64,000 bases of DNA from Podarcis filfolensis (lineage: Eukaryota), in assembly GCA_964270895.1 (NCBI GenBank), contig OZ185439.1. One strand, written 5' to 3'. The notes beneath the pieces were generated by a model, which saw nothing but the letters and a program-made list of their open reading frames with translations, was not told where the DNA came from and did no database searches. The position numbers were made by a program, and so were the translations under genes. Of the stretch, positions 1-64,000 are shown piece by piece (position 1 is the first letter of the stretch; each line of letters begins with the position of its first letter).

Positions 1-452
1 TATTACTGACCCAGCAGTAGTATTCCAAGGTTTCAGGCTGTGGTCTTTCCCAACCCTACCTTGAGATGTTGGGGACTGAACCTAGAATCTTTTTGCATGC
101 AAAGTGTGTGCACGCTAGCACTCAGCCACAGCCCATGACGTAACCCCTACACTGCATTTCCCAGCAGCTTATCCTGAAACTCTTCACACATTGCCAAATG
201 AGAAACATGATACGAAAGGGGAAGGTTTTCAAAAGCTGAGCCTTTCACTCACTAATCTATGCATCCTTGGAGTCTCAAAGAAAACTTATCTTCAAAAAAA
301 CCTGCTTGGTGTCTTCTCTCGCAGCCCCTCAGCCGCGTGAAGAAGAGGAACATGGGCTACCCACATATTGCTCCCACATCCAAGAGAGGTTCCCACCTTA
401 CTTGGCCTCTCCCTGGATTAACTGGCTCCCCCTGTGCCCTCATCCTTCTTAC

Positions 453-559
453 CCAGGGCGGAAGTTCCGTTCCTGCCCACCTCCAAACAGCATGGGATGG
501 AGAGGAGTGGTGTCACCAGGGCCTCGCACATACAGCGCTCCAATACGTGGGGCATAGAA
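453..559 (-). CDS. SCLY: SCLY exon ([10 protein letters not shown]...QERNFRPG)
   Basis: 107 nt, tgcag|...|gtaaga. Confidence 0.95.
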
Positions 560-3500
560 CTGCAACGATAAATCACAAAGCTAATGCCTCCAGACAAGAA
601 CTAAGAGGTGTGTCCAACAGGAAACTGAGGTACTTTGACCACACAGAAGTAAGGCTGACAAGAGCAGAGAAGCAAACATTAAACCTTGGGGAAATCATGG
701 TTGCCCATGGGAGAGAAATATGGGTGAATCCTATGCTCACTGCTACCCCTCAGTGCTATTTCACACATAACAGAAGAGTTTCCTGTGTTTTCTCCCCCTG
801 TTCTGTGTCACTTGACAGGCATTTGTGTGCTTCAAAAAATACATGACAAACATGTTCCCAGATGCCACAGTTATTTAACTAATTACGCCTGGAGATTAAC
901 TTGAATCATTACTTGGCTACTGGCAAAATAAATAAAAAAATGAAAAGCTGTTTTTGAATACTGTAATGGAAAGTGATGTTGACACACTGGACATCTCCTG
1001 CTGTGTGTCATGCTCTCCTGCGCAATGTGAAAATGTGGACAAATTCACTCAACATTGTTCCCAGATTGCCATCTGGTGGAGAAGCAATTGAGTTGCATTG
1101 CATCCTAAGAAGTGAGTTATCGACTGTCCACTATGTTTTTAGGTGTTCCAAGAGTTCACGATGAAAATAAAAGACAATTTAAACAACACTTTCTGCATTC
1201 CTGTGCAACCATGCTAGATGCATGGGCTGCAGAGAAGAGGGCCAAGATACTGTTCAGGGCAGAGTTTACATTACAGTCACCATATGACAATCTGCATGGC
1301 AGCTGTAGCAAAATACAATTGTCAGCAGCAAGCTAATCAACAATGGTTCTCAATTTAAAAAAAACCTGAGAAACTGCTGCTCTAGCACATGGAATCTCCC
1401 AAAATTCACAAAAGGCCAAAGTGAGATGGCCTCATTGTTTATTCTTTGTGTGTACATATTATGCACTGTTTTTACAAACTTTCAAATGAAAAAAAAAGGT
1501 TTTGGAAACCAGGATGTAGATAGCATTAGACACATTTATTAAACAACATAAGAAAAACACCTTTCGCCCTAATAGAACCAGTCTGCAATCCTGCACAATG
1601 AGAACTGTGAGTGAGAGAACCAATCATGAACACCAAACGTTTTTACTGCCAGCTTCCTGTCATACAAAGCACCTCTGGATTATGGTCACTGTCTGGTTCT
1701 CAGAATGATGGCTGGTGTTCAGGGAGCCCTGGAATGTTCTTTCTTATTTCTCTCTCTAAATGTTTTATCAACAATAAAGGATGACTCTATGGGCTGACAG
1801 CAACTCTCTGCTCAATGGGTATTGGATTTACCATGTTGGGAGATGACCTAGATGAATGGACATCTCTTACCCTGCATGTAAAAACTACATTGTAGACTGA
1901 AGAGAGAAGCACCATACCTTGTGCCCCACAATAGTGAGGTAATCCACTCCCAGATCCTGCACGTCCACTTGACCTTTCCCAATCATCTGTGCTGCATCTG
2001 TGTGTACCAAGATCCGTGGCAGACCAGATGCCGTTCTCTTCCGATTGAGAGCTTGAATCCGTTGGCTGAGTTCGGAGACAGGCTGATAGAAGAAAGCACC
2101 ATCAAGAGGCATCATCTCACCAGGAACACAAGTGTTCTGGCTCTCTCTTTTGCTACTGCCCTACTGGCTGGCATATGATGCCTTCGTGGAATTACTTGCA
2201 TGGAAAGCTGATGGTTGCCTTTGAACTTTTATTGATGATATTATATTGCTTTATTGTTATGTAGTACAACTACCCTGCCTTGGTGATCTAGGTAGAAGAT
2301 AGCATTGGGTGTAACTCAGCATCCAAACAAAGGATACCACATATAAACTCCACAGAACACATAACCCTACACAGGGAGACCATGGTTCACGGCATAGGGC
2401 TATGTCTCTGTGTCTCCAGAGAGCAAAACCTGTAATTTCAAACTAGATTGGGTGAGCAATGAGGTGACAAAAATTGTAGAACTAAAGGTTTTACTATACA
2501 GTAGACCCGTGATTTATGTACATTTAACATGTGCACATTCAGCTTTAGGCACTTGGCAAAAACAAAAAATTAAAAGGGGGGCAGAAAGAGGAGTGGGCAT
2601 CTGGGGGGGGAAACTTCGGCAATCCCACCTGGCGTTGCATCCAGTGTGTTTTGACTATACATGATTTTGGCTTTATGCACTATCCCCAGAACTTAAACAC
2701 CTGTGTAAATTGTGGGGCTTAAAAAGGTAAAGGGACCCCAGACCATTAGGTCCAGTCGTGGCTGACTCTGGGGTTGCAGCGCTCATCTCGCTTTATTGGC
2801 CGAGGGAGCCAGCGTGCAGCTTCCGGGTCATGTGGCCAGCATGACTAAGCTGCTTCTGGCGAACCAGAGCAGCGCACGGAAACACCGTTGACCTTCCCAC
2901 CGGAGCGGTACCTATTTATCTACTTGCACTTTGACGTGCTTTCAAACTGCTAGGTTGGCAGGAGGAGTTGCGGGGCTTACTGTATACTGAGATTGAAAGT
3001 TGGTGGAGTGAAAGGAGAGTGGAAATATTTTGGGGGAGCATCAGCTCCCTCTCATTGGCCCTTGGGATCATCTGACCACATATATGAACCTCATATCCTT
3101 AAACATGTAATAAGAACTGAAGGCACAACTCACCATGATAACCCCAGTTTCATTATTGGCCAGCATAATGGAAACTAGACATGTAGTTGGACGGATTGCT
3201 GCAACAACTTCATCTACTTCCACCTGTCCTGTCACTTTGGACACGGGTACAAAAGTGGCTTCTGTAAATAAGGATGCAAAAAAAGATGTTGATCCCATAG
3301 CTCAGTGCGTTCATCAGCAGTTACTATGTATCTGGCAGCAGTGGAGAAAGTCACAGGGAATAGCAGACCTATTGCTAGGCAACAGGCAAGCGCTCCTTAG
3401 TCTTGAAAGATTAAGATATGGCTGTCATAAGGGAATTTGGGAGGAAGTGGCTATTGACTTAGAAGCAGCATTTAATGAAAGAGGCAGCTGAACAAAAATG

Positions 3501-6337
3501 GATTTTCCTGGAGCACAGCTGGATACTTGGAAGATAAGAGAGGAGGAAGCTGAGGGGAAATGCTGCATGCTGTTTAAGTCTCTTCAGTTTGCAAAAGCCC
3601 CCACAAAGAGCTCTGAGTCTCATACTGAGTTCTGCCATGATCCTGCCCAATTGGAGAAGCACCAGAGATTAAACCTAGCACCGTTTGAACACAAGCTATA
3701 TATTCCTCCCTCCCTACGCAGTGATAAGACCACTTATCAGCCAGATTAGGAATGCCATCTCTGACTCCATGTGTTGGTCACTTTTTGACAGGCGAGAAGG
3801 ATAGGATAGGATAGGAAAGGAAAGGATAGGATACCATAGGAAAGGATAGGAAAAGGAAAAGGAAATGATGCAAATAAATGAATTTGAATTAAAGGTTCAG
3901 AACTGCCCCCAATTCTGGACATTAGCACCACAGTGAAAGTACTGCTGAGCCAGCTTTAGACAGCTCACATTCGGAGTAAGCAATAAAGAGACAGTATACC
4001 CAAAACCCCCTTCATGGATCACTGCCTTGTCGTGGCGAGGGGCTTGAATAACTCCAAGAAGCTCTGAGCTATGCCATGCAGGGCCACCCAAGACAGACAG
4101 GTCATAGCCAAGAGTTTAGACTCAATGTGATCCACCTGGAGAAGGAACTGGCAATCCACTCCAGTATTTTGCCAAGAAAACACCATGGACATAAAAAAGG
4201 AGAAGCTTTGAGAAGAAAGTGAGAGTTTCCAAGGCATGCTCTGGTTCATGGGGTCACAGAGAGTCGAACACGACTAAGATGACTAAACAACAATACCATA
4301 AAAAGTAGTATTTGCTACTCAGAAACTAAAATTGCTAAAAAAAGACCTTTTGCCTAAGCAGAATCTGGCAAGTGCGTATAATTTATCAGCAATCTCTGAC
4401 TATCCGCTACAGTATACTCACCAGCCTCACGCTCTTTCACTAGGTGTTCCACAGGGAGACGGACTGAGTCATGCTCAATGCAAGATGTAATTAAATGTGG
4501 GCACATCCCCAGAGTCTTTTGTTTATCTTCTCTTGGTCCATCAGAACTTTGCTTGTTGCTTTCCTTAAAATGCTTCACTACAGTGTGGATCACTAAATTG
4601 TTTGCCTGAATGGAAAAAGGAGGGATACAAATCCCAATCTCATATGTTCATATGAATATCCAGATTTACCAGTGCAGTCCTCTGGAGTAGACAATGCTGA
4701 ATTTCTTACCCAAAAACTAGTTCAGTGCCAGACTTGTCTTTCAGTCTCAGAAGGATCAGAGGCAGAGGACTGATTTGTAGTCATTACCTCCATGTGAGTG
4801 AATCAAATTGCAATACATGCTCCTTCGCAGGTTTTAAATAAAAGATAGAGCCATTCAACAGAAGCGGGATAGACTTTCTTTTTATCTGATGGGTGTTTGC
4901 TGGGTCTTACTTGGCACTAATTAAGAATGGAGTCACCAATGCTATGAGAAGCAAATAAAGTCAGACTCCATTTAGGAAAAAAGACAGCTAGCATGTTATG
5001 GGTTGATCTCTTAAATGACTGCCAGGTCAAAACAGTGCTAGCAGCATCTCATATCTCACCTCTGTCCCACCAGAAGTGAAGATGATGTCCTGGGGTCGTC
5101 CCCCTACCATTCTAGCCAGACTTTCACGGGCTCCATCTATAATATTTTTAGCCCTTCGACCTGTGAAATCAAAGGCACATTTATCTTATTATCAAGGCAA
5201 GCTGGGAGGAAGTCTCCAAAGGGTGGCATTAGGGGAAGACTGCCGCCTTGAGTTCCAGGATGTAATAAAGTGACAAATAAACAAATTATTAAGTCCACCC
5301 AAATTCTGGAAGAGTTTAATTGTTTTGATACAGAATAATTATTTCTGGTAACAAGAAGTGCCAGATTTGGCTCTGTGTTCTTTGCATGAGCATTTATTTC
5401 AGCGAGTGCTAGACAGTGGATCACATGCAGTAATACATTCCTTTAAGGCCATTTCAATGCAGTAACTTGAATTTAAAAAGGCAAGATGAATATAAAAATG
5501 AGATGGATGCTTTCATATAATGTTTCCATCCAGGCTTGCTCTCACCTTCTGTGTAAGAGCTGCTCGGATTGCCCCATGCTTCATGCATGGCTTCTGTAAC
5601 TGTCTCAATCACCTCTGGAGCCAGAGGGGTGGTTGCATTGCAATCTAGGTATATCTTCCTGAAGGGAACAGAATGCAAGAATAGTTACAACAGAAAAGGG
5701 AATAAGATACATTCACACTAGCACTCTTTGGGCCAAAGTTGCATCGTTGGTTATGAAAAATGCTGCCCTAACCAAACCACTTCTGAAGTCGTCATTGCCA
5801 CAACCACAAAGATGATACTGGGGCTTTGAAATAAAACATCACTATCTCTCCCCAAGCTTTAAAATGTGGTGCCAGTTTTGATGACTACATCATATGGCAC
5901 ACTCACATGAATGTGACAGAGTGGGCCCAGGCCCATGAAAGCATATGCCACAATGCATTTGCTAATCTTTAAAGTGATTTTGCTGAAAATCACAGCATTC
6001 TAGCACTTAAGAAGTTGGCTACTATAATAATCTTTCAGTTCCTAGAGCTCAATCCTAAGATTTTTTTACTTGCTTGGAGTTTTGCAATCCAATCTACACA
6101 CATTTACTTGGAAGTAAGTTCCACTTAATTCAACAGGACTCATTCCCAAGGTATATTGTGGGTAAAATAGCAAAATGTCAGCACTTACCATTGTAAAAAA
6201 ATTGTCTCCATTTTTTTAAAATCAAGGGAAGCTACAAACCTGTTTGATGAGTTGTTCTCTTCCCCATCAAAGTCAATTTTCTCTCTGTTCTCATTTCCTT
6301 TGTTCACTAATACTTTCTTCATTTGGTTCTCTTCCAT
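453..6337 (-). CDS. SCLY: Selenocysteine lyase, 5' part (7 coding exons; gene continues off the left edge)
   Basis: Exons 6240-6337, 5546-5658, 5060-5160, 4422-4605, 3134-3261, 1918-2082 and 453-559 all have AG/GT boundaries and consistent phases. They encode NifS/PLP motifs [44 protein letters not shown] and [11 protein letters not shown], matching vertebrate SCLY. Confidence 0.96.
1918..2082 (-). CDS. SCLY: SCLY exon (PVSELS...HTDAAQ...IVGHK, PLP lysine)
   Basis: 165 nt, atcag|...|gtatgg. Confidence 0.95.
2722..2963 (-). mobile_element. Sauria SINE, 5'-truncated
   Basis: (ACCTTT)n-type tail reads aaaggtaaaggg on +; body matches the four other copies in the window. Confidence 0.85.
3134..3261 (-). 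CDS. SCLY: SCLY exon (ATFVPVSK...NNETGVIM)
   Basis: 128 nt, tacag|...|gtgagt. Confidence 0.95.
3799..3863. repeat. (GGATA/GGAAA)n pentanucleotide microsatellite
   Basis: Directly visible tandem pentamers. Confidence 0.9.
4011..4293 (+). mobile_element. RTE-BovB-derived internally deleted fragment
   Basis: catggatcactgccttgtcgtggcgagggg...agggccacccaagac resembles the BovB 5' region and is joined to catggggtcacagagagtcgaacacgact, resembling the BovB 3' tail (recalled similarity). Confidence 0.75.
4422..4605 (-). CDS. SCLY: SCLY exon (ANNLVIH...[18 protein letters not shown])
   Basis: 184 nt, ttcag|...|gtgagt. Confidence 0.95.
5060..5160 (-). CDS. SCLY: SCLY exon (RAKNII...FTSGGTE)
   Basis: 101 nt, cacag|...|gtgaga. 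Confidence 0.95.
5546..5658 (-). CDS. SCLY: SCLY exon ([11 protein letters not shown]...SSSYTEG)
   Basis: 113 nt, cttcag|...|gtgaga. Confidence 0.95.
6240..6337 (-). CDS. SCLY: SCLY first coding exon (MEENQMKK...NSSNR)
   Basis: Acceptor opens the exon at 6348, ATG at 6337, phase-2 donor joins in frame to RKIYLDCN. The N-terminus is divergent, so this exon is assigned by phase. Confidence 0.7.
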
Positions 6338-7464
6338 TCTCCACCAACCTATTTTAAGAAAAACACAACCCACTTTGTTCCATGAAACATTAGACTTCAA
6401 ATAGCACGCAAATAAATTATGACATGCCTTTGCCCATTAATCAAAAGGACACCACTACTCGTTCTGCTGCATCTTCAGGAATCAGAGGCACTGACTTGAG
6501 CCCCAGATTGGAGGGGCCCAGCATTGCACGCAAGCGCAACGTGACATCATGACATCACACGTGTGAGGCCAATGGGTATGCAATGAAGCCCAACACCACT
6601 GCCCCCTGCTTGCAACTGCAGACCAGAATGCCACCACCCGTGCACTGCCTTACCTCCACTGGCTCTCCACAGCCACTGCAGCAGCTATGCCAAGGTCTCT
6701 TCTGCAAGGCCTCCAGCGGAGGTTAGGCGGCAGGCGGCAGCGGTTTGAGGTGGTCCAGCTGCATTTGTAGGCAGGATGGTGGTGGTGGGAGGAGCCCAAG
6801 GACTAGATACACATCATTGGGAGGCTTCCTCCACTCCCTCAACATGGGGGGGGGGCTTGGCCTGCCTACAAATATTGAGGGGGTCCAATCCTATAGAGAT
6901 GGCACCTATGTCAAGAATATTGCATTACCATTCTGTAGAGGTACTTCCAAAGATGGACATAAGAAAGTTAGAAGAAATATTTCCCATCTCTCAGATTCCC
7001 TGTCTTCCTAGGACTGATATGCTATCCTCCCTGGTTTCCAGCTGGGAGGCAGTCAAAGGAAGAGTCACACACATTGTCAAAAGATTTGTATATGGGAGAT
7101 ATATTTTAGGACTGACAGTGGCTCTCCAGAATCCCCCCCCCCCAAATCCTACCTGGAAATGCCAGAGACTGAAAGTGAATCTGGACCTTTTGCATACAAA
7201 GCATGTGCTTTACACTACCAAGCTACAACTCTTCCTCAAAGGTGAATTGCCTAATGTCCCCAAGGAAGCTCATAGTAGAGGGGAAAATAGTATCATTGTT
7301 TATTAAATTTCTATACCGCCCTTCATCCAGAGGGTGGTTGACAATATAAAAACACAAAAATACATACCATACATACCATAATAGCAAACAAAAACAATAC
7401 TCCCCACAGTTTAAAAACCCATAGAAAGCCAAAAATTCTAATTTGTAGTTCAATCTGCAGTGAT

Positions 7465-7947
7465 TGAAGCCTTAGATTAGCAGTACCCGGAGGTCCAGCG
7501 GTCCGCCAACCCCGTGGCCAGAGGGGAAAAACAATTCCAGAGACTTCTTGGTCAGAGAAAAGAGATTTATTGAGATCTGCGCAGAGGCAGCCAGTGGAGT
7601 CCTCTCCAAAGACTGGCTACAACGATACAAGTAAACAAGCATTTTTATACCTGAGAGTCTGCCCATCTCTTCCCACCTCTTCAAATTCTCCAATCAGCTG
7701 GCAAGGTTAAGCTTATTTCCTTATATGGCATATGGCTAGCTAAGCCCCCCTCCTTCCCTTGTTTGTGTGTTCCTCTCTTGCGTTACTGCAGCAAAGAGCA
7801 TGTGCAGAGCGCAGCTCCTGGTTTGCAGAGCGCAAGTAATTGCAAAGAGGAAGTAGCTCACAGCTTGCAATTGCGGTTTTTGCTAGCTGCTTAACCACAA
7901 AAGCAGAAGTTAGCTTAGGTGCAGATAGTATTGAGATTAACCCTTCA
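7465..7947 (-). repeat. ERV 3' LTR
   Basis: Minus-strand TATAAAAA (7642-7649) and AATAAA (7566-7571); preceded by the PPT AAAAGAAGAGGAGGGAAT. Confidence 0.95.
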
Positions 7948-7989
7948 ATTCCCTCCTCTTCTTTTGGACAACCTATCTCCTAGGTTCGT

Positions 7990-8760
7990 CCTGGTCTCTT
8001 GGGTTTATAATCCTGGGGAAGAACAATAAGGGCCATGATATTTTTATTTTTTTTGCATCACACCTTGTAAGCATTGCACCAAGCAGGGTATACAGAGGCA
8101 AAGAAGCAAAAGGATTAATAGCGGCCTTGCTAATAATACCACAATATGCCTGAGCCAACTGCCATGAGGCAGCCAGAAATATAACCAACCCCATAGATCA
8201 CCTCCTGTAGTTTTCAGCGGGTTCCTGGCTATCATTGTTTCCATGTGATCAATGGTGGCTGAAATGCTGACATTATTATCTGGGACATATCTATTTTATC
8301 GCTGAAGGGCCCACTGATACTCGTGCTCCATCAGCTGCCTTGCTTCTTGGGAGGTTGTGTCCCACCTCTCTAAGGAGGAGCCTATTATCTTAACCAATTT
8401 TCCCACCTGTCCTTGTGGATGCTTAATACTCTCATGATTTCTCCCCAACACACTGTATCCGAAAGGGGCTTCTCCCTCTACATATATTAACATATACCCA
8501 CAGGAATATATCCACCCTTGCAGAGGCCTGACACACGGAGTGACCATATCAAAGAGTTCTGGCCCCAATATCAAAAGTCCTGGCGGTGCCTCAGAATTTG
8601 CTGGGAAAAAAAAGTCTCTACGTTGGGGACGCTGCCCGCGGGCATCCCTCCCATCCACTTGTCCAGCAGGGCGGTTGTCTGGCGCTCTTCTGGAGATGGT
8701 TAGCTTCAGAGGATCATCAGGATTTGGTGTAACTGTCCAATCTAAAATAGCCTTCTTCAC
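7990..8760 (-). pseudogene. env: ERV integrase C-terminus and env remnant
   Basis: Short ORFs ending in a hydrophobic TM-like stretch (HIVVLLARPLLILLLLCLCIPCLVQCL) just before the PPT. Confidence 0.6.
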
Positions 8761-8779
8761 TTAAGTGTGGTGGACCCAA

Positions 8780-11249
8780 GGGGTGAGGTCAGCAACTTTA
8801 ACAGCAGTGGGCCTGGGTCCACCTGTTAAGACAGAGAGAAAATCTCGGGAGAATTACTGCACATAATTATTAAACTGCACATTTTGACTAGCATGGGGGG
8901 GTTATTGCAAAACTGAGTGGACAAAGGCTGGTCCATTGTCAGATCCTATTGACCTAGGTAGTCCATAACGGGGAATGATCTTCTATAACAGGCAGCTGGT
9001 TACCTCGGACGCCCCCTCAGTTCTGGTAGGCCAGGCTTCAACCCATCCTGTATACGTGCAGACCACCACAAGCAGGTAGCGGTATAGTCCACAGTGGGGC
9101 AATTCAGTGAAATCCACAACAAGGTCTTCCATGGGTGCAGTTCCAATATGCTGGATCCCCGGGGGAGCCAAGGGTCCGGTTCTGGGATTATTCTTTTGAC
9201 ATAGCGGGCACTTCCTGGAAATCTGGGCTGCCAGTTGATAAAGGTGGGCTATGTAGAAGCACTGCTTCAGCTGTCTGGTTGCGGCATCTGGTCCCATGTG
9301 GGTGGACTCATGGTATCTCTGAGTAATCTGCCGAGAAAGGGACTCTGGGATCCATATTCTGTCATCATGAGTAAGGTACCATCCTTCTTTGGACATGGTC
9401 AGCCCCTGGGCATCTGCAGTGCCCCTCTCCTTTTGGTGTATATTGGCTTATCAGCGGTGTTCAAGATCCTTCCAGGGACCAGTGCTCCAATAACTGACGC
9501 TGGGGGCTGGTTCCCGGGCTGCTTCCTTGGCCACTCTGTCTGCTAGTCGGTTTCCTCTGGCCACTTCTCCTGGTCCAGTTTTGTGTCCATAACAGTGTGC
9601 CACTGCTACTGCCTCAGGTTCTCATACGGCATCCAGAAGGTTCAATAAGGCTTGTGGGTGGGCCACCTGGTTTCCTCTGGAGGTAAGCAAACCTCTTTCC
9701 TTCCATAAGGCTCCATGGGCATGTAAAGTCAGAAAGGCATACTTAGAATCAGTATAAATGTTTATCTTCTGTCCCTTTACTAGGGTCAGGGCTCTGGTGA
9801 ACGCTGTTATTTATGCCAGCCGGGCCGACGTTCCAGGCGGGAGTGGCTGCACTTCGATCACTTGGTCTTCCAAGGCTACCACTGCATAGCCTGCTTTTCG
9901 CTGTCCAGCCTTAACAAAGCTGCTTCCATCCACAAACCATGAAGGCCAGTGGGGGTTTGCTTCATCTTTAAGGTCAGGCCTGCTAAAATATTCTTCATCC
10001 ATTACTTCAATGCAATGTGCATCTGCTCCTCACCTTCTCCTACCGGGGACAGGGTAGCTGGGTTGAGGGCGGTGGTGACCTGAAACTTCAAACGCGGATG
10101 CAGCAGTAACATCTGGCACTTTCTCATCTTCGCTTGGGAGAGAAAATAGGTACCCTTCATGTCAAGCAGAGTTGGGACTGCATGCGGGGTCACACAAACA
10201 GTGTCTTGGCCAAAAGTAAATTTGTCTGCTTTGTTCAGTAGGGTGGCTACTGCCACAACTGCTCTCATGCACGGCGGTAAGCCTTGTTCTGTAGGCATCA
10301 GGCGCTCAGATAGGTATGCCACGGGCTGCTGCCAGCTTCCCAATTTTTGGCACAACACTCCCTCTGCTGTTCCCTGGTCCTCATCCACAAACAGGGAGAA
10401 CGGCTTCTCAGGATTTGGGATGCCAAGCGCTGGGGCTTGCTGTAGTGCCCTCTTCAAATCCAGAAGGCTTGCTGTTGTTCTGTGCCCCAAACAAAGGGGT
10501 CTCTCTCAGTTCCTCTGGTTGACTCATGTAGAGGCTTGGCAATGATGCTGTAATTAAATATCCATATCCTACAAAATCCTGCAGACCCCAGAAAGCCACG
10601 GAGTTCTTTGGTTCTGGTATCAGGATAATAGCCTGCTTCCTTTCTTCACTGGTAACAAAGGGGTGTTTCACTGTGATTGGCATTGCCTCAAGATCCTATG
10701 TTGGAGCAGTCGCTCTAGATGCACCCACACTCCTTCAGTCGCCCTTCGTGGGATGGGATACTTATTTACTGCAACAGGATTGACAAATGGCTTGGGCTTC
10801 ACAATTATTGGTGGGATATTCTTTGCCATTCCTGGGGGGTTACCTTCAGCCCATACCGCGGGGTTCACTTGTTCCAGAATACTGGCGGGGATGGGTCCCT
10901 CCTCTTCTTTTACCACCATCAAGCGCCAATGTTCCCTCAAGGGTACCTCTAGGGAAAACTCTCCTGCTGGCCCTGTGGTCATTGTTACTTCGCCTGTCGG
11001 TTGGAAGGAGATCTGGGCTTGCAACTTTGCCAACAAGTCTCTTCCTAATAATGGAATAGGGCATTCAGGGATATACAAAAGGTTGTGTTACACCACTTGG
11101 CCTCCCAACTTGCAGGTAACTGGCTGCAGAAACGATGCCCACTGGGATTTTCCGGTGGCTCCTATTATGGTAATGGATTCAGGGGTTGGTTTAGCAACGG
11201 GGGTGGGGACGACCGAGTTGGCCGCTCCCGTGTCCTTTCTGTCGGCAGA
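8780..11249 (-). pseudogene. pol: ERV pro-pol remnant (protease C-terminus, partial RT, RNase H, partial integrase)
   Basis: CPIPLLGRDLL, QQAPALGIP, WFVDGSS, H..TH..CPLC, VDFTELP and WVEAWPT motifs. No RT YxDD core was seen, and there are multiple stops and frameshifts. Confidence 0.9.
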
Positions 11250-12395
11250 TGGCGCACTGATTCTGTTCAAGACGGCTTCGCCCTCCTCCCCGGGCACTTC
11301 CTCTTTTCTGAGGGGTGGGTGTGGCTGCCTGTAATGCCATCAGCTTCTTTGTTTTATACTTCTGCTTTTTTCTCTGGGCTTCCTCATCTCTCTGATTGCA
11401 AGTGGTTTGAGCTATTTTCAACATCTATTCCAGCCCATGGCCGATGCACCTCTCATGCTTCTGGATTTTTTTCTTTTGGCGAATATCGGACGCTGCTGAG
11501 CTACAAAGGCAGCCTTTATAATGGGGCGTTGGCAATATCATCTGGGTTCTCCTCAAAGGTAGGGTTCTAATTTCTCCAATTGCACACATCAGCACTTGAA
11601 AAAGGCACATGTTGGACTGTATAAGTGCATGGTGGTGCTTCCCCACCCTGTCCTGGGGGGCTGGTGGGTCATACACTCTGCGTAGAGGCATCATTGCAGT
11701 CCCACCCTTTTTCTGTGCCTTATGGGACTTATGGAGGGACGCCCTGGTTGCTGCTTCTATTCATTTCTTTCGCATAGGGTTGTACATACTGTTGCAATCT
11801 CAATTGTCTGATACTGTGTCCACATTTTTCCTTTCTTTGCTAACTCAATTAGTCCCTTCATAAACTCCTCATCATCCTCTTCCTCTTCGCTCTCTAATTC
11901 ATCAACCTTGGAGGGTTCAGGCTGAGGGCCGGCTCCTCCCTGGTCCTGGGGCCCTGGGCCTGGGGGATTCGCTAGAGGGGCAGCTGGTGGAGCATAGGGT
12001 GGCGGCGGTTTAATGACTTCCCCCTCTTCTCCTTCTTCTCCTTCCGGCTCTGATATCGCCGGGGGCTTTTCTGACTTCCCTGCCGGTCGGACTGCACAAA
12101 TTGTATTTTGTGGGGCGTCGCCTCGGCAGGCTTTCAGCCACGGTGGATTATTTTCTACATTGATTTTCCAGGTAGAAATATAAGGGATCTGGTCTGGGTG
12201 GACGTTCAAGTTATTTTGATATAGTGGGTTGATTAGTTGCAAATTAAAACTGCCCTCCAAGGGCCAATTAGTTCCTTGGGTGGGCCAATCAACATCCTCT
12301 CTCTTCTCAATTTGAACCCAATCATCATGCTTCGTAGCTGCTTTCCAGTTGGTTAAAAAGCATTTCAGAGGACTACGTTAGCTTGCCCCAGACCC
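11250..12395 (-). pseudogene. gag: ERV gag remnant
   Basis: Matrix motif HPDQIPYISTW, PPPY late domain, deleted and frameshifted capsid, truncated nucleocapsid knuckle QCAICRQKGH. Confidence 0.85.
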
Positions 12396-12929
12396 CCTTT
12401 TTTTTTTTTTTTTCAGATACTCCGCTCCTAACCGGGCTTAAGATCCTTTCACACACCAACCACTACAGGCTGTGACTTAGCGAACTCGCGTTGCTAAGAA
12501 ATGCACAGCCCTGCAATCGCTCGGCCAAGGGGACGCTAAGCCCCGGCCCACACTTGACAATTCAACCACTGGAGTATCTGGCACACAACACACAAAACAC
12601 AAATCCCTTCCCCTTCCCCTGTTTGTCCTCCTTCCGGCGTCAGCCTGCTGACAGCCAGACCCTTTCCTGGCGGCACTTTACTGCTCACTGCCAGGCGAAG
12701 CTGATCGGGCTTCGTCCCTTGCCCTTCCCTTAGGGCTTACCTGCTCCGCTGCGGACTCCTTCGGCCGTCCTCTTTTCTCCCTCGACCGGGTGTCTCCACT
12801 CCGGAGCGGTGTGGCCGGCTCCCCCCACGAACAGGCAGGGGTGCGCACTTGGAGCCGCAAACGCCGGTCCGGGGCTGTTCACCCGGTCGAGTCTGGCCCC
12901 TCGGTCCACCTTTCGTGGGGTGGGGACCC

Positions 12930-12949
12930 ATCCCGGACACGAGCCCCCA
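12930..12949 (-). other. Primer-binding site, tRNA-Pro-like
   Basis: TGGGGGCTCGTGTCCGGGAT versus the MLV Pro PBS TGGGGGCTCGTCCGGGAT (2-nt insertion). Confidence 0.8.
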
Positions 12950-12951
12950 AA

Positions 12952-13434
12952 TGAAGCCTTAGATTAGCAGTACCCGGAGGTCCAGCGGTCCGCCAACCCC
13001 GTGGCCAGAGGGGAAAAACAATTCCAGAGACTTCTTGGTCAGAGAAAAGAGATTTATTGAGATCTGCGCAGAGGCAGCCAGTGGAGTCCTCTCCAAAGAC
13101 TGGCTACAACGATACAAGTAAACAAGCATTTTTATACCTGAGAGTCTGCCCATCTCTTCCCACCTCTTCAAATTCTCCAATCAGCTGGCAAGGTTAAGCT
13201 TATTTCCTTATATGGCATATGGCTAGCTAAGCCCCCCTCCTTCCCTTGTTTGTGTGTTCCTCTCTTGCGTTACTGCAGCAAAGAGCATGTGCAGAGCGCA
13301 GCTCCTGGTTTGCAGAGCGCAAGTAATTGCAAAGAGGAAGTAGCTCACAGCTTGCAATTGCGGTTTTTGCTAGCTGCTTAACCACAAAAGCAGAAGTTAG
13401 CTTAGGTGCAGATAGTATTGAGATTAACCCTTCA
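12952..13434 (-). repeat. ERV 5' LTR
   Basis: Identical by eye to 7465-7947; followed on the minus strand by the PBS. Confidence 0.95.
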
Positions 13435-13799
13435 TGATGGTAGTTATTCCGTTACAATTTTCACCTGCTACTCCATTTTCTCTCACAGGCTCAATGCATA
13501 GGCACTGTTTATGGGCAAAGACCTGCTTCTAGCATAAAATTTTGTTGTGTAGCTAATCACTCAACAATGGAGGGTTGTTGAGTGGAATGGGAGAGCCTCA
13601 CACTATATGAAAGACCCTTAGATGTCTTGCAGTCCTATCCACAGTTGTTATCGTTCCTCTCCGTTTGTAATTATCATTGCTTTGTTTTTGCACTGAAACC
13701 CCGCCCTTTCCATTAGGATTTTAGCACAACCTTCTAATCCCAATGGCCTACTGTAATTAACCCTAAATACATGTACCTGAAATAACTGCTTATCTAAGC

Positions 13800-13940
13800 C
13801 TTGTCTCTGCTTCCCTCCCGTTTCTGTCATTGCCTATTTCTGGATTGTGAACCCCTTGGGGCAGGGACCTATCAGCTCCTTCTTGTTTTGTTGCAAAGCC
13901 TCATGAATGTGGATGGCACCATACTACCATTAATACAAAA
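13800..13940 (+). mobile_element. L2 LINE 3'-end fragment
   Basis: ctggattgtgaaccccttggggcagggacc...ttgcaaagcctcatgaatgtggatggcacc resembles L2 tails. Confidence 0.55.
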
Positions 13941-14084
13941 AAACCCCAACAATTTATATGAGTCGCCAAGTTGGTTCCTTTTATTTTATTTACACTGATA
14001 TGTTTTTTACTGCTGAAATTGTGCTGAACAAAATGGAGAACTGTTCTCCTCAGCTCTTGCCCACAAGACATAAACTGAACCTAC

Positions 14085-14250
14085 CTTTGGACTAGGGAGC
14101 GTATATCTTAATAGAGACAAAGCAAAGATACGACTACTCCCGCCCCCCGGGTGAGAATGATGCCTATCCAAGAACACCTAAAAACAGAATACTGGACTGC
14201 ACAACCTTCCGCCTCAACGCGACCATTTTTACACAAACTTCGCGGCGCAC
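14085..14250 (-). other. SCLY: Putative non-coding first exon of SCLY
   Basis: Strong donor AAG|GTAGGT at 14085/14084 on the edge of the CpG-rich promoter. The 5' boundary is a guess. Confidence 0.4.
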
Positions 14251-15500
14251 CTATTGGCTACTACGGCATAATTTCAGCTACGAACCAATCCGCGTCCTCC
14301 AACTCACCAGGTAGCTATTGGCTGCTGAGGCTGCTTAACACTCCAGCCACCGACAAATCAGATCCGCGCCACACAATTCGGACTGACAGTGGCAAGGCGG
14401 GTTGACGCGTAGTAGACGCAGGAGCCGGGGCATCCGCTGACTCTCTCTTCCCACTCTCACTATCATTAGTAATATGACGACAGTCTCCCGAAAGAGGGCA
14501 TTGGTCTATGGTCGAGTCTGGTACTGGTGTGGCTTCAGCTTCCGCCCAAGAAAGGCTATTAGTTTAATCGCGACCAGGCGGGTCGCCTCCTCAAGGACCA
14601 ATCAGCTTCCTCCTCCGCCAGTGCGTAATGGCGCTCAGCAAGGCACGGCTGCGTTAGTTAACCAATCGGTTGCCTCGCACTGACGATAACCTGCCTCCGA
14701 CCTTCCCCTTAAGAAGCAAGACCCCTTCGTCCATTTGCCTTGGCTTCGCTTACTGGTTCTGCTCACCTGACGGTAGTTGGCGACTGGGTCTTTTTTTTTT
14801 TTGCCGTCGTCGTTACTTGTTCGTCTATTTTTTCCCACAAGGAGGCCTCACAGGCCCGGTTTTCGCCTCAGCTGCAAAAACGGGACCATATATTAGCTAC
14901 CAACGCCCAGTTTATTTTTTCAAAGCAACTCGGTGAATGACAGTTGAGATCATAGAGACGTCGGCATGAGAGACCACCACAGGGGAAGGGTTGCTCGCGC
15001 TGCCCTTCCTCAAGATGGCGGCGGCGGCACCGCTTTCCCTTTTCCCGCTGCGTAGGGCTCGCTCGCTCGCTCGCTCTCACCAAGATGGCGAAGGATGGGC
15101 CGCGGGCTTTTAATTGACGCTTTACCTGTTCTGGCTGGTTCTGCTGATCGAAGGCAGGTCTTGGGGATAACGGGATAGGCGGGATTAGAGCCGGCCAGGC
15201 CGGGCTATTCAACGGTTGGCCGGCCGGGCAGGGGAAACGGCGCCTGGGCCTCAGGCGGCTTCGGCCTGGGAGTGGGGAGGAACTTGCCGGGGCTGAGAGG
15301 GAGGGCGGCAGGGCCCCACCCCCATCCGCCTCATGGCGCCTGTGGCGGCTTTCGCCTCATTGGCGTTATTTTCCAGGCAGGAATAAGTGCTGGCAACTGC
15401 CGTACGTGGAGTGCCTGGTCCCTGCCTTGCAGACGGGTAGTGGGGCGCGCAGGTGTTCTCTGGTGCTCTTGACAGCCCCGTGGTTTGAGGCGGTGCAGGG
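14150..15500. promoter_or_regulatory. CpG-rich, probably bidirectional promoter (SCLY / transposase-like ORF)
   Basis: High CpG density, at least six CCAAT/ATTGG boxes between ~14250 and ~14670, YY1 motifs CAAGATGGCG at ~15010 and ~15080, TGACG half-sites. Confidence 0.8.
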
Positions 15501-16731
15501 TTGGTCCGCTTGACAGGTTTTAGAAAGATCCCTTCCTTCTCGGTGGGCTGTTTTAATCCCCCCTGTTGACCTCCAGAACGTGATCCCCGGACGCTATGCT
15601 CTCAAGCCTCTTTGGTTTACTGCACTACCTGCGCTCATAGTTTCCAGGACCTAGAGCGGACTTGCATAAATCCCGTGATTGCATCGCCTTAAAGATCCAA
15701 GTTTTGAGCCCTTCAGTTGAGAATTTGCTTACAGTTTGAAAATAGGAAATTGCTTGAATGCTAAAACTTGGAAGCATCATTGTATATATGCTGACAGGTG
15801 CTATTTGTATTTATTTGCCTGTTTCCATTCTGGGATTCAGGTTTCCTTTAGAAAATACTGTTCCTTTTCAGATTGCAACACTATGCACATCTGGGAGGAA
15901 ATGCTGTAGTCAACTTGCTTGTGAATATATATGCATGAGGTTTCACTGACAGGAAGATTAATGTAATTATACCAGGGCACTTATTGCAGCAGTCAGCTAT
16001 GAAAAAGCAAGATTGAGGAAAAGGTACAGCTGCTTGGAACTGTTGCAGTGCAATCTGTTAAAGGCTACCTGTGTGACGGGAGAGCAGGCTCGAAATGTTG
16101 TAAATAAATATTTTAAGATTTGAAGGTAATTTGGCCACCATAGATTTCTGAGTTATAATGGACAGAATACAAGTATTAAGACTGCTTGTTGAGGTGATTT
16201 GTAGTTAATTGGAGAAACACCTGTGCCATTGCTAGAAGGCTTTTTGTGAATTTCCTAATAGGGTTTAATAGATGGTATCTAATGTTAATCATGCTCAAAG
16301 GAGACCCACTGAAATCAACGGACAAGTACTCTGGGTCTACCTTGTGTGATATTGCACTATATTTTTAAATATTAAAATATAAGAACATACTGAATTATAT
16401 GTGAATGATTTAGCTGTGCCAGTGACAGATCATGGGGGAAATTCAGACTGCAGCTAACATGAATAAAATACTTTATTGATGCTTTACTGCTTGACAAGTC
16501 AGTTTTGTTTTTCAGATAGGAGCTTACTTAGTCCAAATGGGTGGAACTAAGTAATGCTCTCTCCAGAAATTACTTGTCTATGTTGGCTGCAGTCCTGAAC
16601 ACTTTGACCACCTTGACTTACATATTCTTAGCTTCACATAATTAAGTTTTTATTTTCGTTCTTGTTGCTATTCTATTTCAGCTGTCTATCTCTTTATTTC
16701 AGCTTTTGGTATAAAAAGACACTGGAAAGGA

Positions 16732-17610
16732 ATGATGGCGGCTTTGGATACTAAAGCAAAAGCAAAAAAAACTCTGGGGACAGTTGATTATGTGGAGTCA
16801 TCAGAATTTGCCCAAGGAATTCTGCCTACCAAGAAGGATGTCATTCAAAACATGCTATATCTATTGCACCCAAAAAGGGCTGGGCAAGCCCAGCGATCCA
16901 AAGAAGATGCTGCCCAGTTGCTTGCTGAACTTCTGCAGGAGCACTGGTTGTTTTGCAATTTGTATACCATAGCAACACAAAGCATAAAGAAGCATATTCT
17001 TAAGGTGTATGAGGAATTTTCAAAATTATATCAGTCCAGAAAGCGAAGAAAAAATGAGTTGTTTACACAGAAAGCGGATGATTTCAACAGGAGTTCAGAG
17101 CAGCTTTTTGACATATTTTGTACAGACACAGGTACAAGAGAGAAATTGGAGCAATACAGTGGTGTGAAGATGACTGACATTGAGTGGAAATTTCTTGAAG
17201 ATCAGAGGAGTGAAAGAAAAATGTACTTTGAGGACTTCGTGGACAAGAAACAAATGGAAACAATAGAAAGACGAAGAAAAGTAGAATCACTGGAGCACTT
17301 CAGGAAGATTGCAGAAGAAGAGAAAGATGCATGTAAGCGTAAAGGAATGACTTCCAATAGAGATGAGCAGCCAGTTGAAGATGTCAGCAGTAGGAAGAAA
17401 GATGACCCCTGCCTTGGACGCAGCAAAGGAATTGGGAACTTTTCACATAAGGCAAAAAGAAAGCGCCTATCTTCTGGCTGGATTACTGGGACAGCATCTT
17501 CAACTAGCTATAGCGAGTCAGTTGCACCTGAATGTCAACATATACGTATGAGCATCAGAAAAGTCAGACCAGGGTTCTATGAGACTTTTGACAAATATGA
17601 AAACTGCTAG
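16732..17610 (+). CDS. 292-aa uncharacterised protein resembling the N-terminal domain of a DNA transposase; candidate domesticated gene
   Basis: Uninterrupted ORF preceded by acceptor tctttatttcag| at 16702. Motif order LPT..DVI / AA.LLA..L..HW / I.K.Y.EF..L / LFDIF / FLEDQR..RKM....VD recalls hATm/'cc8K15.2-like' transposase N-termini (from memory). Basic NLS-like clusters RKRRK and KAKRKR. Confidence 0.7.
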   Translation: MMAALDTKAKAKKTLGTVDYVESSEFAQGILPTKKDVIQNMLYLLHPKRAGQAQRSKEDAAQLLAELLQEHWLFCNLYTIATQSIKKHILKVYEEFSKLYQSRKRRKNELFTQKADDFNRSSEQLFDIFCTDTGTREKLEQYSGVKMTDIEWKFLEDQRSERKMYFEDFVDKKQMETIERRRKVESLEHFRKIAEEEKDACKRKGMTSNRDEQPVEDVSSRKKDDPCLGRSKGIGNFSHKAKRKRLSSGWITGTASSTSYSESVAPECQHIRMSIRKVRPGFYETFDKYENC

Positions 17611-20600
17611 CCCAACATTCAAAATCTGTTTCTGTTGAAGTTTTGGGAGGTCTTAATACCCTGACTAATTGGAAGTTGATGTAGATAATTTTGTTGGGCT
17701 CCATTAATGTACAGCGACACCACCAAAGCAATGGCACCAGTAGAAATGGGCTTTTAGCTTACTGAGAAAGTAAGATTTGTTTAGGCCTGTACTGATACTT
17801 TCACAAGATGAAAGTACTGTGTACTAAAAAGCTATAGTGTAGCAAAGGAAGACAGAAAAACCAATGTTTGGATGTTAAAGCAAACCAAATGCACAATAGT
17901 AGGTTATGTTATATAATAACAATTTAACCACTGGAACAGACTTCTTAGGAAGGTGGTGCATTCTCCATTTCATACAGTCTTCATGTTGGGCTGGACACTC
18001 CTAAAAAACATTTTGCTGAAATGTTGTATAGTGGCCCGAAATAGAAGTGTGAGGAGAAAATGCAGACTCTCCTGCAGGAGAGTCATATTATATAACCTGT
18101 TGCCCATTCCAACCTCTGTGTCTCCCAAGACTGGAAGACCATGTACAATTAAAATAAAAAATGGTAACTAGTGAGATGGCAGCTAAAAGGGGAACTTGGT
18201 TGTGGGGCTGTGTGTCACAATGCAGGATCTTTTTGAGACTCACAATAGACTGCTAACTTCCTGCCTGTTAAAACAGTAAGTAAGTAAGCACACCTGAAGG
18301 GAAAACAGTAATTGGCTCAATTATCTAAAAAGTACAGTAGTTGCCTGTAATGCCCACCCCCATACCTTGATAATACTTGTATTATACTTGATAATACTTG
18401 TATGGTCTTAAGAGACTGACCATATACAATTTGCCATTACTTCATTGAGACTTGAAGGGGTTCTGCGCCTTTCAGGACTAGGTGCTTGCAGGCAAAAGAA
18501 AATAGGTTTCCTCTGTTTGATCTTGCAGATATTTAGTTCCTAAAATACCTATACAGTTCTGAAAAGCAGCTTTTGAATAGATAGCATTGGCTCATGTGAG
18601 AAGAAAAAAAAAAGGGTCAGGAAATTTTAAAAATGGCTTTTGGTATAAATGTGGTGGTAACAACTATTTGTATATTTTCTGCATTCTTAGCAATTAAATA
18701 TCAGTGGTGAGAAATATATGTGGAAAAGTAGAATTTGTAATTGAAAATATTTGAGACATAAACATGTATAATGCACTGAACAGCATGGGGTTGGAACTGC
18801 CTTATGAATTATTTTAAAGGTGTTTAATTCTTCTTTTCCTTGAGTAAGGATTGCAAATGAATGCACTGCAATGTTTGCTACAGTGGAAGGACGTAGCTGC
18901 ACTGCAGTTATAATGAAACAGAAGCAAGTCCTTCCATCTTGAGAAATGTGTAGCTCTGCCTGCAGTGAGCATTGGTAGTACAGATTGCAGCCCTTTCAAA
19001 GCTAGGCAAAACTTCTGTTTTCCTCACTGGTTTTCCCCCAGCATACAGATGGCTAGTTTTCACAGTCTCAGATCCAAACATATTGTATGTATGATGGTCT
19101 GTGCATGTACTGTTACATTACATGACCTCTGGATCACATGGTGTATACACAGACATCCACATATGGAATTGCTGTAATCTTATCTCTGGAAAGTCACAAA
19201 CACCCGGCAACACACCCATACCCATGTTTCCCATCATGTTGGGAAGAGTATATTCCTCAGTACACTGCCCCATTGGCTGTATAGTAGTTAAATCCTAGAA
19301 ATCATGGGGTATTGGGAATGGTTTACAGATATATGTACATCACTTGATCTATCACCACCTAATGGTTCTTGGCTGAAGGTGTGAACTGTGCACCAAAATG
19401 CTGTGTGTTGGAATTAACGTTGGGCGATATAACTGGCCTGTTAAAGTTACCATAATATTCTTCTAAATTTTGCTCACATAATTTCCATAAATACAAGTAC
19501 TTCAGAATATTAAATGGTTACTTTTAGGCAAAGGGCACCTGTCTAGCCCAAAATCCTAATAACAAATTGCCATCATTCTGTTACCCTTTGCCAGAAATGG
19601 TTTTATTTCAACTGTTGCCTTTTTTCATATGGACCAAAAATGTAACTTTATGCAGCATTATATGCACGTTGTGTCAAGCTAAGGAACAATGATTTATTAC
19701 TACATCTGCCCTTGCTTATACATTTGATTTCCCATATGGGAAGTAGCCCCGCTCTAAAACCATGTCAAAAAGGCTGACTGGAGAGACGATTAATGCAATT
19801 AATTGTAATGTAATTGGGTGATGTGCATTATGTCAGTAATGCAAACAGTTTCACTGGATCTTTGAAGCAATAAAAGCACCCTTTTTTCGGGAAAACAAGT
19901 GAGCCATCACTAATGGTAGTGACAGTGCTTCCATTAAAATTTGTCTCCTTTAAAGTTTTTAGATGGATATTTCCAAATGTTTGCATTCAATAGTCATAGT
20001 TAATTTTGAAGTTGTGTTTCCATTCCCAGTCAAGATAAGTTAACCAAATGCCTATAATTATCATCCCTCATTGGTCCTAATATTAAATACCTCCCCAAAT
20101 TGCAATATATTTTCTGCACAGGCAAATTTTGAACCTTCGAATGAAGGAAATTGTCAGAATGAGATTCAGTCACTCTGAGTTTAATGTTTTAGGGATCAAA
20201 AATCTTTTTTGTTCCCTGGAAGGGGTAATTCAAATGATATATGTTCTGTAGCATACATACAAATGCCTCGCTCCATACATTGCAAAAAAGCAGCTAATTT
20301 TTCTTTTTCCATGTGTTCGTATTGATTGGTTAGGTTCATTTAAAACTCAAAGTAATGGGGGGGGGGGGGGAATATATGATTTAGTAGTAAGCGTGTGATT
20401 GTCGCATTACTGCTGAATTAATCCTACTTTTTTATTTTATTTTAAAAAGTACCAATAATCAGGCCCAGCGCTAAAGGTTTCTGGAATTTGTTGATGGCAG
20501 GCCGGCCAAAAGATCGTGTTGATTTTCTTGATAGACTGGTCATGTTCAAAAGAAGCAGCAAAAGAGAAAGTGTTGATTGTTTTTGCTTCTGAAAATTTTG

Positions 20601-22282
20601 ACATTTTGTGTTCTTTGATGACATAAAATGTCAGATGCTTCTGCATGTATAGGAGTGTCTGATTACCAAGACTGCATTTCTAAACAGACTAGTAAGCCTC
20701 TTGCTCTGCCTGAGGGTTTTTCATCAAATCCGTCCACTGTTGAGGCTTCTCTTCCTACTTTCATACTCGAATGACTTGATTTATTTACAATATATACTAT
20801 TTTCCAACAAGAGCTCCTAGAAGGAGAGCAATTAAATTATTCTCAAGCACATTCATGCAACACTTTCACCTGCGTCTTGTAGGCCTCAGTGGGCAGATGA
20901 TAGCTGCAGCTTCTGCTTTCAGAACTCTCGGTGGAGGTGCTGGGGGACCAGAACTATAAGAAGTCCTCTCCCCAGCCCTCTTGTTGCCGTTGCTGCCTAA
21001 CTTGGCTTAAACTGCACAGGGGAATAGCCCCACTGCCTTGAAAGTGTTGCCAAGCACCAGGCCTAGGTAACATAAGGTGTTAATGTCCTTGATCCTTGGC
21101 AGCAATAACGTTCTTTAACAACCACTTGGAAATCTACTTTGCTGCAAAATGTGGTGCCTTGCTTCTTGCAGCAGGAGATATCTTGTACCAAAGTCACAGT
21201 ATGCTTGTGGCTATCTATCGTCTTCCAGGTATAGCATGCTTCTGTTACCCAATAAAGTTTTAAAAAATTGAATCCTACATGGCTTGAGAAAAGCTCGCAA
21301 TGATCTGCTCAGAGACTTACAATTGGCTGTCTACATCATCTTGATGTGCACCATGGGAGTGGGGCTTTTTTTGGGGGGGGGGGAGTAGTGCCTAGAAAAA
21401 GATTGTTGGATGACCAAAACTTTTCAACAATAATTACAATTTTAGCTAGGAACCTTCTGCTGTAAGCATATGAATGACTATCTTTTGATCTCTTAGCTAA
21501 AACTGCAGCTGACTGTGGCTCCCATGGAGAATTCCATATACTCATTTGGAGCCTTTCCTCACAAATAGAAACATCAAGGGTGTGCATAAATACCAAGTCA
21601 AACCATTGGTTCTAGGATTTCAGATGGGAGTCTTAACTAGCCTTACCTGGAGATAACTGGGGATTAAACCTAGGAGCTTCTTTGCACAAAGCACAGTCTC
21701 CAATGCAAAAACTGGAGATGTGGCTGAATGCCTCACTCTATGGACACTGCTCTGTTCCTTGTCTTCAGGGGCATGTGATAGCATTGGCACCACTTTCTCC
21801 ACAGGTGGACTATGGAGCCAAACAGCCATACTGTGGTTTATCCTATCTCACTCACCTTGGCCCCCGTGATCTCCCCTTGGGAAATGCTGATTGGGGTGGG
21901 ACTAGGGCACTAAATGCGGCTGTCTGAAGGCACCCTACATTGTATGTTTCCTTTGGAGCTCCAGCCATCCAACAGGTACAGCGGCGGAAATCCGGCATGT
22001 CTCTGCTGCTGCCCATTGGCTTCAGACTTTAGGGGAATAGTAGAGGCACTCCCTTTTGTCCCTGACTTAATGCTGCACTTCACAGATGCTGTGCGAGATC
22101 TGGGGCAAGGCAAGAACACCTCTTGGGGCAGGGGCATGTTCTGGTGATTAGAAGAAAGAAAAAAGTGGGTGGCAGGAAGAGATGGCTCCACCCAACATAG
22201 GCTCAGACCCCAAATGACACTTGTGAGTCAGTGGCCCTCCATAGACATAAGCTTTCCCACCTACTATGTATGATTTTCAATA

Positions 22283-22508
22283 CAGTGGTACCTCAGGTTA
22301 AGAACTTAATTCGTTCTGGAGGTCTGTTCTTAACCTGAAACTGTTCTTAACCTGAAGCATCACTTTAGCTAGTGGGGCCTCCTGCTGCTGCTGCGCCACC
22401 GCTGCACGATTTCTGTTCTCATCCTGAAGCAAAGTTCTTAACCCGAGGTAATATTTCTGGGTTAGCAGAGTCTGTAACCTGAAGTGTATGTAACCCAAGG
22501 TACCACTA
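22283..22508. mobile_element. Tc1/mariner (Tigger/pogo-like) MITE
   Basis: TIR CAGTGGTACCTC, TA on both flanks; same family as 43633-43841 and 51635-51862. Confidence 0.85.
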
Positions 22509-22518
22509 TAGTAAAGAG

Positions 22519-22768
22519 CAGGGGTCAGCAAACTTTTTCAGCAGGGGGATGGTGCACTGTCCCTCAGACCTTGGGGTGGGCCGGACTATATTGGGGGGGG
22601 GGGAATGAACAAGTTCCTATGCCCCACAAATAACCCAGAAATGCATTTTAAATAAAAGCACACATTCTACTCATGTAAAAACACGCTAAGTCCTGGACCA
22701 CGCGCGGGCCAGATTTAGAAGGCGATTGGGCCAGATCCAGCCCCTGGGCTTTAGTTTGCCTACCCATG
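22519..22768. mobile_element. hAT-type MITE
   Basis: CAGGGGT...ACCCATG termini with exact 8-bp TSD GTAAAGAG. Confidence 0.9.
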
Positions 22769-24087
22769 GTAAAGAGAATAGGGGCAGACATAGAATTAGT
22801 TGGTTCTGGCTCCATCTCCACTTGGTCTCTCAGCTTTTTGCTCTGCCAGTTCCATGGGCCATGGAGAAGAAAAGGTGATTAAACGAGTATGACATTTTTA
22901 AAGGGGGAGGGTTTAAATTTGCCCCCCCCCAAAGTGACCACAGAGTAATTGGAGTTGTGTACCCCTATTTTACGTGACTATAAATAAGCCTTGTCCTTTT
23001 TTTAGCTTCATCCAGTAGGAAGAGTTCCATGCAGTTAAGAGATAATAGCTAGGTATCAAAGTTTATAAATCCTGCCACTGACAGCAATGTTTCAAGGTGC
23101 TTTGAAGCCAGTGGTATGCTTGGGAGTTTGCATGAGTTTTCATCTCTGAACTTGTTCTCCCAGATTTAGCATGTAAAAAGTAAACAAAGCCACCCACTGC
23201 TTGTAATTAACTGCTGCCAGCCATCCTGAATTACACTGGAGAACAATTAAGAGAAGTGTTTGGTTTCTAAAATAATTCTGGGAAGTCCATTGAAGTTTGG
23301 AAGGGTGGGGCAACCCACAGATCTTACTAGCAGCATAACCAGCAATCCTTAGCTACTTGCATAAATGATTTGGAGAAGCAACTCTTATTTGTGGACCTAA
23401 GGATTTCTTCCCTATCAATCTGCAATAAAGGATCCCTTGATTTGACTTAAAGATGGAAAATATTACGGGCTGCCAGCCAGTCAACAATGTACTTGTTTGC
23501 CTAGTAGAGCCATGTTCCACCAGAAAACTGATATCAGGCTCTCAATGGACCATATAATCTGGGTTTTCCCAAATTTCTGCAAATCAAGATCCACCCACAA
23601 TAATGCCAATCATGATCCAGTGGATTTCATGCTGGCTGCACCCGTGACATTGACCTGCTAGATTATATTAGGGCTGCATCCCAGATCACCCCAGATTCTC
23701 CCTTGCTCTAGACCCACCCAAGGGGTTCTTTAATTTGGAAATTGGAAATTGACAAATGTAACTATATCTTCTGACATAACATGAATCTATGGTTTATTAC
23801 TCAGGGTGGCTGTGTAATGGATTGTCGTCACCTTTGAATACATTGTACTGTGTTTTTTTTAAAGCACTAACATAGCCCCAACACTGAGCCAATAGAGCCC
23901 AATCCATGTCTTGTTTTGAAAAGTACCTCCCATAATCCTTCCATTTTCCAGTCCTGTAAGTGTGTGCAGATGGTGTAGGGTGGAGTGAAAATCTCTCAAG
24001 CATTTTCAGAAAACGAAGCAAGCCAAATAGACTTAATTGGAGATAGCTTCAGCTTCCCAGATCTATCAGAGGGTCATCACTGCGATT

Positions 24088-24240
24088 CTATTGGTTCACC
24101 AACAGGGTTCTTTGGTGGTGGTGGTTTTTCATTACACTCCCACTCCATGCTCCACAGACTGAGCATATAAAAAGCACAGGGAATTATAGAAAACAGGTTC
24201 GTGTGAAATACAGATACCAAATAACATCTCCTTTTGACAG
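24088..24240 (+). promoter_or_regulatory. AIRE: Putative AIRE core promoter and non-coding first exon
   Basis: ATTGG 24090-24094, TATAAAAA 24166-24173, donor CAG|GTGAGG at 24240/24241, acceptor ctgtctcag| at 24641 one base before the ATG. Confidence 0.55.
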
Positions 24241-24642
24241 GTGAGGCCAATAAGACCACCTTCCTCCTTTGTTTAGCAAAGACAGAGCAAGCAAAACAAA
24301 TCTAATCCGGATGTTCAGCAGTCATTGAAGAAGTGAAAGACAATGCGTAATAGAAAAGGAATGATATAAATATGAGTTTCTTTTTACAAGCTATACTTGC
24401 AAATCTGAATTTCCACAGGTAGGTGGTCTTGAGAGTGAGGTTTCTAAAATAAGCCAGGATCTGACTTGTACGGTCACTTCTACCCAAGATGCATGTTCCT
24501 TCACAGCATCTGCCATGACCCAAGAAAGTGTACATCAAAATTAAGGTATCTTTTAGTAAGGGTTAGCAGCTGCACCGTGACCAGAAATGGGCATGGAAGA
24601 TGGATGCTTCTAACAATCCTGTAAATGTTACCCTGTCTCAGG

Positions 24643-37840
<13,198 letters not shown>

Positions 37841-38604
37841 GACTCTGGATTTGGCAGTTTTGCTATTGTGTCAAACATGTTCCTATTGTCTCTTGCTGAA
37901 ACATTGGCACCCAAAACTACTTGCTTTCATGTAGTCTATATTACCGCAATGATATAGTTCTGTTAAATTGATACTTCTCTGCTCATCTCCAATTGAGAGA
38001 ATTGATATTTTCAGTCTGTACCTGAGTAGCTTATCGTAATCACCCATCAAATAATTGAGTGATGGGATAGTAATTGAATTGTAGTATATTCTTTTTTCCA
38101 CAGATTTTTTGATGAGGGCTTCAAAAGCAAAGTCCCTCTGAACATTCTTCCTGGACAAGTTCCATGCTTCCTTTGTCAATAAGATTACTTTATGCCATTC
38201 CTATAGTGTGCTACAGCCTAGATTTAACCAGAAGCTTTTCCCTATTACTCTGCAAATTAAATTATCAGACACTTTTGAGGTTCTACAGGAGCCATTGCTA
38301 TGGTTCCAGTTCTTAGGCAGCATGAAGAGGAAACTATGCAAAAACCATGTAACAAGCAGACAAAGCACAGCAGATTTTCCCAGATGCACTGAAATGTGGG
38401 GAATCCAAGCTGCCTAAGGGGGACATTATAGAACCAAAAGTATTCAAGAGGGCAGGGACTCAAACTGCCGTCAGCGCCAGCCAGCGTGGCGTGGCCAATT
38501 GTAAGGGATGATGGGGATTGCTGTCCTACAATATCCAAAAACCCACAGGTTACCAGCCATGTCTGGTATATAAGAAATCTTCTTCAGGCTTAAAAGTTTA
38601 TAAC

Positions 38605-38873
38605 TGCGAGAGGCCAAGTTACAGGGAGCCAGGCAGAGTGCCTTCTCGGTAGTGGCGCCCGCCCTGTGGAACGCCCTCCCATCAGATGTCAAAGCGATAA
38701 ACATCTACCTGACATTCAGTAGACATCTGAAGGCAGCCCTGTTCAGGGAAGTTTTTAATATGTGACATTTTAGTGTATCTTTCATCTTGTTGGAAGCCGC
38801 CCAGAGTGGCTGGGGAAACCCAGCCAGATGGGCGGGGTACAAATAATAAATTATTATTATTATTTATTATTAT
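38605..38873 (+). mobile_element. L2 LINE 3' fragment
   Basis: Near-identical to the 3' part of 36705-37073. Confidence 0.8.
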
Positions 38874-39628
38874 GAGTTTACTAATATGAATTAATATGTG
38901 TTGCTTATGATTATGTGATATTGTAGGTGTTTGTGGACTGCCCTTGAGTGAGTCTGCTTGTCCTTTATAGCTTGTCTCTCACGGCTACTAATGGCAGAGC
39001 ACCTTGTAGCAATTCATGTTATATGCTGAGTTAAAACATTAAAGGTGTCATGGCTGCTCCTAAATGATAAAATTGTTCTCCTGGAAGCTTTCCCAAAGTC
39101 AACTTGAAACAGTAAGAACCATTTGGGCTGCATTTGGAGGGTAAGGCGAAACTAGCAAATATTTTATTGCTTTCTAGTGCATGAATATCATGGACATTTT
39201 ATTGTAATATTGTTGTTTTTAACTTTCATTAGTTAGCTGGGGAATCGCCTTTGGGAGACGATGGGTTGCAATTTAAACAAATGAATCATTGCTTCTTAAT
39301 TAGCAAAATATGTAAAATGCATAGTTTTTGCCATACTTTACCAGTGAAATAGGAAATCCAACCTCTTTTAGAACTGGTTTACTAACCTGGACCAATAAAT
39401 CAGTGAATGGTAAAACGCTGCATGGAACATCTCTTCAGTTTATGGGAATACAGTTTGATAATAACTAAGACAGAACTAGAGATGAGGAGGAAGGAAACAA
39501 AATCACATCTTATGAAGATTGAAAAGAGCTCCAAGTAGTGAATTGGCAACAAAATGACAAGCGAGACTTAGTATTTCACAATTTTCCTTTTCTACAGGGG
39601 AGGGGTGGGTGGGAACCATCCCTTACGG

Positions 39629-39927
39629 CTAGGACCTTTCCACACCCAGTGTTGTCAGGATCTCCTGCACTAATGTTTCCAGTCGCATCTGGTGCTCAGT
39701 GATGCTGTTCATTTGCTTCTGCAATGTCAAAACATCCAGGGCTGCATCAAGCCGACTGCATCGGTCCAGGGCTTTCTTTAGGTCTGCATGTTGATGCCGC
39801 AAGCCAATTAGGTGGCCATTGATATCTTGGAGCTTCACCTGCAAGGCTTTGCGATTCCCAAAGGTGTTTTGGAATAGTCGTTTCATTTTGTACACAGAAC
39901 GCAGGATGGCAAGTCCTAGGCTGGATG
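39629..39927 (-). CDS. Terminal coiled-coil exon
   Basis: cccctcag| acceptor; LQVKLQDINGHLIGLRHQHADLKKAL...LETLVQEIL heptads; TAG stop. Confidence 0.7.
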
Positions 39928-42900
39928 CTGAGGGGAAACAGAAACGAAGACCAGACCATAAGGAGGATTGAGACAATAATGACATGGCAGACAGAGCCAA
40001 TGCCCATCTGACATTCATTCCAGTGGGTGGAGGGAAGCCTAGCTGCCTAGTCCTATAGCTACTTCAATTCCACCTCCTATGCCAGTGAGAAAATCTGCCA
40101 TCCAACCCCAGACAGCTCCCTCTGCCAGCCACCTCCCCCAAATCCCCATGCCCACCAAAAATCAAGGCAGAGAGGATGCAGCAACTGTAGCCCCGTGGTG
40201 TAGGGCCTGGGGCTATCAGACTCACACATGGTGTGGGGCTTCATGCTCCGGCGCCAATGGCATCTCCGATGTGGTGTCCTCAGCACAGGTGGTGGGTTCG
40301 CCTGTGGTGAATCCGGTGGGTTCGCCTGTAGTGAATCCGGTAGGCTCGCCTGTGGTGAATCTGGTGGGCTTGCCTGTGGTGAATCCAGTGGGCTCGCCTG
40401 TGGTGAATCCGGAGGACTCACCTGTGGTGAATCTGGTGGACTCACCTGTGGTGAATCTGGTGGGCTTGCCTGTGGTGAATCCGGTGGACTCACCTGTGGT
40501 GAATCCGGTGGACTCGCCTGTGGTGAATCTGGTGGGCTTGCCTGTGGTGAATCCAGTGGGTTGCACCTTGCCCTGGCGAGTGCAGATGGTGAGAGACGCC
40601 TCAACTTCACTCGAAGGTGCTTGTGTGGGGTCCTGCCTGGTGACTGAGGTGCCACTGGAGTAGTCTCTTCTGATGACCCTGGCGTGGCCTCTTCTGATGG
40701 CTCGGGCATGGCCTCTTCTGATGGCCCTGGCGTGGCCTCTTCTGGGTCATCATGACAGACCACAGCTAGGGTGGGAGATGATGAAGCTCAGTAACTGACT
40801 GTCTCTATTCTTCACAGTAGCCATGTCATTCCCCAAAGAGTCAAAGCTTCAATGAAGTTCGCATATGTGGGCATCCAGGGAATCCATGTCCTGAATTATG
40901 GTAGCATTCTAATGGGAACAGGGAATGACTTTGCCTATCTCTGTGAGAGGCACATCAAAGATTCACCCAGCAAAGGGCATACATCACAATACCACAATAC
41001 AAAATTGGGCATTCCAGGCAACCTTTGGTGCAACCACATTATAAAGCCAGCCTTGGACCCAAAGGCATGAATTTGATCCTGGGCTTCCCACATATAACCC
41101 AACACTCTCACTGCTTTGTAATACATACCTCACAGAAAGTTTCCACTGACCTGATGACTGGAACTGAGCTGATTCGCAAAATGATACCGATGGATTCTTT
41201 ACCTGCCAAATAAAAATAGGCACAGATGATTCAACAGGCATAGTCAAACTGCGTGTCATTCAGCAAAACACAGCACCTGCAGTCTAGAAAGACAAGTCTT
41301 GCATTTTTTATAATAGAATCCTAGAGTTCTAGAGTTGGATGGGACCCCAAGGATCATCCAATCACAGAAGCCATTAGTAAGAAAAATTAATCTCAGCCAG
41401 GTGTATTTGGCACTGCCTGTGCCAACTACCTTTTCTCAGTTTAGCTTTTGCCTATCCCCATTTTGTTTATACTCTTTCCTAGTTTACCAAGCTCTGGTTT
41501 GGGGCAAATACAGTAAAAGGCCATCTCATCTGCTGTCAAGAATCTCAGCTTGCCTTAGTGTTTTCTGGCCCATAAATCATTCTTTGGTTATCAGTCATGG
41601 TCCCTGGATCCTGCTCTTCATCTGACCCATTCTCTGGTGGCCTCACCAGACATCCTTTTATAATGATATTTATTAAATTTTCCATTTTAACAATCCAATA
41701 AAACCACATTAAAAACATTCCAAATCATACAATAATCAAACAGTCCAAATATTATGCCAAATTATAAATCTTTGTTTGGCTTCCCATGCTCTGAGGTCGG
41801 GGAGTGCTGATCATCTCACATTTGTGCTGCTTTTCATAGTTCTTCCAGGTAGTTCCCATAAGTCAATCCGATGTTAATCCTTCATTTGTTTTTAACAGCC
41901 TCCAAGTTTGTCTGGCAAGCGAGTTAAATCAATACAGTATATTTCTGTGTGGGTGTTTATATTCCTTTTCTCTCTCTTTTTATTCTTTGTACTCTGAATC
42001 TGATCGTGGCATTTCACTTTCACTTCCTCACGCCTGTGATTATCCACTGCGACACATCCCAAAATGGAGGAAATTTGGCTTTCTGCCAGTTGTACCAGGC
42101 ATATGTCCAAACTTCTCCATTTTATCTCATTCCAAAGCAATTAAGCCTGTACTTTAGCAAGAAACCTTGATTTCCACAATTGCAAGTTCATAAATCTTTT
42201 CCAAACAGTTAATAATTAGACCAAAATTATATCAATGAATACAGCACTCTCCAGTCCTGCTTGCGTACATAAACAATCTGGCAGCCAGTCCTTCCAGGGA
42301 GATTTGCCAAGTAAAATAGCAAAACGAAGTATATAAACAAGAAACAAAGGAGGCTCACCCCCCTTCTGTTCCAACATACCAGTCCCGTACTGGTAATCCT
42401 TCTTCCAGTCGAATCTTTTGGCACCTCAGAGGCTGAATCAATTAGCAGAGTAGTTTATCTCCCCTCACTCAGAGCATGCCCATTAATTAAGTCTGAATTT
42501 TCATCTTAAAAAACAGGAGTTTGTTGCTCATGGCAGTGACTTCGGAAAGTTGCCAAAGAGACGCATGGTGTTTTCCACCTAGTGCCCCCTGCCCCCTCAT
42601 TCCTCCCAGATTGGGAGCAGGTGTTGAGTGACCTGCGAGTGAAGCTGCTCCCCCCCCCCGGGGCCTGGGGCAGTTGGGAGGATGATTAGTCCCATCTCAT
42701 CCTCAAAATATTCCGTGCGAAATGGCTCTGATGTAATGGGCAGCCACCATCATGGCAGCCCAAACCGGAAGCCCTCACCAGACATCCTTTTAACTGTGCT
42801 TTCATGAGTGCTTGTGCTCATGATGTTATTAGGGCAGCTCTATACAACCCTAGTTCCTATACTGTTTGTGCCTGCAAAAGTTTCAGGGTGGACATACTTG

Positions 42901-45900
42901 CTTTGCTTCCAATTGGTGACGGCTACTATTGCCTGGCCATCATGCCTGCCCCACAGTTAGGCCACAGTCATTGCAGCACATCTCTTAATTATGTGTAGAA
43001 GTCCCTAGATCTTCCAGAGACAACACTTTTTTCCAGTTCCATTCACAACAGGTCTACTAGCATTGACAGGGAGGTGGTGCTGGGCTCAACCATTTCATCT
43101 TTCCAGGGCCCACAGGCAGCATCCATAGTCTGAAGGTTTTTTTTCCATGCTGATAGTGCAGTTCCTTTTTTATATATATTTTAAAATGTCAACTGCTTTG
43201 AGCACAGGTGTATTTGTGGAAAACATAATATACGAATAAATTGACAATATCTATGGCTGTCACACACCAATATGGTAAAACTGTTGATAAACTGTTACCT
43301 TTTTCCTCCTGCCGTATATTCGTTTTGGATTAGGAAGATATCCACTCTGAAATAAGCATGACATAATTAGTTACTCTGATGCATTAGCGGGATCCCAAAA
43401 TAGTATTTGAAATGAGGGAATCCACACAAAGAAGTGGGAACTATTTTTGAAACATCTATTTTTTGACATCAGTATATAAGAAGCTGGCTCTATTTCTTAG
43501 CACAGATACCGCTCACATCACTCCCATATATATTTATATGCGTTATTGTCATAGGTGCCTGAAAATGTTAATACATCTTTGCTCCAGGAAATACACCTCT
43601 TGCCTTTAACTGGCACACACCTGAGCAACATACAGTGGTACCTCGGGTTAAGAACTTAATTCGTTCTGGAGGTCCGTTCTTAACCTGATGTACCACTTTA
43701 ACTAATGGGGCTTCCTGCTACCGCCGCGCTGCCACCGCACGATTTCTGTTCTCATCCTGAAGCAAAGTTCTTAACCCAAGGTACTATTTTGGGGTTAGCG
43801 GAGTCTGTAACCTGAAGCATCTGTAACCCGAGGTACCACTGTGTAAGAATAAAAAGTAACAGAAAATGCAAGCAAAAGGAATTCCTTTGTTTCCAATTCT
43901 TTTAGTCTAATTTTGTGTCTATCTCACCACCAACACCTCCCATTGTTGTAGCAGGTACAAGGAAGGTACAACAATACTATATTATTACATAAGGACAGGA
44001 TATTGTATTTGTGATTATAAGAAGGAAAGGCGTGACTGTCTGCAAACTTGAAAGTATCATCTGATACTTCTTTCAGATCACATGTAGAAAATAAAGCATT
44101 AAAATTACAGGCATTACAAGTGAACTGCATACCTCTATTAATTTTTCTAAAGGAAGCCCTTTATGGCGGATACTTCTTTTCCAGGATTTCCAGCTTTCAC
44201 GTTCTCCTTCAGCCTCAAATTCTGGTGGCGTGAACCACTTTCCATCAGAACCCTTGATGGACTTCTGCAAAATTCCTATGACAAACAGAGAAGTCACATG
44301 AATGTTACACGCCTATCCCAATCAGCAAAGTTCACTGAATCATGTAAGAAATCTGTCAACAATTTATCCAATATATACTTTAGAAAACGGCGTTTCGGTG
44401 CACTGCTCTGGTTTGCCAGAAGCAGCTTAGTCGTGCTGGCCACATGACCCAGAAGCTGTACGCCAGGTCCCTCGGCCAATAAAGCGAGCTGAGCGCCACA
44501 ACCCGAGTCATCCGTGACTAGACCTAATGGTCAGGGGTCCCTTTACCTTTTTACTTTAGAAAAAAACCATATGAACAGAGATTCTGATACAAGCACTACA
44601 ATAAATTTCTGCATGGGGCTTGGTGCTTCTGACTAAAACTATTTAGTGTTTGATTTTGTTGTAAATAGGTATGCAATAAGAATCACTGATCAGGGAACAC
44701 AAGTCTGTCTTGATACTTCAGCAGCTCCTCTGCTGAACTCTTCCAGTATTTCTTTACCGTATTTTTCGCCCCATAGGACGCATTTTTCCCCTCCAAAAAT
44801 GAAGGGGAAATGTGTGTGCGTCCTATGGGGCGAATGCAGGCTTTCGCTGAAGCCTGGAGAGCGAGAGGGGTCGGTGCGCACCGACCCCTCTCGCTCTCCA
44901 GGCTTCGCGCAGATCTCCGCAAGCCGCGGGAGCCCGCGCCGGGCTCCCACAGCTTGCGGAGAGTTGCCTGCATGCCGAAGACTTCGCGCAGCTCTCCGCA
45001 AGGCGCGGGAGCCCGGCGCTGGGCTCCCGCGGCTTGCAGAGAGTTGCCTGTTCTGGGGGCTGGGGTCGGGGGAAGCTCGGGCTTCCCCAGCCCCGCGCCT
45101 GGGGGGGGGGGAATAATTTTTTTTCCTTTATTTCCCCCCCAAAAAACTAGGTGCGCCTTACGGGACGGTGCGTCCTATAGGGCGAAAAATACGGTACATG
45201 CTGGGTATATAAAATTGTTTGATTGCTTATTTTTAAGATGAATCAGGCATAGCCTCATTTTTTAATGGTACAGCATGGCAATCTGGCTTTGATTAAATCT
45301 AAGATACCTTGAGTAATTTTTCAGTCTACATTATTTGGCTATGTTGCTGAGCAGTGTCTGAGGAAAGGTGCCTTCTATTTGCTGTATTACTCAGCTACGA
45401 ATGATCGTCAAAGGAGAAGCAGAAGCAGCAGCTACTGCAACCGTCTCATGGCTAGCCATTGTAAAATTGCAGGTTGAAGAGGCAATCCATTTGAAAACTC
45501 TACAATCACATTTCTGCACACTTTTGGTTCTGACAATAGAGAAGTACTGGTATTTCTTTTCACTTCACAGTATATGGGAAGTGAAAACTATAAAAAAAAT
45601 TAGTCAAATTCATAAATTACATGCTGAAATACTTAAAGCTGACGAAATCACTTGTGCTTTTAAGAGGGATTCAAATGACTGAAAATATCATTATGATACT
45701 GAAGTAATTGCTGTAAGCTACCCTGGTTCCATAAGCAGAATGGGATATGTATAATATAAAATAAACTGTCTTCTGGGGAAAATTTGGGGGCTTCTATATA
45801 CACTTACCTAGGAACCTTCCAACTGGACTACAATAATGCACTCTATGTGAGACTTCCCTTGGGATTGGCAAGAATCTGAAGCTGGTGAAGAATACTGTGG

Positions 45901-48900
45901 CCAGATTTTGAGTGAACACCGATGTCATGTAAAGATATAGCTTTTTGCCCAAGCTTTCCCTGACCCATAAGACCAGACCCTGCTTTGTGTGTTTGAATAC
46001 ACTGAATTTATGCTTTTAAATGAACAAATAAATGAAATGGGACTTATTTCTGTTTTGAGAAGATATGTAGAAGAAAGCGTTCTTCCCCAAATGCAAATGG
46101 TAGTCATATACTAACTACATGATGGCTTCCTTCCCATCCCAATTTTTAAATCTGCCATTAGTATTATATGCCTTGTACATATTTAATACACACAGATATA
46201 CTCTTCAAAACCAACAGTTTACCTGCTGCCAATTTCTCCTTATACAAAACACCTTTAACTTGTCCACAGTGCACAGGAAGGGTGGAGCCCAGCAAATCCT
46301 CCTCTTGAATTTCAATCTGCCTTCGTTTTACTAGATGAGATCAAGAAATCGAAGTCAAATAGTTAAAATTCCTATATTTTGGGCTTCTAGAAAATAAATC
46401 TGATACCAAACTCCAGACCACCAACATGACCAGACCACCAACAGCACAGAATATTTCATATCATCTGAAAGTAATTCAGATCACTTGTAGTAAGAGTAAA
46501 TTTTAATCTGAGAGAGAAGTGAAAAGATATAATTCTAGATTAATTATATTCATCTAGTCAACAGAATTTATATACTGCTTGGTTGTAATGAAACCTCTAA
46601 GCAGTTTACAATCTGCCAGTCCACTCCAGTGAAGTTCTAGAACAGAGTGATGGAATGAATTACTTAACTATTAACACTAAGGCATGAGTGGCAGGATAAA
46701 TGAAGAAAACAGTGAGGAAAAGGATGGGCTTCGCCAGCAGAAAACTGCAAGCTTATTTAGTAATTTTACAACATTATGAAAAGTTTGTGACATTCTACAG
46801 CATTTAACTTTTTACCTTTTCGAATTCTTCTACCCTTCCATCTTTCAGTATATTGCATTCGATGCTTTCTTTTTCTCTTTCTCTTTACTGCATTTGTTGT
46901 TCCTTAAGAAAATGTTTCCAATTAATTACACACACTTATTTCTAGTTCCTTCTTCACTCTGCATTAAAGACAGTGCCCAGTGCTAGACGAACTCCATGAA
47001 GTCTTTGAACTGTTCTGGAAACCCTACCACATTTTAAATCATAATTTGGTGAAACATTATCCAAATTTCAATTAAATGGAACTTCTCTCATCACCCAAAC
47101 CAGAAAACAGCACTTAAGAGCTTTGGAACAAGCCAGGATATTAAGCAATGCCTTAATATTCTGCTTGTTTCAAAGCTTTTCACTATAGTTTCCTGGTTCA
47201 GATGAAATGGAAATATAAATAATGAAAGACTTTATGGTTTGTTTGCTGGCTCTTTGCATGACCAACCTCTCATCCCTGAACTATATGCCTTAAACTCCCC
47301 TACATATCCATGTTGGTACTCACGGCCATTTCCTAAGGAGTAATCAGGATCATGTTCATCTGTGGAAGTTGATAATTCACTGCTGTTCGCTTCTGAAGTA
47401 GAGTTATTTCCAGCATTCTGGGTAACTAAAAATGTATTATTATTATTAATTAAAATTGCATACTGCCCTTCATCCAAAGATCACAGGGCAGTTTACAATA
47501 TAAAAATATAAAATGAGAACACAAAATACATAACAAAAGAACAGACATACACCAATAACCATCCTCGCATAAACACATTTTAAAAGCCATAGATTACATA
47601 ATCAGCTGAAGGCCTGGCTATAGAAAAACATTTCATTTTTATTTTTTTTAAAGAAATATTTATTAAGATTTTACAAAGACAAATATACAAAAACACATAA
47701 TAAAAAATAAAAAAATAAGTAAACATACAGAAAAAATAAGAAAAATTAAAAACAATTATTTTTCATAACTTAAAACTCATTTGCTTGTTTCTTTGACTTC
47801 CTCACACCTCCCCTTCTTGTATTCCCATTTAAATAATCAAATCAGCAAATCCTTACCCTCTTTCATTTATCTTATCTCTATAACATTTTATAACTCAGTA
47901 TTTTCATCCATTATCAATTCATTTTTGCATATTCTTATTAACTCTGTTGCTAATACCACTTATTTCCAATCCAACACCATTTTAGTTATTTTTTTACCTA
48001 TTTATACCCTTCTTCCATATTCTTAAAGCATTACAGCTGGAAACCACTTAAATTCTATCCAACATCATTCTAACAGTCATTAATTTTACAATATTTCTGT
48101 AGATAGTCTTTAAATTTCTTCCAATCTTCTTCCACCGTCTCTTCTCCCTGGTCTCGGATTCTGCCAGTCATTTCTGCCAATCCCATATAGTCCATCACCT
48201 TCATCTGCCATTCTTCCAAAGTGGGTAAATCTTGTGTCTTCCAATACTTTGTAATAAGTATTCTTGCTGCTGTTGTAGCATACATAAAAAAAGTTCTGTC
48301 CTTCTTTGGCACCAATTGGCCGACAATGCCCAGAAGGGAGGCCTCTGGTTTCTTCAGGAAGGTATATTTAAATACCTTTTTCATTTCATTATAGATCATT
48401 TCCCAGAAAGCCTTAATCTTTGGGCACGTCCATCAAAGGTGCAAGAATGTACCTTCAGTTTCTTTACATTTCCAACATTTATTATTGGGCAAATGATAAA
48501 TTTTTGCCAGCTTGACTGGTGTCATGTACCACCTGTACATCATTTTCATAATATTCTCTCTTAAGGCATTACATGCCGTAAATTTCATACCTGTGGTCCA
48601 CAACTGTTCCCAGTCAGCAAACATAATGTTATGTCCAACATCTTGTGCCCATTTAATCATAGCAGATTTCACCGTTTCATCCTGTGTATTCCATTTCAAC
48701 AGCAAGTTATACATCCTTGACAAAATCTTAGTTTTGGGTTCTAACAGTTCTGTTTCTAATTTTGATTTTTCCACCTGGAAGCCTATAGAAAAACATTTTA
48801 GCATGGCATCTAATGTATGTTGAATATCTGTAAAGCTATGTCTGCATATTCATCATAATTGTGAAGCCTGTATTGCTTTCTCTCATCACCTGTGCAGCAG

Positions 48901-51900
48901 CTTTCTTAGCATAAAATTTGGCGAATCTGGCAAGAAAATGGGAGTGATAAAAGAAAGTCCACTCCCATTCTGGGTGCTGTGAGCACCAAATACATACAAG
49001 CGAAGTGTGGATGAAATTTACTTTGGGAGATAAGTTAACTAATAAGTGATTAGACTAAAAGGAATACGCATAGCTTTTGTTCATACCAATCTCAAGACTT
49101 TTCAAACAAGATATTGACTTGAACTTAATCTGAACTTGACTGGATCCTATGGTGAGACTGAACTTGATGTAGAATGCAGGATAACTCTGAGAAGGATTAC
49201 AATGTTTCTTGAAGGAAGAAAACTGCATTTTTATATTTTTTTTGAAGATTAGCACTTGGGAAATCTTATAACTTTGAGAGAGAAACTTATGTTCTATAAA
49301 AGTGCTGAAGACATCTAACCTAATGGAATTATAACTGTGATTTAATTTATTAAAAGGCACTTGCTGGCTAAAATCAAGATCAAAAGAAGAGGACTAGAAC
49401 ATCCATTATTAATACTGGACTAAATTAGAATCACGTCAGCGGTTCGAATCCCCGCAAGGGGGTGAGCTCCCGTTGCTTGGTCCCTGCTCCTGCCAACCTA
49501 GCAGTTCGAAAGCATGTCAAAGTGCAAATAGGTACCGCTCCGGCGGGAAGGTAAACGGTGTTTCCATGCGCTGCTCTGGTTCGCCAGAAGCGGCTTAGTC
49601 ATGCTGGCCACATGACCTGGAAGCTGTATGCTGGCTCCCTCGGCCAGTAAAGCCAGATGAGCACCGCAACCCCAGAGTCGGCCATGGCTGGACCTAATGA
49701 TCAGGGGTCCCTTTACCTCTACCTAAATTAGAATCAAAATTTAATTGTACAGGCTTATTATATTGAATATATAGAAATGATTTGGATGTGAATGGATGTA
49801 AAGATCTGAATATATAACTCTTATAAATTATATTTGTGAGTAAGGTGGGAGAGGGAAGGGATAAAGTTGGAAGCACTGGTTTCCTCTTTTGAACCTAATG
49901 AAATGTCCTTGGCAAAGTACTGACAAAGCTAAAAATAACACTATTAGTGGTGGGAAAGGACTTTTTGTTTTGAAAGTAAACCCTAGAGGAAGCTGGGAAA
50001 CAGGGAGTTAGCCCCCCCTTACTCCAAACTAGAAATGGCAGAGGAAAAAATCCATATGTTAAAACAAACTAACCAGGCCGTAATGCAAAAGAACCTAAGA
50101 GATGAATTGTATGATTTTCTTTTAGTCATGAAAAGAGAACTGTTTGATCAGATAAAAGATGTTAATAAGGCAGCTTCTCAAATCTGTAAAAGTAATAATG
50201 TACTTTCAGAGGCTGTGAGACAATTAAAAGAGGCAAACACACAAATCACCAACGTGAAAATGGTAGAGAGACAAGGTATGAGGAAGATACAAAGGAAAGT
50301 AAGAGTAGTTCAAGACAAAAATGATATTACAGTCATAACTCATGTTGCGTCTGCTTCAGGTTATGTCTTTTCAAGTTGCGTCCCGTGGCAACCTGGAAGT
50401 ACCGGGACGGTTACTTCCCAGTTTCCCCGCTTATGCATGCGCAGAAACACTACGCGCTCTGGATAAGAATGCTTCGAGCTGCGGATGTGCCTCCGGGAGG
50501 GTTTACGTCCGCAACTCGAGATTTGGGAGACTTTGACTGTGATAGAGAAGAAGCAGGAAGGGAGGGTAAAATGCATAAGAGCTACTATATGTGGTGGCAA
50601 TGTAAAATTATTAAAAAGGCCTGGGAAAAGACATATAAAGACTTGAAGATTATGTGGGAAATGATTAACGTTAAAAAAAACCTGAAATCACCACCAGGGA
50701 AAATTAAATGCAATTCACATCGGGGGAAATAAATACAGTGAATTTCTTCTCCTGCCTGAGTCCTTCCAATTCCTGGATCCAGCAATCTAATGGAGGATTC
50801 TTTTGTTGAAGTAGCCAGGCAGGGGCCACACTAGCCCCAAAGTACTGCATGGGTTGTTAGTACAGTGGTACCTCTGGTTGTGAACGGGATGAAAGGAACA
50901 CAACCTGCAGCGGCATGTCTGTGCATTCGCAGGTTGCGATTCGCTGCTTCTGCGCATGACGTCATTTTGCAAGTGGGTGGTAAGAAGGACAAAAGTCAGC
51001 ATGGTATGTGAGAGCAGGATTTAGAAGCAGGCTGCAGGCAGAAGCCTGAGAGGGAGAGCCATGCTTCGTTTCTGGTTGAATCCAAGGCTGTGGCAATGGG
51101 AGAAGCAAGACCATCTGGGCATGGCTGTAGCCAAGGGGGGGGGACAGCCGCCCCCCTTAAATCAAGTAAATAAATAAATGAACTGACAGTGTCGCAGATA
51201 GCTCGGTTCTGCCCCCCCCAACCATAAATCCTGGCTACACCCATCTGAGCTGTTACTACTTTGAGTCCCACCCCCCAGGAGGTTGTAAATATGACAAATG
51301 CTTAAAAGGAGTATGCTTCGTATTTTACTGCTCTTAAGATTGCCACAGCTTGAAGCGCCAAGGAGAGAGTAGTGGTGCCCAACCTGTGGAATGCCCTGCC
51401 ACCAGATGTCAAAGAAATAAACAACTATCTGACTTTTAGAAGACATCTGAAGGCAGCCCTGTTTAGGGAAGCTTTTAATATTTGATGAATTGTTATATTT
51501 TAATAGTTTGCTGGAAGCTACCCAGAGTGGCTGGGGAAACCCAGCCAGATGGGTGTGGTATAAATAATAATAATAATAATAATAATAATTCTTACACATC
51601 TCATCCAAACTTTGGAAGGCAGGAAAAACTTGTACAGTGGTACCTCGGGTTAAGAACTTAATTTGTTCTGGAGGTCTGTTCTTAACCTGAAACTGTTCTT
51701 AACCTGAAGCACCACTTTAGCTAATGGGGCTTCCTGCCAGAGCACAATTTCTGTTCTTATCCTGAAGTAAAGTTCTTAACCTGAAGCACTATTTCTGGGT
51801 TAGCGGAGTCTGTAACCTGAAGTATCTGTAACCTGAAGCGTCTGTAACACAAGGTACCACTGTACTGTACATTTGTGTATGGGGGGGGGGGTTTACTGTG

Positions 51901-52452
51901 TGACAAGGATGCAAATCTGATCGTTATTTTCAAAAGAAGCCAATGCCCCCATGTTTTGGAGGAAACACATTAGCAGCCCTTTCTACTATTGCTCGCTCAC
52001 CACATGTAAGGAGAATCTTCACTTTCCGGGTCTGATAATATTAAGCAAATAACTGTGACGTGGCTGTTAATGAAACACATCCTCTGGAGGCTGGCATTTT
52101 GAGAAGGGCTGCTTTACTTCCTTCGCTGCTGCCCCCAGTTTCCCGCTCAAACTCGAATTTCCCGCTCAATCCCTCCCGGGCCTCCCAGGCTTCCCCGGCG
52201 GGCGCTCCCGCCTCGCTTAGGACGCGGATGGTGGGCGCACAAGGGCCAGGGAGCCCCTTATAAGGGGCTTCCAATCAGGTTACAAAACAACGGCCTATGG
52301 GACGGGGCGGGGACCCCGCCAACACCGTCTGAGACTGAAGCAGCAACTCCTTCCCCTGTATGGAAATGAACCGGGCACTTACTTCCCTCTTTCTCCTTGG
52401 CACTGGTCGGAGCAGAGGCGTGAGGCGCCGAGGGACCAGCGCCACCTTCCAT
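39629..52452 (-). CDS. SP100/SP110/SP140-family SAND protein with Ser-Pro minisatellite and C-terminal coiled coil (~500 aa)
   Basis: Exons 52383-52452, 47324-47425, 46816-46902, 46223-46330, 44133-44275, 43299-43346, [42359-42424, 41151-41202 tentative], 40226-40765 and 39629-39927 sum to 1515 nt in frame. SAND motif LPVHCGQVKGVLYKEKL|G...DGKWFTPPEFE...KSWKRSIR. Confidence 0.75.
40226..40765 (-). CDS. 540-nt low-complexity exon with two 8-aa repeat arrays
   Basis: cctag|CT GTG...ATG T|gtgagt, phase 1-1, no stop codons. Confidence 0.7.
40301..40564. repeat. 24-bp minisatellite, 11 units
   Basis: Unit CCTGTGGTGAATCCGGTGGGCTCG; encodes DSPQ(A/V)SPP on the minus strand. Confidence 0.97.
41660..42190 (-). 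mobile_element. Probable LINE (L1-like) 3' fragment
   Basis: T-rich tail-like segment and degenerate ORF2-like text; family uncertain. Confidence 0.4.
43299..43346 (-). CDS. Post-SAND 48-nt exon
   Basis: SGYLPNPKRIYGRRKK, typical of the SP family. Confidence 0.85.
43633..43841. mobile_element. Tigger/pogo-like MITE
   Basis: TIR CAGTGGTACCTCGGGTTA. Confidence 0.85.
44133..44275 (-). CDS. SAND domain exon 2
   Basis: GILQKSIKGSDGKWFTPPEFEAEGERESWKSWKRSIRHKGLPLEKLIE. Confidence 0.95.
44388..44551 (+). mobile_element. Sauria SINE, 5'-truncated
   Basis: 12-bp TSD TACTTTAGAAAA. Confidence 0.88.
44757..45194. mobile_element. Tc1/mariner-type MITE, CpG-rich
   Basis: TIR CCGTATTTTTCGCCC(C/T)ATAGGACGCA, TA TSD, internal palindrome and internal duplication. 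Confidence 0.9.
46223..46330 (-). CDS. SAND domain exon 1
   Basis: LPVHCGQVKGVLYKEKLAA. Confidence 0.92.
46816..46902 (-). CDS. SAND gene NLS-like exon
   Basis: VKRKRKRKH...KGRRIRK, phase 1-1. Confidence 0.8.
47324..47425 (-). CDS. SAND gene Ser/Asn-rich exon
   Basis: Phase 1-1, tttag|...|gtgagt. Confidence 0.7.
47635..48782 (-). mobile_element. L1-clade LINE 3' fragment
   Basis: ORF2 C-terminus with CWKC...H..W.C knuckle and AARILITKYWK...LPTLEEW; A-rich tail. Confidence 0.88.
49434..49722 (+). mobile_element. Sauria SINE
   Basis: 14-bp TSD CTAAATTAGAATCA. Confidence 0.88.
50035..50335 (+). mobile_element. Possible LINE ORF1 coiled-coil remnant
   Basis: K/E/Q-rich heptad-like ORF among repeat debris; assignment weak. 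Confidence 0.3.
51375..51589 (+). mobile_element. L2 LINE 3' fragment
   Basis: Same tail as 36705-37073, ending in (AAT)n. Confidence 0.8.
51635..51862. mobile_element. Tigger/pogo-like MITE
   Basis: TA-CAGTGGTACCT...AGGTACCACTG-TA. Confidence 0.88.
52383..52452 (-). CDS. SAND gene first coding exon
   Basis: MEGGAGPSAPHASAPTSAKEKEG|gtaagt in a CpG-rich region. Confidence 0.7.
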
Positions 52453-52555
52453 GAAAACAGCCGAGCGCCGCCAGACTACCCGAACTGTCTTTCTCGGCCG
52501 ATGTATTCAGCAGAAACGAAAGTGAAGACATCACTTCCGCAATGAATTTGAACGA

Positions 52556-52782
52556 AACAAAAAAAAAAAATTTCCTTCCAGTAGCACCTTAAAGACCAAC
52601 TAAGTTAGTTCTTGGTATGAGCTTTCGTGTGCATGCACACTTCTTCAGATACACATTTCGTGCATGCACACGAAAGCTCATACCAAGAACTAACTTAGTT
52701 GGTCTTTAAGGTGCTACTGGAAGGGAAAAAAATTTTTTTGTTTTGACTATGGCAGACCAACACGGCTACCTATCTGTAACTG
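52556..52782. mobile_element. Penelope-like retroelement terminal fragment with inverted duplication
   Basis: ccagtagcaccttaaagac...agctttcg...cttcttcagat resembles reptile Penelope termini; ~70-bp inverted arms; 12-bp TSD GAATTTGAACGA (52544-52555, 52783-52794). Confidence 0.85.
52615..52652 (-). ncRNA. Minimal type I hammerhead ribozyme motif
   Basis: GUAU-CUGAAGA-A-GUGUGCAUGCACAC-GAAA-GC-UC-AUAC: both core boxes, stem II, stem I GUAU/AUAC and palindromic AGCU stem III. Confidence 0.75.
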
Positions 52783-54524
52783 GAATTTGAACGAGGATTG
52801 CTATTTGTTTCTTGCGGACTCGTCTAGCGCGGGGAGGCGGAGAACTGGTCGCTCTGCCCTTAACCCCTCTCTCAGGAGATGAAATGCCCATTCCCTCGCT
52901 CTCCCACACCTGTCGCAATAGGTGTTGCCCATAAAGCGTGTCTCCCTCGATGAAACGTTATGAACTCTCTTGTCACAGACGCACACGTGTCGTTCTAGCA
53001 GAGCTCTGCTCTGCCTCCACCCCTCGTGGTCCGCCAGGGCTTTCCAGGACACGTGAACTGAGCATACACTCCACTGCGTGCGCGTCGTCTGTACAGAGGA
53101 GGACTCGCACGAATTCCTTCGCCAAAGTGCCTGCCTCCTTGCAATACGTCAAAGCGGTGCTGCAGCCTTGAGAATCATGACGCGGATAATTCCTATCTGT
53201 TCTATAAACTGTTTTAGTTTATGCAGTCCCGCTACTGGGTTGTCGATGGATGTTAGCACGCTGTATGGGAGCTCAGTGAAGACGCTTGATCCACGATCGG
53301 AGTATAGAGAGGCTTGGCAGGGCGCAAGACTTCTGCGGAGAGAATGGATTGATTGGTTGATTGATTGTGGATTCAGTCTCTTTCGCGTGTTCAACTTTCA
53401 CATGGGGCTGGCAAGTTAATGGACTTGTTGCTTTTCAGTGGAAGTCCTTTTGGGGTGGGGGCAAAGATGCTGAGCTTTTTTTAGTTTTGCCCAGATATTT
53501 TTTTTCAGCAAAAATGCAAAAAAAATGCTGTTTATTTTTATGGAAGATAGGCCAAAACGGCACTGCCAACATGGGCTGCCATACATCCGTATTTTCCCGG
53601 ACATTTACCAGATATCCACCAGGACACTGCTAGAGACAGCTATATTCCATATATGTCCTGGAAATTCCAGATGGATTGCAGCCCTACAATAGTCCAATGA
53701 CAGCATATTCTTCAGGCAGTGAGAAAGCCAACAAGCACTCTCCCCTTCCCATATTTTCACTTCAACTGCTCTCATACATATATTCAAGATGTCAAGTTGG
53801 TAGGAAGACTGGAAGGTGTCCCAATGCAGATGCTTCTTTTTTGCCTCTGAACCTGTGCCTAAAAAGAATAATTAAGCAGGGGATGTTCTTCCTGCCACTT
53901 ATCTTTACCACTGAGAAAGCATGTGTCAATTTTTTTGCTGCTAAAGAAATAAAAGGGCCAAGAAAAGAAGAGTCAACTAGAGTTGTGCAAAGCCAGCTAT
54001 TTTATTTCCATGAAGTATTCTATATTTCCCATCTTTACATGCACAAATGTATGTGCCTTATTGCAGGTGGCTCACCCAATTCACATTTTCAACAAAAAAT
54101 ACATTTTCTAGTCCTAATGCAAAAGCTAGTGATTAAACTTAGCAAAATCCCCTTTCTCTTGAGCGTCATTCATTTCCTTGTTGCAGGGAGGGGGCTTCTC
54201 CCACTCCCTGCAGCAGTGTAGAAAGCTTGATACATCAAACAGTACAGTTCATATGAAGAAATTAGCCATCTTTTATCTGCTTCAAAGTACAGCTGCACTA
54301 AAGAAAAGTGGAGCCATTGATTTGAGACGATTAATGCAGATGTGTATTTGGAATAAAACAGAAGCTGGCCCAACAATTCATTTTTTTAAAAGTGACCTGG
54401 GCTGCTTTGGTACCACATCCTTTTCCATTTTCCTTTTCAACAAATATTTTATTTGTTTTCAGAACTGTGATAAAAAAATAATGAAACAAGGACAAACACT
54501 TAACATGTGTGGACTGTAATTTCC

Positions 54525-55512
54525 TTTCTGGGCCCGCCTCCCTCCTCGTTCATTCCCCTTGAAAGAGTGCAATCCAAACTCCTCAGAGCCCTTCTACAAG
54601 TTCCTAGATGCGTTTCAAATGCATGGGACAGACTAGAAACAGGGACGATGAAAGTCGAAGCTCATATTAGTCTAACTTCAATATATGTGGCTAACTCTGA
54701 AACTGCTCCCCCGAGGAATAGCCCCATTGATTCTGAGTGACTAGTTTCAGTCTGTCTGGCAGACAGCAGTCTTAAACACTCTTCAGAAACTGGACCTTGC
54801 TCCCCAAACCCTCATAACTGTGGACCTGGGCCAAGCTAGATCCATGGTTAGGCAAAGAATCATGGACATAGAGAGACAACAGGACTGTACAAGGGTCCCC
54901 GATTATAAAATCATAGAAAATGGGAGACACGTAGCCGCTCCAGCAACATATCTCTATTTCCCCACATCCAGAAACACAAGAAGGGCTTTCACTCTTGCTA
55001 GAAGCTCGGCCTGGCCCTCACCGGTTCTGGAAGGCTCCTATAGAAGAGTCCCGTACGCACAGAGACTTTGCGCCTGTCCATTAGGGGAAATAGGAAGCCC
55101 CGAACATATATTTTTTAGATGTCCTTTTTATGTTGAGATTCATAGAGACACCATTGATCCTTTGCTGAAGAGGCTCGCCGATCTTTCAGACAAGTCTAAA
55201 CTTAATTCTCTCCTCTTAGGCAAAGATCACAAGGCGACCTGGCCAGTAGCCAGATTCTGCACCCAGATTTGTAGGCACAGATCATCTTCTAGAATAAAAT
55301 AGCTTACTAGGGAAATGCTGAAGTCGCCCTTTGGGGTGCCCCAGGGTCAATTTTTATGGTAGCCCAAATCTCAGTTGTACAGGTGTATGTATATATCTCA
55401 ATTTTAACTCTTGAGCTATTGCTGCAATCTGCTCTGATTGTATATTTTATCTTTATGAACGCTGTTTTTATTGTGTTATGTGAGATGGTCTTTGACCGTA
55501 ATAAATTATCTA
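54525..55512 (+). mobile_element. Non-LTR retrotransposon 3' fragment (RTEX/Crack-like, clade uncertain)
   Basis: ORF 54820-55302 has RRAFTLAR...EGSY...RLCAC......EHIFFRCPFY; AATAAA at the 3' end; 24-bp TSD TAACATGTGTGGACTGTAATTTCC (54501-54524, 55513-55536). Confidence 0.85.
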
Positions 55513-56996
55513 TAACATGTGTGGACTGTAATTTCCCAAATACCTACAAACAATACATGGTTGAAAACAGTGAGTCAGGCATTTAAGCTGAGTGTATTTC
55601 ACTCAGTGGAGTAGACAATAAACCATCCCACATATAAATGGAAACCTTACTCTGTCAAATTGGTCATGTTTTGTGACATATCTGATGATTCTTTTATGCT
55701 GTGTTACGTGTTTCTGAAAGTGCTATTGCTTGTCAAGCAAACCACTTATCATGAGCGCCCCTGAATCTTTTTCATATGAGCTCCCATGGGCATGAAGGCC
55801 AAATCTTTATGTAGCACTGAAAGGTTTGGGTCAGTTTGGTTTACAATGAAGCTAAGACCAGATGTCACATCCTCTGATATGAAAGCCTTGTCCTTAATCA
55901 CTGGTGGGTTGGTGAGAAGCCTGACTGTTTTGACTTAGGGCTCATCCACACTTCCACTTATCATTTACCCTGCTGCTTACCACTGAATGGGAGCATGAGT
56001 CCCGTGGATGGATGTTTGCTCTGATTCAGTGGTAGAGAGTGGGTTTCCCCAGGGAAAGTGGAAGGGCTCAGTCCCATGCCTAGAAAGCAGAAAACTCTCA
56101 GACCCATGATTTCTAAATGTGGGGCAAGTGAAGAATGGACGAGCCCTTAGTGTTGAGCAACTGGCTTGAAGTGATACCACCTGAAGGCCGTGTTGCTAGT
56201 CTCAACCAACTCCAAGTACTTATTTCAGAAGCTGCCTGGCCAGAGAGATGAGCAGTTGGCTTGGAGATAAGGTGCTTGACCTGCTACCCCTGGATAAATC
56301 ATCTAGTGAATACCTTGAGCCATGATGGCCACAGGAGCTTATGAGTACCAAAAGGCTTTTGTAACACCTGCTCCTGGTTCCTCGTTCCTGCTGTGGTAGA
56401 GATGAGCAGAGTGGGATTGACAGATGGAACAGCTCTAGACTAAGCAGCTTCCTCCCATGGACATGAATATCTGGCTTCAAGGTGGCTTCTGTGGGGAATT
56501 TTGTGATGCTGTTCTCCAACCAAAGAAATTTTACAAAAATGCATATACTAGGGGCAACTGCATTAAAATGGATATAGTATTGCAAATAACATACAAAAAA
56601 TACATTATGGCTTGCAAAAATATGCGCTTCGGTCAAAACTGCTTACAAAGATGTGCTTATTTTGCACTAAAATGCTGTAGAATTCTCATGAGGATTTAAA
56701 AAAATAAAATTCTCAAATTGCTACAGAAATGTGGAGAACTGAAGTTATGAATGGGAAAATGACAAAAAGAGAACCGAAAATGACAAATCCCTCCACTCCT
56801 AATGGGAACATTTAGGCCAAAACTCATTTCACTGAGTTCTTGTGTTACATAGATTGCATTTGAGACTGTGTTGACATGAATTTAAATTAGACTTGTTTTA
56901 TATTTTGATCTAGGCTATGTTTTGTTACTGGACGGATACTTCGTGTTGAGTTGCTCTTACTATTTTGTTTAGTAAATTTGGGCTGCCCTCAAGCAG

Positions 56997-57080
56997 CTAA
57001 TTACAAATAGAAAAAGCTTCCCGGAAGTTCTTTTCAAATTCATTTTGCAGTTTTCTTCCATCTTCTGTGACATACTGGCC
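56997..57080 (-). CDS. SP140-like last coding exon
   Basis: GQYVTEDGRKLQNEFEKNFREAFSICN*. Confidence 0.92.
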   Translation of the reverse strand, partial: GQYVTEDGRKLQNEFEKNFREAFSICN

Positions 57081-60000
57081 CTGCAGGGGAAATATAATAG
57101 AGCATTAGCTTTGATATGTGTGTGACTTGTTGCTTAATTTATTTAGATTTTACCATTGCTCTTCAAAATGTCTACAGCAGGTGGAAACGTTTAAATATTT
57201 CTGTTGTCCTAGCCATTTCAGGTTATCGTGGCAGTTTATGTACAAGTACAATGAGATTATCACAATAAGATAGTGGGATTTCAATGACAGCTGTCTGGCT
57301 TCTGCTTCAAGACCTCCGGAAGAGAACTCCTTCTCTGCAAGTAATATATTGCAATCTTCCCACACATAGGTTTGCAGCTATTCAAGCATTCAAAGACAAG
57401 AAGGGGGCCAGGTGGGTTTTCTTAGGGACACATGAGGATCGCTTAGATGGTTTAGCACTGAGTGACTGTGGTCGTTATGAGAGTTATGTGTTTGAGTACA
57501 TGAAAGGGAGAGAGACAGAGACAGAGAGAAACTGAGTCACACTAAATCATATTTTACTTTTTCCTCACCCTTATTCTTTTGGGGTTTTTAATTTCAATGT
57601 ATAACAGAAACCTAACTTGACCTTCTCACTCGCATGTGTTTATCATTCATAGGCAACAAACTGAAGGGAAGGGAAAGACTGATGCTTACTTGATGAAACA
57701 TCAGAAAATTGCTGAACATCAGACGCATATCAGCAATGAAATCCCCCACTGTTTCGTAGTGGTTTAAATGCAGCTTCTCTTTAATCCTCTTGAGCCACAT
57801 GGGGTTATTTGGATAGTTATCATCACATGTTTGGATCTGTTAAATCAGCACCACCAGAAAGCAATATTAGTATAAGTACTGGAAATATTTCTACAATCTC
57901 AGCAATAGTGCTCCAGGTTTGTGTTATTTTACTCTTGCCCTCATGACTTACTGTGACTGGTTCATCAGCAAAAACAGCACCTTCAGGCTCACACCAGGTC
58001 TTTAGGAGCAAGAACTCACATGTCTATAAAACAAAAGAAACCAATGTTCAAGGGCCTCAAATGAAATCAGGAGCCCATGCCGATAGACATAAATTGATTA
58101 TATTTATTTAGAAACAGGTCCCAGCTATTTGAATGAAACTTTCACCAAATTCACCAAAATTATTATCACTGGTTCTTTTAGAGATTTTACTTAGGAATTA
58201 AGAAATTGTAATTGGTAACTATTGTTGGTTACTTAATTGATTAAATTTGCATGTGTATAAAACAAACAAAATAAACTGAAAAAATCAATTTTATTTTATT
58301 CATCTGAATGAGTTCTAGTAAGGAAAAAGAAGAATTTAAAGAAAAAAAATATGAAGCAACACAGTATTAACCAGTTAGCTGCCATGCAACTAGGATTTCC
58401 AGCACCCTCTTTTCTAACGTATCTAGCTATCTATTTACAACCTTTCATTGTAGATCTCAGAAACAAAAAATTAAAAATACAGCTGCCGAATGTGAGATGG
58501 GAGGAAATAAGGTGTGAGTTGCAATCACTATGTATTCCTAGTGTACACAGTGTACACCTAGCAGTGGCCAGTCATTAGCATTTCCCCCACCTCCATCCTC
58601 CCCACAAAGATAACTGGTCCTTCCTGACTTCTAAGATCCTCAAGACAGTAGTCAGCTATATTTCCTCTTTCCCCCAAATAAAAGGACACTGTCCATTCAA
58701 TAAATTATTCAATCAGTGGCTAATCCTATACAACACCCTTCCCTGTTAATTATAGCTTAAATATTTAATATGGCATTCTTGCTCTGTAGAATGGCCAGCC
58801 AGATGCAATGCCCTGACTCCCAATACAGATGAAACAAACTGCCCATCCAACAAATAGTAGCAGCCACACAGTCTAGCAGACCAAGTACTCAAGCTGTTTG
58901 ATAACCAAGTCCAATGAAGAACTGGATGGAGAAACTGGAAAATGAAGCCTTGTGAAGCTCTTTAAAGCTGCCACAGCACTGCTTTTAAATATGCCAGGGG
59001 TTCCTCCCACATTTGGGTCACAAATTTTGGGTGTCACAAGGAGAGGTAGAGCTGTCTTGGTGGTAAAAATATTGGGAAGCTTATGACAGAGGTGGCTGGC
59101 CTTGCTAAAAGGACACTTTTTATTTAGAATTTTAAAGCAATTGATGTTACAGTCCTAATTTTATTACTTTGCTCATCATTAAATTGAAATAGGAAAAGGT
59201 TTTACGTTACCCACATTTTTTTGCTTGGCACCCATTTTCCACTTTAAAACTTGGTCTTCTTTGTTGTAAAGGCTACCTTTCCATTTGCAAAAGGTGCATT
59301 TCCAAAACCTATAAAAATGCAGTACAAAGCATGATGGTAGTGTTAGATGCAATTTGCAGACAATATTGCCATGGTAGAAATTTATTTATTCATTTCTGAA
59401 AGTTTGCCATAACCATGACTTTCTTAAACTAACATTCCTTAGAAGAATACTTAGCACCAGAACTAACACGATGACAAGGCTAATCATAATAGTCATTTTT
59501 ATTAAACACTATCTTGAACTGGAACAAAAAGAAGTGGTGGTATAACATATCACTTGGCTATATTACTGAAAGCTACTGTTCTATTATAGTTTAGCTTCAC
59601 CAGGACTAATATGCATTAAACAGGAGAGATGAAATATCATTACAAGATTTTATAAACAGTGTAGTTTTGCTTTTATAGACTTGTACCTTATTTAATGTGA
59701 GAAAAATAGTGAAATTGATTTGCAATACAAAGTGCACTATAGTCTATAATAATACAAAGGTTCACAGCTGAGCTAGCCTACATCTTGCTAGCCTACAGTT
59801 TAGCAAGTTATTGCTGGGCTTTACAGAGTGATGTTGTCAACACCTGACTTTCTTGAATATTTCACCTTACTCTAGAACTCAGAGTAGGAAAGCAAATACC
59901 TTTTCACAGCCAATTCTTCTGGAACATGGCAAGAAAGATGAAATGATTTATTGCATGAACTGCAGCATATATCAGACCCGTCTTCCATACACACATCACA

Positions 60001-62766
60001 TATGCCATCTGTTGGCTAAAGTAAAAAAAAGAAGAAGTTTGTTGAAACGGTAGAGTGAGAGGGTTTTTTTATCTGTGGTGTTGCTAGTACACCACCTTGT
60101 GAGCACAATGGGCCCTGAATGGTGGTTTTAAAAGACTTTAACAAAGGATTTTCAGTTGGCAGGCATATCATAAAATATTTTCAACAACCACATATACACC
60201 TGTGTGCAGTAACAACTTAAAACTAACTTGGTTTGTTTTTGCTGCAACAGATAACTTGTAGAAGTTATCTTTGGTTTATGTAGAGATCATTGAAGGTATC
60301 CAATTAATAAGTCAATATCCACTTGGTATCTTCCTGTTTTCTCAAGTCTGGCAAAACAGAAGTGTAGGAAGCTGGCAAACAGGTAATATTTCTTGGACCC
60401 TGAAAGCATCACATCTTGCTGTGCTAGGTGTGTAGACAAAGGTGTCCTTGTAAAATTACTCACCACGGACGGACTACCAGTAGTAGCACTATACAGTCAT
60501 GGCTAACATTTCAGCTTCTAAGTAAAGAACATTTTTGAATGTCTTCATTTTATATTTTCTCCCTTTATGCATTGCACACATGAAGAAGAGCTTGTTTCTT
60601 CAGGCTGCTTTGCCTGTTTTCTTGATCAACCTTCCCCTTCCCACACCCATATTTTTATACTACTACTACTACTACTACTACAGGCTTGTCTGGAAGTCTC
60701 CTATGTGCGCTGAAGGAGAAAGGGGATAGAAAACTGAGCTGGTGAGGGCCAAAACAAGTCCACTGGGAAACAAGGGGAAGCCGTCACCATGTTTAGGAGA
60801 AATTGGGATTTGTAGAAGAAGAAGAAAATATATTTAAGGAACAAACACACAAACTCCCAAAAGCCCAATGAGGACTGAGCATGCAGAGCAGCTGCACCAT
60901 GTTGAGCATCAGGTGGAAAAGAAAAATTGAAAAGAGGGAGGGATAGTGGAATGCCTTGTCTGAGAGCCTTAGAGCAGCGGTAGGCAACGTAGTGCCCTCC
61001 AATCGTTGGGACTATAACTTCCATGACTCAAAACCATTGGCTATGTTGGTTGGGGCTGATGGGAGTTACGAGTCCAACATTTGGAGGCCACAGAAGGGCT
61101 GGAGGACCGACCTCTGGCTCACAAGCCAGGCCTCTCCATTTGGCCTCCCAGTCCATTTTGGGAAGCCACACTCACTTGCCCTACACCTGATGTCATACAG
61201 GTGGGGCTTCAAAGAAACAATTGGGAGATTAAAGTGGGCTTCCAATTTATCCTTTGCTGGAACAAGGCATGCTCCCAGCTGCCCACCATTCTTCTCTTTG
61301 TTTGCCCCCACACACTGCCACCAGCAGCAGTAGTGGGGGTGGGGAGGGATAAAGGGAAGCATGAAGTTATTCTTTCCTCTTTGCTTTCCCTGCTGCTGCC
61401 AGCGTGGCAAATGCATGAAAGAAGCTGCTTATTTCTTAAAACGCAGGCTTCTTTCTCGTGCTTCCCACAGCAGCAGCAGGAGAAGCTTAGGAACCTTGCA
61501 ACAGATTTTGACAGGTGGGTGGGATAATAATGACACCCTGTGATTGACAAGTGGGCAGCCCCACCTACCTGTCTGATTTGGCACTTGAAGATGCTACTGG
61601 AACTGTTCAAGAGGCAAGTCACTGCTCAGTTTAAAGCAGTAGTTTCAGTTTAAAGTTAATGAACCTGTGCTCATGACACGGGCATAGCCCATTAAGGCTC
61701 CCAATCCGGCCTGTCAGCAAATTGCCAATGGAAGAAGACATCTGTCTTTTCTTTCATTGACAGTTCACTGTGTTTCTGTACTGGGTGTTGAGAAAGGGAT
61801 GGATTGGTTGAATTAAGGTAAAGGTAAAGGGACCCGTGACCATTAGGTCCAGTCGTGGCCGACTCTGGGGTTGCGGTGCTCATCTCGCTTTATTGGCCAA
61901 GGGAGCCGGCATACAGCTTCCAGGTCATGTGGCCAGCATGACTAAGCCGCTTCTGGCAAACCAGAGCAGCGCACAGAAATGCCATTTACCTTCCTGCCAG
62001 AGCAGTACCTATTTATCTACTTGCACTTGCATGCTTTCGAACTGCTAGGTTGGCAGGAGCAGGGACCGAGCAACGGGAGCTCACTCCGTCATGGGGATTC
62101 GAACCGCCAACCTTCTGATCGGCAAGTCCTAGGCTCTGTGGTTTAACCCACAGCGCCACCCGTATCCTTTTTTGAATTAGGGTTGAATTAGGGTATGAAA
62201 ATTATATTGAACCAGATATAAAGGAGGAAAAGGTTTCATGGGATAGCAGATATTTTCCTTCAGCATTTCCTCACACAAATATATGATCAGATTCCGAGTA
62301 AGAGACAGAGAACAATATTGTTTAAAGTACAGCATACATTTATATTGATAGTACATTAACCGACATGCATCCTATGAAATCTGAATAAATCAATTAATAA
62401 ATTGATTTTGGTGGTGGCTCTGCATCTGTAGAATGACCTTTCTACTAAGGTGAGTCTTGCCACCTTATTATATTCATATGGATACCAGGTACAAACTCAG
62501 CATTTTTGTCAGGCTATTTATGAATCTTAGTACTGCTTTAATGTTTTTGTTGATTATGTTTTGTACCTCCTTATTCTGAAGTAAATATTAATTTTTTTGG
62601 AGATGATCAAGACTGAAATGTCTTAATGCATAAATAGACAAATGAAATGTGTAGATGCCCATTTAGATTGGTGCATTGTCTACACTCAATCTAGTAAAAG
62701 TGTTCACAATTTGTTTACCTTATTTTTCACTGGGGAAGGTCGTGCTGGCTCAGGTAGCATGCCATC
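56997..62766 (-). CDS. SP140-like nuclear body protein, 3' half (PHD + bromodomain); 5' part probably lies beyond the right edge
   Basis: Exons 62719-62766, 59900-60015, 59215-59308, 57952-58023, 57690-57836 and 56997-57080. PHD CDVCMEDGSDICCSSCNKSFHLSCHVP/WKCTFC; bromodomain CEFLLLK, PMWLKRIKEKL, DMRLMF and EFEKNFREAF match SP140/SP110 C-termini. Linker exons between 62719 and 60015 are unresolved. Confidence 0.9.
57690..57836 (-). CDS. SP140-like bromodomain exon 2
   Basis: NPMWLKRIKEKL...DMRLMFSN. Confidence 0.93.
57952..58023 (-). CDS. SP140-like bromodomain exon 1
   Basis: TCEFLLLKTWCEPEGAVFADEPVT. Confidence 0.92.
59215..59308 (-). CDS. SP140-like PHD C-terminal exon
   Basis: FWKCTFCK...; donor gtgggt. 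Confidence 0.85.
59900..60015 (-). CDS. SP140-like PHD exon
   Basis: 116 nt, phase 0-2, PHD Cys/His pattern. Confidence 0.93.
61816..62171 (-). mobile_element. Sauria SINE, full length
   Basis: tRNA-like head, ACCTTT tail, 8-bp TSD TTGAATTA. Confidence 0.9.
62719..62766 (-). CDS. SP140-like post-SAND 48-nt exon
   Basis: DGMLPEPARPSPVKNK; same size and phase as 43299-43346. Confidence 0.6.
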
Positions 62767-64000
62767 CTGAAATAAATATCACATTTATTAGGTTTGCTCT
62801 GAGGAACCAACAGAATCCCCAAACATAATCTGAATTAGATGGTGGAAATGAGACTTATTCTGACACCTCACGATTTATATTTGTTTAAAATCCAGTAGGA
62901 AAATATTTCATTCTGCTGGAACACTCTGCTACTGACCTTAAATTTCCCATGTTTGAGCAAACGAACATCAAAGATAGGCACCCATGTGAAAAGCTGAATT
63001 ACTCCCATTTTGGTCTGAAGAGATACAGGGGTTTCTTACCCCACCACAGATAATAATAAATTCAGCATTACTAATGTATTCTGCATGAGATGGATTGTTA
63101 CTGAGTTTCATGAATGGGCACAGCTGTTGCAAAGCATCACAGTGCTCATTTGGCACACCTGTTGTCTTGTAGATTATGATTTTTATGCTTGCAGTATTTT
63201 GTGTTTTAGTATGCTGAAAGTCACCTTGAGAAAGATAACCTTGAAAGGTGGCCTATAAGTAATGAAATAGATAACAATCCTAGCTCTAATTGAATTATCG
63301 TGGTCTGTACTTTTTGCATTTAATTTCCCACTGACCTCATTGCCTACAATCCCTCCCACTGAGAATTCTGTTCCTACCCTACCCTGCAACTGAGGATTGA
63401 ACTTCACATATCTAACAATGGGGCCTCCAGTCTAGAAAAGCTGATACTATAATCAGTCTGTGCCATCAGATTTTTTTGTTATTTTTATAATAAATATCAC
63501 ATAGTCTTTATTGTAATCATAAAACTTCCACAGATCATTGTTCCATGGGATACAGATCTTGCCTTTAGCTGGCACAATCCTTATGTCTGCTCAGTTCTAC
63601 ATTGTGTTAGGGCAGGAGTCACCAACCTTTCTGAATCAGTGGGTACATTTCAAATTTTGAGACAGTGCTAGGGGCACAAAATAGTTGCCATTGTGGGTGG
63701 GGTAGAATGGGATAAAACAAAATAAGATAGCTATCCCCAGCAACCTGATGGAATACCATAGGAAGTCAGCTATGTCCCACTGGTTCTGATTGTGAAGATC
63801 ACATAATTTTTATTTTACAGACATATGGATGCTGTTGTTGTCTAATAGCAACAGAGAGCGTTCCTCAGCAACAGGAAATGTATACAAGGTAGTCACACCA
63901 CACTCAAAATATTTCACTGAAATTGCTTTGAAGGTATCTGCACGTTTTGTCCCATAACTGATTTTCTAGAAGAGCTGGAGCCTTACTGTTCAAAAAATGA

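Follow-up and report, generated by a model that had tools for sequence, protein, structure and literature searches.

What kind of gene is represented by the long open reading frame (ORF) that lies between SCLY-like and AIRE-like exons in the lizard Podarcis filfolensis? In the 64-kb stretch of DNA analysed here (the window), an intact ORF of 292 amino acids occupies nucleotides 16732-17610 of the plus strand, as reported in a preliminary description, which proposed a domesticated transposase gene situated head-to-head with SCLY and upstream of AIRE. Other transposable elements are present near the gene in the window. Both of the proposed neighbours were placed by tblastx:

444..5673, minus strand: SCLY-like (Aminotran_5) exons, head-to-head with the gene (tblastx with the ostrich Aminotran_5 gene)
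24670..37840, plus strand: AIRE-like HSR/PHD exons, downstream (tblastx with the ostrich HSR+PHD gene)

Within the downstream gene, the PHD exon at 32562-32687 matched PHD1 of human AIRE best (7e-22, 78.7 bits, versus 50 bits for SP140). This AIRE-like gene begins about 6 kb past the 3′ end of the transcript described below, and the promoter of that transcript is paired with the SCLY side.

Transcript structure was derived from RNA of one species and a close relative. A single splice joint, from 15151 to 16701 with two ambiguous bases, was found in three RNA runs (16, 22 and 42 reads) and in one transcript contig, which covers 15051-15151, then jumps to 16701 and ends at 18774. Allowing for the ambiguous bases, the intron runs from 15154 to 16702 and exon 2 opens at 16703, exactly the splice acceptor that had been read from the DNA 29 nt ahead of the ATG, and the anticipated junction between this site and an exon near 15 kb is thereby present in RNA. 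RNA depth was zero over 15400-16600, inside the intron. Expression was modest, at about 12-48x depth using 12% of each RNA run. In a Smart-seq3-type run, 41 tagged 5′ ends marked a plus-strand TSS at ∼15079 and six marked an opposite-strand TSS at ∼15016, while some exon 1 reads begin further upstream, from ∼14600. A CpG/YY1/CCAAT promoter had been suggested about 1.7 kb upstream of the ORF, and its motifs were located around these tagged ends. The spliced, plus-strand transcript has two exons:

14590..15100, no strand assigned: bidirectional CpG-rich promoter (sequence reading, GC 0.525, tagged ends on both strands)
14598-14602 and 14662-14666: CCAAT boxes, in a 52% GC block of the promoter
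15012-15022 and 15082-15090: YY1-like motifs, AAGATGGCG, beside the TSS ends at 15079
15079..15153, plus strand: exon 1, non-coding 5′ UTR (read depth, 5′ tags, splice joint)
15154..16702, plus strand: intron of 1549 nt with GC..AG ends (RNA joint, zero depth)
16703..18774, plus strand: exon 2, comprising 29 nt of 5′ UTR, the whole CDS and ∼1.0-1.2 kb of 3′ UTR, its 3′ end being approximate, between 18612 and 18774 (stranded read depth, transcript contig)
16732..17610, plus strand: CDS, 292 aa and stop (one orthologue per sauropsid species)

The acceptor is kept 29-33 nt ahead of the ATG in six species. An alligator Logan contig (L006) was colinear with the genome and therefore uninformative on splicing.

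Since bidirectional promoters often yield by-product transcripts, and expression here is modest, the ORF could be a non-functional one, open by chance on a long non-coding RNA fired from the SCLY promoter. This is extremely improbable in view of the conservation of the ORF, which is far beyond chance because full-length homologues exist, with 59-92% identity. One orthologue was found in each sauropsid species sampled, including lizards, a gecko, a snake, turtles, an alligator and birds; all are annotated solely as 'uncharacterized protein', and an ORF of 280-292 codons stays open in every one of them. Values of dN/dS ranged from 0.075 to 0.20 (Nei-Gojobori, all pairs with unsaturated dS) with bootstrap 97.5% bounds of at most 0.28, indicating purifying selection, and dS reached 0.34-2.6 while dN remained at 0.04-0.26. 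These ratios refute an ORF left open by chance, as does the DNA directly past its stop codon, where, in contrast to the ORF, many stops have accumulated.

The orthologues are also syntenic. In five of the five genomes fetched (Sceloporus, Anolis, Gopherus, Struthio and Alligator), as in the window, the gene stands head-to-head with an Aminotran_5 gene, and the sauropsid sequences form one clade (100/100 support) with a topology that mirrors the species tree. Relatives of the gene elsewhere are mobile elements with terminal inverted repeats (TIRs) and target-site duplications (TSDs), and the transposable elements nearby in the window would likewise suit a young transposon copy, still or recently mobile, with an ORF intact by chance. 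Such a copy has next to no probability, however, being refuted by synteny, a common truncation and purifying selection: locus and stop codon do not differ among six genomes that span the sauropsids, the gene tree and dN/dS are those given above, and the whole catalytic domain is missing. When the flanks of the lizard gene were searched, no TIRs and no TAGGGGG-type ends were found, nor was a catalytic-domain relic found downstream of it within the window, in agreement with the preliminary description on both points. A single word-based search among proteins of similar length gave no counterpart in mammals or amphibians. No description of the gene was found in literature on the gene itself (as LOC424740, the name under which the chicken orthologue appears in the snake entry), on the chicken SCLY/AIRE region or on domesticated sauropsid hAT genes, and it seems not to have been described before.

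The encoded protein was divided into four parts by alignment and by an AF2 model:

16759..17211, plus strand: conserved N-terminal domain, residues 10-160 (conservation, AF2, dN/dS 0.02-0.16)
17236..17349, plus strand: long single helix with RRRK, residues 169-206, a coiled-coil candidate (AF2 secondary structure)
17350..17517, plus strand: disordered, acidic, Ser-rich linker with the NLS-like KRKR, residues 207-262 (pLDDT ∼31-45)
17518..17607, plus strand: conserved basic tail, ECQHIRMSIRKVRPGFYET.., residues 263-292 (alignment; dN/dS 0.03-0.15)

The AF2 model is of moderate quality, with a mean pLDDT of 60; residues 10-135 alone are well modelled (pLDDT 75-92). It predicts a β-hairpin followed by a helical bundle for residues 10-160, a domain in which H71, W72, C75 and C130 are invariant in the alignment. 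H71, C75 and C130, together with H270, are candidate metal ligands. The linker is the fastest-evolving part, with dN/dS of 0.25-0.47 in most pairs, and the tail corresponds to the start of the segment lying ahead of the RNase H core in the transposase. With a pI of 9.15 and several K/R clusters, the protein as a whole is basic; basic clusters, noted previously as NLS-like, were found at residues 103 (RKRRK), 180 (RRRK) and 242 (KRKR). The 292-aa protein had no match in Pfam, in a PDB sequence search or in an ESM Atlas feature search, and no solved fold was matched by the retained domain in Foldseek/PDB and exhaustive VIA searches on the AF2 model. The best VIA matches, to TetR and E2F-type helical domains, were rejected as noise (top Z 5.0).

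The origin of the gene was sought among its longer relatives. It shares 35-57% identity with the N-terminal part of long invertebrate and fish proteins, which in the alignment read on past the position of the sauropsid stop into a domain of ∼650 aa, the full-length transposases being about 940 aa. Whether other taxa keep a longer ORF with the catalytic domain had been posed as a question, and a model of the long form indeed takes up a Hermes-like fold. All of its top 10 Foldseek matches were to Hermes (prob 0.95-0.99), and VIA aligned 329 residues with Hermes at Z 11.0 and rmsd 6.5, compared with 8.2 for the next-best, ISCth4, 7-8 for integrases and ∼6 for RAG1/Transib. In both Hermes and the long relatives an RNase H-fold DDE core is broken by a large, all-α insertion, as in the hAT type, with model residues 142-585 lying on Hermes 148-609. 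The motif order read by eye in the long relatives is D173/174, D243, C270-x2-H273, E549, a D..D..CxxH..E order and spacing that we take to be similar to those of Hermes. At the sequence level the parent family stands apart from Hermes: a family profile did not reach Hermes among PDB sequences, 20 long members gave no match in Pfam, including the hAT dimerisation domain PF05699, and a BED finger is lacking.

Long ORFs were located within elements of 4052 bp in a limpet and 4066 bp in amphioxus, each bounded by TAGGGGG... inverted repeats and flanked by a 7-bp target-site duplication (CCTATAT and CTTAAAG, respectively). TIRs of hAT elements follow the YARNG rule, and the ends of these two, TAGGGGGTGG and TAGGGGGGGG, start with TAGGG and are consistent with it. 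The target-site duplication of hAT elements is usually 8 bp, rather than the 7 bp found in both elements examined, a length that also differs from Hermes. The modelled fold and the motifs read by eye support a hAT-like transposase as the parent. The preliminary description had likened the motif spacing of the protein to that of the N-terminal region of hATm transposases. By published description, hATm elements end in 5′-TAGGGTG...CACCCTA-3′ with TIRs of several hundred bp, and carry 8-9 bp TSDs and the PF05699 dimerisation domain (Zhang et al. 2018, PMC6004678). The likeness to hATm is partial: the elements found here begin with similar, not identical, sequences and the inverted ends of the limpet copy extend for ∼320 bp, but the TSDs are 7 bp long and PF05699 was undetected.

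The point at which sauropsid and long proteins diverge records how the gene arose. The stop falls at the same codon in all sauropsid orthologues, and in Gopherus and Alligator the DNA directly after it resembles the transposase continuation, in frame and riddled with stops. The presence of this relic in a turtle and an alligator shows that the gene descends from the long form, and as a molecular fossil the relic preserves the truncation event with unusual clarity. It also bears on whether the gene might be an ordinary, ancient metazoan host gene, the long forms being either host genes themselves or transposons with a captured host domain. The N-terminal domain is distributed from sponges to chordates and no Pfam transposase model matches the members examined, as such a history would allow, but it is nonetheless very improbable. 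In addition to the relic, the long form combines its Hermes-like fold with TIRs and TSDs in two phyla; several long copies exist per invertebrate genome, in a family of at least 2,905 representative clusters (50% identity); and the transposon-like rows of the tree depart from phylogeny, with toadfish and mantis shrimp as sisters. A host gene unrelated to transposons was rejected on these grounds.

The domesticated transposase proposed from the outset is thus supported by orthology, synteny, selection, RNA and the longer relatives. The gene is very probably a host gene derived from the front third of a hAT-like transposase, encoding a protein for which a nuclear, DNA-binding or oligomerising role is proposed. 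According to this scheme, a hAT-like DNA transposon would have landed next to the SCLY promoter no later than in the most recent common ancestor of living reptiles and birds. The results show that the ends of the element were lost and that a stop codon cut the transposase just ahead of the catalytic RNase H core, the downstream part decaying and the first ∼290 codons being kept under purifying selection ever since. The present gene consists of a non-coding exon, fired from a bidirectional CpG/YY1-type promoter that it has in common with the SCLY side, followed by one coding exon. What was retained would be the only pre-catalytic module of the transposase, that is, the domain of residues 10-160, the helix of residues 169-206, the KRKR cluster and the basic tail.

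What this module does can be approached through its anatomy, from which a nuclear protein that binds DNA or oligomerises seems the likeliest. It may bind DNA in the way that the transposon ends were presumably bound by the module, and may oligomerise through the long helix; at first it could have been kept to compete with, or repress, the parent transposon without catalytic activity of its own, and afterwards as a regulator. Since neither Pfam nor PDB sequences nor known folds match the retained domain, DNA binding is suggested by where this domain lies in the transposase. The same lack of a recognisable DNA-binding fold would fit a domesticated module that acts instead by protein-protein contacts, its helix and tail serving, for example, in a scaffold or a dominant-negative partner. 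In the fold search the helix of residues 169-206 matched nothing but generic coiled coils, and in the full-length model the conserved tail comes from the segment ahead of the RNase H core, both of which are compatible with such contacts. Against them stand the basic character and the K/R clusters of the protein. In hAT-type transposases such as Hermes the N-terminal region binds the transposon ends, which by analogy also argues against a purely protein-contact role, and we regard this role as a tentative alternative. With respect to DNA binding itself, a narrower and still rather doubtful proposal is that the N-terminal ∼150 residues form an unrecognised sequence-specific DNA-binding fold and that the gene is a transcription or chromatin factor specific to reptiles and birds. 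If so, it would represent a regulator class lacking in mammals, within a conserved SCLY/AIRE block, and the domain would have served a very large, unannotated hAT-like family for binding its own ends.

New regulators are known to have arisen by transposase domestication, among them ZBED proteins, CGGBP1 and RAG1. Truncated transposases are also known from transposons themselves, as in the P-element KP and 66-kDa repressors, which are young and transposon-encoded. Like these repressors, the sauropsid gene keeps the N-terminal part of a transposase without its catalytic activity, which offers a plausible first selective advantage; unlike them it belongs to the host, is fixed and syntenic, and dates back to crown sauropsids. 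Hermes differs in its catalytic part, none of which is kept by the sauropsid gene. Among host genes the closest comparison is with the CGG-binding proteins, including CGGBP1, which are described as having been domesticated independently from hAT transposons (Yellan et al. 2021, PMC8097297, as cited in PMC11575156). CGGBP1, a nuclear protein, is similarly short, conserved in amniotes and drawn from the non-catalytic front of a hAT-type transposase, without the catalytic core. CGGBP1 is present in mammals and has a BED-type zinc finger, whereas the lizard gene lacks a BED finger or any Pfam domain, was recovered from reptiles and birds alone, and stems from a different, unannotated transposase family.

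A gene as old as crown sauropsids whose orthologues are all named 'uncharacterized protein' is noteworthy, as are a source transposase family not covered by Pfam and a retained domain without a known fold. Chicken and lizard biology gain a concrete, testable lineage-specific gene, and the large hAT-like family behind it merits classification. An Atlas fold search with the 292-aa protein returned unnamed arthropod clusters only, and these probably belong to the same family.

The reading frame at 16732-17610 of the plus strand is intact and encodes 292 aa. It belongs to a real, expressed, strongly constrained transposase-derived gene whose age is that of crown sauropsids; the exapted-transposase reading of the preliminary description is supported by synteny, descent, dN/dS, a truncation relic and Hermes-like long relatives. 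Transcription was followed in three read sets, two from stranded bulk RNA and one from single cells, and in one assembled transcript contig. Reads and contig contain a single joint within 14400-20399, from 15151 to 16701 with two ambiguous bases; only an intron spanning 15154-16702, its ends being GC..AG, gives this joint a proper acceptor. The splice junction predicted from the DNA is thereby borne out, 16703 being where the coding exon starts and not the ATG. The donor is GC, not GT; GC..AG introns are a rare splice-site class. RNA depth is zero across 15400-16600 and unbroken from 16703 to about 18.6-18.8 kb, except in two low bins (18200-18399 and 18600-18799). First mates of the stranded runs map to the minus strand, as plus-strand RNA does in most stranded libraries, so the RNA is assigned to the plus strand. 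Despite the same species label, the reads show many fixed differences from the window within 14400-18800 (16716, 16779, 16812, 17076, 17133 and 17298 among them), so the runs stem from a different individual or population or from a close relative.

In the single-cell run a template-switch tag (ATTGCGCAATG plus G's) is carried by 41 reads ending at 15079, which we read as the main cap site, and by six reads of opposite orientation ending at 15016. The two start sites thus lie about 63 bp apart, within a block of 52% GC that contains CCAAT boxes and AAGATGGCG motifs, two of each, and that corresponds to the CpG/YY1/CCAAT promoter proposed earlier. This promoter is bidirectional, pairing the gene with a leftward transcription unit on the SCLY side. 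Alternative start sites are suggested by some plus-strand reads that begin well before the main cap site, from about 14600 onwards. Within 14600-15100, each of the two start sites adjoins one AAGATGGCG motif.

The neighbouring genes were located by similarity to ostrich genes.

Neighbouring genes in the window
444-5673, minus strand: SCLY-like (Aminotran_5) exons, similar to an ostrich Aminotran_5 gene
24670-37840, plus strand: AIRE-like HSR/PHD exons, similar to an ostrich HSR/PHD gene

Aminotran_5 is the Pfam family of selenocysteine lyase. For the PHD exon at 32562-32687 the best match is human AIRE PHD1 (7e-22, 78.7 bits), followed by SP140 (50 bits) and SP100 (30 bits), and with the ostrich matches this makes the labels SCLY and AIRE reasonable. 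The next gene downstream of the ostrich orthologue carries HSR and PHD domains, and the order SCLY, 292-aa gene, HSR-PHD gene is common to window and ostrich. In the window the AIRE-like gene is likewise the next one downstream, its first exon about 6 kb past the 3' end of the 292-aa gene's transcript. An ERV-like insertion at 7461-13438 separates the shared promoter (about 15016) from the SCLY-like exons (to 5673) and presumably falls within intron 1 of the SCLY-like gene.

Among 5.8 billion proteins, a word-indexed search restricted to those of similar length returned one orthologous protein per species, every one annotated as 'uncharacterized protein'. Identity to the window protein is 92% in Sceloporus and 89% in Anolis among lizards, 87% in a gecko, 88% in a rattlesnake, 66-70% in turtles, 62% in alligator and 59-66% in many birds. 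An Aminotran_5 gene stands head-to-head with the orthologue in all five fetched loci (Sceloporus, Anolis, Gopherus, Struthio and Alligator) as in the window, so that single-copy syntenic orthologues do exist. The matches included no protein from mammals, amphibians or ordinary fish; because the word search was limited to proteins of similar length, this is only suggestive of the gene's absence from those groups. A literature search turned up no publication describing the sauropsid gene. The acceptor noticed 29 nt upstream of the window ATG is the one used in the RNA joint. Six of six genomes keep a polypyrimidine tract and TTTCAG acceptor at 29-33 nt ahead of the start codon; the two-exon layout is therefore old.

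Selection was estimated by the Nei-Gojobori method from six coding sequences. In all pairs with unsaturated dS, dN/dS is 0.075-0.20, a purifying and not a neutral range, with bootstrap 97.5% bounds at or below 0.28 (window versus Sceloporus: dN 0.036, dS 0.487). Constraint is uneven, dN/dS being 0.02-0.16 over residues 1-190, 0.25-0.47 in most pairs over the linker (residues 191-262) and 0.03-0.15 over residues 263-292. In a maximum-likelihood tree with 14 non-sauropsid relatives, all 19 sauropsid proteins form one clade (support 100/100), in which squamates are followed by turtles and then by alligator plus birds, with palaeognaths basal among birds, as expected if one ancestral gene was inherited vertically.

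The non-sauropsid relatives (starfish, mantis shrimp, amphioxus, limpet, bivalve, octopus, sponge, toadfish and many eukaryotic metagenome contigs) align across all 292 residues and run on past the position at which every sauropsid protein ends (..FYET-V/F-DK-x-x-N-C-stop). When translated in the gene's frame, the sequence 3' of the stop codon of Gopherus and Alligator resembles the transposase continuation, interrupted by many stops, with stretches matching ..IDLDTLP..AGKSIE-x-LAL-x-EIVK.. and ..SE-x-QA-x-A-x-V-x-VGN-x-MFG..

Relics of the transposase continuation in the 3' UTR
L003:10865-11044, turtle locus
L005:10856-11086, alligator locus

The same translation gave a weaker signal in ostrich and none in three lizards; persistence in turtle and alligator fits either the slow substitution of turtles and crocodilians or constraint on the UTR. 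The stop-riddled relic settles the direction of events, the long form being ancestral. The ancestor encoded the long transposase, and a stop was fixed before sauropsids diverged; codons 5' of it were kept under selection and those 3' of it decayed. Neither a further relic of the catalytic core nor TIRs or family-type ends were found around the lizard gene, in agreement with the first reading of the locus.

Longer frames with a catalytic domain were found in other taxa. A second search, seeded with the continuation, returned proteins of up to 814 aa, and an exhaustive profile search (E<=0.001) gave at least 2,905 representative clusters at 50% identity for the parent family, full-length forms of 928-943 aa among them. 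The motifs DDGSKKQG, TDQTAHN, FCNVHP and AERSVG follow one another in the continuation; in the long relative P0067 they supply D173/174, D243, C270/H273 and E549, spaced much like D180, D248, C265/H268 and E572 of Hermes. With the AlphaFold model of P0067 (mean pLDDT 75.5), all ten best Foldseek matches were Hermes chains (probability 0.95-0.99, then a sharp fall to 0.13). VIA-align placed residues 142-585 of the model on Hermes 148-609 (Z 11.0, rmsd 6.5, 329 residues), the runners-up being ISCth4 (8.2), retroviral integrases (7-8) and RAG1/Transib (about 6).

The 292-aa protein has a pI of 9.15 and the NLS-like clusters described for it (RKRRK at 103, RRRK at 180 and KRKR at 242). Its own AlphaFold model has a mean pLDDT of 60 and is good over residues 10-135.

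Parts of the 292-aa protein in the AlphaFold model
To about residue 160: N-terminal beta-hairpin and helical bundle
Residues 169-206: one long helix
Before the tail: disordered acidic, serine-rich linker with KRKR
C-terminal to the linker: conserved basic tail

H71, W72, C75, C130 and H270 are invariant in the alignment of sauropsid and transposon sequences and could form a putative metal site. Searches of Pfam families, PDB sequences and solved folds gave no match for the protein, and an Atlas fold search returned only unnamed arthropod clusters, probably the parent family. In the full-length transposase the retained module is the sole one ahead of the catalytic core, a position that in hAT-type enzymes holds end-binding and oligomerisation functions; a nuclear DNA-binding, oligomerising protein is therefore the best-supported reading. 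Its DNA-binding component is put forward tentatively, and a purely protein-protein role for the module is a somewhat less likely alternative. Such a nuclear DNA-binding protein may first have been retained as a dead competitor of the parent transposon. Transposase domestication is a well-known kind of event, exemplified by the ZBED genes, and the sauropsid gene adds one case. CGGBP1 is likewise a short amniote protein, derived from the N-terminal part of a hAT transposase (PMC11575156).

The long relatives are encoded by mobile elements.

Complete elements of the parent family
L007:8893-12944, limpet: 4052-bp unit whose coding region, about 2.9 kb, has no introns; inverted ends starting TAGGGGGTGGAAT and about 320 bp long; flanked by the 7-bp direct duplication CCTATAT
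L009:4820-8885, amphioxus: 4066-bp unit with TAGGGGGGGG ends and the 7-bp duplication CTTAAAG

A toadfish copy has one family-type end and an internal deletion. The parent element resembles hAT elements in its hAT-like mode and Hermes-like fold, but each of the two elements examined has a duplication of 7 bp, against the usual 8 bp, and Pfam hAT models matched none of 20 long members scanned. Published hATm elements have TAGGGTG...CACCCTA termini, TIRs of several hundred bp, 8-9 bp duplications and a PF05699 domain (PMC6004678). Compared with that description, the parent family, with TAGGGGG ends, is close in termini and TIR length and differs in its 7-bp duplications and in lacking a detected PF05699, so that the earlier label hATm holds in part and 'hAT-like, possibly near hATm' is preferred. 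Being very large, with no Pfam model matching and 7-bp duplications in both complete elements, the family may deserve its own classification.

Placement of the transposon-like proteins in the tree departs from phylogeny, toadfish and mantis shrimp being sisters on short branches. Toadfish P0068 (L008:6001-7698) groups with mantis-shrimp P0044 (98/91) and is 82% identical to amphioxus P0050 over the catalytic part, a pattern that suggests horizontal transfer between marine animals. The starfish protein P0013 (Asterias rubens, 405 aa) consists of two tandem N-terminal domains only, without the catalytic part; its halves are each other's nearest relatives in the tree, and either an independent domestication or an artefact of annotation could explain it.

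Follow-up and report, generated by a model that had tools for sequence, protein, structure and literature searches.

The window analysed here, a stretch of 64,000 nucleotides of Podarcis filfolensis (contig OZ185439.1, assembly GCA_964270895.1), contains a gene cluster with the order SP140-like > gene > < AIRE. The SP140-like gene lies upstream and ends at about 57.0 kb, the convergent AIRE gene ends at about 37.8 kb, and the gene between them, which is the subject of this analysis, lies 4.5 kb downstream of the SP140-like gene. The window's PHD and bromodomain exons, at 60.0 and 58.0-57.0 kb, are part of this SP140-like gene, and the synteny in P. raffonei is identical. The central gene occupies 52452 to 39629 on the minus strand as an open frame of nine exons, with 482 codons plus the stop (1449 nt) and no in-frame stop. 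Inspection of each exon for boundaries, splice sites and phase shows that all introns are GT-AG and that the phases are consistent throughout. An earlier sequence-only reading of this DNA had proposed a phase-consistent model of about 500 residues; the intact frame and the phases hold, while the length is 482 residues. Its exon 1 donor and exon 2 acceptor were each 1 nt out, and its start of the first SAND exon, at about 46300, is corrected to 46330. The exons are:

Exon 1, 52383..52452, minus strand: 70 nt from the ATG, encoding MEGGAGPSAPHASAPTSAKEKEG plus 1 nt, with a GT donor at 52382
Exon 2, 47324..47425, minus strand: 102 nt, acidic linker rich in Ser/Thr/Asn, with an AG acceptor and a GTGAGT donor
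Exon 3, 46816..46902, minus strand: 87 nt, basic exon with a putative nuclear localisation signal (KRKRKRKHR...RRIRK), splice sites and phase verified
Exon 4 (SAND1), 46223..46330, minus strand: 108 nt, with an acceptor at 46331 that was also predicted independently
Exon 5 (SAND2), 44133..44275, minus strand: 143 nt, carrying the K-S-W-K motif; covered, and joined to exon 6, by contigs of all four runs
Exon 6, 43299..43346, minus strand: 48 nt, post-SAND, encoding SGYLPNPKRIYGRRKK; contig joints 44133/43346 and 43299/41202
Exon 7, 41151..41202, minus strand: 52-nt linking exon, encoding VKNPSVSFCESAQFQSS; contig joints 43299/41202 and 41151/40765, present also in the P. raffonei protein
Exon 8, 40226..40765, minus strand: 540 nt, Pro/Ser-rich with two repeats; contig joints at both ends
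Exon 9, 39629..39927, minus strand: terminal exon with a conserved helical hairpin of 98 residues and the stop codon; joint 40226/39927 in runs X3 and X4

The Gnomon models XP_053245656.1/657.1 of P. raffonei share this exon chain; the first of them (P0006 below) was used in tblastn comparisons of the 5' exons. Exon 1 corresponds to its residues 1-23 (100% identity, phase verified), exon 2 to residues 24-58 (94%), exon 3 to residues 59-89 and exon 4 to residues 87-123 (100%). The CpG observed/expected ratio near exon 1 is 1.11 (52400-52599). The localisation signal of exon 3 is judged from composition.

Transcript contigs were available from four runs (X1-X4) of two studies, the source being a relative 95-99% alike and the runs being presumed RNA. 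These contigs carry exact junctions from the second SAND exon through the 48-nt, 52-nt and 540-nt repeat exons to the terminal exon, in the form of four canonical minus-strand joints (44133/43346, 43299/41202, 41151/40765 and 40226/39927). A single SNP adjoins the first of these joints. Direct coverage extends from exon 5 onward; exons 1-4 rest on the match to P0006, the splice sites and the phase, and contig X4/28 has 410 nt 5' of the second SAND exon, a length that fits exons 1-4 plus about 45 nt of 5' UTR. The gene is thus real, spliced and transcribed, with transcription read from runs presumed to be RNA. The chain 43299 to 40765 to 39927, on which the sequence-only reading had staked its continuation into a 540-nt repeat exon and a helical terminal exon, is recovered in these presumed mature RNAs with exact joints, by way of exon 7. 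Of the two linking exons that it had offered, the one at 41151-41202 is used, while a 66-nt exon at 42359..42424 on the minus strand is not part of the gene: every contig crossing the interval skips it (43299/41202), and the proteins of P. raffonei, P. lilfordi, P. muralis, Zootoca and Hemicordylus lack it as well. No support was obtained for read-through out of the SP140-like neighbour upstream, the contigs showing exon 5 onward, and a transposon origin of the tail exon was dropped because the contig depth there is low and single-copy-like.

Two annotated products, isoform X2 of Hemicordylus (P0004, 270 aa) and the skink model Lerista P0002 (268 aa), begin after the SAND domain, so SAND-less products from an internal start may exist, as would be expected if exons 8 and 9 were a separate downstream gene accidentally colinear with the SAND exons. 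The junction chain contradicts such a separation, as contigs join exons 5-6-7-8 and exons 8-9 in frame, and the RefSeq models of five species agree with the contigs in joining exons 7-8-9 to the SAND exons, which makes two genes extremely improbable. In Lerista the SAND exons were missed by the model: the contig contains both of them, followed on one strand by the linker and tail exons.

What defines the SP100, SP140 and AIRE proteins is the combination of chromatin readers with a SAND domain and a CARD-like multimeriser, and it is through this architecture that their biology in immunity and tolerance is interpreted. Pfam detects SAND at 46167-46340 (E 3.5e-6) and 44076-44312 (E 3e-17), both on the minus strand, which agrees with the two canonical SAND exons noticed earlier, and in the ortholog with E 6e-28. 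The K-x-W-K DNA-binding motif of the domain reads KSWK, with W and K retained. When compared with the PDB, the SAND and post-SAND stretch is closest to SP140 (8j70, E 3e-24) and SP100 (1h5p, E 9e-23), with GMEB1 far behind (1oqj, E 1.6e-7), and exon 6 aligns with ENGFLPDPPRIRYRKKK of SP140 in 8j70. By these alignments the domain is of the SP140/SP100 type. The homology continues beyond SAND on both sides: exon 2 is homologous to the HSR-SAND linker, and exon 7 to KENPSRPCRTSAKFQLSE, of the SP140-like protein P0021 of H. capensis. Together with the location in the SP cluster, this bears out the assignment of the gene as an SP-family paralog descended from that cluster.

The likeness to SP140 and SP100 (human 2q37.1) thus comprises the SAND type, the basic exon that follows, the pre-SAND linker, exon 7 and the location in the SP/AIRE cluster. 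At the sensitivity of tblastn, the lizard gene differs in having neither an HSR/CARD domain nor PHD and bromodomain, as the sequence-only reading had proposed. Pfam finds no HSR in P0006 or P0008, nor the PHD and bromodomain of SP140, SP110 and SP100C type; tblastn with three HSR sequences and the AIRE CARD over 37.9-57.0 kb on either strand gives nothing better than E 0.17, and there is no tblastn match to PHD or bromodomain between the gene and AIRE. The HSR/CARD is the multimerising module of AIRE (PMC7118133). The C-terminal half of the lizard protein consists instead of a Ser-Pro repeat and an orphan hairpin, which by phmmer of the tail is not seen in mammalian SP proteins.

Exon 8, which is open solely at offset 2, its incoming phase, contains two 24-nt arrays detected by TRF, one of 3.3 copies of PSEEATPG type and one of 11.2 copies, yielding 11 clean octapeptides of DSPQ[AV]SPP type, 20 SP dipeptides and 5 TP dipeptides. 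The repeat number shifts fast between species; against P. raffonei the exon shows 24 substitutions and a difference of one 24-nt unit.

The terminal exon was earlier described as heptad-rich, and this signal exceeds that of shuffled sequences: the a/d positions are hydrophobic at 0.69-0.88, against 0.12-0.21 elsewhere, an excess that no more than 27 of 2000 shuffles attain. AF2 predicts a two-helix hairpin with helices at 2-59 and 65-92 (mean pLDDT 77), consistent with amphipathic helices of heptad periodicity. In a full-length AF2 prediction of P0006 from a 7-sequence alignment (mean pLDDT 43), in which even the SAND domain is unfolded, the tail once more has the highest confidence. This structural check gave a predicted fold and no relative in profile searches of Pfam and the PDB. 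Pfam searches with the exons and with each of the eight tail sequences give sub-threshold helical matches alone (HR1_TOCA, Occludin_ELL); in sequence and profile searches of the PDB no match is significant, the top one being Shrub (5j45, E 0.004) over a helical hairpin; and Foldseek against the PDB returns generic hairpins (best E 0.68). The nearest folds, none significant, belong to helical hairpins that dimerise, among them ROP, EsxA and the histidine-kinase DHp. Phmmer against 1.84 billion representative proteins matches four clusters, all of squamate SP-cluster proteins, in line with the proposed lineage specificity. The terminal exon is, as far as such searches reach, an orphan module. 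The tail was not found by phmmer among representatives of annotated snakes, iguanians and geckos and is therefore dispensable in many squamates.

The layout had earlier been likened to that of DEAF1 and GMEB1/2, which likewise combine a nuclear localisation signal, a SAND domain, a disordered stretch and a C-terminal helical self-association region, the last being a prediction in the lizard protein. The coiled coil of DEAF1 forms tetramers (PMC3378519), and DEAF1 and GMEB bind paired CpG half-sites, with oligomerisation proposed as an aid (PMC4274154). The likeness holds for the layout and goes no further: the lizard SAND is far closer to SP140 than to GMEB1, Pfam gives SAND alone in P0006 and P0008, so that the MYND domain of DEAF1 is lacking, and the tail has no sequence or profile similarity to the DEAF1/GMEB coiled coils, its phmmer matches being confined to squamate SP-cluster proteins. 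The resemblance is analogous, a case of convergence rather than family membership.

Orthologous Gnomon/RefSeq models are present in P. lilfordi, P. muralis and Zootoca as well, and in the cordylid Hemicordylus capensis a SAND-plus-tail protein of 413 aa shows exons 5-9 in like order. Between Podarcis and Hemicordylus, identity is 58% in SAND, 47% in the tail and 25-42% in every other part, and the tail alignment retains 32 invariant columns in 8 sequences from three lizard families. With the skink exons in the same arrangement, the gene has been kept since before the skink-lacertid split. The non-repeat exons show 3 substitutions against P. raffonei, all non-synonymous, with introns 0.6% diverged; these are too few substitutions for dN/dS per exon. 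Compared with the relative that supplied the presumed RNA runs, 10 of 273 nt in the terminal exon are changed, a divergence at least as high as in the introns, and 3 of 5 listed differences change the residue; recent constraint therefore looks weak, or selection diversifying.

These substitutions, the fast-changing repeat number and the inconsistency of isoforms and names across automatic annotations could be taken to indicate a transcribed but functionally decaying partial duplicate, whose frame is open by chance or through recent origin. We consider this very unlikely, given that the window has an uninterrupted nine-exon frame, that four lacertids and the cordylid likewise preserve the SAND-plus-tail frame, that SAND and tail exons are recognisable and colinear in a skink, that conservation of SAND and tail clearly exceeds that of the linkers, and that contig depth is greater for spliced forms than for unspliced contigs.

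An SP-type SAND without HSR, PHD or bromodomain, encoded between the SP140-like gene and AIRE, would also suit a passive competitor that occupies the DNA sites of the SP140-like protein or AIRE and damps their action, its tail serving for stability only. Mammals offer a precedent in short reader-less SP products (SP100B, mouse Sp110). However, across the Scinciformata-Episquamata split only one part of the protein is better conserved than the tail, which is beyond the need of a stabilising appendage, and such a role is distinctly unlikely.

We put at roughly 55% the probability that the gene, functional and specific to squamates, belongs to the SP100/SP140 family as a partial tandem duplicate of an SP140-like gene and combines a SAND domain with a self-associating hairpin. 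The copy, arising within the SP140-like > gene > < AIRE cluster, would have retained the pre-SAND linker, the basic nuclear-localisation exon, two SAND exons and two post-SAND exons, acquired its own first exon in place of the HSR/CARD exons, and had its PHD-bromodomain exons replaced by the Pro/Ser-rich, presumably disordered exon and the exon for an amphipathic helical hairpin of about 95 residues. Gene structure, splicing, transcription, domain content, conservation and synteny are observed here, whereas import into the nucleus, binding to DNA, oligomerisation and a role in regulation are inferred: the protein would enter the nucleus, bind DNA via its SP-type SAND and self-associate via its hairpin tail, the probable form being a dimer with a four-helix bundle or an oligomer of higher order. 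It would thereby contact DNA multivalently, relying on neither CARD filaments nor histone reading, with the DEAF1/GMEB layout arrived at independently. The approximately 25 SP/TP sites of the repeat are candidate sites of proline-directed phosphorylation that could tune the protein. A monomeric hairpin, or one on which another protein docks, would also be compatible with these data.

Such docking, with a different partner (an SP-family protein or an unrelated nuclear factor) in place of the protein itself, is suggested by the invariant non-heptad residues of the tail (SS-G-AIL, GHL-GL, HQ), which point to a specific surface over a generic zipper. A potential partner is encoded in Hemicordylus, where the HSR-only "Sp-100-like" protein XP_053160211.1 (P0003), encoded 6 kb downstream of the SAND-plus-tail gene, ends in the same hairpin module, 75% identical to that of its neighbour and 45% to that of the window gene; in cordylids the HSR-plus-tail and SAND-plus-tail proteins could pair by way of this common module, so that the clustering and DNA-binding parts of an SP100-like protein would sit on separate chains. 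The HSR-only protein shares the terminal hairpin exon with the window gene and differs in lacking SAND and in carrying an HSR together with three repeated basic exons. Its gene looks recent because the HSR is 83% identical to that of the Hemicordylus SP140-like paralog, and phmmer found no lacertid HSR-plus-tail counterpart among representatives, which leaves the window's own lineage without such a partner. Docking of this kind is possible though unlikely. As the hairpin exon closes a SAND gene in lacertids, cordylids and skinks and, in Hemicordylus, a recently formed HSR gene, one may speculate further, on similarly slim odds, that it is a squamate-born module shuffled as a single exon among SP-cluster genes, providing a shared pairing interface that splits clustering and DNA binding between chains. 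If so, the functions that SP100/SP140 carry on one chain in mammals would have been recombined across chains into a modular, fast-evolving set of nuclear-body or innate-immune regulators in lizards.

The gene shows that the SAND module is separable from the SP architecture and, fitted with an orphan helical tail, yields a DEAF1/GMEB layout from an SP ancestor. It provides a natural test of the role of SAND without CARD filaments and histone reading, as well as a dated case of a new protein module joining an immune gene family. A comparable case is SP140L, a primate gene from SP100/SP140 rearrangement (PMC4548144): both are new SP-family genes from local rearrangement or partial duplication in the cluster, but SP140L recombines existing SP modules, whereas the lizard gene gained a module without detectable relative and lost both ancestral ends.

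A literature search found no study of the gene. It is already in the databases, with predicted orthologs in RefSeq and UniProt, under misleading names: RefSeq variously calls it ARHGAP17-like, DEAF1 homolog or SP140, and the annotations differ on isoforms and names. XP_053245656.1 is misnamed "rho GTPase-activating protein 17-like", and NCBI labels the Zootoca and Hemicordylus products "DEAF1 homolog".

The target gene is transcribed, spliced and conserved. Its protein combines an SP-type SAND domain with a basic stretch, a low-complexity stretch rich in Ser and Pro and a conserved helical hairpin, and is devoid of both the multimerising (HSR/CARD) and the chromatin-reading (PHD and bromodomain) domains of the family. 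Its exon boundaries were refined and the phase checked one exon at a time, with the exons left unjoined:

52452-52383, minus strand, exon 1
47425-47324, minus strand, exon 2
46902-46816, minus strand, exon 3
46330-46223, minus strand, exon 4 (SAND)
44275-44133, minus strand, exon 5 (SAND)
43346-43299, minus strand, exon 6 (48 nt)
41202-41151, minus strand, exon 7
40765-40226, minus strand, exon 8
39927-39629, minus strand, exon 9 (terminal)

These nine exons show AG acceptors and GT donors throughout, compatible phases and no in-frame stops, and sum to 1449 nt, i.e. 482 codons and a stop. Both SAND exons proposed by the sequence-only reading are recovered by the Pfam SAND model (E = 3.5e-6 and 3e-17). 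The Podarcis raffonei ortholog (P0006, 490 aa), which was used in place of the joined translation of the window in full-length searches, aligns to precisely the nine exons, and we hold the gene model to be correct with very little doubt. The first intron also contains two open frames, 138 and 120 aa long (48073-48849, minus strand), in which we see a likeness to the C-terminal portion of a LINE ORF2.

Eight small sequencing runs of a related organism contain 15-20% of the stretch's words, about the share taken up by exons. Contigs from four of these runs (X1-X4, from two studies) were compared with window positions 39200-45199; none of the four is recorded as RNA, and their nature was judged from joints and depth. 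The joint 44133|43346, with one SNP adjoining, and the joint 43299|41202 (raw report 41198>43295, with the cut at +4) are found in contigs of all four runs, 41151|40765 in those of X1-X3, and 40226|39927 in those of X3 and X4. On the plus strand all four joints read CT..AC, as GT..AG introns of a minus-strand gene do, and the last three carry the spliced path from 43299 through 40765 to 39927 that the sequence-only reading had named as a check. Of the two linking exons that it had placed tentatively, 41151-41202 is joined at both ends in the contigs, whereas the 66-nt exon (42424-42359) is passed over by every spliced contig that crosses it and was rejected. Given these canonical joints and the presence, at lower depth, of unspliced contigs covering introns, the runs resemble RNA-seq with some pre-mRNA; a DNA run is incompatible with such joints, save in the case of a processed copy. 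One contig (X4/28) has 410 nt, known by length alone, upstream of the second SAND exon, a length that exons 1-4 (365 nt) and a short 5' UTR would account for. The residue changes Y>H, K>E and T>I in the contigs match the P. muralis protein, so the runs probably derive from P. muralis or a close relative. The summed contig depth, in the tens over the exons, is 10^4 to 10^5 at 43600-43999 (intron 5) and 44400-44599 (intron 4), where SINE-like dispersed repeats lie and chimeric joints are many.

The window is free of N runs, and its map was drawn by reading open frames and aligning lizard proteins onto it:

about 2-5.7 kb, minus strand, SCLY-like exons
about 7.4-13.4 kb, an ERV
16.6-17.6 kb, a 322-aa ORF
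24625-24822 and 25591-25803, plus strand, CARD exons of AIRE, with PHD1 near 32.5 kb and PHD2 near 34.5 kb
52452 to 39629, minus strand, the target gene
58.0-57.0 kb, minus strand, bromodomain exons of an SP140-like gene upstream of the target, with its PHD exon at about 60.0 kb

The target gene is thus flanked by the SP140-like gene and a convergent AIRE, whose coding sequence ends near 37.8 kb in the alignment to P. raffonei. AIRE lies tail-to-tail with the SP-family genes and near SCLY, and the order in P. raffonei is identical. In human, AIRE is on 21q22.3, and SP100/110/140 and SCLY are on 2q37; as the lizard genes adjoin each other and the human ones are on separate chromosomes, the lizard may have retained an ancestral AIRE-SP cluster. 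AIRE and the target converge, with only about 1.8 kb between their stop codons (37.8-39.6 kb), and the earliest AATAAA past the target stop is at 39203, so the two 3' UTRs may approach each other or overlap.

The SAND domain with the post-SAND stretch matches SP140 (8j70) with E = 3e-24 and SP100 (1h5p) with E = 9e-23, and is far closer to these than to GMEB1 (E = 1.6e-7). The SP140 alignment extends through the 48-nt exon (ENGFLPDPPRIRYRKKK versus ESGYLPNPKRIYGRRKK), and homology to P0021, an SP140-like protein of Hemicordylus capensis, extends N-terminally to the Ser-rich linker and C-terminally to the equivalent of exon 7. The sequence-only reading had found no HSR/CARD exon between 52382 and 47426, and no remnant of HSR/CARD, PHD or bromodomain is detectable by tblastn anywhere in 57.0-37.9 kb. 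The SP140/SP100-type SAND, the homology to P0021 on both its sides and this lack of remnants together indicate that the gene copies part of an SP140-like gene, with a first exon of its own where the HSR exons would be and two new exons at its 3' end. P0021 itself (isoform X2, 738 aa) shows an unusual tandem amplification, with three consecutive SAND domains (three BLASTP segments) between the HSR and the PHD-bromodomain part.

A word search with the terminal exon gave no matches. An exhaustive phmmer search of 1.84 billion representative proteins with the 98-aa terminal exon ("tail") recovered only four real matches, with the tail C-terminal in all; a fifth, a bacterial surface-repeat protein, was spurious. 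By cluster look-up, P0001 (99% identical) and P0006 are isoforms X2 and X1 of P. raffonei LOC128414428, P0002 (49%) is a hypothetical protein of Lerista edwardsae, and P0003 (45%) is the "nuclear autoantigen Sp-100-like" of H. capensis. The fourth, P0004 (46%), belongs with P0008 to H. capensis LOC128351948. Three further species come from a word search with P0006: P. lilfordi ("SP140 isoform X1"), P. muralis ("SP140-like", LOC114597665) and Zootoca vivipara (LOC118093498). SAND is the sole Pfam domain in P0006 and P0008, and HSR in P0003. P0004 (isoform X2, 270 aa, predicted) has an alternative first exon and starts after the SAND, and would be a linker-hairpin protein without it.

The order of exons 5-9 is unchanged in H. 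capensis. The annotated Lerista model (268 aa) has no SAND; its 20-kb contig (L004) has both SAND exons (1120-1230 and 3523-3675) and, downstream on one strand, the linker and tail exons (16791-17177 and 17608-17916). As the same order occurs in a cordylid and a skink, the SAND-tail architecture is older than the Scinciformata-Episquamata split. The tail was not found in annotated snakes, iguanians and geckos in one single-sequence phmmer search of representatives; that the more distant skink and cordylid still match at 45-49% identity suggests loss or missing annotation in these groups. The Lerista gene is present on two near-identical 20-kb contigs (JAJKFI010012106.1 and 012107.1), probably uncollapsed haplotypes.

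Eight tail sequences from three families share 32 invariant columns, including the non-heptad motifs SS-G-AIL, GHL-GL and HQ. Between Podarcis and Hemicordylus the tail is 47% identical, the SAND 58% and every other segment 25-42%. For the last exon, where a coiled coil had been proposed, AF2 on the tail alignment predicts two helices, a long one (2-59) and a second (65-92), separated by a short loop, with a mean pLDDT of 77, and the a/d heptad positions are 0.69-0.88 hydrophobic versus 0.12-0.21 elsewhere. The tail has no significant match in Pfam, in sequence or profile searches of the PDB, or by Foldseek; the nearest shapes, below significance, are dimerising hairpins such as ROP, EsxA, histidine-kinase DHp and Shrub.

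The KRKRKRK stretch of the protein would direct nuclear import, the SAND would bind DNA, the C-terminal hairpin would mediate self-association, and the Ser-Pro repeat might permit phospho-regulation. The DEAF1 coiled coil forms tetramers (PMC3378519), and both DEAF1 and GMEB recognise CpG half-sites in pairs, which oligomerisation has been proposed to help (PMC4274154); AIRE multimerises via its CARD (PMC7118133), the domain missing from the target protein. We give this reading as a whole, a SAND DNA binder self-associating through its hairpin in a DEAF1/GMEB-like layout, a probability of roughly 0.55. That the protein, without the multimerising and reader domains, is purely a competitor is less likely. 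The main rival reading makes the hairpin a surface for hetero-docking, as 6 kb downstream of the H. capensis SAND-tail gene lies an HSR-only gene ending in a tail exon 75% identical to that of its neighbour:

L001:10001-27737 (H. capensis CM050092.1), HSR, three repeated 33-aa basic exons and a terminal hairpin exon

However, the HSR of this gene is 83% identical to that of the SP140-like paralog P0021, so that it looks like a young, recent chimera, and a lacertid counterpart was not found among the representative proteins.

Relative to P. raffonei, the non-repeat exons have only three substitutions, all non-synonymous, counts too small for a test, and the terminal exon has 10 differences in 273 nt from the relative in the RNA runs, a rate close to that of the introns. 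Recent evolution of the gene thus appears fast, on small counts, as is common in the SP family; a neutrally decaying copy is the less likely explanation beside a functional SAND-hairpin protein. Exon 8 (25% proline) has two 24-nt tandem arrays encoding 11 DSPQ[AV]SPP units, with 20 SP and 5 TP dipeptides. P. raffonei has about 16 repeat units and the window one 24-nt unit fewer, P. lilfordi, P. muralis and Zootoca have 4-6, and Hemicordylus none. Against P. raffonei this exon shows 24 substitutions and the one-unit indel, with introns differing by 0.6%; its divergence is repeat turnover rather than point divergence.

RefSeq and UniProt already list the gene model in at least six squamates, automatically named in four different ways, so that the observation is not new to the databases; a literature search found no paper on the gene. 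What is new as biology is that a member of the SP family has had both of its characteristic ends replaced and carries an orphan, exon-sized helical module. The names of the orthologs P0006, P0009, P0013 and P0008 conflict: "rho GTPase-activating protein 17-like" (isoform X1 of P. raffonei), "nuclear body protein SP140", "DEAF1 homolog" (isoform X1 of LOC128351948) and "uncharacterized", with the ARHGAP17 name presumably derived from the proline-rich repeat.
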